A program made the translations under genes and the position numbers. DNA of 64,000 nucleotides, taken from IMG/VR virus record IMGVR_UViG_3300038360_000413, one strand, 5' to 3'. Within the stretch, counting starts at the first letter, position 1. Each line of letters starts with the position of its first letter. Below are positions 1-64,000 of this stretch, piece after piece. Origin of the DNA: a virus (lineage: Duplodnaviria > Heunggongvirae > Uroviricota > Caudoviricetes). The notes beneath the pieces were generated by a model that saw only the letters and a program-made list of their open reading frames with translations, was not told where the DNA came from and made no database searches.

Positions 1-7
1 AACTAAA

Positions 8-364
8 ATGAGCAACACAGAACAGATTCCAAAAACAATGACAGACTTTAACAGGTTGGAAGTAATCAATCACTGTACTGGCGATCCGCCTGGCAGAGAG
101 TATGTTCTTTGGACAAAGAAGAAGTTTGTAATAACTACAGACATTCAAGATGACGGCCGCACCTTAAAACTGTTTATTACGGGACCTGAACCCGAACATA
201 CTAAAAATACTGAAGAAAACAGAGAGCGTTTAGCACAAAAGGCTTATGATCATATGGACGAGGGTAGTATCCGTGGTGAAGTAGTGGATCGTATTGAGAA
301 GGATTACAAAGAAAATGATGATATATTTGAAAGCGATTGGGCTGACTTAATAGGAGACGAATAG
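8..364 (+). CDS. hypothetical protein (acidic)
   Basis: 118-aa ORF ending in TAG; next ORF starts at the adjacent ATG in the same frame. Confidence 0.45.
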   Translation: MSNTEQIPKTMTDFNRLEVINHCTGDPPGREYVLWTKKKFVITTDIQDDGRTLKLFITGPEPEHTKNTEENRERLAQKAYDHMDEGSIRGEVVDRIEKDYKENDDIFESDWADLIGDE

Positions 365-628
365 ATGGCACAATCAGAATTAACAGGGTTTGAGTTGATC
401 GACAGTTTAGCTCCTGGAACGGCTTTTAAAATCGAAACACCAGGAGATCGAAGAGAGTCTTTTCTATACTGCAAAGCAGGAAAGAATACAGTATACGATT
501 TGACTCATACTCTTAGGGGGATTCCAGAGTCTTGGTATGACCTCACAGATGGAAGCTTAACAGTGAAAGCATACTTCGGAAAAGTAACTACAGAAACTCT
601 TAAAATCATAACCAACTTACCACTATGA
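365..628 (+). CDS. hypothetical protein
   Basis: 87-aa ORF, TGA stop overlapping next start (ATGA). Confidence 0.4.
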   Translation: MAQSELTGFELIDSLAPGTAFKIETPGDRRESFLYCKAGKNTVYDLTHTLRGIPESWYDLTDGSLTVKAYFGKVTTETLKIITNLPL

Positions 629-864
629 CAAAAATGGTTCGATACGAGGGACGCGATAAGTACAAAACTTGGGACATTATGTTAGATATAGATCTTATGT
701 ATAGCCCAAGCGCAGCTTTTATGTACAGACAAATAGAGTCTCAACTTGAACGACAGTTTGGTATGAAACCAAATTATGAGACAGTTATGAATTCTAAAAA
801 AATGCCCTTCTTTTTCATAACTGAAGCACAAGTAAAAGAGGGCGTAAAAAAAGGAAAACTTTAA
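625..864 (+). CDS. hypothetical protein
   Basis: 79-aa ORF, tight packing with neighbours. Confidence 0.4.
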   Translation: MTKMVRYEGRDKYKTWDIMLDIDLMYSPSAAFMYRQIESQLERQFGMKPNYETVMNSKKMPFFFITEAQVKEGVKKGKL

Positions 865-876
865 GAAAGGAGCACT

Positions 877-1095
877 ATGCACGGCTTTTTCATATTTTTA
901 ATCATAGTAGGAATCATGTTTTTATTAGCATATTATATCATTATTTTAGCTAAAACATTTACAAATGATTCGTATTCAGATTCTCTTAACGACATTGTAA
1001 ACACAAAAGAAGAATTTGTTAAATGCTACTTATACCCAGGATACTTTTGGTACCTGTGTTTTAAGAGAACATATGATGATGACTACGAAGATTAA
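877..1095 (+). CDS. small membrane protein (one hydrophobic helix)
   Basis: 72-aa ORF with N-terminal hydrophobic segment. Confidence 0.35.
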   Translation: MHGFFIFLIIVGIMFLLAYYIIILAKTFTNDSYSDSLNDIVNTKEEFVKCYLYPGYFWYLCFKRTYDDDYED

Positions 1096-2143
1096 TGTAG
1101 TATTATTGTTGGACATGGTACATAAGAAATATATAAATGTACAAAAACATCCAACAGCGGATTTGTGGCTATATAATTATAGTAAATCAGCACAGTATGA
1201 AGGTATCTGGAATGAATGTACTAGAATAGCCAGAGGATTGATATTAGATAAAGATTATAATACCGTATCTAGACCTTTCCCTAAATTTTTTAATATGGAA
1301 GAGCATACGGCAGAAGAAATACCGAATTTGTCCTACACCATATTAGAAAAGTTAGATGGCTCTCTAGGCATCATGTACTGGATCGGAAATACCCCATTTA
1401 TAGCCACAAGGGGTAGTTTTAATTCTGAACAAGCTATGCATGCAACTAGACTTCTACATACAAGACACCGACATCTATGGAAAACCTTCAACAGAGAAAC
1501 AACATATCTTTTTGAAATAATTTATCCAGAAAATAGAATTGTCATAACGTACGAAGGTAAAGACGATATAGTGTTGTTAGCTAAGGTACACAACGAAACT
1601 GGGGACTTTAAAAGTATTTGGGGACAAGGATTTGACCACGCTAAAGAGTATAAATATACAGACTTCCAAACTTTAAAGAATCAAAACTTTAGTAACAAAG
1701 AAGGATATGTTATACGATTTTCTAACAACTTCATGATGAAGATCAAATTTGAGGAATATGTTAGATTGCACAGAATATTAACTGGAGTTACTAGTAGGCT
1801 CATTTGGGAATATTTACGAGATGGCACTGAGTTCAATGAAATCCTAAATAACGTACCAGATGAATTCTATGATTGGGTTAAACTTACTAAAAAAGGCCTT
1901 ACCGATAGGTTTAAAGAAATTAAAGGAAAGGTATATGAAATATTTGATGAGGCTCCAATATATGCCACTAGAAAAGAAATTGCAGAGTGGGCCAAGACTA
2001 AGAAAGGATATACATTTTATTTATTTAAACTGTTGGATTTAGAAAGTCTAGATCCTTTAATATGGAAAAACTTAAAACCAAAACACGAAACACCATTCAT
2101 GGAGGAACATGAAATTAACAATACTACAGGGACTTCCGGCTAG
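1067..2143 (+). CDS. rnlA: RNA ligase 1 (T4 RnlA-like, tRNA repair)
   Basis: Motif I KLDGSL nucleotidyltransferase lysine; YNYSKS...ECRG-like N-terminus collinear with T4 Rnl1; probable start at ATGATGATG about 1067. Confidence 0.8.
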   Translation, partial: EHMMMTTKINVVLLLDMVHKKYINVQKHPTADLWLYNYSKSAQYEGIWNECTRIARGLILDKDYNTVSRPFPKFFNMEEHTAEEIPNLSYTILEKLDGSLGIMYWIGNTPFIATRGSFNSEQAMHATRLLHTRHRHLWKTFNRETTYLFEIIYPENRIVITYEGKDDIVLLAKVHNETGDFKSIWGQGFDHAKEYKYTDFQTLKNQNFSNKEGYVIRFSNNFMMKIKFEEYVRLHRILTGVTSRLIWEYLRDGTEFNEILNNVPDEFYDWVKLTKKGLTDRFKEIKGKVYEIFDEAPIYATRKEIAEWAKTKKGYTFYLFKLLDLESLDPLIWKNLKPKHETPFMEEHEINNTTGTSG

Positions 2144-2972
2144 TGGTAAATCTACTTGGGCAGAGGAGTTCTGTAAGAAAAACAAAAACTACATTCGCGT
2201 AAGCAGGGATGCACTTAGAAATATGCGAGGAGTATATTGGATACCTAAACAAGAAGATCTTATTACTGAATGGGAAAATACTTGTGTACTTAGCGCTTTC
2301 TCACAAGGATTCAGTGTTATACTTGATGCAACTAATTTAGATGTTAATGTAAACAAAGCAAAAATAGCTCTTTATAGAGAAGCTTTAATCGCTAAAGGTA
2401 TTACAGAAGAACTTAAAGTTAGTTATAAAAAATTCCTTGATATATCTCCAGAAGAATGTGTTAGACGCGATCTTCTTCGGAAAAACTCTGCAGGAGAAAA
2501 AGTAATATGGAGTTTCTATAACAGATACTTAGCACCTCTACCTGTAATATATGACGAGGACCCATCATTACCCCATTGTGTGATATTTGACGTAGACGGA
2601 ACATTAGCCCTTAGAGGCGACAGAGGTTCTTTTGATTTCTCGAAAGTCAAAGACGATCTTCCAAATAAACCAGTCATACAAATAGCACAAGCACTGACAG
2701 TGCCAATCATAATATTTACAGGCAGAGATGATATTTGTGAAATAGATACAAAAGATTGGTTACATGGACAAAAAGTGCCGTTCATAGACATGTTTATACG
2801 TGAAACGGTAAACAACGAAAAAGATTCCATAGTTAAGAAACGTATGTTTGAAGAAAACATTCGTGGTAAATACTATGTGGACTTTGTAGTAGATGACCGA
2901 CAACAAGTTGTAGACATGTGGCGCAAAGAACTAGGCCTTACATGTATACAAGTAAATTATGGAGACTTTTAA
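2109..2972 (+). CDS. pseT: polynucleotide 5'-kinase/3'-phosphatase (T4 PseT-like)
   Basis: P-loop GLPASGKSTWA at N-terminus; HAD phosphatase motif VIFDVDGTLA; C-terminal VVDDRQQVVDMW...GDF collinear with T4 Pnk. Confidence 0.9.
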   Translation: MKLTILQGLPASGKSTWAEEFCKKNKNYIRVSRDALRNMRGVYWIPKQEDLITEWENTCVLSAFSQGFSVILDATNLDVNVNKAKIALYREALIAKGITEELKVSYKKFLDISPEECVRRDLLRKNSAGEKVIWSFYNRYLAPLPVIYDEDPSLPHCVIFDVDGTLALRGDRGSFDFSKVKDDLPNKPVIQIAQALTVPIIIFTGRDDICEIDTKDWLHGQKVPFIDMFIRETVNNEKDSIVKKRMFEENIRGKYYVDFVVDDRQQVVDMWRKELGLTCIQVNYGDF

Positions 2973-3753
2973 AGAAAGGAATCAAATGATAAAAAAGAAT
3001 GAACGAAACAAAATAATAAGGTTCATCGAAGAGACTGTAAAAAATGCAGGTAAAACTGGAGTTGTGCTTGGACTGTCAGGCGGAATAGATTCTGCTTTGG
3101 TAGCTTGTTTAAGTGCAGAAGCCTTAGGAACGAATAACGTATTTGCAATATCTATGCCTATGGGTAGGTATCAAACACATGAACTTGCTATAAAACAAGC
3201 TAACCTTTTAGAAATGCATATTTGGAACGCAGAGCTTGATGAGGCATTAAATGTATTATGTGAAACTTTCAATAATTCACAGGACAATCTTCGTGTGGGA
3301 AATATAAAAGCGCGTTTAAGAATGATTACTTTGTATGATTATGCCGCACACGGCAATTGTTTAGTAATCGGTACAGAAAACTTGACAGAACACCTATTAG
3401 GTTATTGCACCAAATGGGGAGATCAGGCTTCTGATTTTGAACCAGTCATTAATTTCTTAAAAACAGAAATTTATCAATTGGCTCAACATTATCTTGATAG
3501 TGGTCAACTTTTAGATGAAATCTACCGCAGAGCTCCTTCAGCAGATCTTTGGGAAGGACAAACAGATGAAACCGAACTTGGACTTACTTATGAGGAAATT
3601 GATGCTTATCTACGACACAAACAGCTACTACTCGACGTGCCGGAATTGGCTGGGCAGGTGTACAACCATCCAGATGTAAAACGAAAAGTCGAAGCGCAAA
3701 TTGCGAGTACTCAGCATAAACACAATACTCCGTCTTTTATTAGGACGGACTAA
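2959..3753 (+). CDS. nadE: NH3-dependent NAD+ synthetase
   Basis: PP-loop SGGIDS motif (VVLGLSGGIDSALVA), about 264 aa typical NadE length. Confidence 0.8.
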   Translation: METFKERNQMIKKNERNKIIRFIEETVKNAGKTGVVLGLSGGIDSALVACLSAEALGTNNVFAISMPMGRYQTHELAIKQANLLEMHIWNAELDEALNVLCETFNNSQDNLRVGNIKARLRMITLYDYAAHGNCLVIGTENLTEHLLGYCTKWGDQASDFEPVINFLKTEIYQLAQHYLDSGQLLDEIYRRAPSADLWEGQTDETELGLTYEEIDAYLRHKQLLLDVPELAGQVYNHPDVKRKVEAQIASTQHKHNTPSFIRTD

Positions 3754-3770
3754 TAACCAAAAACAACAGA

Positions 3771-4508
3771 ATGAGACAAAAGAACGAACATTGGACATTG
3801 GCGGATATCGGGGAAGACAACGACTCAGACCTTGGGAACGATCTAACCCGGTGTCCGCATTGTACAACAAACACATTAGTAGATACAGTAGAAGCGGAGG
3901 AAACTGCAGGACACTTTCAGGTTGAATGTTCTAAATGTAAAATGAGAGGACCAATAGCAGCTAACAAAAGACTTGCATTATCCTTTTGGAAACATTTCAT
4001 TCCATCCTGGCAACCTCTGAAGTATTATGAAAATAATGCCAAAGAATATGGACTTTTTTTAGTTAAAACTCCGACAAGTATGCCAGAATGTCAGTATGTC
4101 CTTGATATTTGGACTTGGACGCAAGCTAGAGAATGGATTTCATTAACAAGTGTTATGTTGGGGTTTATTAATGAATCCCACTTTCCAATACTACCGGGAA
4201 TATATGTAGACCCCCAGCTCACGAGGTTATTACCTATTAAAAATATCAGTGATGAACTTTTGGGCAGATTGCCTTTTAATTTAAATGAATTAGGAGATCG
4301 TAGACGACAAGCGGTTATGTCATCAAATAGGCAAAGAGATGCGTCTGCGGCGGAACAGTATATATACAAAACCGAAAGATTAGGTATTATGTTCGCTACC
4401 GACTATTACCAACTACGTGAGATAATGAAAGCCGCACAAGAAACACGATATAGAGAGCAGAGAGGCTCACTAGGTCATAAATTTAAAGGAGGAACATGGC
4501 AACTATAA
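3771..4508 (+). CDS. protein with N-terminal Lar-like zinc ribbon (CPHC...CSKC)
   Basis: CxxC...CxxC ribbon resembling the Lar/restriction-alleviation family; remainder unknown. Confidence 0.4.
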   Translation: MRQKNEHWTLADIGEDNDSDLGNDLTRCPHCTTNTLVDTVEAEETAGHFQVECSKCKMRGPIAANKRLALSFWKHFIPSWQPLKYYENNAKEYGLFLVKTPTSMPECQYVLDIWTWTQAREWISLTSVMLGFINESHFPILPGIYVDPQLTRLLPIKNISDELLGRLPFNLNELGDRRRQAVMSSNRQRDASAAEQYIYKTERLGIMFATDYYQLREIMKAAQETRYREQRGSLGHKFKGGTWQL

Positions 4509-5080
4509 AACAGAAACCCATGGAACACATAATGATAGACTTGGAGACACTAGGAATTTTACCTACCGCTCCAATCTTACAAATAGCAGCATGCTACTTT
4601 GATCCTGAAACAGGAAAAATAGGAAAATGCTTCGATCATGTACTTGATTGGCAAACAAATGGCTATGGAACAATAGAACGTGAAACAATTGCCTGGTGGC
4701 TTATTCAAAATAAGAGTGCTGGTGCCCCCCTAGTAAATAGAATTACAACACCTATTAAATGGATAGGTGCAGAATTAAATGAATTTGTAAAAATAGAAGG
4801 TTCGGCAAAATACATATGGTGTACAGCACCTTTGACCGATTTAGGTTGTATTAAAAACCTATACAATGCATACGACTGGAAACTACCTTGGAACCATCGA
4901 ATGTATAGAGACGCTAGAACTATGATTGATCTAGCACGACGCCTTGATTGTCCTAAGCCAAAAGTAAATGGAATCAAGCATACAGGAATGTATGATTGCA
5001 AATGGGCCGTTGCGGGAGTATCAGCTGCTTGGCAAAGAATATTTCCAGAAGGCACAGAGTACTTGGGGGAAACAACATAA
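4496..5080 (+). CDS. DEDDh 3'-5' exonuclease (DexA/DnaQ-like)
   Basis: N-terminal MIDLETLG Exo I motif; length about 190 aa. Confidence 0.6.
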   Translation: MATIKQKPMEHIMIDLETLGILPTAPILQIAACYFDPETGKIGKCFDHVLDWQTNGYGTIERETIAWWLIQNKSAGAPLVNRITTPIKWIGAELNEFVKIEGSAKYIWCTAPLTDLGCIKNLYNAYDWKLPWNHRMYRDARTMIDLARRLDCPKPKVNGIKHTGMYDCKWAVAGVSAAWQRIFPEGTEYLGETT

Positions 5081-5604
5081 TGTATATCTCAGTTGACGTA
5101 GAAGCGGATGGAAAATATGTAGGTGATTACTCCATGGTATGTTTTGGTGCTGTTGTGATACAACCGAAAGAAAAAAAGAAAACTTTCTTTGGACGAACAG
5201 CTCCAATTACAGACAACTTTATACCAGAAGCTCTGGCCATAAGCGGATATTCAAGAGAAGAACATTTGGCATTTCCAGAGCCGGAAAAAACTATGAAAAG
5301 TTTTGCAGATTGGGTGGCCAAGGTCTCACCAAAAAGAAGACCAACTTTTATAACAGATAATCCCGCCTTTGATTGGCAGTGGATTAATTATTATTTACAT
5401 AAATATACAGGAAGTAATATATTTGGATTCTCAGCGAGGAGAATAGGAGATTTATATTGTGGATTAGTACAGGATGCGCACGCACCTTGGAAACATCTAA
5501 GAGACACCCATCACACACATCATCCAGTTGATGACGCGATGGGCAACGCAGAGGTAGTGATTAAACTACAAGATATGGGATTGAATATCAACTTCAAAAA
5601 CTAA
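5080..5604 (+). CDS. DEDDh 3'-5' exonuclease paralog
   Basis: MYISVDVEADG Exo I motif and C-terminal H...D motif (HPVDDAM); start overlaps previous stop (TAATG). Confidence 0.6.
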   Translation: MYISVDVEADGKYVGDYSMVCFGAVVIQPKEKKKTFFGRTAPITDNFIPEALAISGYSREEHLAFPEPEKTMKSFADWVAKVSPKRRPTFITDNPAFDWQWINYYLHKYTGSNIFGFSARRIGDLYCGLVQDAHAPWKHLRDTHHTHHPVDDAMGNAEVVIKLQDMGLNINFKN

Positions 5605-5617
5605 GAAAGTACTAATT

Positions 5618-6118
5618 ATGAAACATTTATGTGAAGAATGCACAGATATAGCATTTACAACAAAAAAAGAAACCTTCTTTTCGACTTGTGACGTTTGTAA
5701 AGAAACGACTATGTGCCAAAGATTTAAACATATGCCTGAACTTCCCATTGTAAAAAAAGATATTCAGGTACCCGACACGAAGGAACTTATAAAAGACTAC
5801 GCACAGGCAGTAGAATCCCTGGCACTAGTTTTAAAAGAAGATAGAGTGGCACAAGGATTTTTGCTGGACATCTTAAGACTGCCTACACAGCTTTTACAAA
5901 GTTATAATGAACTATGGCTTCTGTTGGCAAATACATATGCTTTATTAAACAGTCCCAGGGATTTCGCACGTTCTGTAGGTCTTTGTACTGAAATACAAAC
6001 TAGATTTTTCCTAATGTTAAAAGACAAAGGACTTATTAATAAAGACGGCACAGTTAATGATGTGGCTTTATTAAAACTAATAACACCAGATAAACCAGAT
6101 ATGGACGATGACGAATAA
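5618..6118 (+). CDS. zinc-finger protein, unknown function
   Basis: N-terminal CxxC...CxxC cluster; 166 aa. Confidence 0.4.
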   Translation: MKHLCEECTDIAFTTKKETFFSTCDVCKETTMCQRFKHMPELPIVKKDIQVPDTKELIKDYAQAVESLALVLKEDRVAQGFLLDILRLPTQLLQSYNELWLLLANTYALLNSPRDFARSVGLCTEIQTRFFLMLKDKGLINKDGTVNDVALLKLITPDKPDMDDDE

Positions 6119-6320
6119 TGAAGAATTACGACAATATACAGTACTGGAATTAGCGGAACTTATGGCCTCCGCAAAAGTAGAAAAGGTACATGTTAATGAG
6201 TATGAAGATGAACTCTTTTTAGATACTCAAATTCACAGTATACAAAAAGAATTGCGTCGCAGAGCAACTGTTCCGCAAGTTAAGCTTAACCAACCAGATA
6301 TATGCAACAAGTTACAATAA
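6108..6320 (+). CDS. hypothetical protein
   Basis: 70-aa ORF. Confidence 0.35.
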   Translation: MTNNEELRQYTVLELAELMASAKVEKVHVNEYEDELFLDTQIHSIQKELRRRATVPQVKLNQPDICNKLQ

Positions 6321-6712
6321 AAAAGACAGCCCTTTTAGAAAAGTTAAAAGAGAATAGAAAAGAACATAAAAGCGATTATACTATTTCTTTAAAAGGTTAT
6401 AAAATAGAAGCAAAAAAGAAGTATGAAAAAGCATTAAGAAAGTTAGAGAAAAAGGGAAAAGTTACAGAACGTTTTAATTTAAACTGTCCTCAAGCATACT
6501 TAGCACAATATGACACAGCAATTGAAATGTTGGAAATGAGTGAAGAAACTGAATTTGAACTTACACGCAGTGAATTCAAACAATATGTGCAAAATAAATG
6601 GGCTTGGTCCGATCAATTTAATATGAGCAATAATGCTTATTATATGGCAGCAAACGGCAATGTTGGAATCGGTTCTGCAAGTCCAAAACATTCTTTATTA
6701 GTATCTAGTTAA
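6302..6712 (+). CDS. hypothetical protein with C-terminal GNVGIGSASP motif
   Basis: Motif shared with ORFs at 9797 and 60568. Confidence 0.4.
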   Translation: MQQVTIKKTALLEKLKENRKEHKSDYTISLKGYKIEAKKKYEKALRKLEKKGKVTERFNLNCPQAYLAQYDTAIEMLEMSEETEFELTRSEFKQYVQNKWAWSDQFNMSNNAYYMAANGNVGIGSASPKHSLLVSS

Positions 6713-6715
6713 TTA

Positions 6716-7222
6716 ATGAAGAATAAGAAACCTATTAGTTGGGAAGAACAAGTTGAGCTGAACGCAGACATTATAATTAAATGGCTCGACTCACATCCAG
6801 GCGGAACGTTTTATACGAACAGAGGTATTGGGAAATCTCGTGCATTGAGGAAAATCTTTGCACGAGGACCCTGGAACGAGATTTTTATAGTGTGTTTAAA
6901 CAGTGACATGACGGCGGTCCAACAAAGACTAATACACAGCGAATATTCATCAATTCCTCAAAACGTACTAAAATCTAATATTATAGCTTATACAGAATCA
7001 GAGTCAAGGTATAGAGGAGTAGAAAACCTTGCTATATATTTTTCTGATATAAAACCCAGCAGATTTTTGGAACAAAACTTGAGAAACAATATAGCAGGGT
7101 GTATATTAACAGATAATTGCTATGTAACTGTAAAGCAACTACAATCCCCGCATTCTCCGGAACAACAACTACGCCACGCAATGGCTACACAGCATCCGTG
7201 GGAACACGATGTAGAACTTTAA
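6716..7222 (+). CDS. hypothetical protein
   Basis: 168-aa ORF. Confidence 0.4.
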   Translation: MKNKKPISWEEQVELNADIIIKWLDSHPGGTFYTNRGIGKSRALRKIFARGPWNEIFIVCLNSDMTAVQQRLIHSEYSSIPQNVLKSNIIAYTESESRYRGVENLAIYFSDIKPSRFLEQNLRNNIAGCILTDNCYVTVKQLQSPHSPEQQLRHAMATQHPWEHDVEL

Positions 7223-7226
7223 AATT

Positions 7227-7239
7227 TTGGTATAAGAAT
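7227..7239 (+). promoter_or_regulatory. conserved promoter-like motif TTGGTATAAGAAT (extended -10 like)
   Basis: Identical 13-mer also at 55975 and 62557, each in an intergenic region. Confidence 0.4.
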
Positions 7240-7298
7240 AGAGAGATTAAAGAACAATCTCTAAATGAATAAACAAGGCAAAAAAAGAGAGGCTCAAT

Positions 7299-7496
7299 AT
7301 GATTAAGACGGAAAACGTATCTCAGATAGTAAAAGCTTGCGGACCTACTTGCAAGGCTGTACTAAAAGATATGCAAAATAAAAAATTCAACGAAGCTGAA
7401 GAGTTAGTAGGGGATGTAACATTGCCAAATGGACAAAAAGCTAGTGTTTATATAAATATAAGCATTACAGAAACAGGAAAAGGAGTCAAAACATAA
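7299..7496 (+). CDS. hypothetical protein
   Basis: 65-aa ORF. Confidence 0.35.
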   Translation: MIKTENVSQIVKACGPTCKAVLKDMQNKKFNEAEELVGDVTLPNGQKASVYINISITETGKGVKT

Positions 7497-7709
7497 ATGG
7501 GAATATGGTTTATAAGAATATTAGGTATTCTTATTTTCCTATTTTGTGCATGGTTAGTACTAAAACCAAAACGCACCAAAGAGGAAAAAGAAGCACGAAA
7601 ACTTGAAAAAGAACTTCGTACGGCTAGACGAAAGAAATTTAGCCTGGAAGTTATTTCAGAACTAGAAAGTAAACTAGAGTCAATCAAGAAAACAACAATA
7701 AAAAGATAA
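7497..7709 (+). CDS. small membrane protein
   Basis: N-terminal TM helix then charged coiled segment. Confidence 0.4.
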   Translation: MGIWFIRILGILIFLFCAWLVLKPKRTKEEKEARKLEKELRTARRKKFSLEVISELESKLESIKKTTIKR

Positions 7710-7719
7710 AGGATGCTAA

Positions 7720-8679
7720 ATGTATAGCAATCAACCAGAAACACCGTTACAGTTTTTAATACAGTATAAGAAGACAATTCTAATTGTTATATTCGCATTA
7801 TTTGCACTAACGGTAGTGTTAGATGGTACGTATACTGTCGATACGCAAGAACAAGCCGTAGTTACCAGATTTGGTAAGTATCTCACTACTACCGACCCAG
7901 GGCTGCATTTCAAAATACCGTTTGTAGATGATACATATCTGATAAAGGTAGAAAAGCAGTACACACAAGAGTTTGGATTTCGTAAAAACAATCTCCGACG
8001 CAGTGAAGGTCCTAAAAACAATATTCCAAAAGAATCATGGATGCTTACAGGTGATTTAAGTATAGCTGAAGTAAGATGGGTTATTCAATACCGAATCACT
8101 GATCCAGCTGCCTATTTGTTTAATTTTAGGCGACCAGAAGAGTTTATGCGGGATCTTTCAGAAATGGATATGAGAACTTTGGTGGGAGATAGATCCTTCC
8201 ACGAGGCAACTCAGAGAGATCGAGCTGCAATGAGTGTTGAAGCTACTAACAACATGTATAAGTACATGACTAAGTACAATATGGGATTGGAAGTAAACAA
8301 TGTACAAATACATGAATCCTTACCTCCTCAACCTGTTATGGCCTCCTACAATGATGTAAATGTTGCCAAACAAGAGCAAGAGACACTTATCAACGAAGCC
8401 AGACAGCAGTATAATAAAATTATCCTAGAAGTAAAGGGACAAGCAAAGGCTAAGATAAATGATGCAAAAGGTTATGCTGCTCAAAGGGTAAACAATGCAA
8501 AGGGTGACGTAGCTGCATTTATGAAACTAGAAGCGGAGTATTTAAAAGCTCCAGAAATAACAAAGCAACGACTATACTTAGAGGCCATGGATAATATACT
8601 CGCTGGCGCTGTAATAAAGGTTGTTGATGAAGATCTTCAAAGTATTTTACCACACCTAAGTTTAGATGGAGGAAGATAA
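7720..8679 (+). CDS. hflK: SPFH/band-7 protein, HflK-like
   Basis: N-terminal TM, then TQEQAVVTRFGKY...GLHFKIPF band-7 core and C-terminal coiled coil. Confidence 0.7.
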   Translation: MYSNQPETPLQFLIQYKKTILIVIFALFALTVVLDGTYTVDTQEQAVVTRFGKYLTTTDPGLHFKIPFVDDTYLIKVEKQYTQEFGFRKNNLRRSEGPKNNIPKESWMLTGDLSIAEVRWVIQYRITDPAAYLFNFRRPEEFMRDLSEMDMRTLVGDRSFHEATQRDRAAMSVEATNNMYKYMTKYNMGLEVNNVQIHESLPPQPVMASYNDVNVAKQEQETLINEARQQYNKIILEVKGQAKAKINDAKGYAAQRVNNAKGDVAAFMKLEAEYLKAPEITKQRLYLEAMDNILAGAVIKVVDEDLQSILPHLSLDGGR

Positions 8680-9616
8680 AATGTTAAAGAAAATCATTAT
8701 TACAATTATCGGATTTCTTGCCCTTACTGTCGCGTATACCGGAGCATTCACAGTGCTGGAAACGGAACAAGGTGTTATATTACAGTTTGGTAAGGTTATC
8801 AGACAAGTAGATACTGCAGGATTTCATTGGAAATTGCCTTTCATACAAAGCTTTGAAGTAATGGAAAAAAGAAAGCTTGAGTGGGACGGACCACCAACAC
8901 AAATCCCAACTGCAGACAATAAAGTGATATTAGTAGATACCTTTGCAAGATATAAGATCACAAATCCAAAAAGATACTACAAAGCACTTAGAACCGAGCA
9001 ACGAACATTGGCAAAACTAAGTGAAGTTATCAAAGGAGCGAATATTAATGTGGTATCTTCCAGATCATTGGGAGAAGTGGTGAGAAACTCCGACAGACAG
9101 ATGCTGTTGAATTCAGAGGAAACCGAAGACGCAACTATGATGGATTCCAAAGGAACGGTTCAAGCTAAAGGAGCACGTGGTGTAATTCGTGACGAGATAT
9201 TTGAAAAAGTCAACACGATGTTAACAACTCTTGATCTTGGTATAGAACTTGTCAATCTGGAAATTAAAAGAACCTCGTATGTAGCGTCACTGCAGCCTAG
9301 TGTTTTCAAAAGGATGATTTCTGAACAGAATCGAATTGCTGAGAAATATCGTGCTGAAGGCCAGGGACAAAATACCGCTATTCGAAGTCTTATTGACAGA
9401 GATGAGAAAGAAATATTGTCTGAAGCATACAAAAACGCAAAAGACATCACAGGAGCGGCAAACGCAAGTGCAACAAAAATCTATGCCGAATCCTACGAAC
9501 AAAATCCAGATTTTTATGCTTTCTTAAAGTCATTAGAGCTTTATGAAAACACGCTTTCTGGACAGGAATTTATTTTATCAACGAAACATTCGTTTCTGCG
9601 ATATTTAGATAACTAA
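8666..9616 (+). CDS. hflC: SPFH/band-7 protein, HflC-like
   Basis: TM then ETEQGVILQFGKV...GFHWKLPFIQ core; paired with the upstream HflK-like gene. Confidence 0.7.
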   Translation: MEEDKMLKKIIITIIGFLALTVAYTGAFTVLETEQGVILQFGKVIRQVDTAGFHWKLPFIQSFEVMEKRKLEWDGPPTQIPTADNKVILVDTFARYKITNPKRYYKALRTEQRTLAKLSEVIKGANINVVSSRSLGEVVRNSDRQMLLNSEETEDATMMDSKGTVQAKGARGVIRDEIFEKVNTMLTTLDLGIELVNLEIKRTSYVASLQPSVFKRMISEQNRIAEKYRAEGQGQNTAIRSLIDRDEKEILSEAYKNAKDITGAANASATKIYAESYEQNPDFYAFLKSLELYENTLSGQEFILSTKHSFLRYLDN

Positions 9617-9636
9617 CGAAAAGTACGAAAGAATTA

Positions 9637-9661
9637 TAGGTACCTTGCATTGCGCAAGGTG
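9637..9661 (+). terminator. rho-independent terminator-like hairpin
   Basis: GGTACCTTGC-ATTGC-GCAAGGTGCC stem-loop followed by T-rich run; a TTGACT-17-TATATT promoter-like element follows. Confidence 0.5.
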
Positions 9662-9796
9662 CCTATTGACTTTTGATACATATATTTATATATTAAAAAT
9701 AAGCTCATTGTCATGCTAAGTGTTAAAGAACATTTGAGTACGTGTCTGTTAAGGCATACGAATTAGTAAGGCAATAATAACAAACGGAGTTTAATC

Positions 9797-10651
9797 ATGA
9801 TTGCAAAAATCACACACGCCAAACAAGAACTACCTATTTACAAACAAAACAACACAGACCGAGTCTTTTTAGATGATGGCTCAAATTTTGAAATTTTCCT
9901 AAAAAACAATTCCAAAAGAAAAATGGCTGCTACAGTATCCTTAAATGGAGAAAAGATTGGGTATGGTACAAAACTATTATTTCGTCCAGGTGAAAAACTC
10001 TTTTTAGAGTCTTTCTATGGCAACGACCCTCAATCGGGAAAACTATTTGTATTCGATACTTATCGAGTAGATGGAGATATACATACACAGAGAGCTATCC
10101 AAGAAAACGGAAACATTAAAATTACAGTGTATGAACCAGAATCTTCTACAGTTCAATTAATAAAAGATATACCATGGAATTTCACAGGTAGTATGCACAA
10201 TCGAGATATGAATCTTAGATCTTTCACACCACCGAAACCATCCTATGGTGATATGATGTGTTATACTTCTAACTGCTCATATGATGGTGATAATATATCT
10301 ATAAACAGCGCGGGTAATGTAGGACTCGGTACAACAAGTCCTGAGGCTCACTTAAATGTTGAAGGAGATATTGAATATACTAACGACGCAATGGAAGACT
10401 TACAAGACTTATCAGTTAAAACAGGCAGAATAGAAGCCGGAGGCAACTCCGATCAACGATTCCAAAGTGTAAACGATAATACTAACTGGATCATTTATCA
10501 AACATTCAACTTTAAAATACTTCCAAAAAGTGAAATTCATAAGTATGTTAAAAACCCACCACAGAACTGCACAGGATGTGGAACAAGAAAGAAAGTGGCC
10601 ACATGGAAACATTGTCCTACTTGTGGAACTAGATATATAAATACTTATTAA
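9797..10651 (+). CDS. hypothetical protein with GNVGLGTTSP motif and C-terminal zinc ribbon
   Basis: Motif NSAGNVGLGTTSPEAHLNV; C-terminal CTGCG...CPTCG. Confidence 0.45.
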   Translation: MIAKITHAKQELPIYKQNNTDRVFLDDGSNFEIFLKNNSKRKMAATVSLNGEKIGYGTKLLFRPGEKLFLESFYGNDPQSGKLFVFDTYRVDGDIHTQRAIQENGNIKITVYEPESSTVQLIKDIPWNFTGSMHNRDMNLRSFTPPKPSYGDMMCYTSNCSYDGDNISINSAGNVGLGTTSPEAHLNVEGDIEYTNDAMEDLQDLSVKTGRIEAGGNSDQRFQSVNDNTNWIIYQTFNFKILPKSEIHKYVKNPPQNCTGCGTRKKVATWKHCPTCGTRYINTY

Positions 10652-10735
10652 GCTACAAAAATAGAATAAATAGGCAAAAAGGCACTCCGTGAAAAGAGTG
10701 CCTTTTTCTTTTCAATAAACAAATCAGGAGTATTA

Positions 10736-11248
10736 ATGCGATTATTAATAATAGCTATATTATTTGCTAACCTAACAGCTGGAACATATGAGTCTTTAAT
10801 TAAAGAATATCGAAGTTTTACAGACGAACAAAAAGAATCATTGCGAGCTTCGTATGAATTTGGATATCCCGCTGATTTGGGGTATACCTTGGCAGCAATC
10901 GAATGGCAAGAATCTGTAGCAGGTAAGTATAAAATCAACTTACAGGATCCCTCAGCTGGAGCGCATGGTATAAGCATTATGACTTATATGAGCAGACACA
11001 AGGATGAAATAACTAATACTCCTTTCAATAGAAACCGGGTGGCTCAGATGCTGATAGATAGCCACACCTTAAGCTGTAGAGAAGCGTTAGACGAATTGTT
11101 AGATTGGCAACGAGTGCATAACAATAATTGGTCAAAGATCGTTAGATCATACAATGCGGGATACAGTTGGAACGGCCCACAAGCACAGAAATACTTAACA
11201 GCTATTAGAGCTAAAATCAAGGTACTAAAAATTTATGTTCAACTTTAA
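10736..11248 (+). CDS. putative lytic transglycosylase (SLT-like), secreted
   Basis: Signal-like N-terminus; AIEWQES motif resembling the SLT catalytic E-S motif. Confidence 0.45.
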   Translation: MRLLIIAILFANLTAGTYESLIKEYRSFTDEQKESLRASYEFGYPADLGYTLAAIEWQESVAGKYKINLQDPSAGAHGISIMTYMSRHKDEITNTPFNRNRVAQMLIDSHTLSCREALDELLDWQRVHNNNWSKIVRSYNAGYSWNGPQAQKYLTAIRAKIKVLKIYVQL

Positions 11249-11792
11249 AGCTATAATAGACTGGGTGCAAAAACCCAAGCCCTATATTACAATAACACCC
11301 CCAAATGAATTCTTACACACATATCCAGAGATATGGCCCCAATGGAAAAGAAATCATAAACTTCCTATAGCAATCATCTGCGATTTGGATGGAACCTTAT
11401 TTCACCCAGGTAATAGGGATCCATTTGACCCGTCAGAATGTGATTTGGATTTACCAAATATACAACTAATGGTACTATTATCTCTTTGGAAACAGGCAGG
11501 TAAAGATATTATTTACATGACTATGCGTGGATGTGAGTTCTATGAACTTACACAAGATTATATAGATAAATATAATTTATGGACTGGAAATTTAATTATG
11601 CGAGCAACTAATGATCACAGAAGTAGTGCTGTAATTAAAAAAGAATTATATGAACAACATGTAAAAGGAAAATATGATGCCTTTTTAGTATATGAAGATG
11701 ACAATGAGGTTGTCGACATGTGGAGAAACGAAGTAGGCATTCAAGTACATCAACCCAATCCGGGTGACTTAAGAAAACAAGAAAAGGAATAA
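11235..11792 (+). CDS. HAD-family phosphatase related to the Pnk phosphatase domain
   Basis: DLDGTLFHPG motif and EDDNEVVDMWRNEVG matching the PseT C-terminal region. Confidence 0.55.
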   Translation: MFNFKAIIDWVQKPKPYITITPPNEFLHTYPEIWPQWKRNHKLPIAIICDLDGTLFHPGNRDPFDPSECDLDLPNIQLMVLLSLWKQAGKDIIYMTMRGCEFYELTQDYIDKYNLWTGNLIMRATNDHRSSAVIKKELYEQHVKGKYDAFLVYEDDNEVVDMWRNEVGIQVHQPNPGDLRKQEKE

Positions 11793-11793
11793 A

Positions 11794-12624
11794 ATGAACA
11801 AACAGATAACAAATAAAAACATCCACTATCTTATGATAGATCCACAACAAGATTTTATGGATTTACCAGACTCAGCCTTGCCTGTGCCTGGAGCCACAAA
11901 AGACATGGATACGGTGGCCTCTATAGTACAAAAATGGGGACACGAGTTTGAGGATATTCACGTAACAATGGATACACACCAAAGATTGGCTATTTTTCAT
12001 CCAATGTTTATAAGAGATAAAAAAGGTAACATGCCTCCGGTATTTACTGCAATTTCACATGACGAGGTTATGAATGGAACTTGGAAAGCGTTTCATCCAG
12101 TACATCAAGATTGGTTAGAAGAGTATACACAAAAACTGGAAGAGCAAGGAAAATTCAGTTTATTTATATGGCCTTACCATTGTCTATTCGGATCATGGGG
12201 TCACAATGTGTATAAACCACTTTGGGATACTCTTCAAGAGTGGGAAGTCAAAAACAATGCACGTGTCAATTACGTACAGAAAGGTCACAATCCTTTCACA
12301 GAGCATTATTCCGCTGTAAAAGCTGAAGTTATTCGAGATGATGACGAAACGACTAATCTTAATAACAAATTCCTGGACATGCTCTCTAATCCTGAGGTAG
12401 ATATAATTCTTTCATCAGGTGAGGCGTTAAGTCATTGCTGGGCGTTTACTCTTGGAGATGTAGCCGACTACTTCTCTAAAGAGGACATCAAGAAACTGTA
12501 CTTGGTTGAGGGAACTTCCTCTCCAGTAGGCGGCTTTGAAGATGCAGGTGTCGAAGCTATCAAAAACATGAAAGCTAAGGGTATGCAAGTCATTCCCGCT
12601 GCAAACATTCCCGATTTATTTTAG
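11794..12624 (+). CDS. isochorismatase-fold hydrolase (possible nicotinamidase)
   Basis: HYLMIDPQQDF start resembling LIDxQNDF; possible catalytic Cys in SHCW. Confidence 0.4.
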   Translation: MNKQITNKNIHYLMIDPQQDFMDLPDSALPVPGATKDMDTVASIVQKWGHEFEDIHVTMDTHQRLAIFHPMFIRDKKGNMPPVFTAISHDEVMNGTWKAFHPVHQDWLEEYTQKLEEQGKFSLFIWPYHCLFGSWGHNVYKPLWDTLQEWEVKNNARVNYVQKGHNPFTEHYSAVKAEVIRDDDETTNLNNKFLDMLSNPEVDIILSSGEALSHCWAFTLGDVADYFSKEDIKKLYLVEGTSSPVGGFEDAGVEAIKNMKAKGMQVIPAANIPDLF

Positions 12625-12636
12625 AAAGGATATAAT

Positions 12637-13401
12637 ATGCCACGTTACACACCACACAACAACAAGAGCTTTAAAATACCAGGACCTGGAAACCTTAAGT
12701 TTTCACACGTGGAATTGGAAAAGCTGACAGGAACGGATCAGTATACTATTGTGGAAATAGTAAAAGACATTTCCGGATCTGTATATGGATATGCTACTGA
12801 GCTTCAACGAATACAACAGGAAGTTATAAAAGCTCTGAAAAAGTCTCCAAGAGTCGATAATCTATTAATTCGAAATACATCTTTCAACAGCAATGGTATT
12901 GTCGAAGACCATGGATATGACTTATTGGCAGATATTGATGAAAGCCAGTATCCAGTTCCACGCTGCGGCGGAGGAACTCCTCTTTATGATGCTACATTTC
13001 AATCTGTTAAATCAATGCATGCTTTCGGTTCTAAATTATGGAAAAAAGAATTTACCGTCAACGGGCTTATTTTTGTAATAACAGATGGATCTGAAAACTA
13101 TTCCCACATCATTCGAAATGCCTCAGAAGTAAAGGACGCAGTAAATGCGTTAATGGCAGATGAGGAAGCTTTGGAAGAAATTAATGTAGTTCTAATTGGA
13201 GTTAACATTAATGCCTATCGCAAAGCACTAGAAGACTTTCAAAAAGAAAGTGGAATCGTTCAATTTATCGACATTGAAACTGCCGACGAATCGAGCATTG
13301 CCAAAATAATTGGGTTTATTTCCAGAAGTGTTAGTTCCTCTAGTCAGGCACTACTCACAGGTGGAAAATCTCAACAAGTAAGTATCTCCTTAGAGATATA
13401 A
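12637..13401 (+). CDS. vWA-domain protein (TerY-like)
   Basis: MIDAS motif DISGSV and downstream ITDGSEN. Confidence 0.55.
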   Translation: MPRYTPHNNKSFKIPGPGNLKFSHVELEKLTGTDQYTIVEIVKDISGSVYGYATELQRIQQEVIKALKKSPRVDNLLIRNTSFNSNGIVEDHGYDLLADIDESQYPVPRCGGGTPLYDATFQSVKSMHAFGSKLWKKEFTVNGLIFVITDGSENYSHIIRNASEVKDAVNALMADEEALEEINVVLIGVNINAYRKALEDFQKESGIVQFIDIETADESSIAKIIGFISRSVSSSSQALLTGGKSQQVSISLEI

Positions 13402-13534
13402 GAAAGGATTAAGGAAGAAGGTATTAGAATGGTGGCGAAAGATAGCCGCAAATAGTAGAGCAAATATCCATGGCAGCTGACGTCGTGGTTCGATGATAGC
13501 ATTGAAATAATATGTACAGCTCGAAAAAATCATC

Positions 13535-14425
13535 GTGCAGGTATCGAATCCTGTCCATTCTAATACCTTTTTTCCAAAACACATTATGAAGCAAACAAAT
13601 ATAGATAAATTTAGTACGAAAGGAAGCACCCATAAGATCAATCAAGATTACGCATACGTAGAATCTTTAGAAGATGCCAAACTACTTGTTGTCTCAGATG
13701 GATGCTCCAGTGGAAGACTAGTTAGTATCGGATCTAGAATGATGTGTATGCTAGCAACTACGTACTTAAAAACCGCACAATATATAGACGAATTTATTAG
13801 ATTTCCTCGAACATTTGAAATGGCACTAACGGACGGATTGACCGAATTGTTAGATAACGAGGCGCTTGGACTACAAAAGGAAGATCTATTAGCTACAATT
13901 CTAGCCATATATTATGATAATAAAACATCCAGCTACGCATTAAAATATATAGGTGATGGATACATTCTGATAGAATATACATCAGGAGCCGTTATACTGG
14001 AAGAGTTGACATATGATGAAAATAAACCTATGTATCCCATATACTTAACTTCGAAATACGAACTCTCCTCTCCTTGTACTTTAAATCAAAAGTGGTACAT
14101 GAAAGAAAACGGCATATGGATAACATTGGGAACAGGAACAGGGTACAAACGCGCAATTGATACAATTTTCAGTACTTCCGAATCTGTAAAAAGAATGCAC
14201 CTTATTACTGATGGAATGTCGAGTTTTGTAAACAAAGCTACTTTAGAAAAAATTGATGTTACAAAGATAGCTGACGAAATACTCGCATTAAAATCAGATG
14301 ACGGACCATTCATGCAAAGACGTATGAAACGAATGCTTACTCTTTTTGAGAAAAAGAACATCTTTCCTGAAGATGATTTTACAATTGTAAGCCTTAATAT
14401 AAAGGAGATCAAAAGCGATGCATAA
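13535..14425 (+). CDS. PP2C-like protein phosphatase
   Basis: LVVSDGCSSG and LITDGMSSF motifs resembling PP2C metal-binding Asp motifs. Confidence 0.45.
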   Translation: MQVSNPVHSNTFFPKHIMKQTNIDKFSTKGSTHKINQDYAYVESLEDAKLLVVSDGCSSGRLVSIGSRMMCMLATTYLKTAQYIDEFIRFPRTFEMALTDGLTELLDNEALGLQKEDLLATILAIYYDNKTSSYALKYIGDGYILIEYTSGAVILEELTYDENKPMYPIYLTSKYELSSPCTLNQKWYMKENGIWITLGTGTGYKRAIDTIFSTSESVKRMHLITDGMSSFVNKATLEKIDVTKIADEILALKSDDGPFMQRRMKRMLTLFEKKNIFPEDDFTIVSLNIKEIKSDA

Positions 14426-14750
14426 TTCAAAAGAATTTAAACAAATTATTAAAGAAGTAGCAGAACAAAATAAATTAATCAATGCTATAGAGTCTATAAC
14501 ATGGAGTATAAAAACTATCGACAGACGTATGGACTCAGATGAATGTGCTATTTGTGGATTAGAAGCTTTAACAAGAGATAAAGATGGACCCGAGTTGAGC
14601 TCAATTAGTCTCGATTTAATAGATGTAGACACAAGAATTGAATTAGTCGCTAAACAGAAAAGACTATTAATAGAAGAGCGTAGTAAGGCAGAAAATGATT
14701 TACTAATCTTAAGAGAAAGATTTAAAAAAGATGCCAACAGTAATAAATAA
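14418..14750 (+). CDS. hypothetical protein
   Basis: 110-aa ORF. Confidence 0.35.
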   Translation: MHNSKEFKQIIKEVAEQNKLINAIESITWSIKTIDRRMDSDECAICGLEALTRDKDGPELSSISLDLIDVDTRIELVAKQKRLLIEERSKAENDLLILRERFKKDANSNK

Positions 14751-16467
14751 ACGGACTGGAAAATCGACTCAACTAAATGAAAGCAGTGATTTATTAGGTG
14801 AAGGCGGCGAAGGCAGAGTATTTGGTAAAGGCAACGAAGTATTCAAAATTTATATTAATCCCTCCGATGTAATTTCATTAGAAAAGATCAGAGAGTTACA
14901 GAAAATAAAATACAAAAATGTATTTATTCCAAAAGATATGTTAGTAGATCGACATGGTAAGCCTATAGGGTTCACAACAAATAGGGTGAAGAATTTCACG
15001 TATTTGACTCGATTATTTATTACAAGTTTTTGGGATAAGAATAATATCACAGTTGACAACATTGTAGCTTTAACAAAAGAAATGCAACACACGATCAAGC
15101 ATATACATGCACAACAAGTATTAATGGTTGACGGCAACGAGATGAATTATCTTGTAGATAGTAAAACTTATCAGATACCATACTTTATTGATGTAAACGC
15201 TTGGCAGACTCCAAGTTATCCTGCAACAGTAATTATGCCCAACATAAGAGATCATCATTCTTCTAAGTTTTCTGAATTTACAGATTGGTTCTCTTTTGGA
15301 ATAGTATCCTGTCAACTTTTTACAGGATTACACCCATACAAGGGCAGACATCCTCAGTATGCTGGAAGAAAGCAACTAGAAGCTCGTATGAAAGCGAACG
15401 TATCCATTTTCAACAAAGACACTAAAATACCAGGAGCGGTAAGAGATTTAGCTATTATTCCTCCCAACCTCAAAGAATGGTATATTAGAATGTTTGAAAA
15501 GGGAGAAAGATTAGAACCTCCAATGATCGGCAAACACACATTTACGTTTGAAGACAAACCGGTGGTTATTACTAACGAAAACTTCTATGTTCAAATGCTA
15601 GTATCCCTACCACATACTATTACACATCACTACGGAACAAGTGAAAATGATTATCTACAAACAAAAGAAAAAGTATATCAATATGATTTTATCACAAAAG
15701 CTTTAAAAGAATATGATTTAGTAAATAAGAACTCTAGAATATTAATTGACCCGATCCAAGATCAAAAAGCTTATGAAGTGTTTATTGAAAACACACATTT
15801 GCATATAAGAACCTTAGGTCAGTCAACAATTTCTGATACTAAATATAAAGCTGACGAAATTATGATTATAGATAATCGATTATACATAAAAACAGATGAT
15901 AAATTCCAACTAATGCGACTTTTCAAAGGTAGAACAGGACCAATGGTTGCGTCGGCTACAACTTTAAACGTAGCGGCCCAAGCCACACAACTGTTTGATG
16001 GAATGTTGTACTCACTTATAGGACAAAAACATTATCTGTATTTTCCCCAAAAAAATAACATAATTAAAACATTCATATCGGAACATTTGACGGATAGACG
16101 AGTATTAGATGCTAAGTACGAAAATGGTATTTGTATGCTCCGAACAATGAATAAGAAGACCGGTATTGAAGAATATGTATTATATATGAATGTAAATGAT
16201 GCCACGGACGTACAAATTAAACCTACGACGGTATCAATACTAAACTTTGTGTCTCTGCAAAAAAAGAGCTCACCTTTTGTATATCTCCATGAAGACGGCA
16301 AACTAACCCTTCTTCCAAAAGATGGCAGTACAGCAGGAAAAGTTGTAGAGCATAGAAACTTAACGACGAATTTGAAGTTGACGAGATCGGGTGATAGAGT
16401 AGGGTTGCTAACAAGGCACAAGTTCTATCGGGTCTCAACAAAAAAGTCAACAAGAAAAAATAACTAG
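14731..16467 (+). CDS. protein kinase-like protein
   Basis: Gly-rich loop LGEGGEGRVFGKG followed by VFKIY lysine; 578 aa; ends in TAG. Confidence 0.45.
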   Translation: MPTVINKRTGKSTQLNESSDLLGEGGEGRVFGKGNEVFKIYINPSDVISLEKIRELQKIKYKNVFIPKDMLVDRHGKPIGFTTNRVKNFTYLTRLFITSFWDKNNITVDNIVALTKEMQHTIKHIHAQQVLMVDGNEMNYLVDSKTYQIPYFIDVNAWQTPSYPATVIMPNIRDHHSSKFSEFTDWFSFGIVSCQLFTGLHPYKGRHPQYAGRKQLEARMKANVSIFNKDTKIPGAVRDLAIIPPNLKEWYIRMFEKGERLEPPMIGKHTFTFEDKPVVITNENFYVQMLVSLPHTITHHYGTSENDYLQTKEKVYQYDFITKALKEYDLVNKNSRILIDPIQDQKAYEVFIENTHLHIRTLGQSTISDTKYKADEIMIIDNRLYIKTDDKFQLMRLFKGRTGPMVASATTLNVAAQATQLFDGMLYSLIGQKHYLYFPQKNNIIKTFISEHLTDRRVLDAKYENGICMLRTMNKKTGIEEYVLYMNVNDATDVQIKPTTVSILNFVSLQKKSSPFVYLHEDGKLTLLPKDGSTAGKVVEHRNLTTNLKLTRSGDRVGLLTRHKFYRVSTKKSTRKNN

Positions 16468-16484
16468 GAAACCAACATAATATT

Positions 16485-16814
16485 ATGAACAGAATCGAAG
16501 CAAAAAACTTGGTAATAGCAGAAGATAAAGAAACTACTTACGAATTGTATTTACCAGAGTTTGTAAAAAGTGAAGTAAGCATTAAGATGTCGCCTACCCA
16601 TTTAATCGTAAAAACAGCAGATATGACAGGATTACGTGACGTGATACAGCAAGGATTTGAAAACAAATTCCGCTTGTACTCATCAGACGCAACTCCTAAG
16701 AAAAATGATAGATTTCTTACGAAGAATATCAAAGCTGAAATGAACGGATTTTATCTTTTAATTACTATTCCAATCGCTGAAAAATATCACTCAACTGAAA
16801 TTGAAATAGCGTAG
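16485..16814 (+). CDS. hypothetical protein
   Basis: 109-aa ORF; ends in TAG. Confidence 0.35.
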   Translation: MNRIEAKNLVIAEDKETTYELYLPEFVKSEVSIKMSPTHLIVKTADMTGLRDVIQQGFENKFRLYSSDATPKKNDRFLTKNIKAEMNGFYLLITIPIAEKYHSTEIEIA

Positions 16815-16840
16815 TTGGGAAAAAAGACTTGACAACGCTC

Positions 16841-16875
16841 ATATAAGGGTGTATTATAAAATATGTATAATATTA
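16841..16875 (+). promoter_or_regulatory. sigma70-like promoter (TTGACA-17-TATTAT)
   Basis: CTTGACAACGCTCATATAAGGGTGTATTATAAA. Confidence 0.4.
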
Positions 16876-16999
16876 TAGTAAGATTATCGGATTATCAAAG
16901 CCTCTGTATTACCCAGGCCAATGGGCATGGTGTACCTGCAGAACGTTTTAAAAATACGGGCTTTATGCTATAAATAATTTAATATTTTATAAGTTTTTT

Positions 17000-17037
17000 A
17001 AAGCCCGGCAAAGAGAGATCTAACCGGGCTTTTTTTA
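17000..17037 (+). terminator. rho-independent terminator
   Basis: AAAGCCCGG...CCGGGCTTTTTTT hairpin plus T-tract. Confidence 0.6.
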
Positions 17038-17098
17038 TATAATTATAGTTTTTTGACATTGTGAGTTTTTTAAATAGGGCGGCTTTGACCGCCCACAT

Positions 17099-17170
17099 GC
17101 GACTGTGGTCCAATGGCTAAGATTTCTGGCTTCCACCCAGACGATGAGGGTTCGATTCCCTCTAGTTGCT
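17099..17170 (+). tRNA. tRNA-Gly (anticodon TCC)
   Basis: Acceptor GCGACTG/TAGTTGC, anticodon stem TCTGG/CCAGA, loop CTTCCAC, T-arm GAGGG-TTCGATT-CCCTC. Confidence 0.55.
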
Positions 17171-17177
17171 CAATAAT

Positions 17178-17252
17178 GCGAATATAGCTCAGCTGGTCAG
17201 AGCGTAACTTTGCCAAAGTTAAGGTTCGTGGATTCGACTTCCACTATTCGCT
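17178..17252 (+). tRNA. tRNA-Gly (anticodon GCC)
   Basis: Acceptor GCGAATA/TATTCGC, D-stem GCTC/GAGC, loop TTGCCAA, T-arm GTGGA-TTCGACT-TCCAC. Confidence 0.55.
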
Positions 17253-17283
17253 CAAACAATAACTTATTAACAAGGAGTGCATA

Positions 17284-17529
17284 ATGGCACAAAAAGCAAA
17301 ATCCAGTAAAAAAGGAAGAGACAAAGTAAAATGCAAACGTTATTCAGATCGCGAAAGACGAGAGTTTAACAAAGCAGGAAGAGTTGTAAGATACATATTA
17401 GGTAAACCAGGACACGCCGGCAAAGAGATGAAAATTGCTCTACATATAATCGGCGAAGATAAAAATAAAAATCCTGGAGCATTAAAAAAATTTGTTCTTC
17501 GTAAATTAGCTCAACACAATATTTCGTAA
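17284..17529 (+). CDS. small basic protein
   Basis: 81-aa K/R-rich ORF between tRNA genes. Confidence 0.35.
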   Translation: MAQKAKSSKKGRDKVKCKRYSDRERREFNKAGRVVRYILGKPGHAGKEMKIALHIIGEDKNKNPGALKKFVLRKLAQHNIS

Positions 17530-17535
17530 AATAAT

Positions 17536-17632
17536 AGTTAGGTCGTCCAATAGACTAGGATATGTGAAAACGGGTGGTGCAAACCATTGGCGATTAGTAG
17601 CAAATGTAGGTTCAAGTCCTACCCTAACTGCC
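17536..17632 (+). ncRNA. tRNA-like element, 97 nt with encoded CCA, internal fold unresolved
   Basis: Perfect 7-bp acceptor AGTTAGG/CCTAACT, T-arm GTAGG-TTCAAGT-CCTAC, G discriminator and CCA; D-stem GTCC/GGAT; no canonical anticodon arm found. Confidence 0.35.
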
Positions 17633-17990
17633 ATAACGTTTGCTCCTCTGACGTCAACTGTGTGATTATAGCGCACGGGAAGGGGAGCGACCAATTAGAG
17701 GGGGAGTTCTCCGGAGGTCTGCCTTCCAAAGCAGATTGCGCAGGTTCAAGATCCTGTACTCCTCCGCCAATTAACGCAGGTTCGTTTAAATCTAGGACCC
17801 CTCCATTGAGGAGGGAAATGTGGTGTAGTAACCCACACCTGCGGCCAAATTATAAGTAGGAAGTTGGATTAGCGGTACCCATCTTTTAAAGAGTGGGGAG
17901 AGAACTAAAGTTCGAGGATCAGAGTTTATAAACTGAGTGACAGGTGAAAGAAACTGCATCCCTTTGGTGTAATAACACACTACTTATATT
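17633..17990 (+). ncRNA. GC-rich structured non-coding region (unidentified RNA)
   Basis: Local GC far above genome average; only short overlapping ORFs on both strands; a second tRNA-like element (GGGGGAG...CTCCTCC-G-CCA, 17699-17768) and several GC hairpins. Confidence 0.3.
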
Positions 17991-18003
17991 TTTAAAAATG
18001 AAA

Positions 18004-18504
18004 TTATAATTTAGTAGTTGAATGGTCTAAAAGCCAATGGCAATTGGGACACAAATACTTCAAATTAGTCGGTGCATTAACTTCGGCAATTTTGGTAGTT
18101 AAAGGAAAAGTAGAAATTGGTTGAATATGCGCTATTTCCACGTGCGACTCCCAACCACAGTCTTCACAAATTTTAGGACGGTTTTCAAGTTCTAACACAG
18201 ATTTTGCACGACGCCGTATAGGATTATATTTCCAAGGACCTTTTTTATGATATAATTTTTCTTGAATTGTAGCATCATTAAAAGAAGATAAAGCTTTTTT
18301 TCTTCTACAAACATGACAATGTGCATTTTGACGGCTTATTTTATACCCACAAACTATGCAAAGACATATTGCTACTCGTTTTGGATGTTTTCGATTATTA
18401 TAAATTGCTGCACAACTATGTGTACAAAAATTATTTTTAGTCCTTTTAATTTGACTAGGTCTTTTATCAAATTCTTTGGTGCATTGTTTACATTTTACTT
18501 TCAT
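18004..18504 (-). CDS. HNH homing endonuclease
   Basis: CEDCGW...HVEIAH...NLKYLCPNCHWL HNH motif plus N-terminal zinc-finger cysteines; sits on the opposite strand inside the tRNA island. Confidence 0.65.
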   Translation of the reverse strand: MKVKCKQCTKEFDKRPSQIKRTKNNFCTHSCAAIYNNRKHPKRVAICLCIVCGYKISRQNAHCHVCRRKKALSSFNDATIQEKLYHKKGPWKYNPIRRRAKSVLELENRPKICEDCGWESHVEIAHIQPISTFPLTTKIAEVNAPTNLKYLCPNCHWLLDHSTTKL

Positions 18505-18575
18505 GGTTTAATATATAAAACAGAGAGTCGAAAGTCAACACTTATGTTACTTAAGCAACATTTTTAGGATTCAAT

Positions 18576-18650
18576 AGTGCGCGAGTCTGCTAGGTGTAGA
18601 CGTCACTCTGTCACAGTGAATATAGACGGGTTCGAATCCCGTGCGTACTG
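18576..18650 (+). tRNA. tRNA-Asp (anticodon GTC)
   Basis: Acceptor AGTGCGC/GCGTACT, D-stem GTCT/AGAC, anticodon stem TCACT/AGTGA, loop CTGTCAC, T-arm ACGGG-TTCGAAT-CCCGT. Confidence 0.65.
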
Positions 18651-18682
18651 CAAACAAGAAAAATAAAAAGAAAGGAAATAAT

Positions 18683-18922
18683 ATGTTTATAGGTATTCTC
18701 GCAATTCCAATAATTGTATTAACTATAGCAGGGTTTGGTTTTTTAGTATTATCACTAAAAACTAGCTACAAAGGCAAAAGAGCAAAACACTACGGTACCA
18801 TATGTTTAACTTGGGCTGCAGTTATTTGGATCCTTTACATATATGCGCTAGGCGCCACGTATGACGCGTCACCAACAGAAAAAGAACAAGAACAAACGCC
18901 GACAACAGAACAAACAATATAA
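18683..18922 (+). CDS. small membrane protein
   Basis: Two predicted TM helices; RBS AAAGGAAATAAT upstream of ATG. Confidence 0.4.
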   Translation: MFIGILAIPIIVLTIAGFGFLVLSLKTSYKGKRAKHYGTICLTWAAVIWILYIYALGATYDASPTEKEQEQTPTTEQTI

Positions 18923-19033
18923 ACTTACGGGGGTTGGGACTGCAATGGGGTGGTCATTTCTTTTGCACGGAAAAAAACAGACGGAATCGTTCTCCGTAGC
19001 CTCCACTAACACACTAATAATAAAGGACTTGAC

Positions 19034-19306
19034 ATGGATGAACATCCACTAAAATTAAAAGCAGCTGAATATAACGAAGACATGCTATTTGCCGACGGGT
19101 TCGACGAAGCCTTAATAGGAACAGTATCTAGATGTGGTATGAATACAGTGGCTTTATACAATACTTTTAAGTGCATCGAGATACTTATGGTACGCGACGG
19201 TATGACAGAAGAGGAAGCACAAGAATTTTTCGAGTTTAATACCTTAGGTTCTTATGTGGGGGAAAATACTCCATGTTTCACAGAACTATTTTTAGAAGAC
19301 ATCTAA
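19034..19306 (+). CDS. hypothetical acidic protein
   Basis: 90-aa ORF. Confidence 0.35.
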   Translation: MDEHPLKLKAAEYNEDMLFADGFDEALIGTVSRCGMNTVALYNTFKCIEILMVRDGMTEEEAQEFFEFNTLGSYVGENTPCFTELFLEDI

Positions 19307-19311
19307 TTAAT

Positions 19312-19386
19312 GGCGCATTCGTCTAATGGCTAGGACACCAGGTTTTCAGTCTGGGTACAGGAGTTCGACTCTCCTATGCGCTACCA
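19312..19386 (+). tRNA. tRNA-Glu (anticodon TTC)
   Basis: Acceptor GGCGCAT/ATGCGCT, anticodon stem CCAGG/TCTGG, loop TTTTCAG, T-arm AGGAG-TTCGACT-CTCCT, CCA encoded. Confidence 0.6.
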
Positions 19387-19402
19387 TTTACAGGAATCAA
19401 AT

Positions 19403-20059
19403 ATGAAAACAACAAGAAAACGTATTAATAAGCAAATTATTTTGCCCTTTTATATTGACCTTAACACTACGTTTGAAGGTCTTACTAGTGAAATTAAAAC
19501 TAACTTAGATAGAATTGAGAAAGAAGTAGCAGATCAAGGCTACGAAACAGCTAGTATTTGTTTAAAAACTGACTATGACGGTGGTTATGACGTAAATATA
19601 CACGGTATACGCTGGGAAACTGATGAAGAATTAGAAAAGCGTACCAAAACAAATGAAAAGAAAAGCATAGCGGCAAAAAAAGCTGCCAAGGTTAAAGCTA
19701 AAAAGAAAGAAGAAGCTGAACTTGAACTTTATAAAAAGCTACATAAAAAATTTGCAGGCGATCCAAATAACCCAAAAATAATAGTAGGGATAGCTCCCGA
19801 CAAAAATACTGCGAAGTACATGATACAAAAACAATACCCAACCATAACAAATTCATGGACACATCTTTTTAAACATATAACGGATGCTCGCCAATTTCGC
19901 GCAATAACGCACGCTTGGGAACTTCGCGGGTTTAGGGTTGACACATTAATATCTGAGGAAAGTGACAACGCACAAGTAAATGGGGACATAGACCTAATTT
20001 TAAACGAAATGATGGCTAAGGGCGGTACTCACATGATAATTCCAAAAGGAGATATATAA
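19403..20059 (+). CDS. hypothetical lysine-rich protein
   Basis: Start moved to first ATG after the tRNA. Confidence 0.4.
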   Translation: MKTTRKRINKQIILPFYIDLNTTFEGLTSEIKTNLDRIEKEVADQGYETASICLKTDYDGGYDVNIHGIRWETDEELEKRTKTNEKKSIAAKKAAKVKAKKKEEAELELYKKLHKKFAGDPNNPKIIVGIAPDKNTAKYMIQKQYPTITNSWTHLFKHITDARQFRAITHAWELRGFRVDTLISEESDNAQVNGDIDLILNEMMAKGGTHMIIPKGDI

Positions 20060-20259
20060 TGGCAGATTACTGCTGGCAATGCACTATAGATATGTTTGGT
20101 GTAAAAGGCTACAGAAACGATTTAACAAACCTATCTACAAAGGATGACACTGAAAACAAAAAATACGCCCTCACAATTTGTGAAGGATGCGGACCAATTC
20201 AAGTAGACCACACAGGCACTTGTATATCAAAAGATTGCTTGAAAAAGCATAATAAATAA
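20059..20259 (+). CDS. small Cys-rich protein
   Basis: 66-aa ORF with CxxC pairs. Confidence 0.35.
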   Translation: MADYCWQCTIDMFGVKGYRNDLTNLSTKDDTENKKYALTICEGCGPIQVDHTGTCISKDCLKKHNK

Positions 20260-20269
20260 AAGGAAAATA

Positions 20270-20434
20270 ATGGAAAACAATATTTTAACAGTTGCTCGAC
20301 TATGTTTTAATGCAATAGTCGGCACATGTGTATTGTTGTACGGATTAGAAATACAAGCCACATTATTAATTATAGTAGGCGCAAGTTCTCTAGCAGGACA
20401 CTTACTTGGATTTGTACAACAATTTGAAAAATAA
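20270..20434 (+). CDS. small hydrophobic protein (54 aa), not in ORF track
   Basis: ATG after AAAGGAAAATA; two hydrophobic helices; TAA stop at 20432. Confidence 0.3.
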   Translation: MENNILTVARLCFNAIVGTCVLLYGLEIQATLLIIVGASSLAGHLLGFVQQFEK

Positions 20435-20437
20435 ATT

Positions 20438-20456
20438 CCGGGCGGAATTCCGCCCA
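20438..20456 (+). terminator. GC hairpin (CCGGGCGGAATTCCGCCC), possible terminator
   Basis: Perfect palindrome immediately after the small ORF. Confidence 0.35.
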
Positions 20457-20460
20457 TTCT

Positions 20461-20533
20461 AGTGTGATGACCGGGGGCTAGGCATCTGGGTTTTGGAAAC
20501 CTGGATAGATGGGTTCGACGCCCATTCACGCTA
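20461..20533 (+). tRNA. tRNA-Pro (anticodon TGG), D-arm imperfect
   Basis: Acceptor AGTGTGA/TCACGCT, anticodon stem TGGGT/ACCTG, loop TTTGGAA, T-arm ATGGG-TTCGACG-CCCAT. Confidence 0.45.
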
Positions 20534-20557
20534 CAAATAAAATCAGAAAGGCATAAC

Positions 20558-20872
20558 ATGAGAAAAACAATAGATCTATACAGATTTAGAAAAGACGGTT
20601 CGCGAGTATTTAGTGGACGAGATCTCGGTGCATTTGCACGCAAAGCTTGTTACCTTCCAGCTATCGAATTTTTCTTCAAAGAAATAGTAATTGAACTACC
20701 TACAGATACAATAGCAATTAATCCTTCATTCTTTATAGCAATGTTTGGCCCTTCCGTAAAAAGGCTTGGCGAAGCTAAGTTTAAAAAGAAATATAACTTT
20801 GTTTGCTATAAAAGCATTGAACAGGATATTGAGGAAGGTATCAAAGACTGTTTAATGAGAAATAAAATATAA
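20558..20872 (+). CDS. hypothetical protein
   Basis: 104-aa ORF. Confidence 0.4.
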   Translation: MRKTIDLYRFRKDGSRVFSGRDLGAFARKACYLPAIEFFFKEIVIELPTDTIAINPSFFIAMFGPSVKRLGEAKFKKKYNFVCYKSIEQDIEEGIKDCLMRNKI

Positions 20873-21660
20873 TGAAACCTAGAACATTAGTCATGGGCGA
20901 TTTACATGGAGCTCTCAAAGCATTTAAACAATGCATGGAGCGCTGTGAATTCGACTATGAAAACGATACTCTTATATTTATAGGAGACGCGGCCGATGGC
21001 TGGTCCGATGTAGCAGAGGGCATAAATGAACTTCTAAAAATTAAAAACTTAGTATTCATTATGGGTAATCACGACGCATGGCTGCTCGGTTGGCTACAAT
21101 ATGGACAAGCTCCAGAGCTATGGCTAGAACAAGGCGGAGATGAAACAATAGCCAGCTATGTAATGGCTCCAGTCAAGTGGAGAGACAAACATAGATACTT
21201 TCTTGAGAATAAAACTAAACTATACCACATAGACGAACTTAATAATGTTTATGTGCACGGCGGTTTTCATCATAAATACCCCATATCCAAAGAATCAACA
21301 TATAATTTAATGTGGGATAGAACTCTTCTCAATGTTGCTCGTATATACGAAAAACAAGGACATAAGTTTGAAAACTACAGAATTATTTTTGTTGGACACA
21401 CAGCAACTACAGGAATAACAGGCGGCGACGAACCAACATTCTTTTCAAACCTGGTTATGACTGATACAGGCGCTGGATGGTTCGGAAAATTAACCGTTAT
21501 GGATGTTGAAACTTTCGAGTTTTGGCAATCAGACAAGGTCGAAGAACTCTATCCTGAAGAACATGTTGTACGAGTTGCAAAACGCAAAAAAAGAATGAAA
21601 GAAGAAGAGATGAAAGAAAATCTAAGATTCTTTTATGAAAATGAAATAAAGAAAAAGTAG
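20872..21660 (+). CDS. calcineurin-like metallophosphatase (Ser/Thr phosphatase or ApaH-like)
   Basis: GDLHG, GDAADGW, GNHD motifs in canonical order. Confidence 0.7.
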   Translation: MKPRTLVMGDLHGALKAFKQCMERCEFDYENDTLIFIGDAADGWSDVAEGINELLKIKNLVFIMGNHDAWLLGWLQYGQAPELWLEQGGDETIASYVMAPVKWRDKHRYFLENKTKLYHIDELNNVYVHGGFHHKYPISKESTYNLMWDRTLLNVARIYEKQGHKFENYRIIFVGHTATTGITGGDEPTFFSNLVMTDTGAGWFGKLTVMDVETFEFWQSDKVEELYPEEHVVRVAKRKKRMKEEEMKENLRFFYENEIKKK

Positions 21661-21661
21661 T

Positions 21662-21745
21662 GCTGATATTTCCTGAGAGGTCAAAAGGTTCTGATTTGTA
21701 ATCAGATGACGAAAGTCTTCGCAGGTTCGAATCCTGCTATCAGCC
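21662..21745 (+). tRNA. type-II-like tRNA (long variable arm) with anticodon read as TGT
   Basis: Acceptor GCTGATA/TATCAGC, 3-bp D-stem with large loop, anticodon stem TCTGA/TCAGA, loop TTTGTAA, 14-nt variable hairpin GAC-GAAA-GTC, T-arm GCAGG-TTCGAAT-CCTGC. Confidence 0.5.
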
Positions 21746-21766
21746 CAACAAATAAAAGGAACAAAA

Positions 21767-22222
21767 ATGAAAACATTAAACAAAATAATCTTCAACGCAA
21801 AAAAGCCCTCGGGTTATGATGAATACTTTTCTAATTTCGCAGATTCTCCTATTACAATTGATGATATTAAATACCCAACAGTAGAACATGCATTTCAGGC
21901 ACACAAAACCATCAGCCCAACATTGCGTGTTGAAATGGCACAAATGCCAACACCAGGAAAAGCTAAACGTGCGGGTCGCAGAGTAAGCCTTCGCCCAGAT
22001 TGGGAAGAAGTAAAATATGACGTAATGGTCGTTTGCCTAAGAGAAAAGTTCAAGATAGAACTTTACAAAAAAATATTACTCTGTACACAAGATGTTGAAA
22101 TCATAGAAGACGCTGCCCAGTGGAATGACACTGAGTGGGGAATTGGAAAAGACGGAAAAGGCAAAAACCTTTTAGGAAAAGCATTAATGCAAGTAAGAAA
22201 GGAACTAAATGAAAACAAGTAA
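21767..22222 (+). CDS. NADAR-domain protein (YbiA/DUF1768 family)
   Basis: YFSNF...YPTVEHAFQAHK motif typical of NADAR. Confidence 0.55.
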   Translation: MKTLNKIIFNAKKPSGYDEYFSNFADSPITIDDIKYPTVEHAFQAHKTISPTLRVEMAQMPTPGKAKRAGRRVSLRPDWEEVKYDVMVVCLREKFKIELYKKILLCTQDVEIIEDAAQWNDTEWGIGKDGKGKNLLGKALMQVRKELNENK

Positions 22223-22571
22223 AGCGTTTACAGTAATTGAATTAATACTCGTAATAACAATAGTAGGTATTATGGTTACAGTTGGATACCAAAAATTCTC
22301 AAAAGATAAACACAATCAAGAATCATCGACATATACAGAGTATATAGAGGATGAGTATCCTACCGAAGTATCTTCCACACTGCAGTCAGAATTTACTGTC
22401 GTTATTTATGATGAGCAATGGAACGAAACACATAGAGAAACGTTCATTGCTGGACATGCGTTAGTAGAGAAACATAAACTAACTCTTTCTGACAAAAGAA
22501 AAGGAAATATAATTCAGATAATGTATATCAAAGATGAAAATTGGAAACTAATAGAAAACAAAAAATATTAA
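22209..22571 (+). CDS. type IV pilin-like (prepilin N-terminus) protein
   Basis: N-terminus KAFTVIELILVITIVGIM resembles the class III signal/N-methyl-Phe pilin motif. Confidence 0.45.
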   Translation: MKTSKAFTVIELILVITIVGIMVTVGYQKFSKDKHNQESSTYTEYIEDEYPTEVSSTLQSEFTVVIYDEQWNETHRETFIAGHALVEKHKLTLSDKRKGNIIQIMYIKDENWKLIENKKY

Positions 22572-22578
22572 TTTAAAT

Positions 22579-22666
22579 GGATCTGTAAAGTATTAAGGCA
22601 GGTACCCCAGTCTGTAAAACTGGTCCCTTAGGGGTCGAGTGGGTTCAATTCCCTCCAGATTCACCA
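22579..22666 (+). tRNA. tRNA-Tyr (anticodon GTA), type II
   Basis: Acceptor GGATCTG/CAGATTC, anticodon stem CCAGT/ACTGG, loop CTGTAAA, long variable arm, CCA encoded. Confidence 0.65.
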
Positions 22667-22670
22667 TTTC

Positions 22671-22746
22671 GCTCTGGTAGCTCCAATGTTAGAGCAATCG
22701 GCTGATAACCGATAGGTTGGTAGTTCAAGTCTACCTCAGAGCACCA
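22671..22746 (+). tRNA. tRNA-Ile (anticodon GAT)
   Basis: Acceptor GCTCTGG/TCAGAGC, D-stem GCTC/GAGC, anticodon stem ATCGG/CCGAT, loop CTGATAA, T-arm GGTAG-TTCAAGT-CTACC, CCA encoded. Confidence 0.75.
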
Positions 22747-22762
22747 ATAACCAAAAACAAAC

Positions 22763-23119
22763 ATGAAAATTGATTTTAATCAAGTAATAACTAATGCTTT
22801 ATCAGCGTTAGTAACCCTAGTTCTTATAAGCGCTTTCGGAATGATGTGGCGCGGATATTCAACCATAGACACTTCTATAAGCCTAGCAACTGACGAAATA
22901 AAAAAGGCTGTAGAGGAGTTAACCAGTAATACCACATATACAGTCGAAGCAGTTGAACTAATAGAAGAAGAGCTAGCAAACCTTCATAATAGAATTGATA
23001 ATATTCCCACAGAAATATCGGAGGCAGAAGCTGAATCAGAAGTATTTTTCGAGGAAAGCTTCCAGGAACGTCCAAAGGAATATATACAACGTCAATTACC
23101 AAACCTAAAAAAGAAATAA
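22763..23119 (+). CDS. hypothetical protein (N-terminal TM, acidic C-terminus)
   Basis: 118-aa ORF. Confidence 0.4.
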   Translation: MKIDFNQVITNALSALVTLVLISAFGMMWRGYSTIDTSISLATDEIKKAVEELTSNTTYTVEAVELIEEELANLHNRIDNIPTEISEAEAESEVFFEESFQERPKEYIQRQLPNLKKK

Positions 23120-23132
23120 TATAGGATACAAA

Positions 23133-23402
23133 ATGCCTTATTTAAGTAGAACATTATGTTCGGTTCTCGATGAAATGAGGGCCTGCCATAAAACTAGAAA
23201 TTTTACATATTTACCAGGGCTTATCGAAGAGGCACAATCAATGGGAAACCGCATGGAAGCCGCTATCGAGGATAAGAATGATTTGGATACTTACCGAAGA
23301 CAAGGTAAGGCAGTAGAAAAGGAAAACAAAAAGCTTAGAAAAGAGCAAAAGGCTCTTCAAGAAGAAATCGAAAAGCTAAAGAAAAAGAAAGAAAAACCTT
23401 AA
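23133..23402 (+). CDS. hypothetical coiled-coil protein
   Basis: 89-aa ORF, K/E-rich C-terminus. Confidence 0.35.
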   Translation: MPYLSRTLCSVLDEMRACHKTRNFTYLPGLIEEAQSMGNRMEAAIEDKNDLDTYRRQGKAVEKENKKLRKEQKALQEEIEKLKKKKEKP

Positions 23403-23426
23403 CATAAACTTTTAGAAAGGAATTAC

Positions 23427-24590
23427 ATGTTTAAAACAATACCTAGCATCTTATGGAATGATTTTTATCAGTTCACAATGCAGAATGCTGTATTTCAACT
23501 ATTTCCTAACGTAATAAGCAGAGATCGACTCATCACTCGTGGTCATAAAATTAAATATGATGAGTTAATGGTAGGCGAATTAAAAAGGCACATTAGAAAC
23601 ATGTCAGAATTACGCTTACGTGCGCATGAATGTGTGTTTATGCATGCGCAAGGTATTTTTCCACATACTTACTTAGAATACTTAAATGGATATCAATACG
23701 ATCCAACTGAATTGGTAATTCAAAATATAGACGGCTACTTAGATATCTATTCAGAAGGATATACTTATAGCACTATGCTTTGGGAGACACCTATTTTGGC
23801 ACTAATCACTTGGTTAGGCTTAAAATATGATGAAACACAGCAAATGCCTTCCCAAGAAATAATTCGAAAAGAATCGCAGGAAAAAGCGAGTCGAATTAAA
23901 ATGGAAGGGTTGAAAGTTGCTGATTTTGGAGCACGCAGAGCGTTATCTCCAGAAATACATGCCAACGTGGTTGAAACTATGAAAAAATCTTTAGTTGGTA
24001 CCAGCAATGCTTACTTAGCCATGAAAAATGGAATCAAACCTATTGGCACGCAAGCACATAAATGGTATATGCTTAACGCAGCAATATACGGCTACAATAT
24101 GGCAAATCATTTCGGACTTGAAAATTGGGTAAAAGTATATGATGGCAATCTAGGAATAGCTTTACCTGACACATTTACCACACCGGTTTTTCTAGAACAA
24201 ATGACTACCAAACAAACAAAGTTATTTGATGGAATGCGCCAAGATAGTGCCAGTCCGACAAAAATTGGAGAGTCATATATTCGACACTATAAAGATCACC
24301 AGGTCGACCCTCTAACTAAAACTGCTATATTTTCTAATGCTCTTAATTTAGTAAAAGCCGTAGGACTAAGAGATTGGTTTGATGGTAAAATACAAACAGC
24401 ATTTGGAATGGGTGGGTTTCTTACAAACCATCTTGCAGGTATCAAAGTACCAAGCACAGTCTGGAAACTTTCAGAAGTAATGGTGCACGACAAATGGATA
24501 CCTGTGGTCAAACTATCAGATGATCCAGGAAAATATTCCGGAACAGTAGAAGAAATGCAGAGATGCAGAACAACATTGCGGTTAGATTAA
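23427..24590 (+). CDS. pncB: nicotinate phosphoribosyltransferase-like (NAPRTase family)
   Basis: N-terminus LWNDFYQFTMQNAVF matches the NAPRTase N-terminal signature (D-x-Y-K/Q-x-T-M); about 387 aa. Confidence 0.65.
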   Translation: MFKTIPSILWNDFYQFTMQNAVFQLFPNVISRDRLITRGHKIKYDELMVGELKRHIRNMSELRLRAHECVFMHAQGIFPHTYLEYLNGYQYDPTELVIQNIDGYLDIYSEGYTYSTMLWETPILALITWLGLKYDETQQMPSQEIIRKESQEKASRIKMEGLKVADFGARRALSPEIHANVVETMKKSLVGTSNAYLAMKNGIKPIGTQAHKWYMLNAAIYGYNMANHFGLENWVKVYDGNLGIALPDTFTTPVFLEQMTTKQTKLFDGMRQDSASPTKIGESYIRHYKDHQVDPLTKTAIFSNALNLVKAVGLRDWFDGKIQTAFGMGGFLTNHLAGIKVPSTVWKLSEVMVHDKWIPVVKLSDDPGKYSGTVEEMQRCRTTLRLD

Positions 24591-24604
24591 AATCGCACAA
24601 TTAT

Positions 24605-24707
24605 GCACGGTTGGCGCAATCCAAACGCAGCGGCCCGTAAAGCCGTCCCCTTTTAAATAGCTAGCTTACTTAAAGGGTTGGGGGTTAGAGTCCCTCGCCG
24701 TGCTCCA
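24605..24707 (+). tRNA. 103-nt type II tRNA-like gene (anticodon loop CCGTAAA, GTA) with about 30-nt variable arm
   Basis: Acceptor GCACGGT/GCCGTGC, anticodon stem GCGGC/GCCGT, T-arm GGGGG-TTAGAGT-CCCTC (non-canonical T-loop), variable hairpin CCCTTTTAA...TTAAAGGG, CCA encoded. Confidence 0.35.
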
Positions 24708-24711
24708 TTTT

Positions 24712-24803
24712 ACTCCTGTAGTTATAATTGGTAAAACGGCTGATTTATAATCAGTATAGCGTCAGATGAACGTGAGTTCCAGGTTCGAGTCCTGGTGGGA
24801 GTA
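24712..24803 (+). tRNA. type-II-like tRNA (23-nt variable arm) with anticodon read as TAT
   Basis: Acceptor ACTCCTG/TGGGAGT, anticodon stem GCTGA/TCAGT, loop TTTATAA, variable hairpin CGT-CAGATGA-ACG, T-arm CCAGG-TTCGAGT-CCTGG. Confidence 0.45.
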
Positions 24804-24824
24804 CAAACAAAGAAAGGAAACAAA

Positions 24825-24989
24825 ATGATTAAAGCACTGTTCAATGAACTGTATTTAATGACAACACCGATGCTAATGTTTATACATGAATTTTGTGGAG
24901 CATTTGCATTTGGGACATATGAGCAACGTATGCAAACATATGTATTGTGTATAGGCATATTTATGTTTAACATAGCAAAATCTAAATAA
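24825..24989 (+). CDS. small hydrophobic protein
   Basis: RBS AAAGGAAACAAA before ATG; 54 aa. Confidence 0.3.
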   Translation: MIKALFNELYLMTTPMLMFIHEFCGAFAFGTYEQRMQTYVLCIGIFMFNIAKSK

Positions 24990-24995
24990 AAAATT

Positions 24996-25083
24996 GGAGG
25001 CGTAAGCATAATTGGTACTGCACCGGTCTTGAAAACCGTTCAGGGTAACACCTGTGTGAGTTCAAGTCTCTCCGCCTCCGCCA
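24996..25083 (+). tRNA. tRNA-Ser (anticodon TGA), type II
   Basis: Acceptor GGAGGCG/CGCCTCC, loop CTTGAAA, long variable arm, T-loop TTCAAGT, CCA encoded. Confidence 0.65.
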
Positions 25084-25104
25084 ATTAACAAGAAAGGAAA
25101 CATA

Positions 25105-25413
25105 TTGAATACTTCAAAACTTCGCCGCACAATAATAGCAGTTTCGATTGTATTACTTATAATTAATAGTTTAATAATATTTACAAGAAATGAACCTATA
25201 GAGGATGAGTACTACGCACCAATACCTGAAGCTTATGAAATGCAGGTTGAAAATGCAGAAATTGAGCCTGTAAATATAACAGCAAATACAGACGAACCGG
25301 CGTCAACAGAATCAAGCGAAGATGATAACGAGGGATTTTTCTTCGGATTTAGCTTTTTTCAAATAATTATAGCCTGGTGGGCCATTAAAGCCGTTCTTAA
25401 ATTATCTAACTAA
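25105..25413 (+). CDS. membrane protein with acidic linker
   Basis: N- and C-terminal hydrophobic segments. Confidence 0.4.
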   Translation: MNTSKLRRTIIAVSIVLLIINSLIIFTRNEPIEDEYYAPIPEAYEMQVENAEIEPVNITANTDEPASTESSEDDNEGFFFGFSFFQIIIAWWAIKAVLKLSN

Positions 25414-25482
25414 ATCTAACGCACGAATTGGATACAATCCGGAAGGCACTCATGAGTGCTGACGTCTCCAACGTGCGACCAC

Positions 25483-25556
25483 GCACCTGTGGCGCAGCGG
25501 TCTAACGCAGCGGATTCTTACTCCGAAGATCGAAGGTTCAAATCCTTCCAGGTGCA
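25483..25556 (+). tRNA. tRNA-Lys (anticodon CTT)
   Basis: Acceptor GCACCTG/CAGGTGC, loop TTCTTAC, T-arm GAAGG-TTCAAAT-CCTTC. Confidence 0.5.
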
Positions 25557-25559
25557 CAT

Positions 25560-25701
25560 GGCTGAGTAGCGAAATTGGTACACGTTATGACCGGGTCAAC
25601 GTATGAGCATGCAAGCGCCCCGAGAACAACCTGTTGTTTAAAATATGTTTAGCGGCATATGGGACAATAGGAAGTTGAAGGTTCGAATCCTTCCTCGGCC
25701 A
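25560..25701 (+). ncRNA. 142-nt tRNA-like gene with an internal insertion of about 65 nt (or degenerate tRNA)
   Basis: Acceptor GGCTGAG pairs with CTCGGCC 142 nt downstream next to a perfect T-arm GAAGG-TTCGAAT-CCTTC; interior does not fold as a standard cloverleaf. Confidence 0.3.
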
Positions 25702-25726
25702 CACAAATAAATTAACCAACAACAGA

Positions 25727-26185
25727 ATGTACGATTCAGCACCAGATACAATAAAACATATAGCAAGAGTGAAGCACTTCATAGGTGCCATAGCACATGA
25801 GCTAACAAAAAGAGGAGTTCAACATGACGCCTCTAAATTACAATCTCCAGAAAAAGAAACGTTTGACGAACTAACTCCTAAACTAAAAGAATTAAAATAT
25901 GATTCTCCAGAATACCGAGAATCGTTAAAAGAATTAGGAACAGCTTTAGAACATCATTACAACGCCAATTCCCACCATCCAGAACATTACGAAAATGGAA
26001 TAGATGATATGAACTTATTAGATATAGTAGAAATGTTTTGCGATTGGGCAGCGGCAACGGAGAGAACAAAAGACGGAAACTTAGAAGTTTCCATTGAAAA
26101 AAATAAAATTAGATTTGGAATGTCTGATCAGTTAGTAAATATATTTAGAAATTCCATAGAGTTATTAAAAGACAATAATAAATAA
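25727..26185 (+). CDS. HD-domain phosphohydrolase
   Basis: H...HD...D motif (AIAHEL...VQHDASK). Confidence 0.5.
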   Translation: MYDSAPDTIKHIARVKHFIGAIAHELTKRGVQHDASKLQSPEKETFDELTPKLKELKYDSPEYRESLKELGTALEHHYNANSHHPEHYENGIDDMNLLDIVEMFCDWAAATERTKDGNLEVSIEKNKIRFGMSDQLVNIFRNSIELLKDNNK

Positions 26186-26192
26186 CAAAAAT

Positions 26193-26264
26193 AGTGCCGT
26201 AGCTGAGGGGTTTTAGCAATGGTCTTTTAAATCATCGACGTGGGTTCGATTCCCACCGGCGCTA
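26193..26264 (+). tRNA. tRNA-Lys (anticodon TTT)
   Basis: Acceptor AGTGCCG/CGGCGCT, anticodon stem ATGGT/ATCAT, loop CTTTTAA, T-arm GTGGG-TTCGATT-CCCAC. Confidence 0.65.
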
Positions 26265-26313
26265 CAAGTAGTATATTACTACTTCAAGAATAAATAACAA
26301 ATAAAGGAACAAT

Positions 26314-27078
26314 ATGAAAAAGATACTTTTGATTTGTGCAATACTGTTTGCATTTGTATCAGCTCAAACCACTACATTTAGCTTTCCAGCTATAGATACT
26401 TCAATATCTCGCGATATCGCAGTTACTGGTGACTTTGAGACATTTATAGATGTTACTAACAGTGATGCCCTTACCAATGATCTGGGCTATTTAGGCTTCC
26501 AACTTGAAGGAACTAATTGGAACCTCGGCCTCAATATTGAAAATCAGTTAGTTAACGTAGAAGAAGCCAATATCAGCCTTGGAATGTTTACAATGGGACT
26601 ACAGCCACTTCCTTACGGAAATGCTTGGGCCTTACATAGACCTTCTCAAAGCGATTTCTATTCAACTCCTAGAATGCACGACGTACAAACGGGAATTTTA
26701 GTAGGGGATAGGGACTTTGGAATCTTCTATCAGGACAACGACAATTATTGTTGGAGAATTGCTCCAAGTTTCAATGATTTTTTCTGGGTAGATACTATAC
26801 AGTTAGGATATTCCGATAGTGGCACAGAAGGTGTAGAAGCTATTTGGGATTTTAATACTGAAGCTACTCTTTTCAATATGACTGAAAAAGTTCAATTCGA
26901 ATATCTCGATGACGATTTTCTTTGGTACACAACTTCTGTACAACGTGGAAACATGGTAGGTATGTTCGGCGAAATGAACGACGAATCCCTCTGGGGACTT
27001 GGTTATCATTTTGGCGATGTATATCTTGTGTATGAAGATGGTGAATCTCAGATATTATCATTATCAGTAAGCTTCTAA
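26314..27078 (+). CDS. secreted protein (signal peptide)
   Basis: MKKILLICAILFAFVSAQ signal-like N-terminus. Confidence 0.45.
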   Translation: MKKILLICAILFAFVSAQTTTFSFPAIDTSISRDIAVTGDFETFIDVTNSDALTNDLGYLGFQLEGTNWNLGLNIENQLVNVEEANISLGMFTMGLQPLPYGNAWALHRPSQSDFYSTPRMHDVQTGILVGDRDFGIFYQDNDNYCWRIAPSFNDFFWVDTIQLGYSDSGTEGVEAIWDFNTEATLFNMTEKVQFEYLDDDFLWYTTSVQRGNMVGMFGEMNDESLWGLGYHFGDVYLVYEDGESQILSLSVSF

Positions 27079-27116
27079 AAGTTTTATAGCAGATACTTGA
27101 CAGAAGTCAGTCGCTA

Positions 27117-27150
27117 ATCCCGGTAGGTTCTGCCTATCGGGATTGCTTTA
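27117..27150 (+). terminator. rho-independent terminator (11-bp stem)
   Basis: ATCCCGGTAGG-TTCT-GCCTATCGGGAT then TTGCTTTA. Confidence 0.55.
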
Positions 27151-27151
27151 C

Positions 27152-27235
27152 GGTTCTGTGGCGTAATTGGCAGGCGCGCTGTGCTCAAAATGCAGTGTCC
27201 GAAAGGACGTGTGAGTTCAAGTCTCACCAGAATCA
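27152..27235 (+). tRNA. tRNA-Leu (anticodon CAA), type II
   Basis: Acceptor GGTTCTG/CAGAATC, loop CTCAAAA, variable hairpin GTCC-GAAA-GGAC, T-arm GTGAG-TTCAAGT-CTCAC. Confidence 0.65.
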
Positions 27236-27310
27236 CTAATTAATCAGAAAATAAATAACATGAAAAAGGAATATATCGCACTTTAACACCCTTAAATAGG
27301 AGAAGTTAAA

Positions 27311-27508
27311 GTGAAAAACAAAATGTACGAAGAGTTTGCATGGACTACTATTAATAGGCTATACAAAATACTCTATAAAAGAAAAGAATTCAGCCGCAGA
27401 AATATTAATTGTGATAGATGCCCATACCATGGCGGTTGGGAAAATGGCTCATTTATTCGTGATAGAAATTGGAAACGATTTAGAAAAACCAAACACCAGT
27501 ATAAATAA
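27311..27508 (+). CDS. small basic protein
   Basis: 65-aa ORF. Confidence 0.3.
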   Translation: MKNKMYEEFAWTTINRLYKILYKRKEFSRRNINCDRCPYHGGWENGSFIRDRNWKRFRKTKHQYK

Positions 27509-27509
27509 C

Positions 27510-27595
27510 GGCCGGGTGGTGAAACTGGTAGACGCACCGGACTTAAAATCCGACGGGCCTTTGTGCCCATACGAGTTCGAAGCTCGTCTCGGCCA
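27510..27595 (+). tRNA. tRNA-Leu (anticodon TAA), type II
   Basis: Acceptor GGCCGGG/CTCGGCC, loop CTTAAAA, long variable arm, T-arm ACGAG-TTCGAAG-CTCGT. Confidence 0.65.
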
Positions 27596-27874
27596 CTTTG
27601 AAAAGACCTATCCCATGACTTAGGTGTCGGAGGATACGCGATCTGTACTACAGACATGCTAAGCCCCACTAAATATCTGGTATCTCCAGAGGCCGCGAAC
27701 CTGTAGGCACCACTGAGCAACTAGCTGAAATGTATTAAGCCGTATAGTGTAGTGAGAGTGGGAATAATTGGCCCATAACATATAGTTGATAACGCGGGAT
27801 ACAACCTGTTATCTGTAAAATTCGCTATATGAATGATCAAGCGTAAAAAAGCCTTCATAGGTCTTTTCAACTAA

Positions 27875-27945
27875 TGCCCCGTGGTATAATGGTAGAACAC
27901 AAGGTTTTGGTCCTTGGGACAGCGGTTCGATTCCGCTCGGGGTTG
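27875..27945 (+). tRNA. tRNA-Gln (anticodon TTG)
   Basis: Anticodon stem CAAGG/CCTTG, loop TTTTGGT, T-arm AGCGG-TTCGATT-CCGCT; position 1:72 unpaired as in many Gln tRNAs. Confidence 0.6.
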
Positions 27946-27969
27946 CAAATAACATAATCAATAAACTAA

Positions 27970-28179
27970 GTGAAACATATTACAATAATAAATTTTAAAG
28001 AATTTTCTTCAGAACAATTAAAATTATTAAAAGCAACGACGAGAGAAGATGATTTTATTATAGAAATGAATGATTTTTTTAAACTATTGGAAACATTGAC
28101 AACTGAAAAAAGGAAAGAATTAGAATGGAAACTCAAACACATAAAATTAAATGTGAAACAATGGGTCGGAAACGATTAG
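27970..28179 (+). CDS. hypothetical protein (overlaps next ORF by 55 nt in another frame)
   Basis: 69-aa ORF ending in TAG. Confidence 0.3.
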   Translation: MKHITIINFKEFSSEQLKLLKATTREDDFIIEMNDFFKLLETLTTEKRKELEWKLKHIKLNVKQWVGND

Positions 28180-28925
28180 TTACAACAGGCACTACTGATG
28201 CAAGTTCACAACGTTGGGATAGAGTAGCTCATCCTGAAAAAGGATTAGTAGTAAAAAATCAATGGGAAGATTTAAAGCCTTTTTGTGACATTACTCTTTT
28301 ACGAGAAATGGCCCTCATAGGTCCAAATTTAGAAACACACTTATCAGAAAGTAATAGTGAAATTATAATACCGATTGAATTTGATTATAGCACTGCAGAA
28401 ATTCTTACTAAAAAAGCCAACGAGTTACCTCTTATAAATAGAAACCGTATACCCATAGTGTTGAGAGGGGAATTTTTCGATATATTAATAAATACAAAAA
28501 CATTTGAAAAATATGAATTCACGTATTTAGATTTTGACGGCATGTGTGGGTACGATACAGCAGAGCACAGAACAACGATAGCTAAAAGTCTTAAACACGT
28601 ACTAGATGTGTATACTCCAAAGCAATTAATTATTAGATTTACTTTTATACAAAGTCTTCGATGTGCACATACTAATGGTATTGATATAATAAGAGATATG
28701 AGCAAACTTGGGTTTTTTTTAATACCAGCAAAGTTTTCTATAAAAAACAATTTAGAATCTTCAGGTTTCATAAATAACCATGATCAATTTGATTATGTGA
28801 GCTTAATTAATCGTGAAAAAAACATAATTGAAAAAATGAATGCTCCAAAAGAATCTTGTTACTATTATAGAAATCAAGGACGCATGGCACACATGTTGAC
28901 AAATCAATTTATATATGTAGCATAA
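28125..28925 (+). CDS. hypothetical protein
   Basis: 266-aa ORF. Confidence 0.45.
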   Translation: METQTHKIKCETMGRKRLVTTGTTDASSQRWDRVAHPEKGLVVKNQWEDLKPFCDITLLREMALIGPNLETHLSESNSEIIIPIEFDYSTAEILTKKANELPLINRNRIPIVLRGEFFDILINTKTFEKYEFTYLDFDGMCGYDTAEHRTTIAKSLKHVLDVYTPKQLIIRFTFIQSLRCAHTNGIDIIRDMSKLGFFLIPAKFSIKNNLESSGFINNHDQFDYVSLINREKNIIEKMNAPKESCYYYRNQGRMAHMLTNQFIYVA

Positions 28926-28931
28926 AACTTA

Positions 28932-29021
28932 TGCCAGGGTGGGGAAATTTTGGTAGACCCGATACGTTTAGGCCGTATTGATCTTTATGGTCGTGCAGGT
29001 TCGATGCCTGTCCCTGGTACC
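28932..29021 (+). tRNA. tRNA-Leu (anticodon TAG), type II
   Basis: Acceptor GCCAGGG/CCCTGGT, D-stem GGG/CCC, anticodon stem ATACG/CGTAT, loop TTTAGGC, CCA encoded. Confidence 0.6.
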
Positions 29022-29046
29022 AACTTAATAATAAAGGAACAGTAAA

Positions 29047-29421
29047 ATGTTTATAACAAAAGAGTATCTTTCTAATAATCCTGACCACATATTCGTCTTT
29101 GGAGACAATGTTCTGCGATACGGATATGGTGGAGCAGCATCATTACGAGATATGAAAAATACATATGGTTTTATTACTAAACGAAAGCCTAATAATGAAA
29201 AATCTTCGTTCTACAAACCAGACAATTATAAAACTATGTTTGCGGCGGAACTTTTAGATTTGGAAACTGTAATACAGGCACATCCAGAACGAACATATTT
29301 GATTTCTAAACTCGGAGACGGATTAGCTAACAAATACAAGATCTGGGAAGAAGTAATAAAAGATGGTATAAGAATATTAGAGAAATATCCTAACGTAAAA
29401 TTTCTCTTTAAATTCAAATAA
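29047..29421 (+). CDS. hypothetical protein (IFVFGDN...GYGGAA motif)
   Basis: 124-aa ORF; motif hints at a Rossmann-like nucleotide-processing fold, unverified. Confidence 0.4.
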   Translation: MFITKEYLSNNPDHIFVFGDNVLRYGYGGAASLRDMKNTYGFITKRKPNNEKSSFYKPDNYKTMFAAELLDLETVIQAHPERTYLISKLGDGLANKYKIWEEVIKDGIRILEKYPNVKFLFKFK

Positions 29422-29426
29422 ACTAT

Positions 29427-29502
29427 TCTAGGGTAGCTCAATTGGTAGAGCGCCTGATTGTTAATCAGGTGGTTGAGAGTTCAAGTCTCTCCCCTAGAGC
29501 CA
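29427..29502 (+). tRNA. tRNA-Asn (anticodon GTT)
   Basis: Acceptor TCTAGGG/CCCTAGA, D-stem GCTC/GAGC, anticodon stem CCTGA/TCAGG, loop TTGTTAA, T-arm GAGAG-TTCAAGT-CTCTC, CCA encoded. Confidence 0.8.
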
Positions 29503-29504
29503 TG

Positions 29505-29557
29505 CTCCCCCTTTGCGCAAGCCCCGACCTCATGAGTTGACGGCGGGGGAGCTACCA
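29505..29557 (+). ncRNA. 53-nt GC-clamped hairpin/minihelix ending ...GGGGGAGC-T-ACCA
   Basis: GCTCCCCC pairs with GGGGGAGC around a 37-nt interior; no T- or anticodon arm. Confidence 0.25.
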
Positions 29558-29573
29558 ATTAATTAAAATTCCG

Positions 29574-29646
29574 ACGCGGGATAACAGTCAATGCAGATTT
29601 TTGGGCTCATACCCCGGAGCGTGTAGGTTCAAGTCCTACTCCCGCT
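29574..29646 (+). tRNA. tRNA-Met (CAT), initiator-like
   Basis: Loop CTCATAC; three G:C pairs at the base of the anticodon stem (GGG/CCC); position 1:72 C-U unpaired. Confidence 0.55.
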
Positions 29647-29669
29647 ACTAATAACAACATAAAATTCTG

Positions 29670-29747
29670 ACGCAGGGTGATAGCAGTCCGGTAGCTTGCG
29701 AGGCTCATAACCTTGAGGTCGGGGGTTCGAATCCCTCCCCTGCAACC
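29670..29747 (+). tRNA. tRNA with CAT anticodon (elongator Met or Ile2)
   Basis: Acceptor CGCAGGG/CCCTGCA (C1-A72 mismatch), loop CTCATAA, T-arm GGGGG-TTCGAAT-CCCTC, CCA encoded. Confidence 0.6.
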
Positions 29748-29766
29748 ATTTAAAAAAAGGAAACAC

Positions 29767-30255
29767 ATGATAACAATTGGATTATTCGGAACTTGTGGCA
29801 ACAGTAAATGGAGAGATCCATTTATAAGAGTCTACACTGATGAAAAAATTAATTTTTTTAATCCTCAGGTTGAAGATTGGAAACCAGAAGATGCAGCAAT
29901 TGAAGCGGAACATCTGGCATCTGATCAAATAATACTATTTCCCATCACTAGCGAAACCTATGCAATAGGTTCATTAGCAGAAACAGGATTTAGTATTTTA
30001 AATGCTATTAAATTAGATGACCGTAGAGATTTCATAATCTTTATTGATCCTAACTTGGATGAAGTATTAGATAATGAAGTAGCTAGAAAAGAGAGTCTTA
30101 GAGCTCGCGCCTTAGTTCTACAGCATCTTAAAAAGCTGCGTTTGGGTAATTTGTATGTAGTAAATTCATTAGAAGTAATGCTTATTACTAGTATTAGATT
30201 AAATGAAATTGCTCTTATTAAAGAACCCTTGAAGCAGTTTAATCCACATAAATAA
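29767..30255 (+). CDS. hypothetical protein
   Basis: Start moved to ATG after the tRNA (MITIGLFGTCGNSKW...). Confidence 0.45.
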   Translation: MITIGLFGTCGNSKWRDPFIRVYTDEKINFFNPQVEDWKPEDAAIEAEHLASDQIILFPITSETYAIGSLAETGFSILNAIKLDDRRDFIIFIDPNLDEVLDNEVARKESLRARALVLQHLKKLRLGNLYVVNSLEVMLITSIRLNEIALIKEPLKQFNPHK

Positions 30256-30262
30256 ATATCTT

Positions 30263-30336
30263 CTCGATGTAGCCAAGGCTGGTAAGGCGGCACTTTCATA
30301 AGGTGTGTATCGGAGGTTCAAATCCTCCTATCGGGA
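30263..30336 (+). tRNA. tRNA with CAT anticodon (third copy; Met or Ile2)
   Basis: Acceptor CTCGATG/TATCGGG (two G-U pairs), D-stem GCC/GGC, loop TTCATAA, T-arm GGAGG-TTCAAAT-CCTCC. Confidence 0.5.
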
Positions 30337-30338
30337 CT

Positions 30339-30424
30339 GTGTAGGTGGTAGATTTGGGAATACACTCGGCTGTGACCCGAGTTGGAGACAGCTCCTCATG
30401 CGGGTTCGAACCCCGTCCTACACC
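30339..30424 (+). tRNA. type-II tRNA (long variable arm) with anticodon GTG
   Basis: Perfect acceptor GTGTAGG/CCTACAC, 3-bp D-stem GTA/TAC, perfect anticodon stem CTCGG/CCGAG, loop CTGTGAC, variable hairpin GGAG-ACAG-CTCC, T-arm GCGGG-TTCGAAC-CCCGT. Confidence 0.55.
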
Positions 30425-30461
30425 CAAATAAGAAAACATTCCAACAAAATAAGGAAAGGAA

Positions 30462-31451
30462 ATGCAAACGAAAAACAGAAAATATAGCCCTCCCACAGAG
30501 GTATCCGATCAACCTGGTATTCCCGAAACAGCCTTCGATGTGACAGAACAAGATTCAAATACGATATTAGTATTCCAAAACTATTATACACAGTATCAAG
30601 TTAGTGCTGGAAAAGATTACACTCCCTGCCCAGAAACGGTTTCCAGCATACCAAGTGGTTGCTATAAAACCGGATGGAACGGCAATCTAAGCATTCCAGT
30701 TTTTGAAAAACAACCATTTAATATATCTGAACTAATCAGATTTGAAGATAGTATTTTTGAAGAAATTATCGATGAAATTGCAGTTTTTTGGACTATGAAG
30801 CAGAAATACTTAGAACATGGTGAATCACATAAACGAGGATTTTTATTATACGGACCTCCGGGCGGTGGAAAAACATCTTTAGTTAAGCTATTAGTAGATG
30901 ATTTTATTAAAAATGAAGGAATTGTATTTTATTTTACATACCACATAGACGATGGCATCAAAAGATTTAGAGAAATTGAACCCGATGTTCCAGTAATGAT
31001 TATATTAGAGGATATAGACTCTCTCATACAAGATGGTGATTCGGAAAATAAAATACTAGGCTTATTAGATGGAGAAATTCAGTTAGAAAATACTATAATT
31101 TTAGCAACTACAAACTATCCAGAACGTTTGCCTGACAGAATTAAGAATAGACCTTCACGATTTGATAGAATCGAGGCAGTAGGGTTGCCGTCAGCTAAAG
31201 ACAGGACAGTTTATTTGAAAGCAAAAAACACAACTTTGACTTCTGTTCAAATTAAAAAATGGACAAAAGACACTAAAGGGTTTACACTTGCACATATAAA
31301 AGAATTACTACTATCGGTAGAAGTTTTTAATTTAAAGTACGAAGACACTTTAACACGATTAAATATCATGAGAGAAAGATTAGCTACATCTAAAGATTTT
31401 GAAAAGGATATGAACATTAAAAAAACTGGACACGACATAGGTTTTAATTAA
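30462..31451 (+). CDS. AAA+ ATPase
   Basis: Walker A GPPGGGKT, Walker B IILEDID, arginine-finger region; about 330 aa. Confidence 0.7.
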   Translation: MQTKNRKYSPPTEVSDQPGIPETAFDVTEQDSNTILVFQNYYTQYQVSAGKDYTPCPETVSSIPSGCYKTGWNGNLSIPVFEKQPFNISELIRFEDSIFEEIIDEIAVFWTMKQKYLEHGESHKRGFLLYGPPGGGKTSLVKLLVDDFIKNEGIVFYFTYHIDDGIKRFREIEPDVPVMIILEDIDSLIQDGDSENKILGLLDGEIQLENTIILATTNYPERLPDRIKNRPSRFDRIEAVGLPSAKDRTVYLKAKNTTLTSVQIKKWTKDTKGFTLAHIKELLLSVEVFNLKYEDTLTRLNIMRERLATSKDFEKDMNIKKTGHDIGFN

Positions 31452-31466
31452 TCAATTAACAAACTA

Positions 31467-31550
31467 GGGGCGATGCTAGAGCGGTCGAATAGGGTGGTTT
31501 GCAAAACCATCGAGTATATCTCCACATCAGTTCGAATCTGATTCGTCCCT
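31467..31550 (+). tRNA. tRNA with Cys anticodon (GCA) but a 15-nt variable region
   Basis: Acceptor GGGGCGA/TCGTCCC, anticodon stem GTGGT/ACCAT, loop TTGCAAA, T-arm ATCAG-TTCGAAT-CTGAT. Confidence 0.45.
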
Positions 31551-31569
31551 CAAATAACCAAGAAAGATT

Positions 31570-31968
31570 ATGACAACAATAACAACATTATTCATAATAA
31601 TGTGGATTCTTGGAGCGCATACGGCATCGGATTATTTTCTGCAGCCAAAAGATGCTGCTAAAAAGAAATCCATAGACTTAAAAGTCTTTTTACAACACAT
31701 ACTTATATATACAGTAGCCATGAGTATTTTAGTAGGCACTCCTTTAATAATAATTTTAGGATGGACTGAAGCGTCTGTAATGGCGGTGTTACTTTGGCTA
31801 CTTATAACAGGATGCGCGCACTTGTTAGTCGATATATTTACAAAGCATGTTTACATGCATTATTTTTTATTAAGACAAAACAAGAATTTGATTAACGCAA
31901 TTGGTGTCGATCAATATGCACATCAGGTATTTTTAATACTTGCATTTATGTTTGTATTTTTACTATAA
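31570..31968 (+). CDS. integral membrane protein (4 TM)
   Basis: Hydrophobicity pattern. Confidence 0.45.
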   Translation: MTTITTLFIIMWILGAHTASDYFLQPKDAAKKKSIDLKVFLQHILIYTVAMSILVGTPLIIILGWTEASVMAVLLWLLITGCAHLLVDIFTKHVYMHYFLLRQNKNLINAIGVDQYAHQVFLILAFMFVFLL

Positions 31969-31974
31969 TTAATT

Positions 31975-32054
31975 GAGGGTATGGTGAAGTCCGGTCAAAC
32001 ACGTACGGCTTACATCCGTATATTCCCTAGGTTCGAATCCTAGTATCCTCACAA
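31975..32054 (+). tRNA. tRNA-Val (anticodon TAC)
   Basis: Acceptor GAGGGTA/TATCCTC, anticodon stem TACGG/CCGTA, loop CTTACAT, T-arm CTAGG-TTCGAAT-CCTAG. Confidence 0.65.
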
Positions 32055-32171
32055 ACAACTTAACAACAGGAGAGCATCATGCTATAGAAAGCATTATATA
32101 ATAAATCACCTCCTTAAGTACTGTATTTTCCTATAAACAGTAACTTAAAACAATTAACAAGGTAATTTATT

Positions 32172-32483
32172 ATGAACCAAGAAATCTTAAAAATAAAAGA
32201 AGAACAAAAAGCGTTAGGCAAACACATCCGTGAACTTAAAAAGAAAAGAAAAGGAAACGGATCAGATTGGAGACTTCAATGTGAGATAGAAGAAAAATCA
32301 CGTGAGTTCAGACACAAACATATCGCTAGATGTGAATTAAGGGGTCGCACAAGAGAACAAATTGAAGCAAAAGTTAGAGACGGCAACGAGCCTAATGAGT
32401 CTCAAATATCAGTATACAAATCCAAATATTTAAAAAGAATCGAATCGGCTATGGAGCCTGTCTTAGAAAAGGTGGCTTCATAA
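32172..32483 (+). CDS. hypothetical basic protein
   Basis: 103-aa ORF. Confidence 0.4.
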   Translation: MNQEILKIKEEQKALGKHIRELKKKRKGNGSDWRLQCEIEEKSREFRHKHIARCELRGRTREQIEAKVRDGNEPNESQISVYKSKYLKRIESAMEPVLEKVAS

Positions 32484-32779
32484 TGGAGCCGTATTTATAT
32501 ATTATTTGTCGAAGAGATCTGGACCCGGTGTATGCTGCGGTCCAGGGAGGACATGCTTTAGCAGACTTTTTGTTACGTAAAAAACAAAATGACTGGAACA
32601 ATAATTATCTCATATACTTAACAGTTCGAGATGAAAAAGCATTACAGAAATTACGAGACAAACTAATATACAAAGATATAGAAATCGGAAGTTTTAAAGA
32701 ACCAGATTTAAAAGACGAATTAACAGCGCTTGCTATAGAGAATAATCAATCTCTGTTTAAACGCCTGCAAGTACTATAA
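32483..32779 (+). CDS. PTH2-like (aminoacyl/peptidyl-tRNA hydrolase family) candidate
   Basis: AAVQGGHALA segment resembles the PTH2 active-site region. Confidence 0.35.
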   Translation: MEPYLYIICRRDLDPVYAAVQGGHALADFLLRKKQNDWNNNYLIYLTVRDEKALQKLRDKLIYKDIEIGSFKEPDLKDELTALAIENNQSLFKRLQVL

Positions 32780-32785
32780 GCAAAT

Positions 32786-32859
32786 GCGCGAGTAGTTCTA
32801 GCGGCTAGAACAGGAGATTCTAAATCTCTGTGTCGCGGGTTCAAGTCCCGCCTCGCGCA
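32786..32859 (+). tRNA. suppressor tRNA, anticodon CTA (reads UAG amber)
   Basis: Canonical 75-nt cloverleaf: acceptor GCGCGAG/CTCGCGC, D-stem GTTC/GAAC, anticodon stem GGAGA/TCTCT, loop TTCTAAA, T-arm GCGGG-TTCAAGT-CCCGC. Confidence 0.7.
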
Positions 32860-32870
32860 CATAAAATTAA

Positions 32871-32943
32871 CGGCTCCTACGTAGACCAGGTGGATATGCG
32901 GGACTGAAAATCCTGAGAGTGCGGTTCGATACCGCAAGGGGCC
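32871..32943 (+). tRNA. tRNA-Phe (anticodon GAA)
   Basis: Acceptor GGCTCCT/AGGGGCC, anticodon stem CGGGA/TCCTG, loop CTGAAAA, T-arm TGCGG-TTCGATA-CCGCA. Confidence 0.55.
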
Positions 32944-32964
32944 ACAACAATAGGAACAAAAAAA

Positions 32965-33513
32965 ATGAGAACACGTACACTTGTTATTAATAAAAGTTAT
33001 ATGGCTTTACACGTAGTAGATTGGCAAAGAGCAATGACTTTAGTATGTAAAGGTATAGCGGAAAGAGTTGAAACCCATACGGAGGGACACTTACGAACGA
33101 CAAGTGGAGGCGTTAGTAAAGAATGGGGAATGCCAGCAGTCATACGACTTGTAGATTTCAACTTTCCACCAAAAGGCGGACAACAATACCAACGTCTTAA
33201 TAAGCATAATTTATGGATGAGAGACGGAGGTAAATGTGTATATTGCGATATAGACTTAAGCACACACAATATGACTGCAGATCATGTTATTCCTAAAAGT
33301 AAAGGTGGCAAAAAATCTTGGGATAATCTAGTATGTTCTTGTAAGAAGTGTAATGGCAAAAAAGGAGATAAAACTCCAGTACAAGCTAATATGCCTTTGA
33401 AAAAGAAACCATATGCACCAACTCTGAATGCATCTTTATCTATTAAGATAAGGAAAGAAATCAGTCTTTATAAAATAGTCCCTCAAACTTGGAAACCCTA
33501 CATTTTTTGGTAA
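32965..33513 (+). CDS. HNH endonuclease
   Basis: CVYCD...ADHVIPKSKGG...CSCKKCNGKKGDK HNH-N motif. Confidence 0.65.
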   Translation: MRTRTLVINKSYMALHVVDWQRAMTLVCKGIAERVETHTEGHLRTTSGGVSKEWGMPAVIRLVDFNFPPKGGQQYQRLNKHNLWMRDGGKCVYCDIDLSTHNMTADHVIPKSKGGKKSWDNLVCSCKKCNGKKGDKTPVQANMPLKKKPYAPTLNASLSIKIRKEISLYKIVPQTWKPYIFW

Positions 33514-33522
33514 AAGACTTTT

Positions 33523-33598
33523 GCGCCTGTATGCCGCTCGGTTACGAACCGAGAGAAAGCTAATTGGACACATACAGGTTCGACTCCTGTCAGGCGTA
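33523..33598 (+). ncRNA. atypical 76-nt tRNA-like gene: anticodon-arm hairpin (loop TTACGAA, ACG) 7 nt after the acceptor; D-loop-like AGCTAATTGGA after it
   Basis: Acceptor GCGCCTG/CAGGCGT and T-arm ACAGG-TTCGACT-CCTGT are perfect, but arm order is non-canonical. Confidence 0.35.
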
Positions 33599-33656
33599 CA
33601 AATAAAACAGAGAAAATAATAAATAACAAATAATAGGTTTTACCGGGAGGACTTAC

Positions 33657-34340
33657 GTGAAAGTACAGTTGGAATCAAAAGAAAGACTGAAAACCTGTAC
33701 AAAATGTAAGACCAAAAAACCTACAACCGAATTTCATAAAAAAACATCCGCAAAAAGCGGATTGTGTTCACATTGCAAATCTTGTGTAAAAAAATATAAT
33801 GCTGAACATAAAACTGAGATAGCCGAACGCGGTCGAAAATATCGTGTGAAACATAAAGTTGAAATATGTAAAAGAAAACAAAAATATCATGCTGAGCATA
33901 AAACTGAAATAGATAAAAAAAATAAAACATATTATATAAATCACAAAGTTGAAATAGCTGAGCGTAAGCGCAAATATAGAATTAAACATGCAGTAGAAAT
34001 AATCGAAAATCGACGAAAGTATTGTATTAAACATAGTGATAAAATTATAGAACAGACTCGAAAATGGCGAAAGAATAATCGAGATAAACATGCAGCAATA
34101 CAAGCAAAAAGAAGAGCAAATAAAATAGCTCAGACTCCAGTTAATGCCGACATGAAGAAGATCGGTGAGTTTTATACTGAAGCACGTCGGCTAACCGAAG
34201 AAATCGGAATTCCCCACGAAGTTGATCATATTATACCGATAAGTAAAGGAGGACTTCATCACGAAGATAACTTACAGATCCTAACGAAGTCGGAAAATTG
34301 TCGGAAAAGCGATAAACTTCCCGAAGAATTAGAAAAATAA
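33657..34340 (+). CDS. HNH endonuclease with N-terminal K/R-rich repeats
   Basis: C-terminal HEVDHIIPISKGG...NLQ HNH motif; repeated KYRVKHKVEI units. Confidence 0.55.
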   Translation: MKVQLESKERLKTCTKCKTKKPTTEFHKKTSAKSGLCSHCKSCVKKYNAEHKTEIAERGRKYRVKHKVEICKRKQKYHAEHKTEIDKKNKTYYINHKVEIAERKRKYRIKHAVEIIENRRKYCIKHSDKIIEQTRKWRKNNRDKHAAIQAKRRANKIAQTPVNADMKKIGEFYTEARRLTEEIGIPHEVDHIIPISKGGLHHEDNLQILTKSENCRKSDKLPEELEK

Positions 34341-34365
34341 ACAAACAAAATAAAGGTAATAAACA

Positions 34366-36486
34366 ATGAATATTAATTCGATCTTTTTAAGACGAAAGAG
34401 CAAAATATGTCTTCCTGAAATAACAGAAGGCAATAAAGCAATCCCGGTTACTTACTTAGCAGCTATGTTAAGAAATTTCGCAGGGCTTGGATTTATATTT
34501 ACAACAAATGTAATAGAACGTCTAAAATATCTTCCAGTATCTGTACTTGAAGATTTCTATCTAAAGACTATGATTACTCTTAAACAACTAAAAGGTGTTA
34601 AAACCTACGAACCGATGTATCCTAATTTCCCTAAACAGGTAATGGAGGCATCCTCAGCCGAGCTCTTTATGAATGCTATAGTGCAGTATTGGTTTGGCGC
34701 ATATCCAGCATATGAAAAAGAAGAAAGACTTCCTCTTTTTGAAGAAACTGAAATAACTGTAATAGATTTAGGAACTCCAAAAGAATTTGGAAAAATCTTT
34801 CATGACATGATGTCTTCAAATGCCTCTATATCAGAATTAGATAAAAAAGAACTAGACTGGTTCTTTGCAAATCTTACTGATTTGGCATGTCGAATGGTTC
34901 CAGCTGCAATGCCACAAAAAGAAATTTTGGCATATACAGTAGGACTTATTTCTAAATATGTTACTGGGAACATTGAACTTATTATGCCTCTCTTTACAAC
35001 TGCAACAGATGTATTGAGATTGGCTGTGGCTTTGTCTGACGGCGACGTTAGTTTAGCTAAGAAAACTAAGTTCAGAAACTTTACTCGACCAGAACGTAGA
35101 TTGTTCTTAGCAGTTATAAATTCTCTAAATTACTACAATCTTAGAGAAAATATGCAGCAATACAGAGAACCGTGGTTACGTATCGCTCATCAACTACATC
35201 CAGGTGAAGTTCAATTCAAATATCCAACTGCCTTTAAAGCATTTCATGCCCTTCGAAACGAAAACAAAGTGAGAACTTTTGATGGTAAGGTGGAAATAGC
35301 ATTTAAGAACAAAAACTGCGTCGATCTGTGCACGCTTTTGGTCAAAAGACCGGGTGTTTTTGCACGTACATTGGACAGAATTCTTAGAAGTTTTCCAAAC
35401 GAACACGCCCAGATTTTGAGTGAATTTGCAACAGTTGCAGCTGAGGCATCTACTCCTGTACTAATACAAACATTAGCACATATTCGTAAACGTTCGAATA
35501 CTCCTCAATTGCGTTCTTATGTTCCTAAGGGAAACATTGGTAAAGTACAAATTCATGACAATACTTTTACAGACTTACCTTCTGACACTGTTAAAAGTGC
35601 AGAAGCTGTGTGTGAAAAATCTCTTGAAACTAAGTTTAGTGACTTAGATGAAATGCAAACAGTATTCTTAGATGATAACATGGTAGACTATGTAATACCT
35701 TTCGGACAACGTTCAGCTTCTGAAGCTCTACGCATAATTCCAAGAGGATCTCATATGCCATTAGCTGATAAAAGCACCCTACGTCTTTTCACTTGGTGGA
35801 AAAATAACACTGGAAGAGTGGACGTGGATTTATCAGTGCTACTATTTCGTGAGGATTGGAGCACATATGGACGTTTATCATACACAAATCTAAGAGATGA
35901 TAACATACGATCTTATCATAGCGGAGATATCACAAGTCCAGCACCTGCAGGTGCTTGCGAGTTTGTTGATATCAACAAGCAGTCAGCACTACGCAAAGGA
36001 GCCCGATTTGTATTAATGAATCTTCTTTCCTACACACGTCAGCCATTCAAAGATTTCGAGTGTATAGCTGGTTGGATGGACAGAGACGGTATACAATCTG
36101 GTGAAATTTTCGAACCAACTACGGTTACACAGAGATATGATGTAAACAGTGATGTTAGAGTACATATCCCAGTGTTATTTGACCTAAAAGAGAACAAAGC
36201 AATTTGGATCGATTTGGCAATCACTGATAAAATTAACCGAGGCGGAAATAACGTTGAATCTAATGCTGTGACTTTAAACAGGTTAGCGCAAGTAATAACC
36301 GAAAGAGGTTACTACAATTTGCATGAACTGTTCAAATTACACACAAGAGCTCGTAAGGGTAAGTTTGTAGAAACACCCGAAGAAGCGGACGTAGTTTTCA
36401 CTGCTTCCGACTATAAATCTGAAAATAAGCAAACGGTGGTAACGCCGTATGACACTGAAGTAATCGCTGCAGAGTTTCTTCAGTAA
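34366..36486 (+). CDS. large hypothetical protein (706 aa) immediately upstream of the tRNA-like array
   Basis: Long uninterrupted ORF followed by hairpin terminator at 36521-36540. Confidence 0.55.
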   Translation: MNINSIFLRRKSKICLPEITEGNKAIPVTYLAAMLRNFAGLGFIFTTNVIERLKYLPVSVLEDFYLKTMITLKQLKGVKTYEPMYPNFPKQVMEASSAELFMNAIVQYWFGAYPAYEKEERLPLFEETEITVIDLGTPKEFGKIFHDMMSSNASISELDKKELDWFFANLTDLACRMVPAAMPQKEILAYTVGLISKYVTGNIELIMPLFTTATDVLRLAVALSDGDVSLAKKTKFRNFTRPERRLFLAVINSLNYYNLRENMQQYREPWLRIAHQLHPGEVQFKYPTAFKAFHALRNENKVRTFDGKVEIAFKNKNCVDLCTLLVKRPGVFARTLDRILRSFPNEHAQILSEFATVAAEASTPVLIQTLAHIRKRSNTPQLRSYVPKGNIGKVQIHDNTFTDLPSDTVKSAEAVCEKSLETKFSDLDEMQTVFLDDNMVDYVIPFGQRSASEALRIIPRGSHMPLADKSTLRLFTWWKNNTGRVDVDLSVLLFREDWSTYGRLSYTNLRDDNIRSYHSGDITSPAPAGACEFVDINKQSALRKGARFVLMNLLSYTRQPFKDFECIAGWMDRDGIQSGEIFEPTTVTQRYDVNSDVRVHIPVLFDLKENKAIWIDLAITDKINRGGNNVESNAVTLNRLAQVITERGYYNLHELFKLHTRARKGKFVETPEEADVVFTASDYKSENKQTVVTPYDTEVIAAEFLQ

Positions 36487-36520
36487 CTAGACTCATCCAC
36501 CATGTGTGGAAAGAGATGAG

Positions 36521-36545
36521 CCTCCCTTTAACCGGGGAGGCTGTA
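36521..36545 (+). terminator. hairpin terminator (CCTCCC-TTTAACCG-GGGAGG)
   Basis: Perfect 6-bp GC stem after the 706-aa ORF. Confidence 0.45.
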
Positions 36546-36547
36546 AT

Positions 36548-36618
36548 ACGGAGGTAGCTCAACAGAAGAGCGATGGGTCGCTCCCTGCGTGCTGGTTCAA
36601 ATCCAGCCCTCCGTGCCA
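36548..36618 (+). ncRNA. tRNA-like gene with truncated anticodon arm, CCA encoded
   Basis: Acceptor ACGGAGG/CCTCCGT, D-stem GCTC/GAGC, T-arm GCTGG-TTCAAAT-CCAGC, G-CCA; only 18 nt where anticodon arm plus variable should be. Confidence 0.35.
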
Positions 36619-36758
36619 AATTCGCTGGCTATTTTATTGCTTCCTTCTAAACGCCCAGTGGGCACTTGAATAAGGATCAAACAAAAAACAGTAATAAAGA
36701 TTTCCAGCAAACAATTCGTTTGGCTATATGATAGTTTCCTTCCATAATTTGCCTTAAA

Positions 36759-36830
36759 AGCAAGCGGTTGCGGGTTCGAGTCCCGTCACCATCTTCGGGT
36801 GGTGTAGCTCAATTGGTAGAGCTCTTAATC
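36759..36830 (+). ncRNA. permuted tRNA-like module U1
   Basis: T-arm GCGGG-TTCGAGT-CCCGT, CACCATC-TTCG-GGTGGTG closed acceptor, D-arm GCTC-AATTGGTA-GAGC. Confidence 0.45.
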
Positions 36831-37138
36831 CAACTGTCGTGATTTCCAAACACCCTTTTACTAGATCGTTTAATAAGTACGCTTCGTACTTAGAGATACT
36901 TGCAAAAGATCTTCAACGTAAAGAACTTCTCTTCGATGTCCTGACGGGACATCAGAGAAATTCACAAAGACCTCGTACAAACCCCGGCAACCAGGACTTT
37001 TCCTTCCAGATTCATGAACTCTCTACGAGTGTCCATCAAATCGTTACAGGAAACTACCTGGTGCCAGCTTTGTACATAGCCTTTTAGTAGTAAACAAATT
37101 TCGTTTGGCTATTTATAAACTTCCTTCTATAAACGCAA

Positions 37139-37209
37139 TCCGGGGGTCACAGGTTCGAATCCTGTCAGGCTGCTTCGGCGGTCTGTAGCTCAGTTGGCAG
37201 AGCACCGGA
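37139..37209 (+). ncRNA. permuted tRNA-like module U2 (best preserved)
   Basis: TCCGG (anticodon 3' strand), GGGTC variable, ACAGG-TTCGAAT-CCTGT T-arm, CAGGCTGC-TTCG-GCGGTCTG closed acceptor, D-arm GCTC-AGTTGGCA-GAGC, CCGGA (anticodon 5' strand). Unit closed by GTTTGG (37103) pairing with CCAAAC (37238). Confidence 0.55.
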
Positions 37210-37289
37210 CTTTAAAGTAACCCAGTTTATAAGATTTCCAAACACCCTTTTTATATTTGTTGGCCATATAATATGCTTCCTTCTATTAT

Positions 37290-37362
37290 AATCAATGATG
37301 ATGTAGGTTCGATTCCTACCTTCCCCACACCGAGGGGAAGTGGCGCAATTGGTGACGCACAT
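37290..37362 (+). ncRNA. permuted tRNA-like module U3
   Basis: GTAGG-TTCGATT-CCTAC, CTTCCCC-ACACCGA-GGGGAAG closed acceptor, D-arm GCG-CAATTGGTGA-CGC. Confidence 0.45.
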
Positions 37363-37430
37363 GACATGTAGCAATTATGATTTCCAACTATTTTTTTTGT
37401 TTGGCTATGAAAAAGCTTCCTTCTATTATT

Positions 37431-37480
37431 ACAGGTTCAAATCCTGTATTGCTCATTGAGCGATGATTGGTTAAACTAGC
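37431..37480 (+). ncRNA. permuted tRNA-like module U4 (truncated 5' half)
   Basis: ACAGG-TTCAAAT-CCTGT, ATTGCTC-ATT-GAGCGAT. Confidence 0.35.
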
Positions 37481-37820
37481 TTTTTCGATTTCCAAACATT
37501 CTTTTACTAGACCGTTTAATAGGTACGCTACGTACTTAAAGGTAAGCAAAATTACCTTAAACAAAGAACTCTCCCAATATCCACGAGCGGGACCTAAGAG
37601 GTCCAAGATGGATATTGACAGAATTCACAAGAAATACAGAAACCTACTGGCCGGTCAATCCAGGCCTAGGCGACGAGTCAGCCCTGAGCGAACAGTGCCG
37701 ACGTCTTGCCCGGGCCACGGACCACCGGCAACTATGTTTCCGAATCTCTTTTAGTAGTAACACGACAAATTTTAACTTGTTTGGCTATAAAGAAACTTCC
37801 TTCTAAAATGGTTAATAAAT

Positions 37821-37880
37821 CGGTAGCATTGCTATCGGTTTTGTAGGTTCAAACCCTACTCCGCGCTTCGGCGCAGTAAA
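37821..37880 (+). ncRNA. permuted tRNA-like module U5 (anticodon-like hairpin, T-arm, closed acceptor)
   Basis: CGGTAGC-ATT-GCTATCGG hairpin, GTAGG-TTCAAAC-CCTAC, CCGCGC-TTCG-GCGCAG. Confidence 0.35.
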
Positions 37881-38014
37881 ATCAGTTTCTTTGATTTCCA
37901 AACACCCCTTTCGAAAGGCTATTTAATGACTTCCTTCTACTTCTGTTGCCGCCTAACGGCGGTATACTTTCTATGTATAATGAAACCAGTTATTAAGATT
38001 TCCTTTCACCTTTT

Positions 38015-38095
38015 GCTCCCATAGTCACAACGATCTTCTAAGTCGTTATAGTGTAATTGGATCTGTAAATGTAGGTTCAAGTCCTACTGGGAGTG
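38015..38095 (+). ncRNA. atypical tRNA-like gene: anticodon arm (loop CTTCTAA, TCT) 8 nt after the acceptor; D-loop-like TAGTGTAATTGGA after it
   Basis: Acceptor GCTCCCA/TGGGAGT and T-arm GTAGG-TTCAAGT-CCTAC; same non-canonical arm order as the gene at 33523. Confidence 0.35.
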
Positions 38096-38231
38096 CAACG
38101 TCTGGCTATTTTATTGCTTCCTTCTATTTTAGCTCTTAAATGAGCACTTGAATGCTAACCAAAAAAATAGTAATAAAGATTTCTAGACGACTTTTTAAAT
38201 AAAAAAAACAAACAACTACACGGAGGAAACA

Positions 38232-38420
38232 ATGAAGTGTATTAAAAACGTACAAACTGATGAACTAAATCGCGTTACGGATCGAGAGGCAGAGCTATTA
38301 ATAGACTCTAAGGAGTATGTATACGTCAATAAACAACAATGGAAAGACGCCAAAAGACCGACAAAATCGGTAACTGGTACTATAAATACGCTAATTCAGC
38401 AAAGGGGCGTTGTAGCTTAA
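38232..38420 (+). CDS. hypothetical protein
   Basis: 62-aa ORF with RBS GGAGGAAACA. Confidence 0.35.
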   Translation: MKCIKNVQTDELNRVTDREAELLIDSKEYVYVNKQQWKDAKRPTKSVTGTINTLIQQRGVVA

Positions 38421-38446
38421 AAAATATCACCTAGAAAGGGTATAAA

Positions 38447-38842
38447 ATGAACTTATCTATAAAATTAGACACATTTAAAGTAGTTAACGGATATCACGCA
38501 GTTCTTAGCTGGTGTTGGGCTTTTTTTCTTATAGGTCTCATTACAACATCTATAGAAATGGTAATAAGCAATCTCATATTTGCCGCGATAGGTCTTGTCA
38601 TGACATATCAATATCACAAAGTTGCCATTGAACACACAATACTTCTAAGCGTAGTCTCCATGGTCCTAAAAATAGCGGCCGCAGTAGGATTAATATTATT
38701 GGCAAAACATACAGCAGCTGTAAGTGTAGTTGGTATGGCTTTTCTAGTACCTACCTTTGCATTTTTCTATCACGTAATAGAAGCAGGGTATGTACAACAC
38801 TTAGTTCAGCAAAGCGTGCAGAAGGTATTAACAGAAAAATAA
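38447..38842 (+). CDS. membrane protein
   Basis: Multiple hydrophobic helices. Confidence 0.45.
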   Translation: MNLSIKLDTFKVVNGYHAVLSWCWAFFLIGLITTSIEMVISNLIFAAIGLVMTYQYHKVAIEHTILLSVVSMVLKIAAAVGLILLAKHTAAVSVVGMAFLVPTFAFFYHVIEAGYVQHLVQQSVQKVLTEK

Positions 38843-38853
38843 CAATAAATTAT

Positions 38854-38928
38854 ACGAGTGTCGATTTAACTGGCTAAGTCTGCGGATTCCAAACCCGTTA
38901 ATTCAAGGTTCGAATCCTTGCACTCGTG
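38854..38928 (+). tRNA. tRNA-Trp (anticodon CCA)
   Basis: Acceptor ACGAGTG/CACTCGT, D-stem GATT/AGTC, loop TTCCAAA, T-arm CAAGG-TTCGAAT-CCTTG. Confidence 0.55.
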
Positions 38929-38945
38929 CTAACAAAGGAAGAATT

Positions 38946-39482
38946 ATGAAAACAATTGGAATATACGGAGGGTCCTTTGATCCTCCGCATCTAGGCCATC
39001 GAGCCTTTGTAACCTACTTAGACAAACACAATAAAGAACTCAACTCCGGAATCAACCATGACTTATTATTAATTTGTCCATGTATCAATCCATTAAAAGA
39101 CATTACAATGAATGAGAGTTCATACTTTGATAAAGCTATGATGTGTACTGAAGCCTTTCCAGGACATTTTGTTCTACGTCATTACTACGAATATATGGTT
39201 GATCTTATAGATCACTTACGTGCAACATTTTTAAAAACACAAATCACCATTTATATAGGAAACGATGATTCAGCTAAAAGAATAAAGCTTTGGAATGACA
39301 TTGAGTATATTAAATCGCGCACAACTATAACTGTAATTGACTTAGACAAAGTAGTATACGATTCCAAAACAAGCAGCTCTATAATTAGAAAACAAATTTC
39401 AAATAAAGAATACATAGCAGCTGGCCGTGACTTACATAGCGATGTATTGAGCCGCATACTGCAAAATAAACTATATCAATAA
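38946..39482 (+). CDS. nadD: nicotinate/nicotinamide mononucleotide adenylyltransferase
   Basis: IGIYGGSFDPPHLGH = (H/T)xGH nucleotidyltransferase motif of NadD/NMNAT. Confidence 0.7.
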   Translation: MKTIGIYGGSFDPPHLGHRAFVTYLDKHNKELNSGINHDLLLICPCINPLKDITMNESSYFDKAMMCTEAFPGHFVLRHYYEYMVDLIDHLRATFLKTQITIYIGNDDSAKRIKLWNDIEYIKSRTTITVIDLDKVVYDSKTSSSIIRKQISNKEYIAAGRDLHSDVLSRILQNKLYQ

Positions 39483-39498
39483 ATAATCAAAAATAAAT

Positions 39499-39867
39499 AT
39501 GAAAGTAAAAATAGTTTGTAAAACGTGTGAGGGTAAGGGTAAATATGACGCTAAAGGTTTAGTATCATGGCCAATTCCTTGCCCTACCTGTGAAAGAAAA
39601 GGATATGAATTAGCTACCATTTGGGAAGCGGAAAATTCTACTCAACATTGTACGAGTTGTACACATTTAAGCAATACGTATCAGTACACATTAAATGGTC
39701 AGGGAGTATGCTATTTTCGATATTGCAATAAAATAACAACTGCTCCAAAATTAGGAGAAGGCAATTGCTTTACACAAATTGGCGACATATTAAGTCCAGC
39801 ATGGTGTCCAGGAAAAGCCTTAACTCCTAAAGAAACAAAAATAACTATAACAATCAAAAGCAAATAA
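39499..39867 (+). CDS. Cys-rich hypothetical protein
   Basis: Several CxxC pairs. Confidence 0.4.
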   Translation: MKVKIVCKTCEGKGKYDAKGLVSWPIPCPTCERKGYELATIWEAENSTQHCTSCTHLSNTYQYTLNGQGVCYFRYCNKITTAPKLGEGNCFTQIGDILSPAWCPGKALTPKETKITITIKSK

Positions 39868-40260
39868 ATGAGAACACAGCCCGATAAGAGACCATCAGTA
39901 CTGCAAATAATAGTTCCAACAAAGACTTTAATAAGGCCAACTACGTATTATCGAATAGTAGAACGATACTCAAAAGGTGTTCGTACTTTATTTCATGGCA
40001 CTAACCATTCAAGACATTTAGAACCGGGAGTTTGGTTAAAATCCAAAGAACAATTTGTTCAAGATGGAACGGGTGGTCGCATATACACATCAGGGTGGCA
40101 CATTTTAAAAACAAAAGAAGAAGCACAGGCTTTCAAAGACAAACAATTCAGAACACGCCTAGACAAACTTGAGATCATACCTGTACTAATAAAAGGCAAG
40201 ATCTGGAAAAAATCACATTCCAGATCAGAAGTTTGGCTAGCCGAGTGGATGAAAATTTAA
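39868..40260 (+). CDS. hypothetical protein
   Basis: 130-aa ORF. Confidence 0.4.
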   Translation: MRTQPDKRPSVLQIIVPTKTLIRPTTYYRIVERYSKGVRTLFHGTNHSRHLEPGVWLKSKEQFVQDGTGGRIYTSGWHILKTKEEAQAFKDKQFRTRLDKLEIIPVLIKGKIWKKSHSRSEVWLAEWMKI

Positions 40261-40273
40261 AACAAGGAAAGGA

Positions 40274-40825
40274 ATGCAGAACAAAAGAATAAGAGGAACT
40301 TCTCCAGCAGTAATGCTGACAAATCCAAAATTTCCACACAACGTCGGTGCCACAGTGCGCGCCGCATCATGTTGGGGAGTTGAACAAGTTTATTGGACAG
40401 GCCGCAGAGTTCCTCACCCAGAAAATTGGCCTAAAGAACATCGACTTCCAAGAGAAGAGCGTATGAAAGGTTATAGAGATGTAACAATGCTTAAAGCAGA
40501 AACTTTAAAAGATACATTGAAAAACTTTGATAAAGATGTAGTACCTGTTGCAATTGAATTGCGACCTAACTCAGAAATCTTATTTGATTTCATACATCCG
40601 GAAAACGCCATATACATATTTGGACCTGAAGACGGAAGTCTTGATTGGAAAGTACTCCAACATTGCCACAGATTTGTGGTATTACCAACTGCCCATTGTA
40701 CCAATCTTGCAGCAGCAGTAAATGTAGTACTTGCACACAGAAAAGAACAAATGTACAAACGAGGATTAATTCCCAACATCTACGACTTCTTAGAAGAAGA
40801 TAGAGGCTTTATCGCAAACTGTTAG
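40274..40825 (+). CDS. SpoU/TrmH-family RNA 2'-O-methyltransferase
   Basis: NVGATVRAASCWGV (motif 1-like), IFGPEDGSL, TNLAAAVNVVLA (SPOUT motif 3-like); ends in TAG. Confidence 0.55.
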   Translation: MQNKRIRGTSPAVMLTNPKFPHNVGATVRAASCWGVEQVYWTGRRVPHPENWPKEHRLPREERMKGYRDVTMLKAETLKDTLKNFDKDVVPVAIELRPNSEILFDFIHPENAIYIFGPEDGSLDWKVLQHCHRFVVLPTAHCTNLAAAVNVVLAHRKEQMYKRGLIPNIYDFLEEDRGFIANC

Positions 40826-40880
40826 TAAATACCAACAGTACGTACAATATTAACTATTAGTGTTGGTAAATACCAACACA
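40826..40880 (+). repeat. direct repeat GTAAATACCAACA x2 with inverted repeat TACCAACA/TGTTGGTA
   Basis: Seen in the intergenic sequence. Confidence 0.3.
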
Positions 40881-40904
40881 AAGAAACATAAAGGAAACAA
40901 TACA

Positions 40905-41201
40905 ATGTTATTGAAATTCAAATCAAAAATGATAGAAGTAACTCCAAAATTCGACGAACCCTTTACTACAAGGGAAACGACCGTCAATATATTTGCAGGT
41001 GAAAACAAAGAAGAAGAACCCTTAGCTACGGCGATTGTACAACTTCACAGCGGAGATGTAGACGACATAGCAATTGGGCAAAAATATGCTTTTAAAAGAC
41101 TTATGAAATTAAATGCCTTTAATAGGACACAACGAATAGAGCTCTTTAATTCTTTTTGGAATTATTCAAAGAGAACAATGGCTTTAAGACATACGTGGTA
41201 A
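40905..41201 (+). CDS. hypothetical protein
   Basis: Start moved to ATG after RBS AAAGGAAACAATACA. Confidence 0.4.
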   Translation: MLLKFKSKMIEVTPKFDEPFTTRETTVNIFAGENKEEEPLATAIVQLHSGDVDDIAIGQKYAFKRLMKLNAFNRTQRIELFNSFWNYSKRTMALRHTW

Positions 41202-41206
41202 AATTC

Positions 41207-41292
41207 GGAGGGATGGCAGAGCGGTAATGCAGCGGATTGCTAATCCGTGGACGTCGAACGGCGTTCCGTGAGTTCGAATCTCACTCTCTCCG
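41207..41292 (+). tRNA. tRNA-Ser (anticodon GCT), type II
   Basis: Acceptor GGAGGGA/TCTCTCC, 3-bp D-stem, loop TTGCTAA, 19-nt variable arm, T-arm GTGAG-TTCGAAT-CTCAC. Confidence 0.65.
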
Positions 41293-41423
41293 CTTGGGCG
41301 GGGGCGTGGTAGCCTGATGTGTAAGAGCTGGATAGCGAGGGTTCGATTCCCTGAAACATCACAGACCAACTGGTCGCCCTAACAATTTAAAAAACAAACA
41401 AATAATCGAAAGGAGTACAGCTT

Positions 41424-41633
41424 ATGGCTGTAATAACTGGCGCCGCAATTCCTGTTTATCGTATGGTTACTTTACTTAAAGGAAGTGAACTTGAAGCATT
41501 AGGAATGCGAAGAAGTGGCCCGTCTTGCTTATCTATAATAAAAAAAGAGTTTAATCTCAAAGGAAGCAGGAAAAAAGTGCACATAGAATTTGAAAAACTC
41601 ATCAAAATTGAAAAACATAAAATAGGGGTATAA
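41424..41633 (+). CDS. hypothetical protein
   Basis: 69-aa ORF. Confidence 0.35.
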   Translation: MAVITGAAIPVYRMVTLLKGSELEALGMRRSGPSCLSIIKKEFNLKGSRKKVHIEFEKLIKIEKHKIGV

Positions 41634-41638
41634 GAATA

Positions 41639-42028
41639 ATGATAGGAACACTTGTAGTTACAAAACTTTCAATGTTAGGAAATCCTGCAGGATCTGTAGG
41701 AATATGTTACGACACATATAACCTTGGAACAAAATCAGATGGTAATTGTTTTATCTTTGAGAACGGCAATTATGATGGCTTCTCAAATGAAGAAAAAGAA
41801 GTCATGCTAACTAAAGTGGGACAGGCTCCTGATTTTTCATATACATTTGAGCATGTCATGACATTATCAAGAGATTTTGACAATGACAAGTTTAAAGCAG
41901 CTTTCGCAGTTGCAAGAACAAAAGCAAAACATTTAAAATACTTGAAATCAGAGGCCGGAGCCAGTAACAATGATGGGTACGTTCAGCAAGGTTGTAAAGA
42001 AAAAATCAAAGAAATAACTACATGGTAA
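41639..42028 (+). CDS. hypothetical protein
   Basis: 129-aa ORF. Confidence 0.4.
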   Translation: MIGTLVVTKLSMLGNPAGSVGICYDTYNLGTKSDGNCFIFENGNYDGFSNEEKEVMLTKVGQAPDFSYTFEHVMTLSRDFDNDKFKAAFAVARTKAKHLKYLKSEAGASNNDGYVQQGCKEKIKEITTW

Positions 42029-42627
42029 TGAACTTGAGACTTAATGTCCAAAACATCGACACTGACATAGCAGCCTGCACTAAATGTGAGCTCAGAGACG
42101 GATGCGAACGAGTAAATGTTGGAGAGGGTAGTATACCTGCAAATATTTTATTTGTAGGAGACGCACCTGGTCAAGATGTTATAGAAGAAGACGAACCACG
42201 AACTCTAAAAGGACGTTCTGGAAAGTTATTCAGAGAAATCTTAGAAGAAATTAATTTTTCTCATACATACTATATGACCACAATTGTTAAATGTGCTACT
42301 CCAAATAACACAGCGCCATTTCCTTGGGACATAGAAACATGCATACCACATTTGATACGTCAAGTTAAGCACTTAATCAAACCGTTAATAATCGTAGGAT
42401 TAGGGGACATTACAACCCGAAGACTAATAGATTATCCAAAATTATCTTATAACTTCTTTGATGGGCATGGTAAAATAATAGACCTGCCAGGAGGATATAA
42501 GTTTATGGGTATATATCACCCAGCTTCAGCTTTAAGAAGTAAGATTCGAAAAGCTACTCTAATAGAAGACTTACATAAATTAAGTACTGCGTGTGACGCA
42601 ATACTCAACAATAAAAACAAAGGATAA
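42022..42627 (+). CDS. uracil-DNA glycosylase superfamily (family 4/5-like)
   Basis: N-terminal Cys cluster, LFVGDAPGQDV...GRSGKLF and YHPASALR motifs. Confidence 0.6.
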   Translation: MVMNLRLNVQNIDTDIAACTKCELRDGCERVNVGEGSIPANILFVGDAPGQDVIEEDEPRTLKGRSGKLFREILEEINFSHTYYMTTIVKCATPNNTAPFPWDIETCIPHLIRQVKHLIKPLIIVGLGDITTRRLIDYPKLSYNFFDGHGKIIDLPGGYKFMGIYHPASALRSKIRKATLIEDLHKLSTACDAILNNKNKG

Positions 42628-42629
42628 AT

Positions 42630-42938
42630 ATGAATCCGTTTAGCTCAATAACACCTGTAGAAGCGAAAGACTTAACAGGAAAAAAAGCACAAGAAGGACT
42701 AAAGTCATACGAAGAGGGTATGGATCTTTTTACAACCGCTTTAAAACACGTAACTGCCGGTGAAACAAAGTTTGCTGCTCAAAAAAAAGCAAATGACGCT
42801 GAAATAGTTAGAATGCAGACTGAAATAGATGCAGTACTTGCCAAAATAAATACAACAAAAGCACAGAATTTGGGAATTACCAAACAAGTTGCACGTTGTA
42901 AAAAAGCAAAGAAAAAAATACAAACATTCATAGTATAA
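42630..42938 (+). CDS. hypothetical coiled-coil protein
   Basis: 102-aa ORF. Confidence 0.4.
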   Translation: MNPFSSITPVEAKDLTGKKAQEGLKSYEEGMDLFTTALKHVTAGETKFAAQKKANDAEIVRMQTEIDAVLAKINTTKAQNLGITKQVARCKKAKKKIQTFIV

Positions 42939-43002
42939 TAACTATAAATGAAAACTCTAGGACTCTTCTTCGCGGGAGAGTCCTATTTACTAAAGGAATA
43001 TT

Positions 43003-43362
43003 ATGTTTCACGACTCACAAGAATTTAATACGATAGTTAAAATACTATTTCCAGAAGAAAGTGTCTTAGGAGTAAGCACCCCAGAAGTTTTAACAATGTT
43101 CTACGTATCTACAGAAGACATTGAAAAGCAAACAAAAATGCTTGCAATTCTACAAGCCTTAACTAAAGAATATAAAGCTGTATTGCACGCATTTGATCAA
43201 GAAACAGTACCTACAGATGAATTTGCATATTTGCAAAGTAGAATACCGTTTCAGAATTTACCACAGTTGTTTATTTTCTCTCCAAAAAAGAAATTTGCAT
43301 CTATAAATGGCACCCGAACAAAAGAAGAGCTTGTAGTAGCTATAACAAATTTACTAAATTAA
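43003..43362 (+). CDS. hypothetical protein
   Basis: 119-aa ORF. Confidence 0.4.
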   Translation: MFHDSQEFNTIVKILFPEESVLGVSTPEVLTMFYVSTEDIEKQTKMLAILQALTKEYKAVLHAFDQETVPTDEFAYLQSRIPFQNLPQLFIFSPKKKFASINGTRTKEELVVAITNLLN

Positions 43363-43369
43363 ATTCAGT

Positions 43370-43750
43370 GGGGGCGCCCGGTATCGATTATTATACGACG
43401 CGAGAATGGCTCAAGCAGAGTTATTGGCTTAACCAATTAAAACAAACAACTGGCAAAACGCAGTTCGCATTAGCGGCGTAAAGTAACATTTACGGTTATC
43501 GCTCACGTTCTTCTTCTTGACTCCGATAGTTCTGAAGAGCGTCATTTATCGGATCTGTCCAACTGTTTGGGGACGAATAAATAAAGGCACAGCGTTCCAA
43601 AGGTAAAGGGAAGTACGATAACTAATAATAGAGCTCCCGAGATCATTTGTTCTTTTGATTACCTCGTAAACATTGCAAAAGAAATAAGCTTGTAAACAAC
43701 CACCTTGATACTATAATAAGACGGGAGTTCGACTCTCCCCGCCTCCACCA
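43370..43750 (+). ncRNA. ssrA: tmRNA (SsrA)
   Basis: 5' GGGGGCG pairs with CGCCTCC 375 nt downstream, followed by A-CCA. T-arm GGGAG-TTCGACT-CTCCC. Internal tag reading frame GGC AAA ACG CAG TTC GCA TTA GCG GCG TAA (..KTQFALAA*) at 43452-43481. Confidence 0.8.
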
Positions 43751-43771
43751 ATTTTAACCATAAGGACTTAA

Positions 43772-44083
43772 ATGAACGATAAAAACAAAGACGATAACAC
43801 AAAGATTATCAAAATGGGTAACCGAACACCCGCTAATACCACAGAAACAAAACCTGCGGAAACATCAGAAAAAATATCCGCACTACCGCCAGGAATTTCA
43901 CAGCATGCATGTAAAAAATGTAATTCACCACACTTTACACAAGTATTTCAATTGTTTATAGTTTCTAAACTTAATCCAAAAAATTCTACAGGAAAAGATC
44001 AACTAATGCCTACACCAGGCTTTTTGTGTGTAAACAACTGTGAGGAATCTTTCACACCAATAGAGACACGACCTAACCAATAA
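43772..44083 (+). CDS. hypothetical protein with C4 zinc motif
   Basis: 103-aa ORF. Confidence 0.35.
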   Translation: MNDKNKDDNTKIIKMGNRTPANTTETKPAETSEKISALPPGISQHACKKCNSPHFTQVFQLFIVSKLNPKNSTGKDQLMPTPGFLCVNNCEESFTPIETRPNQ

Positions 44084-44089
44084 TAGAAT

Positions 44090-44905
44090 ATGCAAGCATA
44101 CTTAGATATGTTAAAACATGTAATAGACAAGGGAGAATATAGAGATAATCGTACTGGAATAGGTACGTTTGCTGTATTCGGATATCATTATAAAATTGAT
44201 TTGGCGAAAGGCTTTCCCCTATTGACTACGAAAAAGATGTATTATAAATCAGCTATAAGAGAACTTCTCTGGTATTTATCTGGAGAGACTCATATTAGAA
44301 ATCTTCGTAAACACACTAAAATTTGGGATGGCTGGACATCAGAAGAAGATAATTGGAATGTTGGAAAAATGTATGGATATCAGTGGGTTAATTGGGAAAA
44401 ACATACACACGACATTACGGGAAGATGTAAAGTAGAGCATATCAATCAAATACAAAATGTAATCGATATGCTAAAAACAAACCCAAATGATCGCAGAATG
44501 ATAGTAACAGCATGGAATCCCTCAGTACTCGGTGAAATAGCACTTCCTAGTTGCCACATGTTTTTCATGTTCAGCACTATGGGAGGCAAATTAAATTGCC
44601 ATATGACACAACGTTCTGCGGATTTACCACTCGGCGTACCCTTTAACATTACTTGCTATGCAGCACTTACCCAAATGATCGCACAAGAAGTTGGTTTAGA
44701 GGTAGGAGAATTTTCCCATTATTTAAATGACTTACACATATATGAAAATCAAATAGAAGGAGCTTTGAAACAATTAAAACGAGAACCAAGAAGCTTACCA
44801 ACATTAAAAATTAATAAAAAGCCTTTTTGGGACATCAGTTTTGAAGATTTTACATTGGAAGATTATAACCCACATCCTCCAATAAAATTTCCCGTGGCAA
44901 TATAA
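44090..44905 (+). CDS. thyA: thymidylate synthase (ThyA type)
   Basis: RTGIGT, LTTKK, PSCHMFFMF (catalytic Cys), DLPLGVPFNI motifs; 271 aa. Confidence 0.9.
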   Translation: MQAYLDMLKHVIDKGEYRDNRTGIGTFAVFGYHYKIDLAKGFPLLTTKKMYYKSAIRELLWYLSGETHIRNLRKHTKIWDGWTSEEDNWNVGKMYGYQWVNWEKHTHDITGRCKVEHINQIQNVIDMLKTNPNDRRMIVTAWNPSVLGEIALPSCHMFFMFSTMGGKLNCHMTQRSADLPLGVPFNITCYAALTQMIAQEVGLEVGEFSHYLNDLHIYENQIEGALKQLKREPRSLPTLKINKKPFWDISFEDFTLEDYNPHPPIKFPVAI

Positions 44906-44924
44906 ATACAAATAAAAGGAACCT

Positions 44925-45536
44925 ATGAATAACCCTATGAACCCTGAAACACTAGAGCTTATGAGAATTCAATTCGAGATACTGAGCAGACAATTAGAAG
45001 TAGGAATTGATGTAGATAGAAGAATTATTACAGTAGACGGTCTGATTGATATTACGACCCCAGGCTTGCTGAAAAGCAAAATAGACTTAATTACTGGTCT
45101 AACTAACAGTTTTGACCCAATTACTTGGGAAATAACAAGTTACGGCGGATCAGTAGAAGGTATGTTTGGTTGTCTAGATGTTATGAATGAATCAAAAGCA
45201 ATAATAAATGCACATGGTATTGGAATTGCCGCGTCAGCTGCCGCTTGGATATTGATAGCCGCTCCAGGAGAAAGAAGTATGAGTAAAAATGCTTCCTTAA
45301 TGCTACATGAAATGAAAGCCGATCTCGGAGGCGGTGTAGCAGAACTAACAGCGAGCGCAAGTTATCTTGAAGAACGCTTTAGTCAAGCACTCACTGTCTT
45401 AGCAAAAAATTCCAATAAATCGAAAGCATACTGGGCAGGTTTAGTACAAAACACTTTGTACATGTCTGCATCCACTTGTTTAGAATATGGATTAATAGAT
45501 AAGGTAAGAACACATGCAAAACGGAAAAGAAGATAA
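44925..45536 (+). CDS. ClpP-family (S14) serine peptidase-like protein
   Basis: GIGIAASAAAWIL around the putative active Ser, MLHEM helix; about 200 aa. Confidence 0.55.
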   Translation: MNNPMNPETLELMRIQFEILSRQLEVGIDVDRRIITVDGLIDITTPGLLKSKIDLITGLTNSFDPITWEITSYGGSVEGMFGCLDVMNESKAIINAHGIGIAASAAAWILIAAPGERSMSKNASLMLHEMKADLGGGVAELTASASYLEERFSQALTVLAKNSNKSKAYWAGLVQNTLYMSASTCLEYGLIDKVRTHAKRKRR

Positions 45537-45774
45537 TTTTACTGGTATTTCCGATTACAAAGTACCGGATAAATACAAACCATTTGGACCATTCATGAAA
45601 GAATATTGGGACCATGCCATTCCGTTTTTTAGAAAAAATCCCCAAATGGATACTAGAGAACTGAACGAAACTTTTGAACAAATATTAGAAGAGTCTCACA
45701 CAGAGCAAATGAAAGCAGACTTTCGTAACCAAATGATACAAGAAAAAATAATATACGGAGAAAACGATGACTAG
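45514..45774 (+). CDS. hypothetical protein
   Basis: 86-aa ORF ending in TAG. Confidence 0.4.
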   Translation: MQNGKEDNFTGISDYKVPDKYKPFGPFMKEYWDHAIPFFRKNPQMDTRELNETFEQILEESHTEQMKADFRNQMIQEKIIYGENDD

Positions 45775-46405
45775 AATTAGACGTACAAAAGAACAGATGG
45801 AAGCTGGTATGTCAGTAGAGGATGTACGCAGTGGCATAACATTGGACGAATTTAATAAAAATAAAAATGACGAACCCGAATATTCAGTTGTCGCTATTAA
45901 GCCTAATCCAAACACAACTATAAGAACTCGACGCAATAAAGTAGAAATTGCGGCAGGAATGTCAGTTGCTGATTTAAAAAGCGGCATGACCTTAGATCAA
46001 TTTATTGCAAGAAAAAGTAAAAAACAAGAAACAGCAAAGAAGAATCAAAGCAAAGAACTAGCTACTATTGTTAAGCAAGAAACATCTGACGAAGTTAAAA
46101 TGAAACCCACTTGGTTAGGTGGAACTACTGTTACGGAAAAAACTAAAGTTGTAGTAGTTGTTAAAATGATAACTGACAAAGATGAAAAAGGACGAACAGC
46201 TCAACAAATTATTAACGAAGAGTTTGCACTTTGCAATTGGGATTATAAAGTAGTTGAATTTGCATCTAGAAAGAAAAAAGAACAGCCACGTTATTTAATG
46301 AATGATGGCTGGAGATTTATGTTTCTTAACGACCCGAAAGATAGAGATCCAGGCTCCAAGAAACCTGTTACACTACACTTTCAAAAAGCAATTTTGAGAA
46401 AGTAA
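45767..46405 (+). CDS. hypothetical protein with internal repeat (EQMEAGMSVEDVRSGITLDEF / EIAAGMSVADLKSGMTLDQF)
   Basis: 212-aa ORF. Confidence 0.45.
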   Translation: MTRIRRTKEQMEAGMSVEDVRSGITLDEFNKNKNDEPEYSVVAIKPNPNTTIRTRRNKVEIAAGMSVADLKSGMTLDQFIARKSKKQETAKKNQSKELATIVKQETSDEVKMKPTWLGGTTVTEKTKVVVVVKMITDKDEKGRTAQQIINEEFALCNWDYKVVEFASRKKKEQPRYLMNDGWRFMFLNDPKDRDPGSKKPVTLHFQKAILRK

Positions 46406-46410
46406 CTGAC

Positions 46411-46617
46411 ATGAATAAAAAGAAGCAAAAAGCACTCAATAATCTCAGAACACAAATGGGGTTTCCAAATTCCGACATTCTTGGCGGAAAAAAGAGATTA
46501 GAGAATCAAGTGCGCACAATGCTTGAACGCTCTTTTGAAAAAGAAAGCGAACCTTCTAAAGTTATTGATCAATTTATGGAAACCTTCAAAAAAGAAGTAA
46601 TTGACTTTTGGGCTTAA
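46411..46617 (+). CDS. hypothetical protein
   Basis: 68-aa ORF. Confidence 0.35.
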   Translation: MNKKKQKALNNLRTQMGFPNSDILGGKKRLENQVRTMLERSFEKESEPSKVIDQFMETFKKEVIDFWA

Positions 46618-47321
46618 CCCTCATAGGCTTTTAATATTTTTGCGATTAAACCATGTCGTACAATATCTTCTCTAGTAAATTCCAAAGTACCTATTTCATT
46701 TAAAGCACTAAGACGTTCTATAGCGTTGCGTAATCCGTTATCGTATCCTATATCTGATTGTCTAATATCCCCGGCTACAATCATTTTTGAATCCTGCCCT
46801 ATACGGGTTAGAAACGCTTTCATACTAGACTGGGAGGAGTTTTGTGCTTCGTCATATACAATGACAGCGTTATCCCAAGTAAGTCCTCTAAAAAAAGTTA
46901 ATGGAACTTGTTTAATTACACCTGAAGCTCTTAATGTTTCAGCACGATCGTTTCCAATTAACTTTTCTAAATTTTGAAAAAACGGAAGCATAAAAGGTCC
47001 AATTTTATCATCCAAGTTTCCTTTTAAAAATCCAACTCTTTCATCATCTACCGGAACAAGCGGACGACATAATACAATTTGCTCAATGTTGTTGTCTTTA
47101 CTTGATAACGCTTGTAAGGCATATCACATAGTAATAAACGTTTTGCCAGTTCCTGCGGGACCTGTGCAAAATGTTATGTCATGGGTATCGATTGTGTCAA
47201 ATAATAACTTTTGGTTATCAGTTTTGAACTCTAATGATAGTCCATGGTCAGAACCATTTTTGGGATAAAATAATCTTCTCACCTGTTCGAGGGCTTGTCG
47301 TTTGTTTTTACATTCTTGCAT
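46614..47321 (-). CDS. phoH: PhoH-like ATPase interrupted by a single in-frame TGA (47124-47126)
   Basis: N-terminal fragment ends GPAGTGKTFITM-TGA; the same frame continues YALQALSS...LDDKIGPFM into the C-terminal ORF (VIVYDEAQN, IVAGDIRQSD). Confidence 0.6.
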
Positions 47322-47332
47322 AGCTTCTCCAT

Positions 47333-47923
47333 TTAACGATTATTGGGTTTTTTATATGTATAAATGGGCACCTCTCTGTTACTTACAAGATTAGGTGACC
47401 TTGCTGGTCGTGGAACACTTGGAGTTGTGTTAATAGTTGGTGGTGGTGGTGGCGGCGGTTGTAAATGCGGCTGCAGTATTACCGACGGCTGTATCTGAAC
47501 ACTCGAATTAATTACATTGGGTTTTATTTTTATAGGTTTTTCGGGAGCAGGAGTAGGCTCTTTAGCTGTTTTTACTGTCTCTGCAAGAAACTTATGACAA
47601 TCTAAATATTTTTGGTAGGAGTCAACTAAGACTAATCCATAATATAATTCCGGATCATTTCCCTTGTATGGTCCAAGATGTTGAACTTCATCCCATCCGG
47701 AAAGAGCATCTATAGTTTTTATGATGCCAGTATTGTATCCTCAACTTTTGTTGGGATGATGGGTAATAATGTGGCATTTAGCGTCATTTGGTAGAAGAGT
47801 CATTTTGCCATCTAACACTTCAGCATTAATCTCATAACGACGCCAAACAATTTCGTATGTGTCAATTTTTTCAAATAATGGCATATAACATAATATACAG
47901 ATTCCTTCTGTCAATTCAAACAA
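47333..47923 (-). CDS. hypothetical protein with in-frame TGA (47741-47743)
   Basis: 60-aa ORF ...HHPNKS-TGA continues in frame for 136 more codons ([19 protein letters not shown]...PPPPPP...) to TAA at 47333. Confidence 0.45.
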
Positions 47924-47943
47924 CTTTAATAAGAAAGGTCAAT

Positions 47944-48819
47944 ATGCCAGATCCATATCAAGTACTGGGGCTCGACAGCACAGCTACTAAAGAAGAAGCA
48001 CAAAAAGCATTTAGAAATCTTGCTAAAAAATACCATCCTGACAAATCAGCCACTCTTAGTGAAGAAGCCCAACAGGAAGCAGAAGCTAAATTCAAAGAAA
48101 TTAACGAAGCCAACGAGCAAATTCAAAATCCTGAACCAAATCATGATATCCTTAATAACTCTTTTTGGAAACCACCGATTCAGCCTATACAGGAAGTACA
48201 TTTTGTAAATGTATCTCTTAAAGACGCTTATCATGAAAAAACCATAGCCTATCAGTATTATCAATACAACAAAGATCAGGTAAAAAGATGTGATACTTGT
48301 GGAGGAACTGGAACAATAGAAACACGAGAACAACATGGCCAAATGATAGCGATCAGCCAGAAACCTTGTAGCGGGTGTAATGGGAGAAAGATAAAAAAAA
48401 CAGGTACTCCTAAAAAAGTTGATTTAGAAATTCATTTGCAAAACAACTTACCAGCTCATTTAAACTTAGGACTAATTGGCAGCTACGATCCCAACTTTGA
48501 TAGACCGGCTCAGCTCATAATACAGTTTCAATATTCTCATGATGAAGAAAAATATCCTTATGAAATTCGTAATGGCAACATTATAACAAGTAAAGATATT
48601 AAGGTTAGTGAGTGGTTAGAGGGTGCTTCTCATACAGTAAGTATCTTTGATAAACAATTCGAAGTTAAATTAAAGGCTAGAAAGGACTTACAAAAACTTA
48701 GTAAGCTTCAGGGGCAAGGATTTGCAGGTAGAGATGTTTTAATACAATTTAAAATAATGGCTAATGACAAATTAGCATCTGATGCACTACTCAAAATGTT
48801 AAAAGAAGAAGGACTTTAA
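47944..48819 (+). CDS. DnaJ-like protein (J-domain plus Cys-rich zinc finger)
   Basis: DPYQVLGL...KKYHPDK J-domain with HPD; CDTCGGTG...CSGCNG. Confidence 0.6.
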
Positions 48820-48823
48820 AAGA

Positions 48824-48856
48824 GAAGAGGGCAAACCACCCTCTTCTTTTTTTTAT
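48824..48856. terminator. bidirectional rho-independent terminator
   Basis: GAAGAGGG-CAAACCA-CCCTCTTC hairpin flanked by A/T tracts between convergent genes. Confidence 0.6.
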
Positions 48857-48864
48857 ATTAAAAT

Positions 48865-51800
48865 TTAATAAAATTCACCCTTTTCATATTTAGTATTTCT
48901 TCCAAAGTTATCTCCATAGATATAAGCAGGTATCGGATCCTTACCTTTAAGGTTAGCATATAACCCTTTAGCTGCTCCAACAGTTAGCCCAGCTTTAACT
49001 CTGTTCGTACTGATTCTAGTTAACCAATCGTCAACATCTGTATTAAGAGTTTCTATAGATTTGAAGTAAGGAACATATTCAACTCTTTCTAATCCCTCTG
49101 CTTTACGTTTTTTATTAACAAATTTTATATTACTTACAGTCGTCTTATCACCACGTAGAAATCCGCTTTTTTCAGGAGCTTTAGTTACTTCCGCATTATC
49201 TGAAATTCCACGAATTACTGTTTCAAAAGTCTTTTTAAAGAAGTTGCCTCCATAAACCTTATGTGCTTCATCTACTAAATAACGTTGAGCAACTAAATGT
49301 CCTTTTAACTCTCCAAGTTCTTGTGGTTTGATAATGCCGTCACTTAGTACATCACCTTTGTCAATTTGATCATTTACTTTAATTAAAGGCAATCTACCAG
49401 AAGGAATTGTAAAGTCCTTATCATTCGCAGTACCATATCCCTCTATTCGTACATTATATCCGCCAGTCAGGTTCTTATCTATTTTCTTCACCTTTCCTCG
49501 TACAGTAGAAAGAGTAGCTTTTCCTGGTAATTTAACAGGAACTTTTAATAACTGCTCAAGACGAGGAAATCCAGCTTGAATTCCGCCTCCAGCAAGTGCT
49601 GATCCTCCGCTATGGAAGGATTGCATAACTAACTGTGTAGATCTTTCTGTAACGGATTGACTTTCTAAAACTCCAACATTGGTTCCCACAGAAGCAGGTT
49701 GTCCGTTTGGCATTAATCCATAACAGGATTGACATATACCTTCGACAGCCTCACAAGTCAAAGGACTGCGAACATATAATTGTACGCGATTTCTTTTTTT
49801 CGCTTTTCCAACAAGCGTAGAATCTACGATATCGTTTCGTTTACCAATTCCTGTTATTGTTTTTGCCAAATATCTATCTAGTACATCTGGAGAGTCTGTT
49901 TGTATATAAATTCCCTTTTTAGTATCACAATCTTCAACAGTAATTAGTAAACGACGAGTAACATTAAGAAGTGCCTTGTTGAGTGCTCCAGAATCCTGAG
50001 TATTTACAGCTCTATCTACAGTACCTTTACGCACAGCGTATAGCGTTGAATAATAAGAAGCTGTATCCAATCCTTCTCCATATGATTTTAATACAGGATA
50101 TGGAATTGGTTTGCCATGGACATCTGTCAGCACACCTGGCATAGAAATAATTTGTCGAACCGAATCCGGTTTACTAAACGATCCAGAACGTAACATAGTG
50201 AAAATATTGTTTTTTGATTTACTAAACTTCTTATTTTGAGCATCCTGAATTTTCAATGTCATTGCGTTTAGTTTCTTAATTCTATTTTCACCCTTAAATC
50301 TATTTATAGCAGGAAGTTCTTTTTCAATAATAGCATTTCTGTAAGAACGATCTACATCAAAATCTTTTATGGAAATAGTATTTGTATTTCTGTAAGCATA
50401 CATCGCGCCTAGATCCTTCCAAGATTCAATCACATCAGAGAAGTATTTATTATAACTCTTTGCAAGAGTTGTAAGTAATTTGCTAATAGTTTTTTTGTCC
50501 ATAGCACGATCATACTCTTTTAACTTGTCTGGAAGTTCGTGATTAATAAGATATTGACCGATAGTCATTTCTTTTCCATTTAAGAAAAACTGTTCAGTCC
50601 AGGAAATTTTAGCCTTCTTAGCAGCTTGAATGGTTTTATATTTTGCATCAGTTTTTTTAGTAATTAAACTTAACTGGTATAATCCATAAATATATTCTTG
50701 ACCCAATCCAGGCACTACAGAGTTATCTCCATGTTTAAATAAGATTTTACTAGGATACATATGACGAGCTTCAGCAATAGCTTCAGGGCCAACGGGTGTC
50801 ATAATCGACATTGTATCGCCATCATGATCTAAATTTAATCCTGCGTGAATTAACGAATTAACAGCAATAGCTTTTCCTTTTATTAAAACAGGTTTGAATG
50901 CTTGTATACTATGTTTATGTAAAGACGGAGCTCTATTTAATATAACAGGGCGTTTTCTAACAGCTTCTTTTAAAGCATTCCAAGCTAACGGTGATTCCTC
51001 TTCGTAGTTCTTTAAAGCTGCAACTGCTTTTAATCCAGATTGCTTTAATTCCTGTATAACAAAAGGTCTAAACATTTTATAAGCTAGCTTTCTTGGAATT
51101 CCAACTTCATCCAACCCTAAACTAGGTTCTACGGTTATAGTACTTCTAGCACTTACATCTTGTCGCTTAGACCATGTCTTGCCCTGTATTAGCCCAACTT
51201 TTGGCTTACCAATTTCTTTTAATATACCTTTATACTGCTCACCACCATAAGTAGTAGGCTCAATGAACCCCTGCATAGCTTTAACCGTGTTATATAGCGA
51301 GTATTCTGCTAAATCAACATCTTCCTTCGTTAAGTCCTTTTTAGCTCTTAACAAGCTTGTATTGATAATTCCAATATCTCTATAATGTTTATTAATATCA
51401 CTTACAGCTAAATCACCAGAAGGTAATGGCACTGTAGGTCGATATACTGGAGGAAGTACTGGAACATATTTCATTGTATAAGCTTCTTCTGGTCTTAGTT
51501 TAAGATCCTTTAAAGCTCTTAAATATTTTGCCAAAGTGTTTAACTTGTTTACATTGGTAGGAGGTGCGCTTACTAATTCATCAGTTACTGACAATAATTT
51601 AGAGTCTACTTTAATTGCACTTAATGCTGCAATAATTGCTTCCATTCCAGTTAGTTCATTTAGCTTTTCTTTACCTTCAAGAATATCTTCAAAACGTTGT
51701 TGTGTTAAACCAAGTATTTTCATGATCGCATCAGCATACATAGGATTAGAAATTCTAGAAGCCAGCTCAATGTGTGACCAATGTGTTCCTCTTACACCGC

Positions 51801-53526
51801 CAGTTATTTCACGATCGTATAGTCCGCCTTTTCGTGCAGTTAAATTCTTACCAATTAACAAAGCACCAGGATCAAGTAGCTTACCGTTTGATTTCTTTAA
51901 AACATCCTCATCAGTAAGTGGAGAGATGCGAAGTTGATTTCCTTTCTTAGTTATGTTTACACCAAGTCCTTCAATGTAATTTAACATTTTATCAAAAACA
52001 AAATTTCTTGCCGGCTTTGGAGGAACTAATCCAAATTGAATACTTCTCCAGTATTCCTCATTAGCTCTACCTTTTATTTCTCCAATTTCTTGTAAGTTCT
52101 TTTTTGCCCCATGAGCTAAGTATCCATATGTTTCCATCGTACCAACAGTTTGAGCACCTTTGCCGACCGGCTGCTCGTCAATATCGTAAGTACCTAAGTT
52201 TCTTACACCTTGTTTTTTCTTAACTATGTGACGCAATTTCATGAAGTACTGCTTACCAACAAAAATTGGCTTAGCGAAAGCTTTGCCGGATTTACCGTCT
52301 GTTAATATTTCGTCTGGCTCAATTCCATGCTTTTTTAAATCATTTATTACAGTCTGAGTCACATCCTCATCTGGATCTCTAAAGTTATCTACAATATAAG
52401 GCTTTCCAGTTTTAGCAGCTATTTTGCCAGCCGCTGTTTCTAAAATTTGCCCAATATTCATTCGAGAAGGTACACCGTGTGCGTTTAGCATTATGTCAAT
52501 AGGAGTACCATCCTCTCTATGTGGAGCTTCAGAATCGCCAATAATTTTAGTTACAATATATTTATTTCCATATCGTCCGGAATTTCCAGTCCAACTTGTT
52601 TTACCATTACGTCTTATATACACAACACCATTTTCTGTAGTAGGACAACCAACTTTTCCTGAATATTGTATAATTTCTTCAATTTGACCGTTTTGTTGGT
52701 GTACATGGCCATGGTTTACTTGGGGATAGTTTTTAGTACGAATTTGTCTTACATTCCATATATCATAATTTACTGCATTTCCCATCATGGTATCGCCCGC
52801 ATTAGCAACTTTTTGATAGGTAGCACTTTCTCCGACCTTTAAAAATAACTCCATAAGATCATCACGCATCTTAACACTACTAGTAGTAATAACAGCTTGA
52901 TTAGTTTTGTTAATATGACCGTCCCCTTTGATATAAGCATCTAAAAAATATTGTATTATTCTTGGGGAAGCATTTTTTATATTCTGAGGAACAAATTTTT
53001 CATGAGCATGACCAAAAGGTTTTAAATATAAATGAATAGCTTTACCATTAAAACGTATTCTATCTTTACAATAAATAGGAGTGAACCCACAATCTCTTAC
53101 CAAGACTGCAATCTCATCATAATATTCTTTATGTATAATGGGACTTTGGCAAATATCAGTTACATATCCGTTTGAAGTTTTGCAACTAGAACCTTCAGAT
53201 AAGTACCACCCCATTAGAGAGGCATATTCGAAAGTATCCATTTGTTTATCAAATTCTTTTGGAACTACTTTTTTCTTACTTTTCCAAGTTCCATTTTTAA
53301 CATAACGTACTCTTTTTCCTTTAATTTGATCAGGTTTTAAAAATTCATATTTTTTACTATAACGTTTTTTTACATACATTTTATGATCAAGAGTTACAAG
53401 TTGATCAATTAAAGTATTTGCAATGTGATACATAGGTCCTTCATGTTCATATAAATTAATAATAGAAGGTTCTTGATATTCAATTTTATGTGTTTTAGGA
53501 TTTAACGTACAAAATTCATCTTTCAT
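48865..53526 (-). CDS. rpoC: RNA polymerase: intein C-part, beta-subunit C-terminal region, fused to full beta' subunit
   Basis: Beta' catalytic motif NLDHDGD, trigger-loop and clamp regions; N-terminal 315 aa are intein sequence followed by SGRYGNKYIV...VPSRMNIGQILE (RpoB C-terminal region). Confidence 0.8.
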   Translation of the reverse strand: MKDEFCTLNPKTHKIEYQEPSIINLYEHEGPMYHIANTLIDQLVTLDHKMYVKKRYSKKYEFLKPDQIKGKRVRYVKNGTWKSKKKVVPKEFDKQMDTFEYASLMGWYLSEGSSCKTSNGYVTDICQSPIIHKEYYDEIAVLVRDCGFTPIYCKDRIRFNGKAIHLYLKPFGHAHEKFVPQNIKNASPRIIQYFLDAYIKGDGHINKTNQAVITTSSVKMRDDLMELFLKVGESATYQKVANAGDTMMGNAVNYDIWNVRQIRTKNYPQVNHGHVHQQNGQIEEIIQYSGKVGCPTTENGVVYIRRNGKTSWTGNSGRYGNKYIVTKIIGDSEAPHREDGTPIDIMLNAHGVPSRMNIGQILETAAGKIAAKTGKPYIVDNFRDPDEDVTQTVINDLKKHGIEPDEILTDGKSGKAFAKPIFVGKQYFMKLRHIVKKKQGVRNLGTYDIDEQPVGKGAQTVGTMETYGYLAHGAKKNLQEIGEIKGRANEEYWRSIQFGLVPPKPARNFVFDKMLNYIEGLGVNITKKGNQLRISPLTDEDVLKKSNGKLLDPGALLIGKNLTARKGGLYDREITGGVRGTHWSHIELASRISNPMYADAIMKILGLTQQRFEDILEGKEKLNELTGMEAIIAALSAIKVDSKLLSVTDELVSAPPTNVNKLNTLAKYLRALKDLKLRPEEAYTMKYVPVLPPVYRPTVPLPSGDLAVSDINKHYRDIGIINTSLLRAKKDLTKEDVDLAEYSLYNTVKAMQGFIEPTTYGGEQYKGILKEIGKPKVGLIQGKTWSKRQDVSARSTITVEPSLGLDEVGIPRKLAYKMFRPFVIQELKQSGLKAVAALKNYEEESPLAWNALKEAVRKRPVILNRAPSLHKHSIQAFKPVLIKGKAIAVNSLIHAGLNLDHDGDTMSIMTPVGPEAIAEARHMYPSKILFKHGDNSVVPGLGQEYIYGLYQLSLITKKTDAKYKTIQAAKKAKISWTEQFFLNGKEMTIGQYLINHELPDKLKEYDRAMDKKTISKLLTTLAKSYNKYFSDVIESWKDLGAMYAYRNTNTISIKDFDVDRSYRNAIIEKELPAINRFKGENRIKKLNAMTLKIQDAQNKKFSKSKNNIFTMLRSGSFSKPDSVRQIISMPGVLTDVHGKPIPYPVLKSYGEGLDTASYYSTLYAVRKGTVDRAVNTQDSGALNKALLNVTRRLLITVEDCDTKKGIYIQTDSPDVLDRYLAKTITGIGKRNDIVDSTLVGKAKKRNRVQLYVRSPLTCEAVEGICQSCYGLMPNGQPASVGTNVGVLESQSVTERSTQLVMQSFHSGGSALAGGGIQAGFPRLEQLLKVPVKLPGKATLSTVRGKVKKIDKNLTGGYNVRIEGYGTANDKDFTIPSGRLPLIKVNDQIDKGDVLSDGIIKPQELGELKGHLVAQRYLVDEAHKVYGGNFFKKTFETVIRGISDNAEVTKAPEKSGFLRGDKTTVSNIKFVNKKRKAEGLERVEYVPYFKSIETLNTDVDDWLTRISTNRVKAGLTVGAAKGLYANLKGKDPIPAYIYGDNFGRNTKYEKGEFY

Positions 53527-53589
53527 ACTTATTTCTTCTAAAAACTTTCAACCATCGTATGTTAAAAATTCAGTATCTGCACTAACACA
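52582..53589 (-). mobile_element. intein with LAGLIDADG homing endonuclease inserted in rpoB (contains in-frame TGA at 53548-53550)
   Basis: N-terminus CVSADTEF directly after extein GDKL; LAGLIDADG blocks LMGWYLSEGS and FLDAYIKGDGHI; C-terminus ...WTGN followed by +1 Ser. Host site corresponds to E. coli RpoB GDKMAGRHGNKG. Confidence 0.6.
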
Positions 53590-55929
53590 AAGTTTATCAC
53601 CCTCCTTGAAAGGGTGTTTTGATTTTATATAAATATCAATATTTCTACCGTTTATAGCCACATCAGTTACCACGCCTACATCATCCTCATCCCACTCAAT
53701 GACTCTTTTTTTATATTGATTATAAATAAATTTGTTTAATCTTTTTAAAGCACGTTCATTATCATCCAAATCTTTGGTTTCTAAAAGTGCAATAATAGTG
53801 TCACCAGGGTTCACAGTTTGCCCTACTTTAATAACTCCATTTTCTCCTAACTTTTTTTGATTGTCAGGAGTTAAAGTGCCAGGATACCAAGCAACAAATT
53901 TCTTTAAATCAAAAATCGTAAGCTTAGGAGAAAAGAAATGATTTATTTTATGTAGCATACTGTGACTTAATTTTTTAGCAGCGCTTTCAGTTATAACAGT
54001 TCCATCCTCAAAGTTATAACCCTTGTATGCCATATATGCTGTTGTTAAATTTTTACCCAAGGATAAAACACGTCCAGATGAATAATTATTTTCAGCTAAA
54101 GGAGTATCAGACTTAACCTCATCTCCCACTTTGACCGCTGGAGTAGAGTTTAAATATCCATCTTGATTAAGTGGAAAGTTATTATATAATCCTCTCTTTA
54201 TTTCTTCTCCATTTACATCAATATGAACATAATTTTTAGTAATTTTAGTAACAGTTCCTTTTTGCTTTTTACCAGCTTTGTTTGTGCCCAGCACGGGATT
54301 TAAATAGTTACCTAAGAGACTTTCATAAGTTGAAGAGTCATCTCTGCGTACTTGTACTAAAGGCGCCTCTTTCTCGTCGAGGGCCATGGCTTGTGTAACC
54401 ATTCGTGCAGCGGTAGCAGCACGGTTGCCCTGTACATTTTGTATGAAAGGTACTAAATTAGTAGCAAAAGAAAACATAGCCTTAGGAGAACGCATCCAGT
54501 AAGTTACTCGATCTGGAGTAATTTGCTCAAGCTTTCCTTTATACATAACTTTAACCGCTTGTTTTCTAGCTTTTGGTTTTGCCTTTACCAGTTCAAATTG
54601 ATCAGGATAGGCAACATAATTATTATAATATGTCAATGGATTAATATGAATTAGTTTACCTTCATTAGTATAGACAGGAGTTTTAAGATCAGTACCGTGT
54701 TTCTCAACTTCTGACGGCAATCCAATCGTTAATCCAACTTTTCCTGACTCCGGCGTCGATAAAACATCCAAGAATCCTAAGTGAGTTGGTTGTACTGAGC
54801 GCGCATCCATAGTCACAGCATGTCGACTTTTAATACCGCCCGTACCCATTGGAGTGGTTTTACGACGCTCACTTACAATTGTGACAGGGTTGGTTTGAGG
54901 AGGAGTAGAGGTCATATCTCCTGTAGTAAAGAACTCTTTAATCGCTTTGGTAAAAATACCAGCACTAATAATCTCCCTCACGTTGTCCTTTAATCGCATA
55001 CTACGTGCAACTTTCTTTTTTAAAGGCTCCTGACGAGTTTTAAAGTGCTCAACTAATAAATCATCGACACCTAATATTTTTTTAAAGATTAAACTATCTC
55101 TTTCGTCCGGCTTATCTTCGCTGCGCTGAATTTTTAATAACTTTAAAGATGCTGCTAACAATGTAGCCGCGTTAACCTTTTCATAAGATTTGCCTAAAGT
55201 TATTTTTGTTGTTTCAGGATCTACTTCTGTGTATTCATTAAAATACTTTTGTAAGCCTACAATAACTTCTCTAAAATCTTTAGGCTTGTTTTTAAATAGT
55301 TTTGTATAGATAGAGGTCATCTCTGATGCCTCAGTGTTTAAAGCGCCTGCAATGTTTTTGGCCAACAATTCCTCTCCCCAAGCCTTGGAAATGGAGTCTC
55401 GTGAAGCTCCCAATAGATTGAGTAAAGTCCATAAACGATATTTTCGATTAGATAAGATTAAGAAAAACTTTTCACTATGCGGATCTAATTGCATTTTAAA
55501 ATTAAAGCCTTGTGATAAATTAAATTCGCTTTCTAACTCTCCGTTTTGTTTTACTCTGGAATAAATGCCGGATTTACGACGTAGCTGGTTTACAGTAATA
55601 TATTCATTGCCGTCTATAATAGTGGTAAATCTGTTTGTAAGCTTTGGAACTGATCCAATTTTTGCTTTTGTTTTTTTACTAATAGTTTTTCCAGTTTTAA
55701 TATCAATTAAAGAAATATCAGCGTACATAGGCATCTGCCAGCTCTTTCTATTTAGTTTGGTTTTCTTTTGTAGCGGAAAATCGGCGGTAGGTAAAGTATC
55801 GTCTATCAATACATTAGAAATTTCTAAACGACGACCATTGGCTTCTATTGGAAAGTCGGTTTCTATTGCTTTTTTGATGGCTCTTTTTATTTGAGTATTT
55901 TGAGTATCATGTCTTAATGAATTGTCCAT
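53548..55929 (-). CDS. rpoB: RNA polymerase beta subunit, N-terminal about 780 aa, ending 13 aa into the intein at a TGA
   Basis: RpoB-like sequence through ...HPFKEGDKL then CVSADTEFLTYDG-TGA; same frame as the downstream ORF. Confidence 0.75.
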   Translation of the reverse strand: MDNSLRHDTQNTQIKRAIKKAIETDFPIEANGRRLEISNVLIDDTLPTADFPLQKKTKLNRKSWQMPMYADISLIDIKTGKTISKKTKAKIGSVPKLTNRFTTIIDGNEYITVNQLRRKSGIYSRVKQNGELESEFNLSQGFNFKMQLDPHSEKFFLILSNRKYRLWTLLNLLGASRDSISKAWGEELLAKNIAGALNTEASEMTSIYTKLFKNKPKDFREVIVGLQKYFNEYTEVDPETTKITLGKSYEKVNAATLLAASLKLLKIQRSEDKPDERDSLIFKKILGVDDLLVEHFKTRQEPLKKKVARSMRLKDNVREIISAGIFTKAIKEFFTTGDMTSTPPQTNPVTIVSERRKTTPMGTGGIKSRHAVTMDARSVQPTHLGFLDVLSTPESGKVGLTIGLPSEVEKHGTDLKTPVYTNEGKLIHINPLTYYNNYVAYPDQFELVKAKPKARKQAVKVMYKGKLEQITPDRVTYWMRSPKAMFSFATNLVPFIQNVQGNRAATAARMVTQAMALDEKEAPLVQVRRDDSSTYESLLGNYLNPVLGTNKAGKKQKGTVTKITKNYVHIDVNGEEIKRGLYNNFPLNQDGYLNSTPAVKVGDEVKSDTPLAENNYSSGRVLSLGKNLTTAYMAYKGYNFEDGTVITESAAKKLSHSMLHKINHFFSPKLTIFDLKKFVAWYPGTLTPDNQKKLGENGVIKVGQTVNPGDTIIALLETKDLDDNERALKRLNKFIYNQYKKRVIEWDEDDVGVVTDVAINGRNIDIYIKSKHPFKEGDKLCVSADTEFLTYDG

Positions 55930-55974
55930 TAGTTTACCTTATTAAAATTTCTTAATTTCTTAATTCTTAATTTC

Positions 55975-55987
55975 TTGGTATAAGAAT
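55975..55987 (+). promoter_or_regulatory. promoter-like motif TTGGTATAAGAAT preceded by TTCTTAATT x3 repeats
   Basis: Second of three copies of the motif. Confidence 0.4.
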
Positions 55988-56347
55988 AATGTTGAAGGGC
56001 ACTTGTATTTTTTAACCCTGACTTTAATATACTAAGTTTTGGGTTTTCAGTCAACGAAAAACAAGGGGGTAAAAGATGTGATTTTAAAAAGACAAATTAC
56101 ACCAGAAATTGAAGAAGACGAAGAAGGCGTTAACGAGGAGATTTACGTACATCCTAAAGAACGCTAACAATCGAAAAAATTATTATGTGAAAAGGTGTGC
56201 TATACAGGTACACCTTTTCTTTACCTTAATCAGAGAATGAGATGAAAGACTCACAAATAAGACAACATGTAACTAATTTAGTAGATGCAGTTAAAGATCT
56301 ATTTTTAGATATATTTTACCCTGGAAACCAAGAGGAAAAAGAAGAAA

Positions 56348-56701
56348 ATGACGATGACAACGACGCAAATAACAGCAAGGATTCAAGAGATAGTTAAAGC
56401 TCCAATAGAAAAACTTGTAAGACAATTAGAAGATTTACGCTCATTCAGAGCGATTTTCATAGAAGCTAAAATAAGAAAAAATGGAATGGGACTAATAACT
56501 TATATAGATATTGTTGTGCATAGCGATCCAATTACAAGCACAGAAACATACATTCTTCCCTCTGATTTTACTTCACAAAGGGATTTAGAGCTCACATTAA
56601 AATTTAAATTGCGAGAACTTAAAAAAGCGCTAAAAGAAGAAATACGAGTTATAGAGTGGAATGAAAGACAATACGGACTAGAACTTAAACTTGAAAATTA
56701 G
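56348..56701 (+). CDS. hypothetical protein
   Basis: 117-aa ORF. Confidence 0.4.
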   Translation: MTMTTTQITARIQEIVKAPIEKLVRQLEDLRSFRAIFIEAKIRKNGMGLITYIDIVVHSDPITSTETYILPSDFTSQRDLELTLKFKLRELKKALKEEIRVIEWNERQYGLELKLEN

Positions 56702-56709
56702 GAAAGGAA

Positions 56710-57861
56710 ATGACAACTCAATTAGACAAATTTAAAAACGTAGAAAAACAACTAAACTCCTATTTCGTAGAAAGATTAGACGAAATTAGAGGATTGACAT
56801 TAGCACTATTGTCACAAAATAATGTGCTATATTTGGGACCTCCGGGAATATCTAAATCTTATTTAGTTAAAGCATGGTCTATGTGTATACAAGGTGCGAA
56901 CTACTTCGAACATTTGCTTACAAAATTTACAGTACCAGATGAACTTGCAGGACCTTTTTCACTAAGTGGATTAGAGAATGACAAGTTTATTAGAAATACT
57001 ACAAACATGCTCCCGGAGGCTCACATTGCTTTTCTAGACGAAATCTGGAAAGGAAATAGTGGGGTTCTAAACTTCTTATTAAAATTAGCAAACGAACGCA
57101 CCTTCTTTAATAATGGTGAAGAATGTGAAACTCCAATCTTAACAATAGTAGGAGCTTCAAACGAAATACCAGAGGACGATGACAACTTAGAAGCTTTACA
57201 GGATCGATTTATTATAAAGTTTATGGTAAAAGCAATCCAGGAACAGGAAAATTTTATTAAGATGGTATCAAGTGATGATTTTGTCGCAGAGACCTTCTTA
57301 ACTTTAAATGACATAGAAGAAGCACATACGCAAATTGCAAAAGTAAAAATGCCAAAAGAAATGTCAGAATTATTGTATGAAATTAAAGTAGAATTGAAAA
57401 ACGACGAGATAGTAGTTACCGACAGAACTCTAAAAAAAGCAGTTAACATTTTAAAATCCGAAGCTTGGCTAGACGGCTCTAAAGAGGTCAACGAAGATCA
57501 CTTTGATTGTTTGCAACATGTTCTTTGGACTGATCCAGATCACTCTCAAAAAACTGCAACAAAGTTATTTGGATTAGTAGATCCAGCACGCAGCAAGATG
57601 CTTGCAATAATGGATGATTGCAAAGATTTGTTCGCCGATTTAAGTAAAAAGAAAAAAGCGGAAACCAAAGAAGATTTACAAGAAATCATGGAAGGAATAG
57701 TTAAACTAAAAGCTGCTAAAGTAAGACTTACTGAGTTGTACAAAGAAGCAGTAAAAGCAAAAAACAGAAAGAAACAGCAAAAGACGGCTGAGCAAATGAT
57801 TAAACAAGTAAATGTTATGGTTGGAAAACTTGCTTCGTATGTTGGGTTTGATGATGTATGA
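56710..57861 (+). CDS. MoxR-like AAA+ ATPase
   Basis: Walker A LGPPGISKS, Walker B AFLDEIWK, MoxR-like length. Confidence 0.65.
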   Translation: MTTQLDKFKNVEKQLNSYFVERLDEIRGLTLALLSQNNVLYLGPPGISKSYLVKAWSMCIQGANYFEHLLTKFTVPDELAGPFSLSGLENDKFIRNTTNMLPEAHIAFLDEIWKGNSGVLNFLLKLANERTFFNNGEECETPILTIVGASNEIPEDDDNLEALQDRFIIKFMVKAIQEQENFIKMVSSDDFVAETFLTLNDIEEAHTQIAKVKMPKEMSELLYEIKVELKNDEIVVTDRTLKKAVNILKSEAWLDGSKEVNEDHFDCLQHVLWTDPDHSQKTATKLFGLVDPARSKMLAIMDDCKDLFADLSKKKKAETKEDLQEIMEGIVKLKAAKVRLTELYKEAVKAKNRKKQQKTAEQMIKQVNVMVGKLASYVGFDDV

Positions 57862-59366
57862 GACGTATAGATCATAAATTTTATTTAAAAAGAATTAAGA
57901 ATTCTAAATACACAATCAAGCACGATAATTTTGATTTGATAAATTTTCAACAATTGATAAGTGTTAATCCTGAGATGACTAAAGAATTTCTGCTTATGAA
58001 AGATGAATACCCACAGATGCAGGAATTACAACAGGATATTTTTAATTCATTATATAAATACAACCCAACAAAGTTAAAAGACCATGAAATCAATTACGAT
58101 TATTGGCTCAATGCTAACGTAATGGATGCTATTATGAAAAGTAAGCAGTACAAAGAGCTTAGAAGCTTAACCAGATTGGATAAGTTAAATTCCGCAACGG
58201 GAACAAAAATATTATCCACAGAAGCCAAAGATATAATAGAAAATATTCAAGAACGAAGTAAAAAAGCAATGGAAGCTGCGCAACAAGCATATCTTACTGC
58301 TAAGCAACTTGGCGGCAGTGGTAAAAGCACTAAAGCCCAAGGTGGAGAACAACTAACACTTACAGAAGCTATCGAGCGATTACGAGAAGCTGAAAAAGAA
58401 CTTAAAAGTAAGTTAATGACTCCAAAAGAACAGAGGGTAATGGCTCGTGCACTTACTACAGTGGTAAGCAAAACAAAAGAGTCTTCGGATTTAATAACAG
58501 ATTGGGGTTTACAACAATCAGACTCATTTACACGTGTAGGATATCAAGAACAGCTACAGCTAATAAAAGAGTTACAAGAAAATCCAAAACTACGAGCAAT
58601 TGCAGCTCTTATGGGTAGATATAAAAGAATGATTTTAGCTCAAAAACATACTAAAATCAAAAGAGGTTCTGATAGCCTATATGACATTACCTTAGGCAAT
58701 GACCTGGGAAAAGTTATACCTTCAGAAGCTATGAAATTGAAAAACCCCATAACTCGGAAAGTGTTTATTAAGCAATACTATGAAAAGAGTTTACTGCAAC
58801 ACGAATATGAAGGAAAAGTAAAGAAGCATAAAGGAGCTATAGCTATAGCTATCGATGAATCAGGCTCTATGGACGGAGATAAAGAAATTTGGGCAAAAGC
58901 GTTAGCACTTGGTTTAATGGAAATTGCCAGAATGCAAAAAAGAAATCTATTTATAGTACATTTTAATGCAAACGATAAAGAAGTACTACGAGTAGATACA
59001 TTTCTAAAAACCGATCCCTATGACATAAACAAAGTTATCGATTGTGCCACTTATTTTGCTTCAGGAAGCACTAGATTCAGTCCAGCATTAGATTTGTGCC
59101 GAGATCGAATAAACCTGGAAACAGAGTTTTCTACAGCAGATATAATTTTAATCACAGATGGCTCATCCGCAGTTCTTCCAGAATGGGCGACTGCCTTTAA
59201 CACATGGAAAAAAGAAAAAAAAGTTAATACTTATGGAGTAATAATTGATTTCGGATATAGCACAAAAACTGCTATAAAAGATTTTATAGATGACATAACA
59301 CGTATGTCTTCTTTTACTTCAAAAGAAAAAGATCAATTTATGTTCAAAATGATGAACAATTTGTAA
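57858..59366 (+). CDS. vWA-domain protein (MoxR partner type)
   Basis: MIDAS motif AIDESGSMDG in the C-terminal third; gene overlaps the AAA+ stop. Confidence 0.6.
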   Translation: MRRIDHKFYLKRIKNSKYTIKHDNFDLINFQQLISVNPEMTKEFLLMKDEYPQMQELQQDIFNSLYKYNPTKLKDHEINYDYWLNANVMDAIMKSKQYKELRSLTRLDKLNSATGTKILSTEAKDIIENIQERSKKAMEAAQQAYLTAKQLGGSGKSTKAQGGEQLTLTEAIERLREAEKELKSKLMTPKEQRVMARALTTVVSKTKESSDLITDWGLQQSDSFTRVGYQEQLQLIKELQENPKLRAIAALMGRYKRMILAQKHTKIKRGSDSLYDITLGNDLGKVIPSEAMKLKNPITRKVFIKQYYEKSLLQHEYEGKVKKHKGAIAIAIDESGSMDGDKEIWAKALALGLMEIARMQKRNLFIVHFNANDKEVLRVDTFLKTDPYDINKVIDCATYFASGSTRFSPALDLCRDRINLETEFSTADIILITDGSSAVLPEWATAFNTWKKEKKVNTYGVIIDFGYSTKTAIKDFIDDITRMSSFTSKEKDQFMFKMMNNL

Positions 59367-59376
59367 GAAAACGTCA

Positions 59377-59551
59377 CAGTTATAGTAATAGCAACGTATG
59401 CGCAAGTATATTAAACAAGTGCGAATCGTACTTGACAGCTAAAGTAATAAATCAACAAAGCAGGACTGATCCTGAAGCAAGCTTCAGGCCGTCTAAAGAC
59501 GGCGGAACGGGCTATGGAGCCTATCCGACGTCACATGTATAACTGCATTAA
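59377..59551 (+). ncRNA. candidate retron msr/msd ncRNA region
   Basis: Inverted repeats CAGTTATA (59377) and TATAACTG (59538) flank perfect hairpins CCTGAAGC-AA-GCTTCAGG and GCCGTC-TAAA-GACGGC, immediately upstream of the RT gene. Confidence 0.45.
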
Positions 59552-59563
59552 TCACAGAAAAAA

Positions 59564-60484
59564 ATGAACTTATATGAACTATTGGAAACGACTAAAGAGC
59601 AATTAGAAACAATACTTGCTAACAAACATGAACATTATAAATCGTTTCCTATCGCCAAATCAAGTGGCAAATTAAGATGGTTAGATGCTCCTAGCGAGGA
59701 GTTGAAAGCCATACAATCTCAGTTACTAAGAAAAGTGTTTTACAACTTTGCCCCGCATTCAGCCGCTGTAGGTTTTAGAGTGGGCATAGGAGTGCGAGAT
59801 GGCGCCGAAAGACACTTAGGAAACAAAACGTTACTATGTATGGATTTGAAAGACTTTTTCAATTCTATTACATATAATAACGTCATCAAATTACTTTATT
59901 TTCTGACAGATAAACTAAAGAAACACATACCAGAATGGACATACACAGCAGATGACATTGAAACAATGGCAAAGCTGGTTACATACCACAAAGCACTACC
60001 ACAAGGAGCGCCGACAAGTCCAGCTTTGGCTAATTTAGTTTGTTGGAAACTAGATCAAGAGCTAGAAAGACTAGCAAAAGAAAATTCCCTAATATATACT
60101 AGATATGCAGATGATCTGGCATTCAGTCACAAGGACAGTAAATATGACATTCATCCCTTAATTGAAACAATTACAAAACTTATAGAGGGTGATGAGGTAA
60201 CTAATCTACTAGTTAATACCAAGAAAACACGCATTACTAGACCACATCGACGTATGACAGTCACAGGTGTAGTAATAAATGATAAGCTTAGTTTAGCTAA
60301 AAGCTTTAGAAAAAACTTAAGAGCTAGAATTCATAATATTAAAAAATCAGGTATTACAATATCTGAAAAAGAATCAGAAGTAATTAGAGGTCATGTAGAG
60401 TGGATATACTCAATAAATCCCCAAGAGGGACAAAAATTCCGTCAGGCCTTCTCCGGCATTTCAAAGGAGTCCCAGACGACTTAA
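59564..60484 (+). CDS. reverse transcriptase, retron-type
   Basis: RT motifs LPQGAPTSPALANL (QGxxxSP), YTRYADDLAFS (YADD), and retron-typical VTG (RMTVTGVVIND); 306 aa. Confidence 0.75.
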   Translation: MNLYELLETTKEQLETILANKHEHYKSFPIAKSSGKLRWLDAPSEELKAIQSQLLRKVFYNFAPHSAAVGFRVGIGVRDGAERHLGNKTLLCMDLKDFFNSITYNNVIKLLYFLTDKLKKHIPEWTYTADDIETMAKLVTYHKALPQGAPTSPALANLVCWKLDQELERLAKENSLIYTRYADDLAFSHKDSKYDIHPLIETITKLIEGDEVTNLLVNTKKTRITRPHRRMTVTGVVINDKLSLAKSFRKNLRARIHNIKKSGITISEKESEVIRGHVEWIYSINPQEGQKFRQAFSGISKESQTT

Positions 60485-60567
60485 TAATTGAACCAGCACT
60501 TCTGACACAATATTTAAATGAAATTACATATTTAGATAAAATAACTACTACTACCAACTATGGATGT

Positions 60568-61044
60568 ATGATTCCGAGAGCTCCTATGTTTGCCTACTTT
60601 GGAAAAAAGAATGGTGACAAGATGAGAAAATGGATAACACAATATACCCCTATTATACAAAAACTTCAAAAAGAGGAATTAAGAATTTACTCTGCAGGAT
60701 GTATAGGAATAGGAACGACAACACCTTCACCTTCACTTGCTTTACATGTTTATAATCCAAATACTGGTAATTATTCTTTAATGTACCCAGTAGTTTGGTA
60801 TCCGGTATATTTCGAAGCTTTTAAGTATAAAAAGAGAAACTGCACAGCTGTAAGTATTGCGTTTCCTATAAAAATGCTAAAGCAGAAAATTTCATACACT
60901 CCCGGATATTACTATTTAAAAAAGCCGAAAGAGATAAGGATAAGTCGATTAGTAGTTACAAATAAAACAGAAGTGGTTCGTAAACAAATAATACAACTAT
61001 TGAAAGAAGCTAACAGTTTCTTTCTAACAAATAGCCAAAATTAA
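60568..61044 (+). CDS. hypothetical protein with GCIGIGTTTPSPSLALHV motif (possible retron accessory/effector)
   Basis: First ATG after the RT stop within the 60400 ORF frame; motif shared with 6302 and 9797 ORFs. Confidence 0.35.
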   Translation: MIPRAPMFAYFGKKNGDKMRKWITQYTPIIQKLQKEELRIYSAGCIGIGTTTPSPSLALHVYNPNTGNYSLMYPVVWYPVYFEAFKYKKRNCTAVSIAFPIKMLKQKISYTPGYYYLKKPKEIRISRLVVTNKTEVVRKQIIQLLKEANSFFLTNSQN

Positions 61045-61148
61045 CTCATAACTAAGGAGGCATAGTATGAATCGAATACTAAAAGTATTCGGTCTATCTA
61101 TAGCTTACATAACGGTAAAAGTACTGGAAAAAATGATACGACAAAGTT

Positions 61149-61418
61149 TTGAGAAAATGGCAACAGATAAAAAACAGGAACAAAAACAGAATGGCGGAAC
61201 ACTTTAAGATCACTTTGATTACAGGAAAAAAGCAAAGTGAAAATCGCATTCTATATGTAAAAGCAGGACAAGATGATTCGCACGACGGGATCATTCATGC
61301 TTTAAATATAGGACGAAAGATAAGAGGTACTGTTAAAATGATAGTACCTATAGATTACAAAGAATATATGTTAGGAGTAAGTAGAAAGCACTCACCGGAG
61401 TATCCTTTCATATACTAA
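61149..61418 (+). CDS. hypothetical protein
   Basis: 89-aa ORF. Confidence 0.35.
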   Translation: MRKWQQIKNRNKNRMAEHFKITLITGKKQSENRILYVKAGQDDSHDGIIHALNIGRKIRGTVKMIVPIDYKEYMLGVSRKHSPEYPFIY

Positions 61419-61431
61419 TCATTACTAAAAA

Positions 61432-62166
61432 ATGCCTAATGCGTTTACTCGAAATCAAAAAACTATATTATCAATAGATTTCGCACGTAAAAACACATGT
61501 ATGCAAACATGTGAGTATTGCTATGTTGATAATATGGAGCGCATATATCCAGCCTACTTAGGAAAAGTAGAAAGGAATAACGCAATGGCAACTGAAAACC
61601 CGAGTAAATTTGCAAAACAGATAAACGAAGAATACCATAAGGCAAGAAGAAGTAATAGTAAACAACTATTACCACTAAACAAACTACCCATAAGAATATA
61701 CGGTTCAGGAGATTACATTTCCCAACATTTTGAATTTTTAAAACTACTAAAGTTTAAATTCTTTATTATCTCTAAAAACTTGACAAGACTCGATATGATT
61801 AGTCATATTAAACCTTTATTAGAACTAAATAATCTTACTAGTTTATTACTTAGTTTGGATAGTGTAAACAAGAAAAATTTTGAAAACATAAAGTCCCACT
61901 TAGGGCAAGACAAAGTAAAGTTATGTTTTACTGGATTACCAGCTGACTTCCTAGTATTGGAAGAAAACATAAAAGCGAAAGTTGATCCCTTTTTCAATAT
62001 AGGAAAGAGGAGAAAAGCTGATAAAGAGCTGGGACAGACGATCAAAGTCTCATGTCCAGCTGACAACGGAAAAATTCAATTGCAGGAAGCTTGTACAAAA
62101 TGTTCAAGATGTTGGAAATCTTCGGCAACGAAACCACCAAACTGGAATAAATTATGGCAAAGATAA
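61432..62166 (+). CDS. radical SAM protein
   Basis: CMQTCEYC = CxxxCxxC cluster near N-terminus. Confidence 0.55.
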   Translation: MPNAFTRNQKTILSIDFARKNTCMQTCEYCYVDNMERIYPAYLGKVERNNAMATENPSKFAKQINEEYHKARRSNSKQLLPLNKLPIRIYGSGDYISQHFEFLKLLKFKFFIISKNLTRLDMISHIKPLLELNNLTSLLLSLDSVNKKNFENIKSHLGQDKVKLCFTGLPADFLVLEENIKAKVDPFFNIGKRRKADKELGQTIKVSCPADNGKIQLQEACTKCSRCWKSSATKPPNWNKLWQR

Positions 62167-62366
62167 TTACAGAAATAACTGGAAATACCGTTATTACAGC
62201 AAAAGAAATAGATCGAATTTCGGCAGAGTTTCTTCAGATACATAATAGATGGTTGTTAAGACGCTTTAAACGTGACGGAACTTTGGCTAGGAAACTAGCA
62301 AAGAACTTGAAAAACTTAACAATACGTTATATTAAACAATCTTTAGACGAAAGAACAATGTCGTAA
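62154..62366 (+). CDS. hypothetical protein
   Basis: 70-aa ORF. Confidence 0.3.
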   Translation: MAKIITEITGNTVITAKEIDRISAEFLQIHNRWLLRRFKRDGTLARKLAKNLKNLTIRYIKQSLDERTMS

Positions 62367-62556
62367 AAAGAACTGATTTAGATATACGGTAGTGTTTCTT
62401 TATTAATTTAGAGAAACAAACAAATTCGTTTCGAATTTGAAATACCTATAAACATCAAACTGACCCTACGGGTTACTACCAACTGATGTTAGTAAATCAC
62501 AAATAGCGGGGACACTGTGTCCTCGCTATCTACACCCTTAACAAATTTAAAAAAAC

Positions 62557-62569
62557 TTGGTATAAGAAT
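62557..62569 (+). promoter_or_regulatory. promoter-like motif TTGGTATAAGAAT
   Basis: Third copy, at the start of a 1.2-kb ORF-free region. Confidence 0.4.
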
Positions 62570-62599
62570 CTTGTTCTTTAGACGCTTCCTAATTTTTAG

Positions 62600-63600
62600 G
62601 ATAGAAGTATGATTCGTATTTCAAGGTATGATAAATAATACCAAAAACAACAGAATATGCTAGTCTCTCCACTGGTGAGGTCGCGGCCTGTCCCGAACAG
62701 TTACACCATGGTTTACCTCGACGTGACACAAATGTTACAATAATTATTTTATAATTATTCGCAAAATATGAATCACTCCAAGAAACCAGGTTTCACTCTT
62801 CGACAATGTCAGGACTACACAGATCCTGCACCAGTTACGCACTAGATATTGCTGACTATAGTAAAGAACATAAAAAATCTTAGGTAAACGACTTGCAGTT
62901 TACTAGTCTTTTACAAGACAAACAATTACGATACGTATTTGTATAAATACAACCAAACATTCCACTGGTCTAACCCTGACGCGCGAACACCCCTTCAAAA
63001 ATTCGAATGGGTGTCCCCGTCTTACAGGAGTAAGACCCCAGGGAATGTTTTTCCTCGCCCCCCTCAAAATTTGAGGAGGCCTCGATCGGAGGTGACGTGC
63101 ACGCTCATCTAGAGGTACCCGGGTTTTCGCACTGCAGCTCACGGCGCGCCGGCAACGTTGATAGGTATCGATGGGATACCGACTGGAAAACCGTCTGCCG
63201 AAAATTCCTAACTAAGGCTGAAGAATAAGTTCCCCCTGGAACTCGCATGCTAGTAACGAAGCGAGCCCTCCCAGAAGGAGACCCACAAATTCTAGACGGC
63301 GCCAGCTGAAAACTAGACGACGCCGAGCTGACCTGGGAGACGGAGATGACGCCGTCGGAGTCCCGAGCGCTTAAGTGAGACGTAAGTTGCCTTCGAAGAG
63401 ACGGCACTTCCAGTGCGCAAGGATCCATGGTCCCTTGGCCGGGAAAAACCACGCACTCTTTTCTCCAGCTAGAATTCCGAACAAACCAGCAGGAAGAACT
63501 GAGGCCTAAGGGTTCCTGGTTAATGCGCAGTCCGCGGGTCCGGCAGCTAGCTGCGGGAGTCACGGGAACGCAGAAAATAAATTTTGTGCAAGTTGAATAT
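62600..63600 (+). ncRNA. large ORF-free region, strongly GC-rich in its 3' 600 nt: candidate large structured ncRNA
   Basis: No credible ORF; GC sharply above genome average from about 62980; many GC helices (e.g. GGGTCCGGCAGCTAGCTGCGGGAGTC); overlapping both-strand ORFs with biased composition look spurious. Confidence 0.35.
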
Positions 63601-63726
63601 TACCGATTTTAGAAGGAGACACCCGTTTCCTTTTTTTTATCTTAAAAATTATAGGAACATTGACTTATGTTATGGATATAATGTATATTAAAGTATAGAC
63701 TATTTTTAATAAACCAGAAAATTTAA

Positions 63727-64000
63727 TGAACAAACCTAAACTTTTTGTTTGGTGTGACTTTTTATGTCCTACAGGCTTCGGAAATGTTGCCATGAACTTA
63801 CTCGAAGATATGTACAAAGACTATGATGTGTCTATTCTAGGGATCAACTATGACGGAACAAAACGATACGATACAAGTAAATATTTTGTTTACCCAATAA
63901 CCAGAGCAGATCCTTTCGGATTTGAAAGACTTCCCCTTCTAATAAAAAAAGAACAGCCAGACAAAATACTTCTATTTCAAGATATTTTTAATATTGCAGG
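63727..64000 (+). CDS. hypothetical protein, 5' partial (runs off window)
   Basis: ATG at 63727 after a TTGACT...TATATT promoter-like element; open to window end. Confidence 0.35.

Follow-up and report, generated by a model that had tools for sequence, protein, structure and literature searches.

A fused beta-beta' RNA polymerase gene of a phage, with an intein and an in-frame TGA read as tryptophan

Organization of the RNA polymerase locus

The window analyzed here, a 64,000-nucleotide stretch of a Caudoviricetes genome (IMG/VR record IMGVR_UViG_3300038360_000413), carries on its minus strand a 7-kb frame of 2,355 codons that encodes a bacterial-type RNA polymerase (RNAP) (Table 1). The frame ends with TAA at 48867-48865 and contains one in-frame TGA, which separates two minus-strand open reading frames (ORFs), 53548..55929 (793 aa) and 48865..53526 (1553 aa). 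A frame of this length with one stop cannot have arisen by chance. Its product is ordered beta(N), intein, beta(C), and beta', with Pfam domains Rpb2_3 and Rpb2_6 (beta), Rpb1_1, Rpb1_2, Rpb1_4, and Rpb1_5 (beta'), and LAGLIDADG_3. The C-extein matches residues 926-1171 of a bacterial beta chain (PDB 6wvj_C; 1,193 residues), and beta' follows beta directly, without a linker. In comparison with E. coli beta', the beta' part lacks the N-terminal Zn ribbon; it retains the second Cys cluster (49717-49761), the trigger-loop motif FHSGG (49603-49623), and all three catalytic Asp residues of NLDHDGD.

Table 1. Features of the RNAP locus and of related genes in the window
Feature	Position	Strand	Remarks
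tRNA-Trp, anticodon CCA	38854..38929	+	Only tRNA-Trp of the window
PhoH-like gene	46614..47321	-	Own in-frame TGA at 47124-47126
orf183	47333..47884	-	In-frame TGA at 47741-47743 (NKS*GYN)
14-bp G+C-rich hairpin with A-tract and T-tract	48818..48852	.	Between convergent DnaJ-like and RNAP genes
RNAP precursor gene	48865..55929	-	2,354 sense codons (TGA = Trp) and TAA stop
beta' part, 1,022 aa	48868..51933	-	Begins LRISPLTDEDV; PDB beta' matches, E=1e-91
Catalytic Mg-binding motif NLDHDGD	50815..50835	-	Family consensus NADFDGD
C-extein, beta C-terminal part, 216 aa	51934..52581	-	SGRYGNK...YIEGLGVNITKKGNQ
Intein, 336 aa, CVSADT...SWTGN	52582..53589	-	Between GDKL and SGRYGNKYIV
LAGLIDADG motif 2, FLDAYIKGDGH	52915..52947	-	G-D-G invariant; Pfam LAGLIDADG_3
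LAGLIDADG motif 1, ASLMGWYLSEGS	53188..53223	-	Glu and Gly invariant
Intein block B, TLDH	53383-53394	-
In-frame TGA read as Trp, intein residue 14	53548..53550	-	Context CVSADTEFLTYDG*KFLEEI
N-extein, beta-like part, N-terminal 780 aa	53590..55929	-	Ends ...KEGDKL; Pfam Rpb2_3, Rpb2_6; alignment
Sigma-70-like promoter match, TTGACT-17-TATATT	56026..56054	-	About 100 nt ahead of the RNAP start codon (ATG)

An earlier note on this DNA had described a bacterial-type polymerase in which a 336-aa LAGLIDADG intein ending TGN|S and containing an in-frame TGA lies between GDKL and SGRYGNKYIV, followed by a stop-free run into a beta' with NLDHDGD. The elements and their coordinates are as it described, the Pfam and PDB matches agree with a beta/beta' enzyme, and the TGA falls at intein codon 14. 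Its term "intein-split" for rpoB does not apply, as the intein is contiguous and its sole interruption is the TGA at an invariant Trp position. The note was right that beta and beta' are fused. Because no gene is split at the TGA, it is full-length beta that is fused to beta', and not a C-terminal part of rpoB to rpoC.

A complete beta fused to beta' is the norm in a large family of metagenomic phages, whose proteins measure about 2,015 aa. Among the best 120 homologues, 72 are one-chain proteins of 1,985-2,120 aa, on contigs that reach 228 kb, and the ~2,015-aa homologues align with the spliced 2,018-aa product over its full length. Thus the junction, which the earlier note wished to see compared with related genomes, is a natural fusion, and it is not peculiar to this genome. 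IMG/VR holds 351 relatives, and at least one member of the family comes from Tara ocean data.

Judging from its sequence, the hairpin downstream of the gene is likely a bidirectional terminator. Sigma-70-like sites are no more numerous in the region than expected from shuffled sequence, and the upstream promoter match is a consensus match only.

An intein in the active-site loop of beta

The insert is a genuine Hint plus LAGLIDADG intein. It has Cys1, with Ser+1 directly after its terminal SWTGN. Nine allelic inteins share C1, W14, the block-B His, and the terminal W-x-x-N, and the E/G and GDG residues of the two LAGLIDADG motifs are conserved across them. The intein scores 25.3 bits against Pfam LAGLIDADG_3 (cut-off, 22.5), and the allele profile matches PI-PkoII (6.8e-9), VMA inteins (1.6e-7), and the AceL NrdHF intein (6e-5). 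With an AF2 model of the intein (pLDDT 88.2), the best Foldseek matches are endonuclease-containing inteins without exception (TliVMA, PhoVMA, PI-PkoII, PI-PfuI, and PI-SceI; E 1e-15 to 1e-8). The insertion is exact, since GDKLSGRYGNK is uninterrupted and intein-free in most homologues. The phage RNAP family has at least six intein sites, and the window intein occupies one of them.

We interpret the intein as a Hint domain of class 1 into which a LAGLIDADG homing endonuclease is inserted. The 2,354-aa precursor would consist of beta(1-780), the 336-aa intein, beta(781-996), and beta'(997-2018). Self-excision would join GDKL to SGRYGNK, giving the junction peptide ...EGDKLSGRYGNK... and restoring the conserved active-site loop GDKx(A/S)GRxGNK of beta. 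The expected product is a 2,018-aa single-chain core of a bacterial-type RNAP, in which the C terminus of beta runs straight into the N terminus of beta'. The penultimate intein residue is Gly instead of His, a known variant among inteins that may slow splicing. The endonuclease domain would carry the intein into intein-free alleles of co-infecting relatives.

TGA as a tryptophan codon in a subset of genes

The TGA in the RNAP gene is a Trp codon and not a lesion. At its position, Trp is invariant in the allelic inteins (9/9). In-frame stops also occur in the RNAP gene of 11 related loci, which represent six distinct genomes; all 26 are TGA, with no TAA or TAG, and 20 of them fall in Trp-majority columns (the majority being taken from 24 sequences that are TGA-free there, namely, 23 database homologues and the spliced protein of the window). 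In the PhoH-like gene, the TGA lies inside the Pfam PhoH match, which scores 207 bits and covers positions 3-205 of the 205-position profile, and TGA is also present in PhoH homologues of relatives. In orf183, the TGAs of relatives sit at W14, W48, and W64 of the window protein. Conversely, TGA hardly ever serves as a stop: the 76 plus-strand ORFs of the window end with TAA (56), TAG (14), or TGA (6), and of the last, four are antisense artefacts and one more has TAG two codons later. From the Trp-column TGAs, the TGA-interrupted PhoH and orf183 genes, and the near-absence of TGA stops, we conclude that TGA means Trp. Because the clade uses TGA in this way, the RNAP gene is one gene, not two, and is neither split nor broken. 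We hold this core reading, i.e., a single gene, TGA as Trp, a genuine intein, and a family-wide fusion, with high confidence.

The use of TGA as Trp is limited to RNAP, orf183, and PhoH, and the neighboring auxiliary genes are TGA-free. In relatives, the three genes together have 34 TGA and 66 TGG codons, versus 0 TGA and 90 TGG in MoxR, VWA, RT, orf212, ClpP, and orf244 (Fisher p=2e-11). The corresponding counts in the window are 3 TGA and 20 TGG versus 0 TGA and 195 TGG in the other genes (p=0.001); as there are only three in-frame TGAs in the window, the gene-set pattern derives mainly from the relatives, which are 51-61% identical. This confinement most likely reflects stage-specific recoding. 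That the TGA-containing genes are gated in a stage-specific manner has, in our estimation, about an even chance, and the explanation as a whole, which blends the core reading with such gating, is probable.

Searches for a tRNA with anticodon UCA were negative in the 64-kb window, in the RNAP-gene flanks of 16 close relatives, and in one relative's tRNA array (this relative has five TGAs in its RNAP gene). A Pfam scan of 44 ORFs from these 64 kb of the genome likewise revealed neither a release factor nor a TrpRS. A candidate tca tRNA at 41637-41727 matched only at a relaxed threshold and was rejected. A tRNA(CUA), in contrast, is conserved.

Alternative explanations

The same gene architecture is compatible with a host that uses genetic code 4 (no RF2 and a UGA-reading tRNA-Trp), with no stage-specific switch. 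TGA stops are nearly missing window-wide, neither a phage-encoded suppressor tRNA(UCA) nor a release factor or TrpRS was detected in the regions searched, and the TGAs lie in Trp rather than Gly columns, which favors code 4 over code 25. However, TGA is missing from 285 Trp codons of genes other than RNAP, PhoH, and orf183, a confinement that A+T mutation pressure acting evenly on all genes in a code-4 host would not produce. Even inside the TGA-containing genes, TGG exceeds TGA despite a G+C content of 36%, and several close relatives (L019, L020, L022, and L032-L034) have a TGA-free RNAP gene, suggesting a labile, phage-side trait. In addition, we know of no code-4 host for phages of about 200 kb. 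On balance, we regard a code-4 host as rather unlikely.

The TGA is one G-to-A change away from TGG, at a Trp codon, and tRNA-Trp(CCA) is the sole tRNA-Trp of the window, as would fit a true stop caused by a recent nonsense mutation or sequencing error, the RNAP being a pseudogene or relying on rare near-cognate read-through by tRNA-Trp. This is very improbable, given that the 2,354 codons are otherwise lesion-free, that TGA at Trp recurs in two more window genes and six related genomes, and that those genes are free of TAA, TAG, and frameshifts and TGA is avoided as a stop. Still less credible is a genuinely split gene, in which trans-splicing, by an atypical split intein whose N-fragment is very short, would link ORF1 (the N-terminal part of beta plus 13 aa of the intein) to ORF2 (starting anew at ATG 53526). 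It is true that the TGA lies in the turn following the first intein strand, near the break of engineered short-N split inteins, and that an ATG occurs seven codons downstream. A start there, however, would lose WKFLEEIS, the conserved second strand, and lacks a clear Shine-Dalgarno sequence; all nine allelic inteins are contiguous; and relatives have TGAs at many non-intein positions of the RNAP gene, so that TGA does not mark the border of a gene. Nothing favors the alternative that the earlier note had itself named, a lineage-specific RpoB domain without intein blocks. It is refuted by the intein-free homologues, the allele profile matches, and the Foldseek matches, and we give it practically no weight: most family members lack the insert, which has every intein block, folds like inteins that contain an endonuclease, and breaks the loop GDKxxGRxGNK, where contiguity is needed.

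Comparison with known systems

Bacterial-type beta/beta' enzymes in phages of about 180-230 kb, as in the window family, are found in the mReC lineage of large environmental Caudovirales, which has a cell-like RNAP (PMC7481178) and to which the family may belong, and in relatives that have been cultured, namely, Salmonella phage Arash (gp206/gp216) and Vibrio phages D69, D148, and D181. The paper on mReC is silent on fusion, inteins, and recoding (PMC7481178). Arash and D69 show about 30% identity over 70-96% of the window protein; their beta continues into the N-terminal two-thirds of beta', the C terminus of which is encoded separately, whereas the window and its closer metagenomic family have the entire beta' in one chain with beta (about 2,015 aa). 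Natural head-to-tail rpoB-rpoC fusions occur in Helicobacter and Wolbachia and, like the phage fusion, make use of the short distance between the C terminus of beta and the N terminus of beta'. The bacterial fusions join cellular subunits of full size (about 2,900 aa) acting with alpha, omega, and sigma; the phage enzyme is about 30% smaller and differs also in lacking the beta' N-terminal Zn ribbon. Other phage-encoded two-barrel RNAPs are those of phiKZ/AR9-type jumbo phages, crAss-like gp66, and YonO. The phiKZ-type enzymes consist of four to five very divergent polypeptides (PMC7824862), and introns and inteins are common in AR9-like genes; gp66 and YonO are single chains without detectable similarity to cellular beta/beta', unlike the window protein with its bacterial beta' match.

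For inteins in rpoB of bacteria and phages, which the earlier note believed to have been described, we found no literature report. Documented precedents (PMC1635734) are archaeal A'/A'', eukaryotic RPA2/RPB2/RPC2, and giant-virus RPO; the RPA2, RPB2-a/b/c, RPC2, and RPO-a inteins are of the LAGLIDADG type and occupy highly conserved active-site-proximal sites of the second-largest subunit. Several eukaryotic and giant-virus RNAP inteins end with Gly-Asn or TGN rather than His-Asn, as does the window intein. RPB2 of a giant-virus metagenome-assembled genome has a 34%-identical intein at the exact homologous site (GDKF|C...WTGN|SSRHGQKG). In contrast to these cases, the host protein of the window intein is a bacterial-type beta in a phage.

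Phages with stage-specific TGA-to-Trp recoding are on record (bioRxiv 10.1101/2021.08.26.457843). The Agate and Jade clades described there resemble the window phage in their low G+C content, depletion of TGA stops, in-frame TGAs at Trp positions restricted to some gene modules, and coexistence of recoded and unrecoded close relatives. They differ in being gut phages with recoded structural and lysis genes, 35% of which phages have a tRNA(UCA); in the window, recoding is seen in RNAP, PhoH, and one ORF of unknown function, and TGA is sparse. The individual elements of the locus are all of known kinds, and their combination is new.

Expected expression of the polymerase

If recoding is stage-specific, RNAP, orf183, and PhoH would be translatable only after the onset of UGA suppression, and RNAP would thus be a late product. 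In the virion of Arash, gp206 and gp216 had the highest and fifth-highest spectrum counts by mass spectrometry (PMC10585845). By extrapolation from Arash, whose enzyme is only about 30% identical and has beta' split differently, the window RNAP may also be packaged in the virion.

The RNA polymerase gene and the beta-beta' fusion

The RNA polymerase (RNAP) gene of the window is very probably a single gene in which TGA encodes Trp, which carries a genuine intein, and whose full-length beta-beta' fusion is shared across its family. In an ORF scan of the window, two minus-strand ORFs, 53548..55929 (793 aa) and 48865..53526 (1,553 aa), were found in the same frame; translated as one, they make up 2,355 codons that end in TAA and are interrupted only once, by a TGA. 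The Pfam domains RNA_pol_Rpb2_3 and Rpb2_6 precede an insert, and the continued Rpb2_6 is followed by Rpb1_1, Rpb1_2, Rpb1_4, and Rpb1_5, with a match to LAGLIDADG_3 between the two RNAP blocks. Removal of the 336-aa insert leaves a spliced protein of 2,018 aa. The elements that the earlier note had described, namely, the insert after GDKL, the resumption at SGRYGNKYIV, the continuation into beta', and the TGA within the intein, were all found as it had placed them.

In a PDB search, bacterial beta' was matched at an E value of 1.9e-91, and the beta part matched bacterial beta (6e-30) better than archaeal Rpo2 (5e-18). The beta part aligns to PDB 6wvj_C, a bacterial beta of 1,193 residues, up to residue 1171, ending in ...YIEGLGVNITKKGNQ, and beta' homology begins right after it, at LRISPLTDEDV..., with no linker. 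Thus, the fusion to beta' claimed in the earlier note stands, but it involves the whole beta and not the C-terminal part only; the observation is confirmed, and its interpretation is supported in part. The catalytic triad (NLDHDGD), the beta lysines (GDK...GNK), the second Cys cluster, and the trigger-loop FHSGG are retained, and in the family alignment the NADFDGD-type Asp triad and the GDK...GNK motifs are invariant or nearly so. Relative to E. coli beta', the N-terminal Zn-ribbon segment is absent between GGLYDREITGG and THWSHIELA. Judged from these features, the RNAP is a predicted compact, single-chain core of the bacterial type, with full-length beta fused to beta'. No partner subunit (alpha, omega, or sigma) was found among the 44 window ORFs scanned against Pfam.

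With the spliced protein as query, 265 proteins were collected from a large protein collection at E values of 1e-10 or lower, and IMG/VR yielded 351 relatives. The best 120 of the 265 homologues reach 61% identity, and 72 of these 120 align end to end as single chains of 1,985 to 2,120 aa; the contigs of single-chain homologues are up to 228 kb long. The fusion is therefore natural in related genomes, a point that the earlier note had put forward for checking, and the full-length form is a family-wide trait. Used as a nucleotide query against GenBank phages, the 7-kb RNAP gene had no match. The closest cultured phages, at about 30% identity, are Vibrio phages D69, D148, and D181 (187 kb) and Salmonella phage Arash (181 kb), which differ in that beta' is divided: its N-terminal two-thirds follow beta in one chain, and its C terminus has a gene of its own. 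This gene lies about 0.6 kb downstream in D69 (locus L001, 7539-8178) and about 4.8 kb downstream in Arash (locus L003). The D181 RNAP gene contains a free-standing homing-endonuclease ORF within its beta part (locus L002, 4500-5450).

Features of the window and insertion sites of the RNAP family (residues are those of the spliced protein)
Feature	Window position (strand)	Residue	Remarks
RNAP gene	48865-55929 (-)		Internal TGA at 53548-53550
Intein	52582-53589		Between GDKL and SGRYGNKYIV
Beta/beta' junction	~51933/51934		
PhoH-like gene	46614-47321 (-)		TGA 47124-47126, spanned by a full-length Pfam match (207 bits)
orf183	47333-47884 (-)		In-frame TGA 47741-47743
Hairpin	48818-48852		14 bp, flanking A and T tracts; between convergent DnaJ-like and RNAP genes
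Sigma-70-like match	56054-56026		~100 nt 5' of the RNAP ATG
26 tRNA genes	17099-41293 (+)		Interleaved with small ORFs
tRNA(CUA)	32786-32860		Amber-suppressor type; part of the tRNA array
tRNA-Trp, sole in window	38854-38929 (+)		Anticodon CCA; unpaired A31-C39 at base of anticodon loop (ARAGORN fold)
Non-coding G+C-richer stretch	36548-37236 (+)		
tRNA-like element	36548-36615		Inside the non-coding stretch; Rfam tRNA, 43 bits
Y-RNA-like (YrlA) matches	36762-36829, 37126-37236		Sub-threshold, 42-43 bits (gathering score, 69)
tmRNA	43370-43750 (+)		Rfam 88.8 bits; tag GKTQFALAA
MoxR-VWA-reverse transcriptase cluster	56710-60484 (+)		bpMoxR AAA+ ATPase (383 aa), VWA protein (502 aa), RVT_1 (306 aa)
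RNA-repair/NAD-salvage genes	1016-3753, 11235-11792, 21767-24590		
SPFH/Band-7, PP2C, and HNH genes	7720-9616, 13535-16467, 32965-34340		
Adjacent ORFs (276 and 254 aa)	11794-12624, 12637-13401 (+)		Same frame, TAG plus 12 nt between; no Pfam match
TPE|S		~393	Recurrent in homologues
GDKx|S		781	Site used in the window
GNK|S		~789	Recurrent in homologues
AHGAx|		~940	Recurrent in homologues
DFDGD|T		~1369	Recurrent in homologues; inside catalytic motif
Two adjacent sites, trigger-loop region		~1765	Recurrent in homologues

The intein and insertion hot spots

The insert, CVSADT...SWTGN, is exactly 336 aa long, and a large insertion is lacking in 72 of the best 120 homologues; the consensus of the family is an uninterrupted GDKLSGRYGNK. 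The intein-free site sequence spans GGTGATAAACTT|AGTGGAAGATAT, and splicing would yield the ligated junction peptide ...HPFKEGDKLSGRYGNK.... Nine homologues have an intein at exactly this site, with 30 to 67% identity to that of the window, in which Cys1, block B TLDH, the terminal ...GN, and Ser+1 are all present. Residues that never vary among the nine aligned alleles are C1, G13-W14-K15, the block-B His (H69), E-G in the first LAGLIDADG motif and G-D-G in the second, NHGH, and the W-x-x-N at the end (N336). Against the PDB, a profile of the alleles matched PI-PkoII (6.8e-9), archaeal VMA inteins (1.6e-7), and the AceL NrdHF intein (6e-5), and LAGLIDADG_3 scored 25.3 on the window intein (Pfam cut-off, 22.5). 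An AlphaFold (AF2) model of intein residues 15-336 has a mean pLDDT of 88.2, and its top 16 Foldseek matches in the PDB are all endonuclease-containing inteins, the best being TliVMA, PhoVMA, PI-PkoII, PI-PfuI, and PI-SceI (E values of 1e-15 to 1e-8). By sequence and predicted structure, the insert is a class 1 intein with a Hint fold and an inserted LAGLIDADG domain, and both splicing and cleavage are predicted.

The 336-aa LAGLIDADG intein ending in TGN|S that had been proposed from the sequence is thus borne out by the alleles, the PDB profile matches, Pfam, and Foldseek. The alternative named with it, a lineage-specific RpoB domain devoid of intein blocks, is refuted by the insertion pattern among the homologues, the PDB profile matches, and the inteins found by Foldseek; the blocks are present. 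The sole atypical feature of the window intein is the residue before the terminal Asn, which is Gly (WTGN) instead of the penultimate His; one allele has Cys there (WSCN). Gly-Asn and TGN ends have been documented in the inteins of Ceu ClpP, ThrRS, Pno RPA2, Cre RPB2, and EhV RPO, including RNAP inteins of eukaryotes and giant viruses (PMC1635734). As a documented variant, Gly at this position does not exclude that the insert is an intein.

One to three insertions of 150 to 760 aa are present in 39 of the best 120 homologues, at the sites listed in the table. Inteins thus cluster in the RNAP gene of this family, a hot spot in which at least six sites are used and a single gene can carry as many as three inteins (homologue P0027, 3,188 aa); the other homologues concerned are P0013, P0014, P0018, P0024, P0026, P0029, P0031-P0033, P0037, P0060, P0091, P0095, and P0115. 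The RPB2 of a giant-virus MAG carries, at the homologous position (GDKF|C...WTGN|SSRHGQKG), an intein of the same family as that of the window (34% identity), and this intein family occurs in other phage proteins, too.

In-frame TGA codons

With the standard code, the window is otherwise densely filled with ORFs. The TGA of the RNAP gene is a single-base change of the invariant Trp in the intein GWK motif (W14), and with Trp at this codon the peptide reads ...FLTYDGWK.... In relatives, in-frame stops were found in the RNAP genes of 11 of 82 loci, which represent six distinct genomes, all in the clade with 51 to 61% identity, and all of these stops are TGA. At one locus (L013), the database protein P0041 is N-terminally truncated, and its gene has two in-frame TGAs upstream, which align to two Trps in the window protein: W184, invariant throughout the family, and W64, nearly so. 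Twenty of the 26 TGAs of the relatives fall in Trp-majority columns, judged on the 24 sequences without TGA there (23 database homologues and the spliced protein of the window), and most of the others fall in aromatic columns. An exact-pattern search of IMG/VR for the TGA context of the window itself found nothing.

Stop codon usage points in the same direction. The 76 plus-strand ORFs of at least 80 aa end in TAA (56), TAG (14), or TGA (6); four of the six TGA-ended ORFs are antisense artefacts, and in the fifth the TGA overlaps the ATG of the next gene, with a TAG two codons on. At most two credible TGA stops are left among about 72 plus-strand genes (binomial P = 0.0008 at 15% expected). 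The coding densities under codes 4 and 11, a crude and noisy comparison, lend weak support. Because of W14, the position of the relatives' TGAs at Trp, the TGAs in the PhoH-like gene and orf183, and the depletion of TGA stops, we read TGA as a Trp codon and the two RNAP ORFs as one gene.

Other readings of the TGA fare less well. Selenocysteine was rejected because the position is an invariant Trp and the TGAs of relatives lie at many positions. A pseudogene or sequencing error is unlikely, since no other lesions were found and the pattern is repeated in several genes and genomes. A naturally split intein was likewise rejected: the sole downstream start (53526) would remove the conserved strand WKFLEEIS, the alleles are all contiguous, and TGAs also occur far from inteins.

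The TGA-to-Trp recoding is specific to a gene set comprising RNAP, PhoH, and orf183. In six relatives, these three genes contain 34 TGA and 66 TGG codons, whereas MoxR, VWA, reverse transcriptase (RT), orf212, ClpP, and orf244 contain none and 90, respectively (Fisher P = 2e-11); in the window, there are 3 TGA and 20 TGG codons in the set versus 0 and 195 in other genes (P = 0.001). The nameable TGA-free plus-strand genes have auxiliary functions (among them RNA ligase, PNKP, NAD synthase, NAPRTase, NADAR, SPFH proteins, PP2C phosphatase, thymidylate synthase, ClpP, a DnaJ-like protein, and the MoxR-VWA-reverse transcriptase cluster). This pattern resembles the published picture of TGA-to-Trp phages, in which low G+C content depletes TGA stops, late modules accumulate in-frame TGAs, and recoding differs between close relatives (bioRxiv 10.1101/2021.08.26.457843). 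The match suggests, by analogy, that the RNAP is a late product; a mechanism of stage-specific gating we regard as an evenly balanced question. When Arash virions were analysed by mass spectrometry, the homologous proteins ranked first and fifth by spectrum count, and the virions contain a sigma factor (PMC10585845). By analogy with this distant relative, the RNAP of the window is possibly packaged in the virion.

Decoding of UGA

The window yielded no release factor, no TrpRS, and, with ARAGORN at default settings, no tRNA(UCA); none of the code-change machinery (tRNA(UCA), RF1, and TrpRS) was found in the window or in about 40 kb of the tRNA array of a relative with five RNAP TGAs. In that array neither tRNA(UCA) nor tRNA-Trp was seen, and the RNAP-gene flanks of 16 close relatives yielded no tRNA(UCA). 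A tRNA(CUA), by contrast, is conserved between the window and this relative. An IMG/VR search with the window AAA ATPase (30462-31451), aimed at the tRNA arrays of relatives, returned nothing. Two candidates in the window were rejected: a "tRNA-SeC(tca)" at 41637-41727, seen at a relaxed threshold, has a poor cloverleaf, lies at an ORF start, and has no Rfam tRNA match, and the tRNA-like element lacks a usable anticodon and is shortened in its anticodon arm. The array of the five-TGA relative also holds an ARAGORN tRNA with a 6-nt anticodon loop ("anticodon cc"; L145, 8402-8474).

Among the published TGA-recoded phages, a tRNA(UCA) is detectable in just 35% (bioRxiv 10.1101/2021.08.26.457843), so the failure to find one does not exclude membership in this group. 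Because no UGA reader was found in the window or in relatives, a code-4 host that supplies TGA as Trp remains a serious rival; the skewed distribution of TGA over the genes speaks against it, and we consider such a host rather unlikely. Our alternative proposal, which is equally tentative and on balance improbable, is that a clade of large environmental phages keeps its single-chain RNAP behind two gates, with UGA read without a canonical tRNA(UCA). (i) At the translational gate, UGA would be read as Trp only for a dedicated set that includes RNAP, PhoH, and orf183, the candidate readers being the phage tRNA-Trp(CCA) with its unpaired A31-C39 or another non-canonical factor. (ii) At the post-translational gate, the intein would have to leave the active-site loop by splicing. 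If true, decoding of UGA without a canonical tRNA(UCA) would be a new code-switching mechanism.

Transcription signals and neighbouring genes

The hairpin downstream of the RNAP gene is a plausible bidirectional terminator by its sequence. Matches like the sigma-70-like one upstream of the gene are not enriched over shuffled sequence. The tRNA(CUA) is conserved in a relative (L094, 3093-3169) and is kept although the in-frame stops seen in these phages are all TGA, TAG being a normal stop in 14 of 76 ORFs; given this tRNA, read-through of TAG may possibly join the two adjacent ORFs listed in the table. A tmRNA lies near the RNAP gene in relatives as well (L014, 19911-20282; tag GRPAVKLAA). The MoxR-VWA-RVT_1 cluster runs divergently from the RNAP gene, with synteny kept in relatives (L013, 1218-4836), and none of its members has an in-frame TGA. 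The RNA-repair/NAD-salvage set consists of a T4-type RNA ligase, a PNKP kinase-phosphatase, a second HAD_PNKP protein, NAD synthase, NADAR, and NAPRTase. Two SPFH/Band-7 proteins are encoded in tandem, the PP2C phosphatase gene adjoins a weak protein-kinase-like ORF, and two HNH endonuclease genes adjoin the tRNA array.

Novelty and implications

Beta-beta' fusions are known from Helicobacter and Wolbachia, and RNAP-subunit inteins are known from archaea, eukaryotes, and giant viruses. Cell-like RNAPs have been described in large environmental Caudovirales (the mReC lineage, PMC7481178), to which the present family may belong, and TGA-to-Trp recoding in phages is likewise known. In the literature searched, no paper was found that describes this RNAP family as fused, as recoded, or as a hot spot for inteins. 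What is new is that a single-chain phage RNAP combines recoded codons with an active-site intein, each of these elements being known in itself.

Gene calling with the standard code fragments this RNAP and its relatives, as in P0041, which is truncated by two TGAs, and this affects how the deep-branching phage RNAP family is annotated and placed in phylogenies. A single-chain bacterial-type RNAP of about 2,000 aa without the beta' Zn ribbon would make an appealing minimal model in structural studies and engineering. As a hot spot that shares an intein allele with giant-virus RPB2, the RNAP gene bears on intein movement between virus groups, here phages and eukaryotic viruses. Finally, the presence of a polymerase in the recoded set provides a concrete case for the idea of stop-codon recoding as an expression timer in phages and hints at a late, possibly virion-packaged enzyme.

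What the first reader, a model, noticed from the sequence alone, without database searches (positions are those of the whole stretch)
56710..61044. MoxR-AAA+/vWA pair followed by a retron-type RT with upstream msr/msd-like structured RNA
A MoxR-like ATPase (56710-57861) and a vWA MIDAS protein (57858-59366) overlap translationally. They are followed by a structured region with flanking inverted repeats (CAGTTATA/TATAACTG) and two perfect hairpins, then a 306-aa RT with YADD, QGxxxSP and the retron-typical VTG motif. Downstream is an ORF carrying the GxIGIGTTxP motif. Retrons are normally bacterial defence islands. A retron-like cassette beside a MoxR-vWA pair in a phage genome, right after the RNAP operon, is unusual and may be a phage counter-defence or a captured system.
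Basis: partly seen in the sequence, partly recalled or inferred. Interest (0 to 1): 0.7.

Follow-up and report, generated by a model that had tools for sequence, protein, structure and literature searches.

The report
Jumbo-phage core retron with ncRNA arrays
A retron, normally a bacterial anti-phage defence, sits here as a fixed, inherited gene of a whole clade of uncultivated giant phages, and it is served by several template RNAs instead of one, which suggests the phages use the single-stranded DNA it makes for their own purposes.

Summary
ORFs, domains, the CAGTTATA/TATAACTG repeat, both hairpins and the RT motifs are at the stated coordinates.

The RT (59564-60484) is retron-type: all best PADLOC and PDB matches are retron RTs. 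The upstream RNA (59377-59545) has retron msr-msd architecture and shares its three landmarks with Ec86:
- a1/a2 helix, covarying across 24 homologous RNAs
- invariant G after a1 and invariant G before a2
- conserved YG-NNN-CG triloop hairpin

The interpretation needs revision.
1. It is not a recent capture. All 31 viral contigs with RNAP-beta at least 41% identical to the window carry the RT at the same site. None of 47 more distant ones does.
2. MoxR-vWA looks like a syntenic neighbour, not a component. Such pairs are common in large viruses without an RT, and clade members keep the RT without them.
3. The locus holds more retron-type ncRNAs downstream: 62572-62870, 62889-63595 (707 nt, GC-rich interior) and possibly 62374-62499. 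Relatives carry 1-6 per genome.
4. No known retron effector is present. The GxIGIGTTxP motif is not conserved.

Verdict: a new variant of a known kind, a virus-fixed, multi-template retron without a recognisable effector. Its biological role is unknown.

The parts
56710..57861 (+). MoxR-type AAA+ ATPase. Syntenic neighbour, probably not a retron component.
   Evidence: Pfam bpMoxR 1.6e-49, AAA_5, AAA_lid_8. PHROG 19600 ATPase 3.6e-79. No PADLOC hit. Present beside the RT in 26 of 32 loci.
57858..59366 (+). vWA protein with an intact MIDAS motif, translationally coupled to MoxR. Syntenic neighbour.
   Evidence: VWA_2 3e-6. DxSGS, T405 and D434 invariant in 17 homologues. Nearest GenBank relatives are the vWA 'chaperonin/cochaperone' proteins of Bacillus phage 0305phi8-36 and Acidianus two-tailed virus.
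59377..59545 (+). Retron ncRNA 1 (msr-msd), 169 nt. a1 59377-59384; candidate branching G 59385; conserved hairpin 59416-59434 (CAAGTGCG-AAT-CGTACTTG); msd region about 59435-59537; invariant G 59537; a2 59538-59545.
   Evidence: Fold z = -4.2. Homology-anchored a1/a2 test 9/2000. Helix and hairpin covary. Same landmarks as Ec86.
59564..60484 (+). Retron-type reverse transcriptase, 306 aa. Carries YADD, QGAPTSP, region X as GAERH, and region Y VTG.
   Evidence: PADLOC retron RT models 1e-76 to 1e-50. PDB retron RTs 8e-38 to 6e-20 against group II 4e-11. 31% identity to Ec86 RT, E = 3e-42. Catalytic residues invariant in 80 homologues.
60400..61044 (+). Clade-specific ORFan ('fam6') overlapping the RT 3' end in the -1 frame. 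True start uncertain. Candidate accessory protein.
   Evidence: Present at the same offset in 20 of 32 loci. Conserved C-terminal ...ECNRF..MYC block. No Pfam, PHROG or PADLOC hit. Only 10 relatives among 1.84 billion representatives. AF2 model unusable, pLDDT 38.
61149..61418 (+). Small conserved ORF ('fam4'), function unknown. A 46-aa ORF with a strong Shine-Dalgarno sequence (61067-61207) overlaps it.
   Evidence: fam4 present in 22 of 32 loci. The 46-aa ORF is conserved only in L004.
61432..62166 (+). GP88-family protein with a CxxxCxxC motif (radical-SAM-like). Syntenic, link to the retron unknown.
   Evidence: Pfam GP88 7.1e-10 and a weak Radical_SAM hit. Present in 16 of 32 loci.
62374..62499 (+). 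Tentative retron-type ncRNA 2'. a1 TGATTTA 62374-62380 followed by G; hairpin CAAATTCG-TTT-CGAATTTG 62421-62439; AG then a2 TAAATCA 62493-62499.
   Evidence: The hairpin was found by the motif scan. The a1/a2 repeat was read by eye and is only 7 bp, so this RNA is weakly supported.
62572..62870 (+). Retron-type ncRNA 2, 299 nt. a1 62572-62580 followed by G 62581; hairpin 62604-62622 (GAAGTATG-ATT-CGTATTTC); long imperfect msd stem; AG then a2 62862-62870.
   Evidence: Fold z = -4.13 with a1/a2 closed. One of only two + strand hits in the 64-kb window under the extended scan.
62889..63595 (+). Retron-type ncRNA 3, 707 nt. a1 62889-62897 followed by G 62898; hairpin 62922-62942 (ACAATTACG-ATA-CGTATTTGT); interior of 54% GC (the GC island); G then a2 63587-63595.
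   Evidence: The unconstrained MFE closes a1/a2, z = -5.2. The homologous a1/a2 in L004 (CGGCTTGCA / TGCAAGTCG) keeps the pairing. No coding signal.
63611..63642 (+). Intrinsic-terminator-like hairpin plus T-run, 16 nt after the a2 of ncRNA 3. Probable end of the transcription unit.

Best explanation
This is a genuine retron, meaning a reverse transcriptase plus cognate msr-msd RNAs. It has become a vertically inherited, fixed-position gene module of a clade of uncultivated jumbo phages. It is multi-template: the window has three well-supported ncRNAs and one tentative one, and relatives have 1-6.

Molecular mechanism, inferred by homology with Ec86:
1. Each ncRNA folds so that a1 pairs with a2.
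2. The RT docks on the conserved YG-NNN-CG hairpin.
3. It primes from the 2'-OH of the invariant G just 3' of a1.
4. It copies the msd, starting at the invariant G just 5' of a2.
5. The result is several different branched RNA-ssDNA molecules (msDNAs). If the GC-rich interior is copied in full, one could be about 0.6 kb.

The MoxR-vWA pair is a chaperone-type neighbour common in large viruses, not part of the retron.

Biological role (inferred, about 0.4): no protein partner is universal, while the RT and the RNA handles are. The msd interiors turn over very fast. So the msDNAs themselves are most likely the functional output. They could act as nucleic-acid decoys or sensors in conflict with host defences or rival elements, rather than as the antitoxin of a classical toxin-effector retron.
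For: Shown here:
- RT class. Catalytic and retron-specific residues are invariant in 80 homologues.
- a1/a2: with a1 fixed by homology, a complement lies downstream in 11 of 11 loci, 0-32 of 2000 shuffles each. Across 24 RNAs the inner 7 pairs are paired in 24/24, with 78 double-sided changes against 29.7 in shuffles; covariation 0.688 against 0.237, 0/500.
- The G after a1 and the G before a2 are invariant.
- The YG-NNN-CG hairpin is in 24 of 24 RNAs: 88% paired, 55 double-sided changes, slid controls 32-46%.
- The same scan finds exactly the Ec86 ncRNA, and nothing else, in a 5.2-kb E. coli locus.
- Arrays: 54 candidates on the RT strand against 8 on the opposite strand in 24 loci. On the window's + strand the extended scan finds only ncRNA 2 and ncRNA 3.
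- Fold z-scores are -4.2, -4.1 and -5.2.
- Fixation: RT present in 31 of 31 loci with RNAP-beta at least 41% identical, and 0 of 47 below that.
- RT identity tracks RNAP-beta identity, Spearman 0.72.
- No universal partner protein. No PADLOC effector.
- msd interiors are unalignable between relatives about 75% identical in flanking genes.
- One RT can serve tandem ncRNAs, as shown in engineered arrays (PMC10370050).
Against: - No msDNA has been observed. Priming, the branch and the extent of reverse transcription are all inferred, above all for the 707-nt RNA.
- Alignments A5 and A6 were built by choosing partners by complementarity, so their counts lean towards the structure.
- The window's ncRNA 1 has only an 8-bp a1/a2 helix, and ncRNA 2' only 7 bp.
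- Region X reads GAXXH, not NAXXH.
- The decoy/sensor role has no direct evidence. fam6, overlapping the RT in 20 of 32 loci, could be a classical effector. An effector could also be unlinked.
- The phage nature rests on IMG/VR classification, jumbo-phage-type RNAP, tRNA/tmRNA load and PHROG hits. No structural gene lies in the window.
- Monophyly of the RT clade is only NJ-level, with a short stem.
Confidence: 0.7

Rival explanations
1. Classical tripartite retron carried by the phage for superinfection exclusion or competition with rival elements. RT-msDNA would hold a toxin in check until a competitor perturbs the msDNA. The toxin would be fam6 (60400-61044) or the small downstream proteins.
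For: - fam6 overlaps the RT stop codon in the same operon position in 20 of 32 loci.
- fam6 is a fast-evolving ORFan, as conflict genes often are.
- Temperate phages carry defence retrons: Ec86 lies between P2-like replication and portal genes.
Against: - fam6 is absent from 12 of 32 loci that keep an intact RT. L023, L033 and L037 lack both fam6 and fam4.
- Defence cargo is normally patchy, not fixed in 31 of 31 clade members at one site.
- Classical retrons have one ncRNA, not arrays.
- No known effector domain was found.
Confidence: 0.2
2. MoxR-vWA and the retron form one functional system. The ATPase-vWA couple would act as effector, regulator or assembly chaperone of the RT-msDNA complex, as MoxR-vWA ternary conflict systems couple to DGR reverse transcriptases.
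For: - The order MoxR, vWA, ncRNA, RT is kept in 24-26 of 32 loci down to about 32% vWA identity.
- The MoxR matches the bpMoxR family of ternary conflict systems, which are often linked to DGR RTs (PMC7159879).
- More distant viral contigs (L003, L071, L191) also have an RT within 1-7 kb of MoxR-vWA.
Against: - 50 viral loci have MoxR-vWA and no RT within 6 kb.
- The nearest GenBank vWA relatives are in viruses with no RT match.
- Six or more clade lineages have the RT directly beside RNAP-beta with no MoxR-vWA. Three contigs over 200 kb do not appear among the 80 best MoxR loci.
- The RT here is retron-type and no TR/VR pair exists.
Confidence: 0.1
3. Domesticated RT working in phage DNA metabolism. 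The long cDNAs made from the ncRNA array would serve as recombination or replication primers, or as genome-end maintenance templates, rather than in conflict.
For: - Core-gene behaviour: 31 of 31 at a fixed site next to RNAP genes, co-diverging with them.
- Very long structured templates of 400-700 nt in many members.
Against: - msd interiors are not conserved even between close relatives, which is odd for a cis-acting replication element.
- They match nothing else in the window.
- There is no GC-skew inflection beyond what gene orientation gives.
- No such role is known for any retron.
Confidence: 0.12
4. The downstream 'ncRNAs' are chance matches or unrelated structured RNAs or terminators. 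Only ncRNA 1 would be real, making this an ordinary single-template retron.
For: - The search pattern is hand-made.
- Repeats of 8-9 bp are common in AT-rich DNA.
- Three unrelated hits occur on the window's minus strand.
Against: - Strand asymmetry of 54 against 8.
- Positional conservation after GP88 in many loci, with repeats up to 15-16 bp.
- L009 and L014 have ncRNAs only downstream.
- The unconstrained MFE of the 707-nt RNA closes a1/a2.
- The a1/a2 of ncRNA 3 is homologous in L004, with pairing kept.
Confidence: 0.08

Closest known systems
Retron Ec86 / Eco1 (type II-A) of E. coli, carried in a P2-like prophage
   Same: - RT 31% identical over 296 aa, E = 3e-42, with YADD, QGAPSSP and VTG aligned.
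- The ncRNA has the same landmarks: a1 ending TTA then G, a GGATGTTG-TTT-CGGCATCC hairpin, and G then TAA at the start of a2.
- The ncRNA sits directly upstream of the RT, inside a phage genome.
   Different: - Ec86 has one ncRNA, a linked nucleoside-deoxyribosyltransferase-like effector annotated as 'retron St85 family effector', and is accessory cargo of a temperate phage.
- Here there are several ncRNAs, no known effector, clade-wide fixation, and region X reads GAXXH rather than NAXXH.
Retron type XIII and other typed retrons (Mestre et al. 2020, PMC7736814)
   Same: The best PADLOC model is RT_XIII (1.1e-76). II-A, III-A, XI and X follow closely. The RT plus ncRNA core module is shared.
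   Different: - Scores are nearly flat across types, so there is no clear assignment.
- The type XIII partners (winged-helix/SWIM protein and its accessory protein) and every other typed effector are absent. There are no PADLOC hits for the seven neighbouring proteins.
Retron-like RT of Staphylococcus jumbo phages (MarsHill gp206; bioRxiv 10.1101/2020.12.14.422802)
   Same: A lytic jumbo phage group with multisubunit RNAPs carries a conserved retron-like RT, a long adjacent non-coding region suspected to hold the ncRNA, no DGR elements and no linked effector. Its function is unknown.
   Different: - gp206 is 501 aa with a 200-aa N-terminal domain.
- tblastn matches to Staphylococcus phage records are about 32% identical. 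Whether those records are the MarsHill group was not checked.
- Its ncRNA was never defined.
- Here the ncRNAs are mapped, and shown to be multiple.
Engineered retron ncRNA arrays ('multitrons', PMC10370050)
   Same: Tandem msr-msd units on one transcript, each reverse-transcribed independently by a single RT.
   Different: Those arrays are synthetic and built on Ec86. I found no report of natural arrays in the searchable library. One 2026 preprint that mentions both 'retron' and 'ncRNA array' could not be opened.
MoxR-vWA pairs of large viruses and MoxR-vWA ternary conflict systems (Kaur et al. 2020, PMC7159879)
   Same: A MoxR of the bpMoxR family coupled to a MIDAS vWA protein. The viral vWA relatives found are annotated as chaperonin or cochaperone proteins: Bacillus phage 0305phi8-36 ORF063 and Acidianus two-tailed virus. 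The ternary systems are often linked to an RT.
   Different: No third VMAP or beta-propeller effector was seen among the neighbours. The RT linked to ternary systems is DGR-type with a TR/VR pair, whereas here it is retron-type with none.

Membership tests
Retron (RT + msr-msd ncRNA; features as in Mestre et al. 2020, PMC7736814) | RT belongs to the retron or retron-like RT clade | tested here: met
   67 PADLOC retron RT models hit, best 1.1e-76. The 12 best PDB matches are retron RTs at 8e-38 to 6e-20, against 4e-11 for group II. 31% identity to Ec86 RT.
Retron (RT + msr-msd ncRNA; features as in Mestre et al. 2020, PMC7736814) | [quoted passage not shown] | tested here: met
   The window reads RRMTVTGVVIN. 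G235 is invariant and T234 is at least 90% conserved in 80 homologues. It aligns to the Ec86 VTG.
Retron (RT + msr-msd ncRNA; features as in Mestre et al. 2020, PMC7736814) | [quoted passage not shown] | tested here: inconclusive
   The window reads DGAERH, aligned to Ec86 NNATPH. H84 is invariant and G80 and A81 are at least 90% conserved in the clade. H and A are kept, but N is replaced by G throughout.
Retron (RT + msr-msd ncRNA; features as in Mestre et al. 2020, PMC7736814) | ncRNA closed by terminal inverted repeats a1/a2 | tested here: met
   Homology-anchored test significant in 11 of 11 loci. Covariation 0.688 against 0.237, 0/500 shuffles.
Retron (RT + msr-msd ncRNA; features as in Mestre et al. 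2020, PMC7736814) | Conserved branching G immediately 3' of a1 | tested here: met
   A G is invariant at that position in 24 of 24 RNAs, as in Ec86. The 2'-5' branch itself cannot be tested here.
Retron (RT + msr-msd ncRNA; features as in Mestre et al. 2020, PMC7736814) | msr with 1-3 hairpins and msd with a stable stem-loop | tested here: met
   A conserved triloop hairpin is present in 24 of 24 RNAs and covaries. The interiors are structured. In ncRNA 1 and ncRNA 3 the msd is multi-hairpin rather than one long stem.
Retron (RT + msr-msd ncRNA; features as in Mestre et al. 2020, PMC7736814) | Production of msDNA | not testable with these tools
   This needs expression and nucleic-acid analysis.
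Retron (RT + msr-msd ncRNA; features as in Mestre et al. 2020, PMC7736814) | Third component: a linked effector protein (tripartite system) | tested here: not met
   No PADLOC hit for the seven neighbouring proteins. No neighbour family is universal. fam6 is an ORFan of unknown fold.
Diversity-generating retroelement | DGR-clade RT with a TR/VR repeat pair showing adenine-specific differences | tested here: not met
   The best RT matches are all retron RTs. No second copy of any ncRNA interior exists in the window.
Group II intron | Intron-type RT or maturase within a group II ribozyme | tested here: not met
   Group II RTs score 25 orders of magnitude worse than retron RTs. No group II or any other Rfam hit around the RT. 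The protein is 306 aa with no maturase or endonuclease extension.
MoxR-vWA ternary conflict system (Kaur et al. 2020) | MoxR plus vWA plus a third VMAP or beta-propeller effector component | tested here: not met
   MoxR (bpMoxR) and a MIDAS vWA are present. No neighbour shows such a domain in Pfam. Only the immediate neighbours were checked.
Retron type XIII | Linked winged-helix/SWIM protein and its accessory protein | tested here: not met
   The RT_XIII model scores best, but only marginally. No neighbour matches a PADLOC or Pfam model of that kind.

The most novel reading that the evidence does not exclude
A virus lineage has domesticated a retron as a core function. One RT would copy a natural array of template RNAs into a set of fast-evolving msDNAs, including an ssDNA of roughly 0.6 kb. 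These DNAs, not a toxin, would be the effectors, acting for example as decoys or sponges for host DNA-sensing defences. This would be the first natural 'multitron', the first effector-less retron and the first retron working for a phage rather than against one.
Probability: 0.3. Interest if true: 0.9.

Novelty: new variant of a known kind. Interest (0 to 1): 0.75.

Why it matters
Retrons are currently understood as bacterial tripartite anti-phage systems with one template RNA and a toxin effector.

What differs here:
- The retron is fixed in every sampled member of a deep jumbo-phage clade.
- It has several template RNAs per genome.
- It has no recognisable effector.

That would mean the RT-msDNA module can have a function of its own, and on the virus side of the conflict.

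It gives directly testable material: about 30 RT homologues with more than 50 mapped cognate ncRNAs. These share short handles (a1-G, the YG-NNN-CG hairpin, G-a2) and tolerate interiors from about 50 to about 650 nt. That tolerance also bears on retron-based ssDNA production and multiplexed genome editing, where template length and arraying are limiting.

Tried and rejected
- **Rfam.** Gathering thresholds on the whole window, and E up to 10 around the RT and E up to 1 over 62200-64000, found only tRNAs, a tmRNA and chance-level hits.
- **DNA similarity to GenBank phages.** None. tblastn of the RT gave at most 34% identity.
- **Single-locus significance of the 8-bp repeat.** Not significant on its own, so it was replaced by a homology-anchored test.
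- **DGR.** No TR/VR-like copy.
- **msd interiors against the rest of the window.** No meaningful complementarity.
- **Coding potential of the GC-rich interiors.** Open frames are within shuffle expectation and there is no translated similarity.
- **Sequence homology of the GC island to relatives.** None, although GC-rich segments sit at the same position in relatives.
- **Replication-origin idea.** GC skew only follows gene orientation.
- **fam6 (60400-61044).**
  - No Pfam, PHROG or PADLOC hit.
  - 2 and 5 database homologues.
  - 10 relatives among 1.84 billion representatives.
  - AF2 pLDDT 38.5, so no fold search was run.
  - The conserved 'MD' start is a by-product of the RT's invariant E-W-I codons, and GxIGIGTTxP is window-specific.
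- **Promoter-like element at 63642.** Not repeated in the window.
- **Literature.** No paper links retrons with MoxR or vWA, apart from Kaur et al. on DGRs. No report of phage-core retrons or natural ncRNA arrays was found. One 2026 preprint could not be read.

Full report
**1. Observation**

The ORFs are as described.
- MoxR: 56710-57861. Pfam bpMoxR 1.6e-49, AAA_5, AAA_lid_8.
- vWA: 57858-59366, overlapping MoxR by ATGA. VWA_2 3e-6. The MIDAS residues are invariant in 17 homologues.
- RT: 59564-60484, 306 aa. RVT_1 6.7e-22, with YADD, QGAPTSP and VTG.

The 197-nt spacer before the RT carries three repeat features.
- CAGTTATA (59377-84) / TATAACTG (59538-45).
- A perfect hairpin at 59471-88.
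- A perfect hairpin at 59488-503.

It folds with the terminal repeat closing the structure, -52.5 kcal/mol, z = -4.2.

The window is an AT-rich large-phage-like genome.
- 26 tRNAs, including an amber-suppressor anticodon, and a tmRNA.
- RNAP-beta and a 1553-aa ORF on the minus strand just upstream.
- T4-type RNA ligase and NAMPT-like genes.
- An IMG/VR contig is 100% identical from the RT onward.

No virion gene lies in the window, so 'phage' rests on these indirect grounds.

**2. The RT is retron-type**

- All best PADLOC matches are retron RT models: RT_XIII 1.1e-76, II-A 4.1e-71, III-A 1.9e-69, and so on in a flat series.
- The 12 best PDB matches are retron RTs: Kva2 8e-38, Ec86 9e-36, then Ec78, Ec67, Ec83. 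The best group II RT is at 4e-11.
- Against Ec86 RT it is 31% identical over 296 aa, E = 3e-42. VTG aligns to VTG. Region X reads GAERH against Ec86 NATPH.
- In 80 close homologues D94, Y181, D183, D184, the QG.P.SP core, H84 and G235 are invariant.

This meets the RT criteria of Mestre et al. 2020 (PMC7736814), apart from the N-to-G change in region X.

**3. The upstream RNA is a retron ncRNA**

Homologous loci were fetched by exact protein look-up and by profile scans.

Sequence landmarks:
- A motif ACAGTTATAG recurs upstream of the RT.
- Where it changes, the partner changes with it:
  - CAGTTCTA / TAGAACTG
  - GGCTATA / TATAGCT
  - GTAGTTATA / TATAACTAC
  - TAGTTTTA / TAAAACTA
  - TCAGTTACA / TGTAACTGA

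Statistics:
- Taken alone, an 8-bp repeat is not significant here.
- With a1 fixed by homology only, a complement preceded by G is found downstream in 11 of 11 loci, reached by 0-32 of 2000 shuffles each.
- Over 24 RNAs the inner seven pairs are formed in all 24. There are 78 double-sided changes against 29.7 in shuffles. The covariation score is 0.688 against 0.237, and slid registers give 0.11-0.22.
- The G after a1 and the G before a2 are invariant.

A second conserved element is a 7-9-bp hairpin with a triloop and an invariant apex YG-NNN-CG.
- It lies 13-65 nt after the G in all 24 RNAs.
- 88% of cells are paired, with 55 double-sided changes. Slid registers give 32-46%.

These alignments were assembled by choosing partners by complementarity, so the counts lean towards the structure. 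Three independent supports remain:
- the homology-anchored test
- the strand control described below
- a positive control on Ec86

For the positive control, my remembered Ec86 ncRNA sequence matched 48 E. coli genomes at 100%, between a retron effector gene and the RT gene. It shows a1 TGCGCACCCTTA followed by G, the hairpin GGATGTTG-TTT-CGGCATCC, and G followed by TAAGGGTGCGCA. The same scan returns that RNA and nothing else in the 5.2-kb locus.

**4. Not a capture: a clade-defining gene**

- RT homologues of 36-64% identity sit in the same context in contigs of up to 220 kb. The order is RNAP-beta (divergent), small ORFs, MoxR, vWA, RT, small ORFs, GP88, a gene-free gap, then a glycosyltransferase.
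- Viral contigs were retrieved through RNAP-beta alone. All 31 with at least 41% identity to the window have the RT just upstream. None of the 47 with 40% or less does, apart from one weak partial hit.
- RT identity to the window tracks RNAP-beta identity: Spearman 0.72, Pearson 0.83, n = 28.
- In an NJ tree the context-verified RTs define a group of 78 sequences with no bacterial retron RT inside it. The stem is short and three borderline sequences fall outside.
- No GenBank phage has a close relative: RT at most 34% and RNAP-beta at most 30% identical.

**5. MoxR-vWA is a neighbour**

- A vWA-anchored scan found 50 viral loci with MoxR-vWA and no RT within 6 kb. All 17 loci of this clade had the RT.
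- The nearest annotated vWA relatives are the 'chaperonin/cochaperone' proteins of Bacillus phage 0305phi8-36 and Acidianus two-tailed virus. These viruses gave no RT match.
- Six or more clade lineages have the RT directly beside RNAP-beta: L013-16, L024, L026, L031, L040.
- Three of these are contigs over 200 kb that do not appear among the 80 best MoxR loci, whereas other clade contigs do. A very divergent MoxR elsewhere in them cannot be excluded.
- A few more distant contigs also have an RT within 1-7 kb of MoxR-vWA (L003, L071, L191). A loose functional link therefore keeps about 0.1.

**6. Several ncRNAs per genome**

In L009 and L023 the RT abuts vWA, leaving no room for an upstream RNA.

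I searched for the triad of a1 followed by G, the YG-NNN-CG hairpin, and G followed by a2. Such RNAs turned up downstream of GP88 in those loci and in most others.

In the window:
- ncRNA 2 is 62572-62870, 299 nt, z = -4.13.
- ncRNA 3 is 62889-63595, 707 nt. Its interior is the 54% GC island in a 33% GC genome. Its unconstrained MFE closes a1/a2, z = -5.2.
- A weaker fourth candidate lies at 62374-62499 (7-bp repeat, perfect motif hairpin).
- A terminator-like site follows at 63611-63634.

With the extended criteria, the 64-kb + strand yields only ncRNA 2 and ncRNA 3. The minus strand yields four hits, one of them the mirror image of the ncRNA 3 hairpin.

In relatives:
- Across 24 non-identical loci there are 54 candidates on the RT strand against 8 on the other strand. 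23 of 24 loci have at least one, and there are up to six in tandem.
- Arrays lie between vWA and the RT, after GP88, or in both places.
- Many genomes have one member with a 400-700-nt interior of 51-60% GC, and repeats of up to 13-16 bp.

The interiors:
- They show no coding signal.
- They have no copy or complement elsewhere in the window.
- They have no sequence similarity between phages.
- They are unalignable between relatives whose flanking genes are about 75% identical.

**7. Partners**

Clustering ORFs around 32 loci gave the following counts.

| Family | Loci out of 32 |
|---|---|
| RT | 32 |
| MoxR | 26 |
| vWA | 24 |
| Glycosyltransferase | 23 |
| fam4 (61149-61418) | 22 |
| fam6 (60400-61044) | 20 |
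| GP88 | 16 |

- fam6 always begins about 800-845 nt after the RT start, so it overlaps the RT 3' end in the -1 frame.
- Its family is poorly conserved except for a C-terminal ECNRF..MYC block.
- fam6 has no family match. It has 10 relatives among 1.84 billion representatives and an unusable model.
- No neighbour matches any PADLOC effector.

**8. Mechanism**

Shown:
- the parts and their conservation
- the covariation
- the fixation in the clade

Inferred by homology with Ec86 and the general retron model (PMC7736814):
- RT docking on the conserved hairpin
- priming from the G after a1
- copying of the msd from the G before a2
- one msDNA per ncRNA

Engineered arrays show that one RT can serve tandem units (PMC10370050).

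The role is inferred and weak. The RT and the RNA handles are universal, no protein partner is, and the interiors evolve very fast. This fits msDNAs as the working product in a conflict setting, as decoys or sensors. It fits less well with a toxin-antitoxin retron or a cis-acting replication element. Those readings keep about 0.2 and 0.12.

**9. Comparison and novelty**

This is a retron by RT class and ncRNA architecture. It fails the 'tripartite with a known effector' criterion and fits no defined type.

Retrons in temperate phages are known; Ec86 itself lies between P2-like genes. A retron-like RT of unknown role has also been noted in Staphylococcus jumbo phages (bioRxiv 10.1101/2020.12.14.422802).

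Within the library I could search, three things appear unreported:
- fixation across a phage clade
- natural multi-ncRNA arrays, including very long GC-rich templates
- the absence of an effector

One 2026 preprint that mentions 'retron' and 'ncRNA array' could not be opened, so priority is uncertain.

Rating: new variant of a known kind, interest 0.75.

Noticed in passing
L014 1918-4260 (-), L006 945-3305 (-), L170 1792-4116 (-): In-frame TGA codons in the RNAP-beta genes of clade relatives (3, 1 and 1) all align to conserved tryptophans. Some members therefore read TGA as Trp (code-4-like). Standard-code gene calls split these genes.
   Followed up: partly
window 17099-41293, 32786-32860, 43370-43750: The window carries 26 tRNA genes, including one with anticodon CTA (an amber suppressor, called 'Pyl' by ARAGORN), and a tmRNA with tag GKTQFALAA. 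Whether TAG is recoded in this phage was not tested.
   Followed up: no
window 60400-60484: The fam6 ORF overlaps the last 85 nt of the RT gene in the -1 frame, and does so at the same offset in 20 loci. Translational coupling or a programmed -1 frameshift giving an RT-fam6 fusion is possible. No canonical slippery heptamer was seen by eye.
   Followed up: partly
window 61432-62166: A GP88-family protein with a CxxxCxxC motif (radical-SAM-like) lies between the RT and the downstream ncRNA array in 16 of 32 loci. Any functional link to the retron is unknown.
   Followed up: no
window 61067-61207: A 46-aa ORF with a strong AAGGAGG ribosome-binding site and a hydrophobic N-terminus. It is conserved only in the closest relative, L004 (63%).
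   Followed up: partly
L054 4049-4552 (contig IMGVR_UViG_3300037247_001602, also L281): An outgroup jumbo-phage contig (RNAP-beta 38%, RT 32% identical) has a retron RT elsewhere in its genome, with at least two tandem upstream ncRNAs of the same signature (TTA followed by G, GCG-YTT-CGC hairpin, G followed by TAA). Arrays are therefore not confined to this clade.
   Followed up: partly
L012, L093, L021, L022, L018, L030 (between a2 and the RT start): GC-rich hairpins followed by T-runs sit between the ncRNA and the RT start codon in several relatives. This suggests the ncRNA is also made as a separate terminated transcript, with read-through giving the RT.
   Followed up: no
L274 (= L025/L186), upstream of the RT; L034 7345-8178; L012 7693-8778: These are the largest arrays: six tandem ncRNAs between vWA and the RT in L274, five after GP88 in L034 and four in L012. 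Neighbouring a2 and a1 sometimes overlap by a few bases.
   Followed up: partly
window 36780-36950 (-): A hairpin (TAAGTACG-AAG-CGTACTTA) plus a 9-bp flanking inverted repeat fits the loose search but lacks the A-then-G and G-then-T junctions. It is probably chance.
   Followed up: no
window 63626-63650: A 23-25-nt AT-rich element just after the ncRNA array terminator is identical in L004 and L013-15, although the flanks are unalignable. It may be a promoter or regulatory site for the next gene block. It is not repeated elsewhere in the window.
   Followed up: partly
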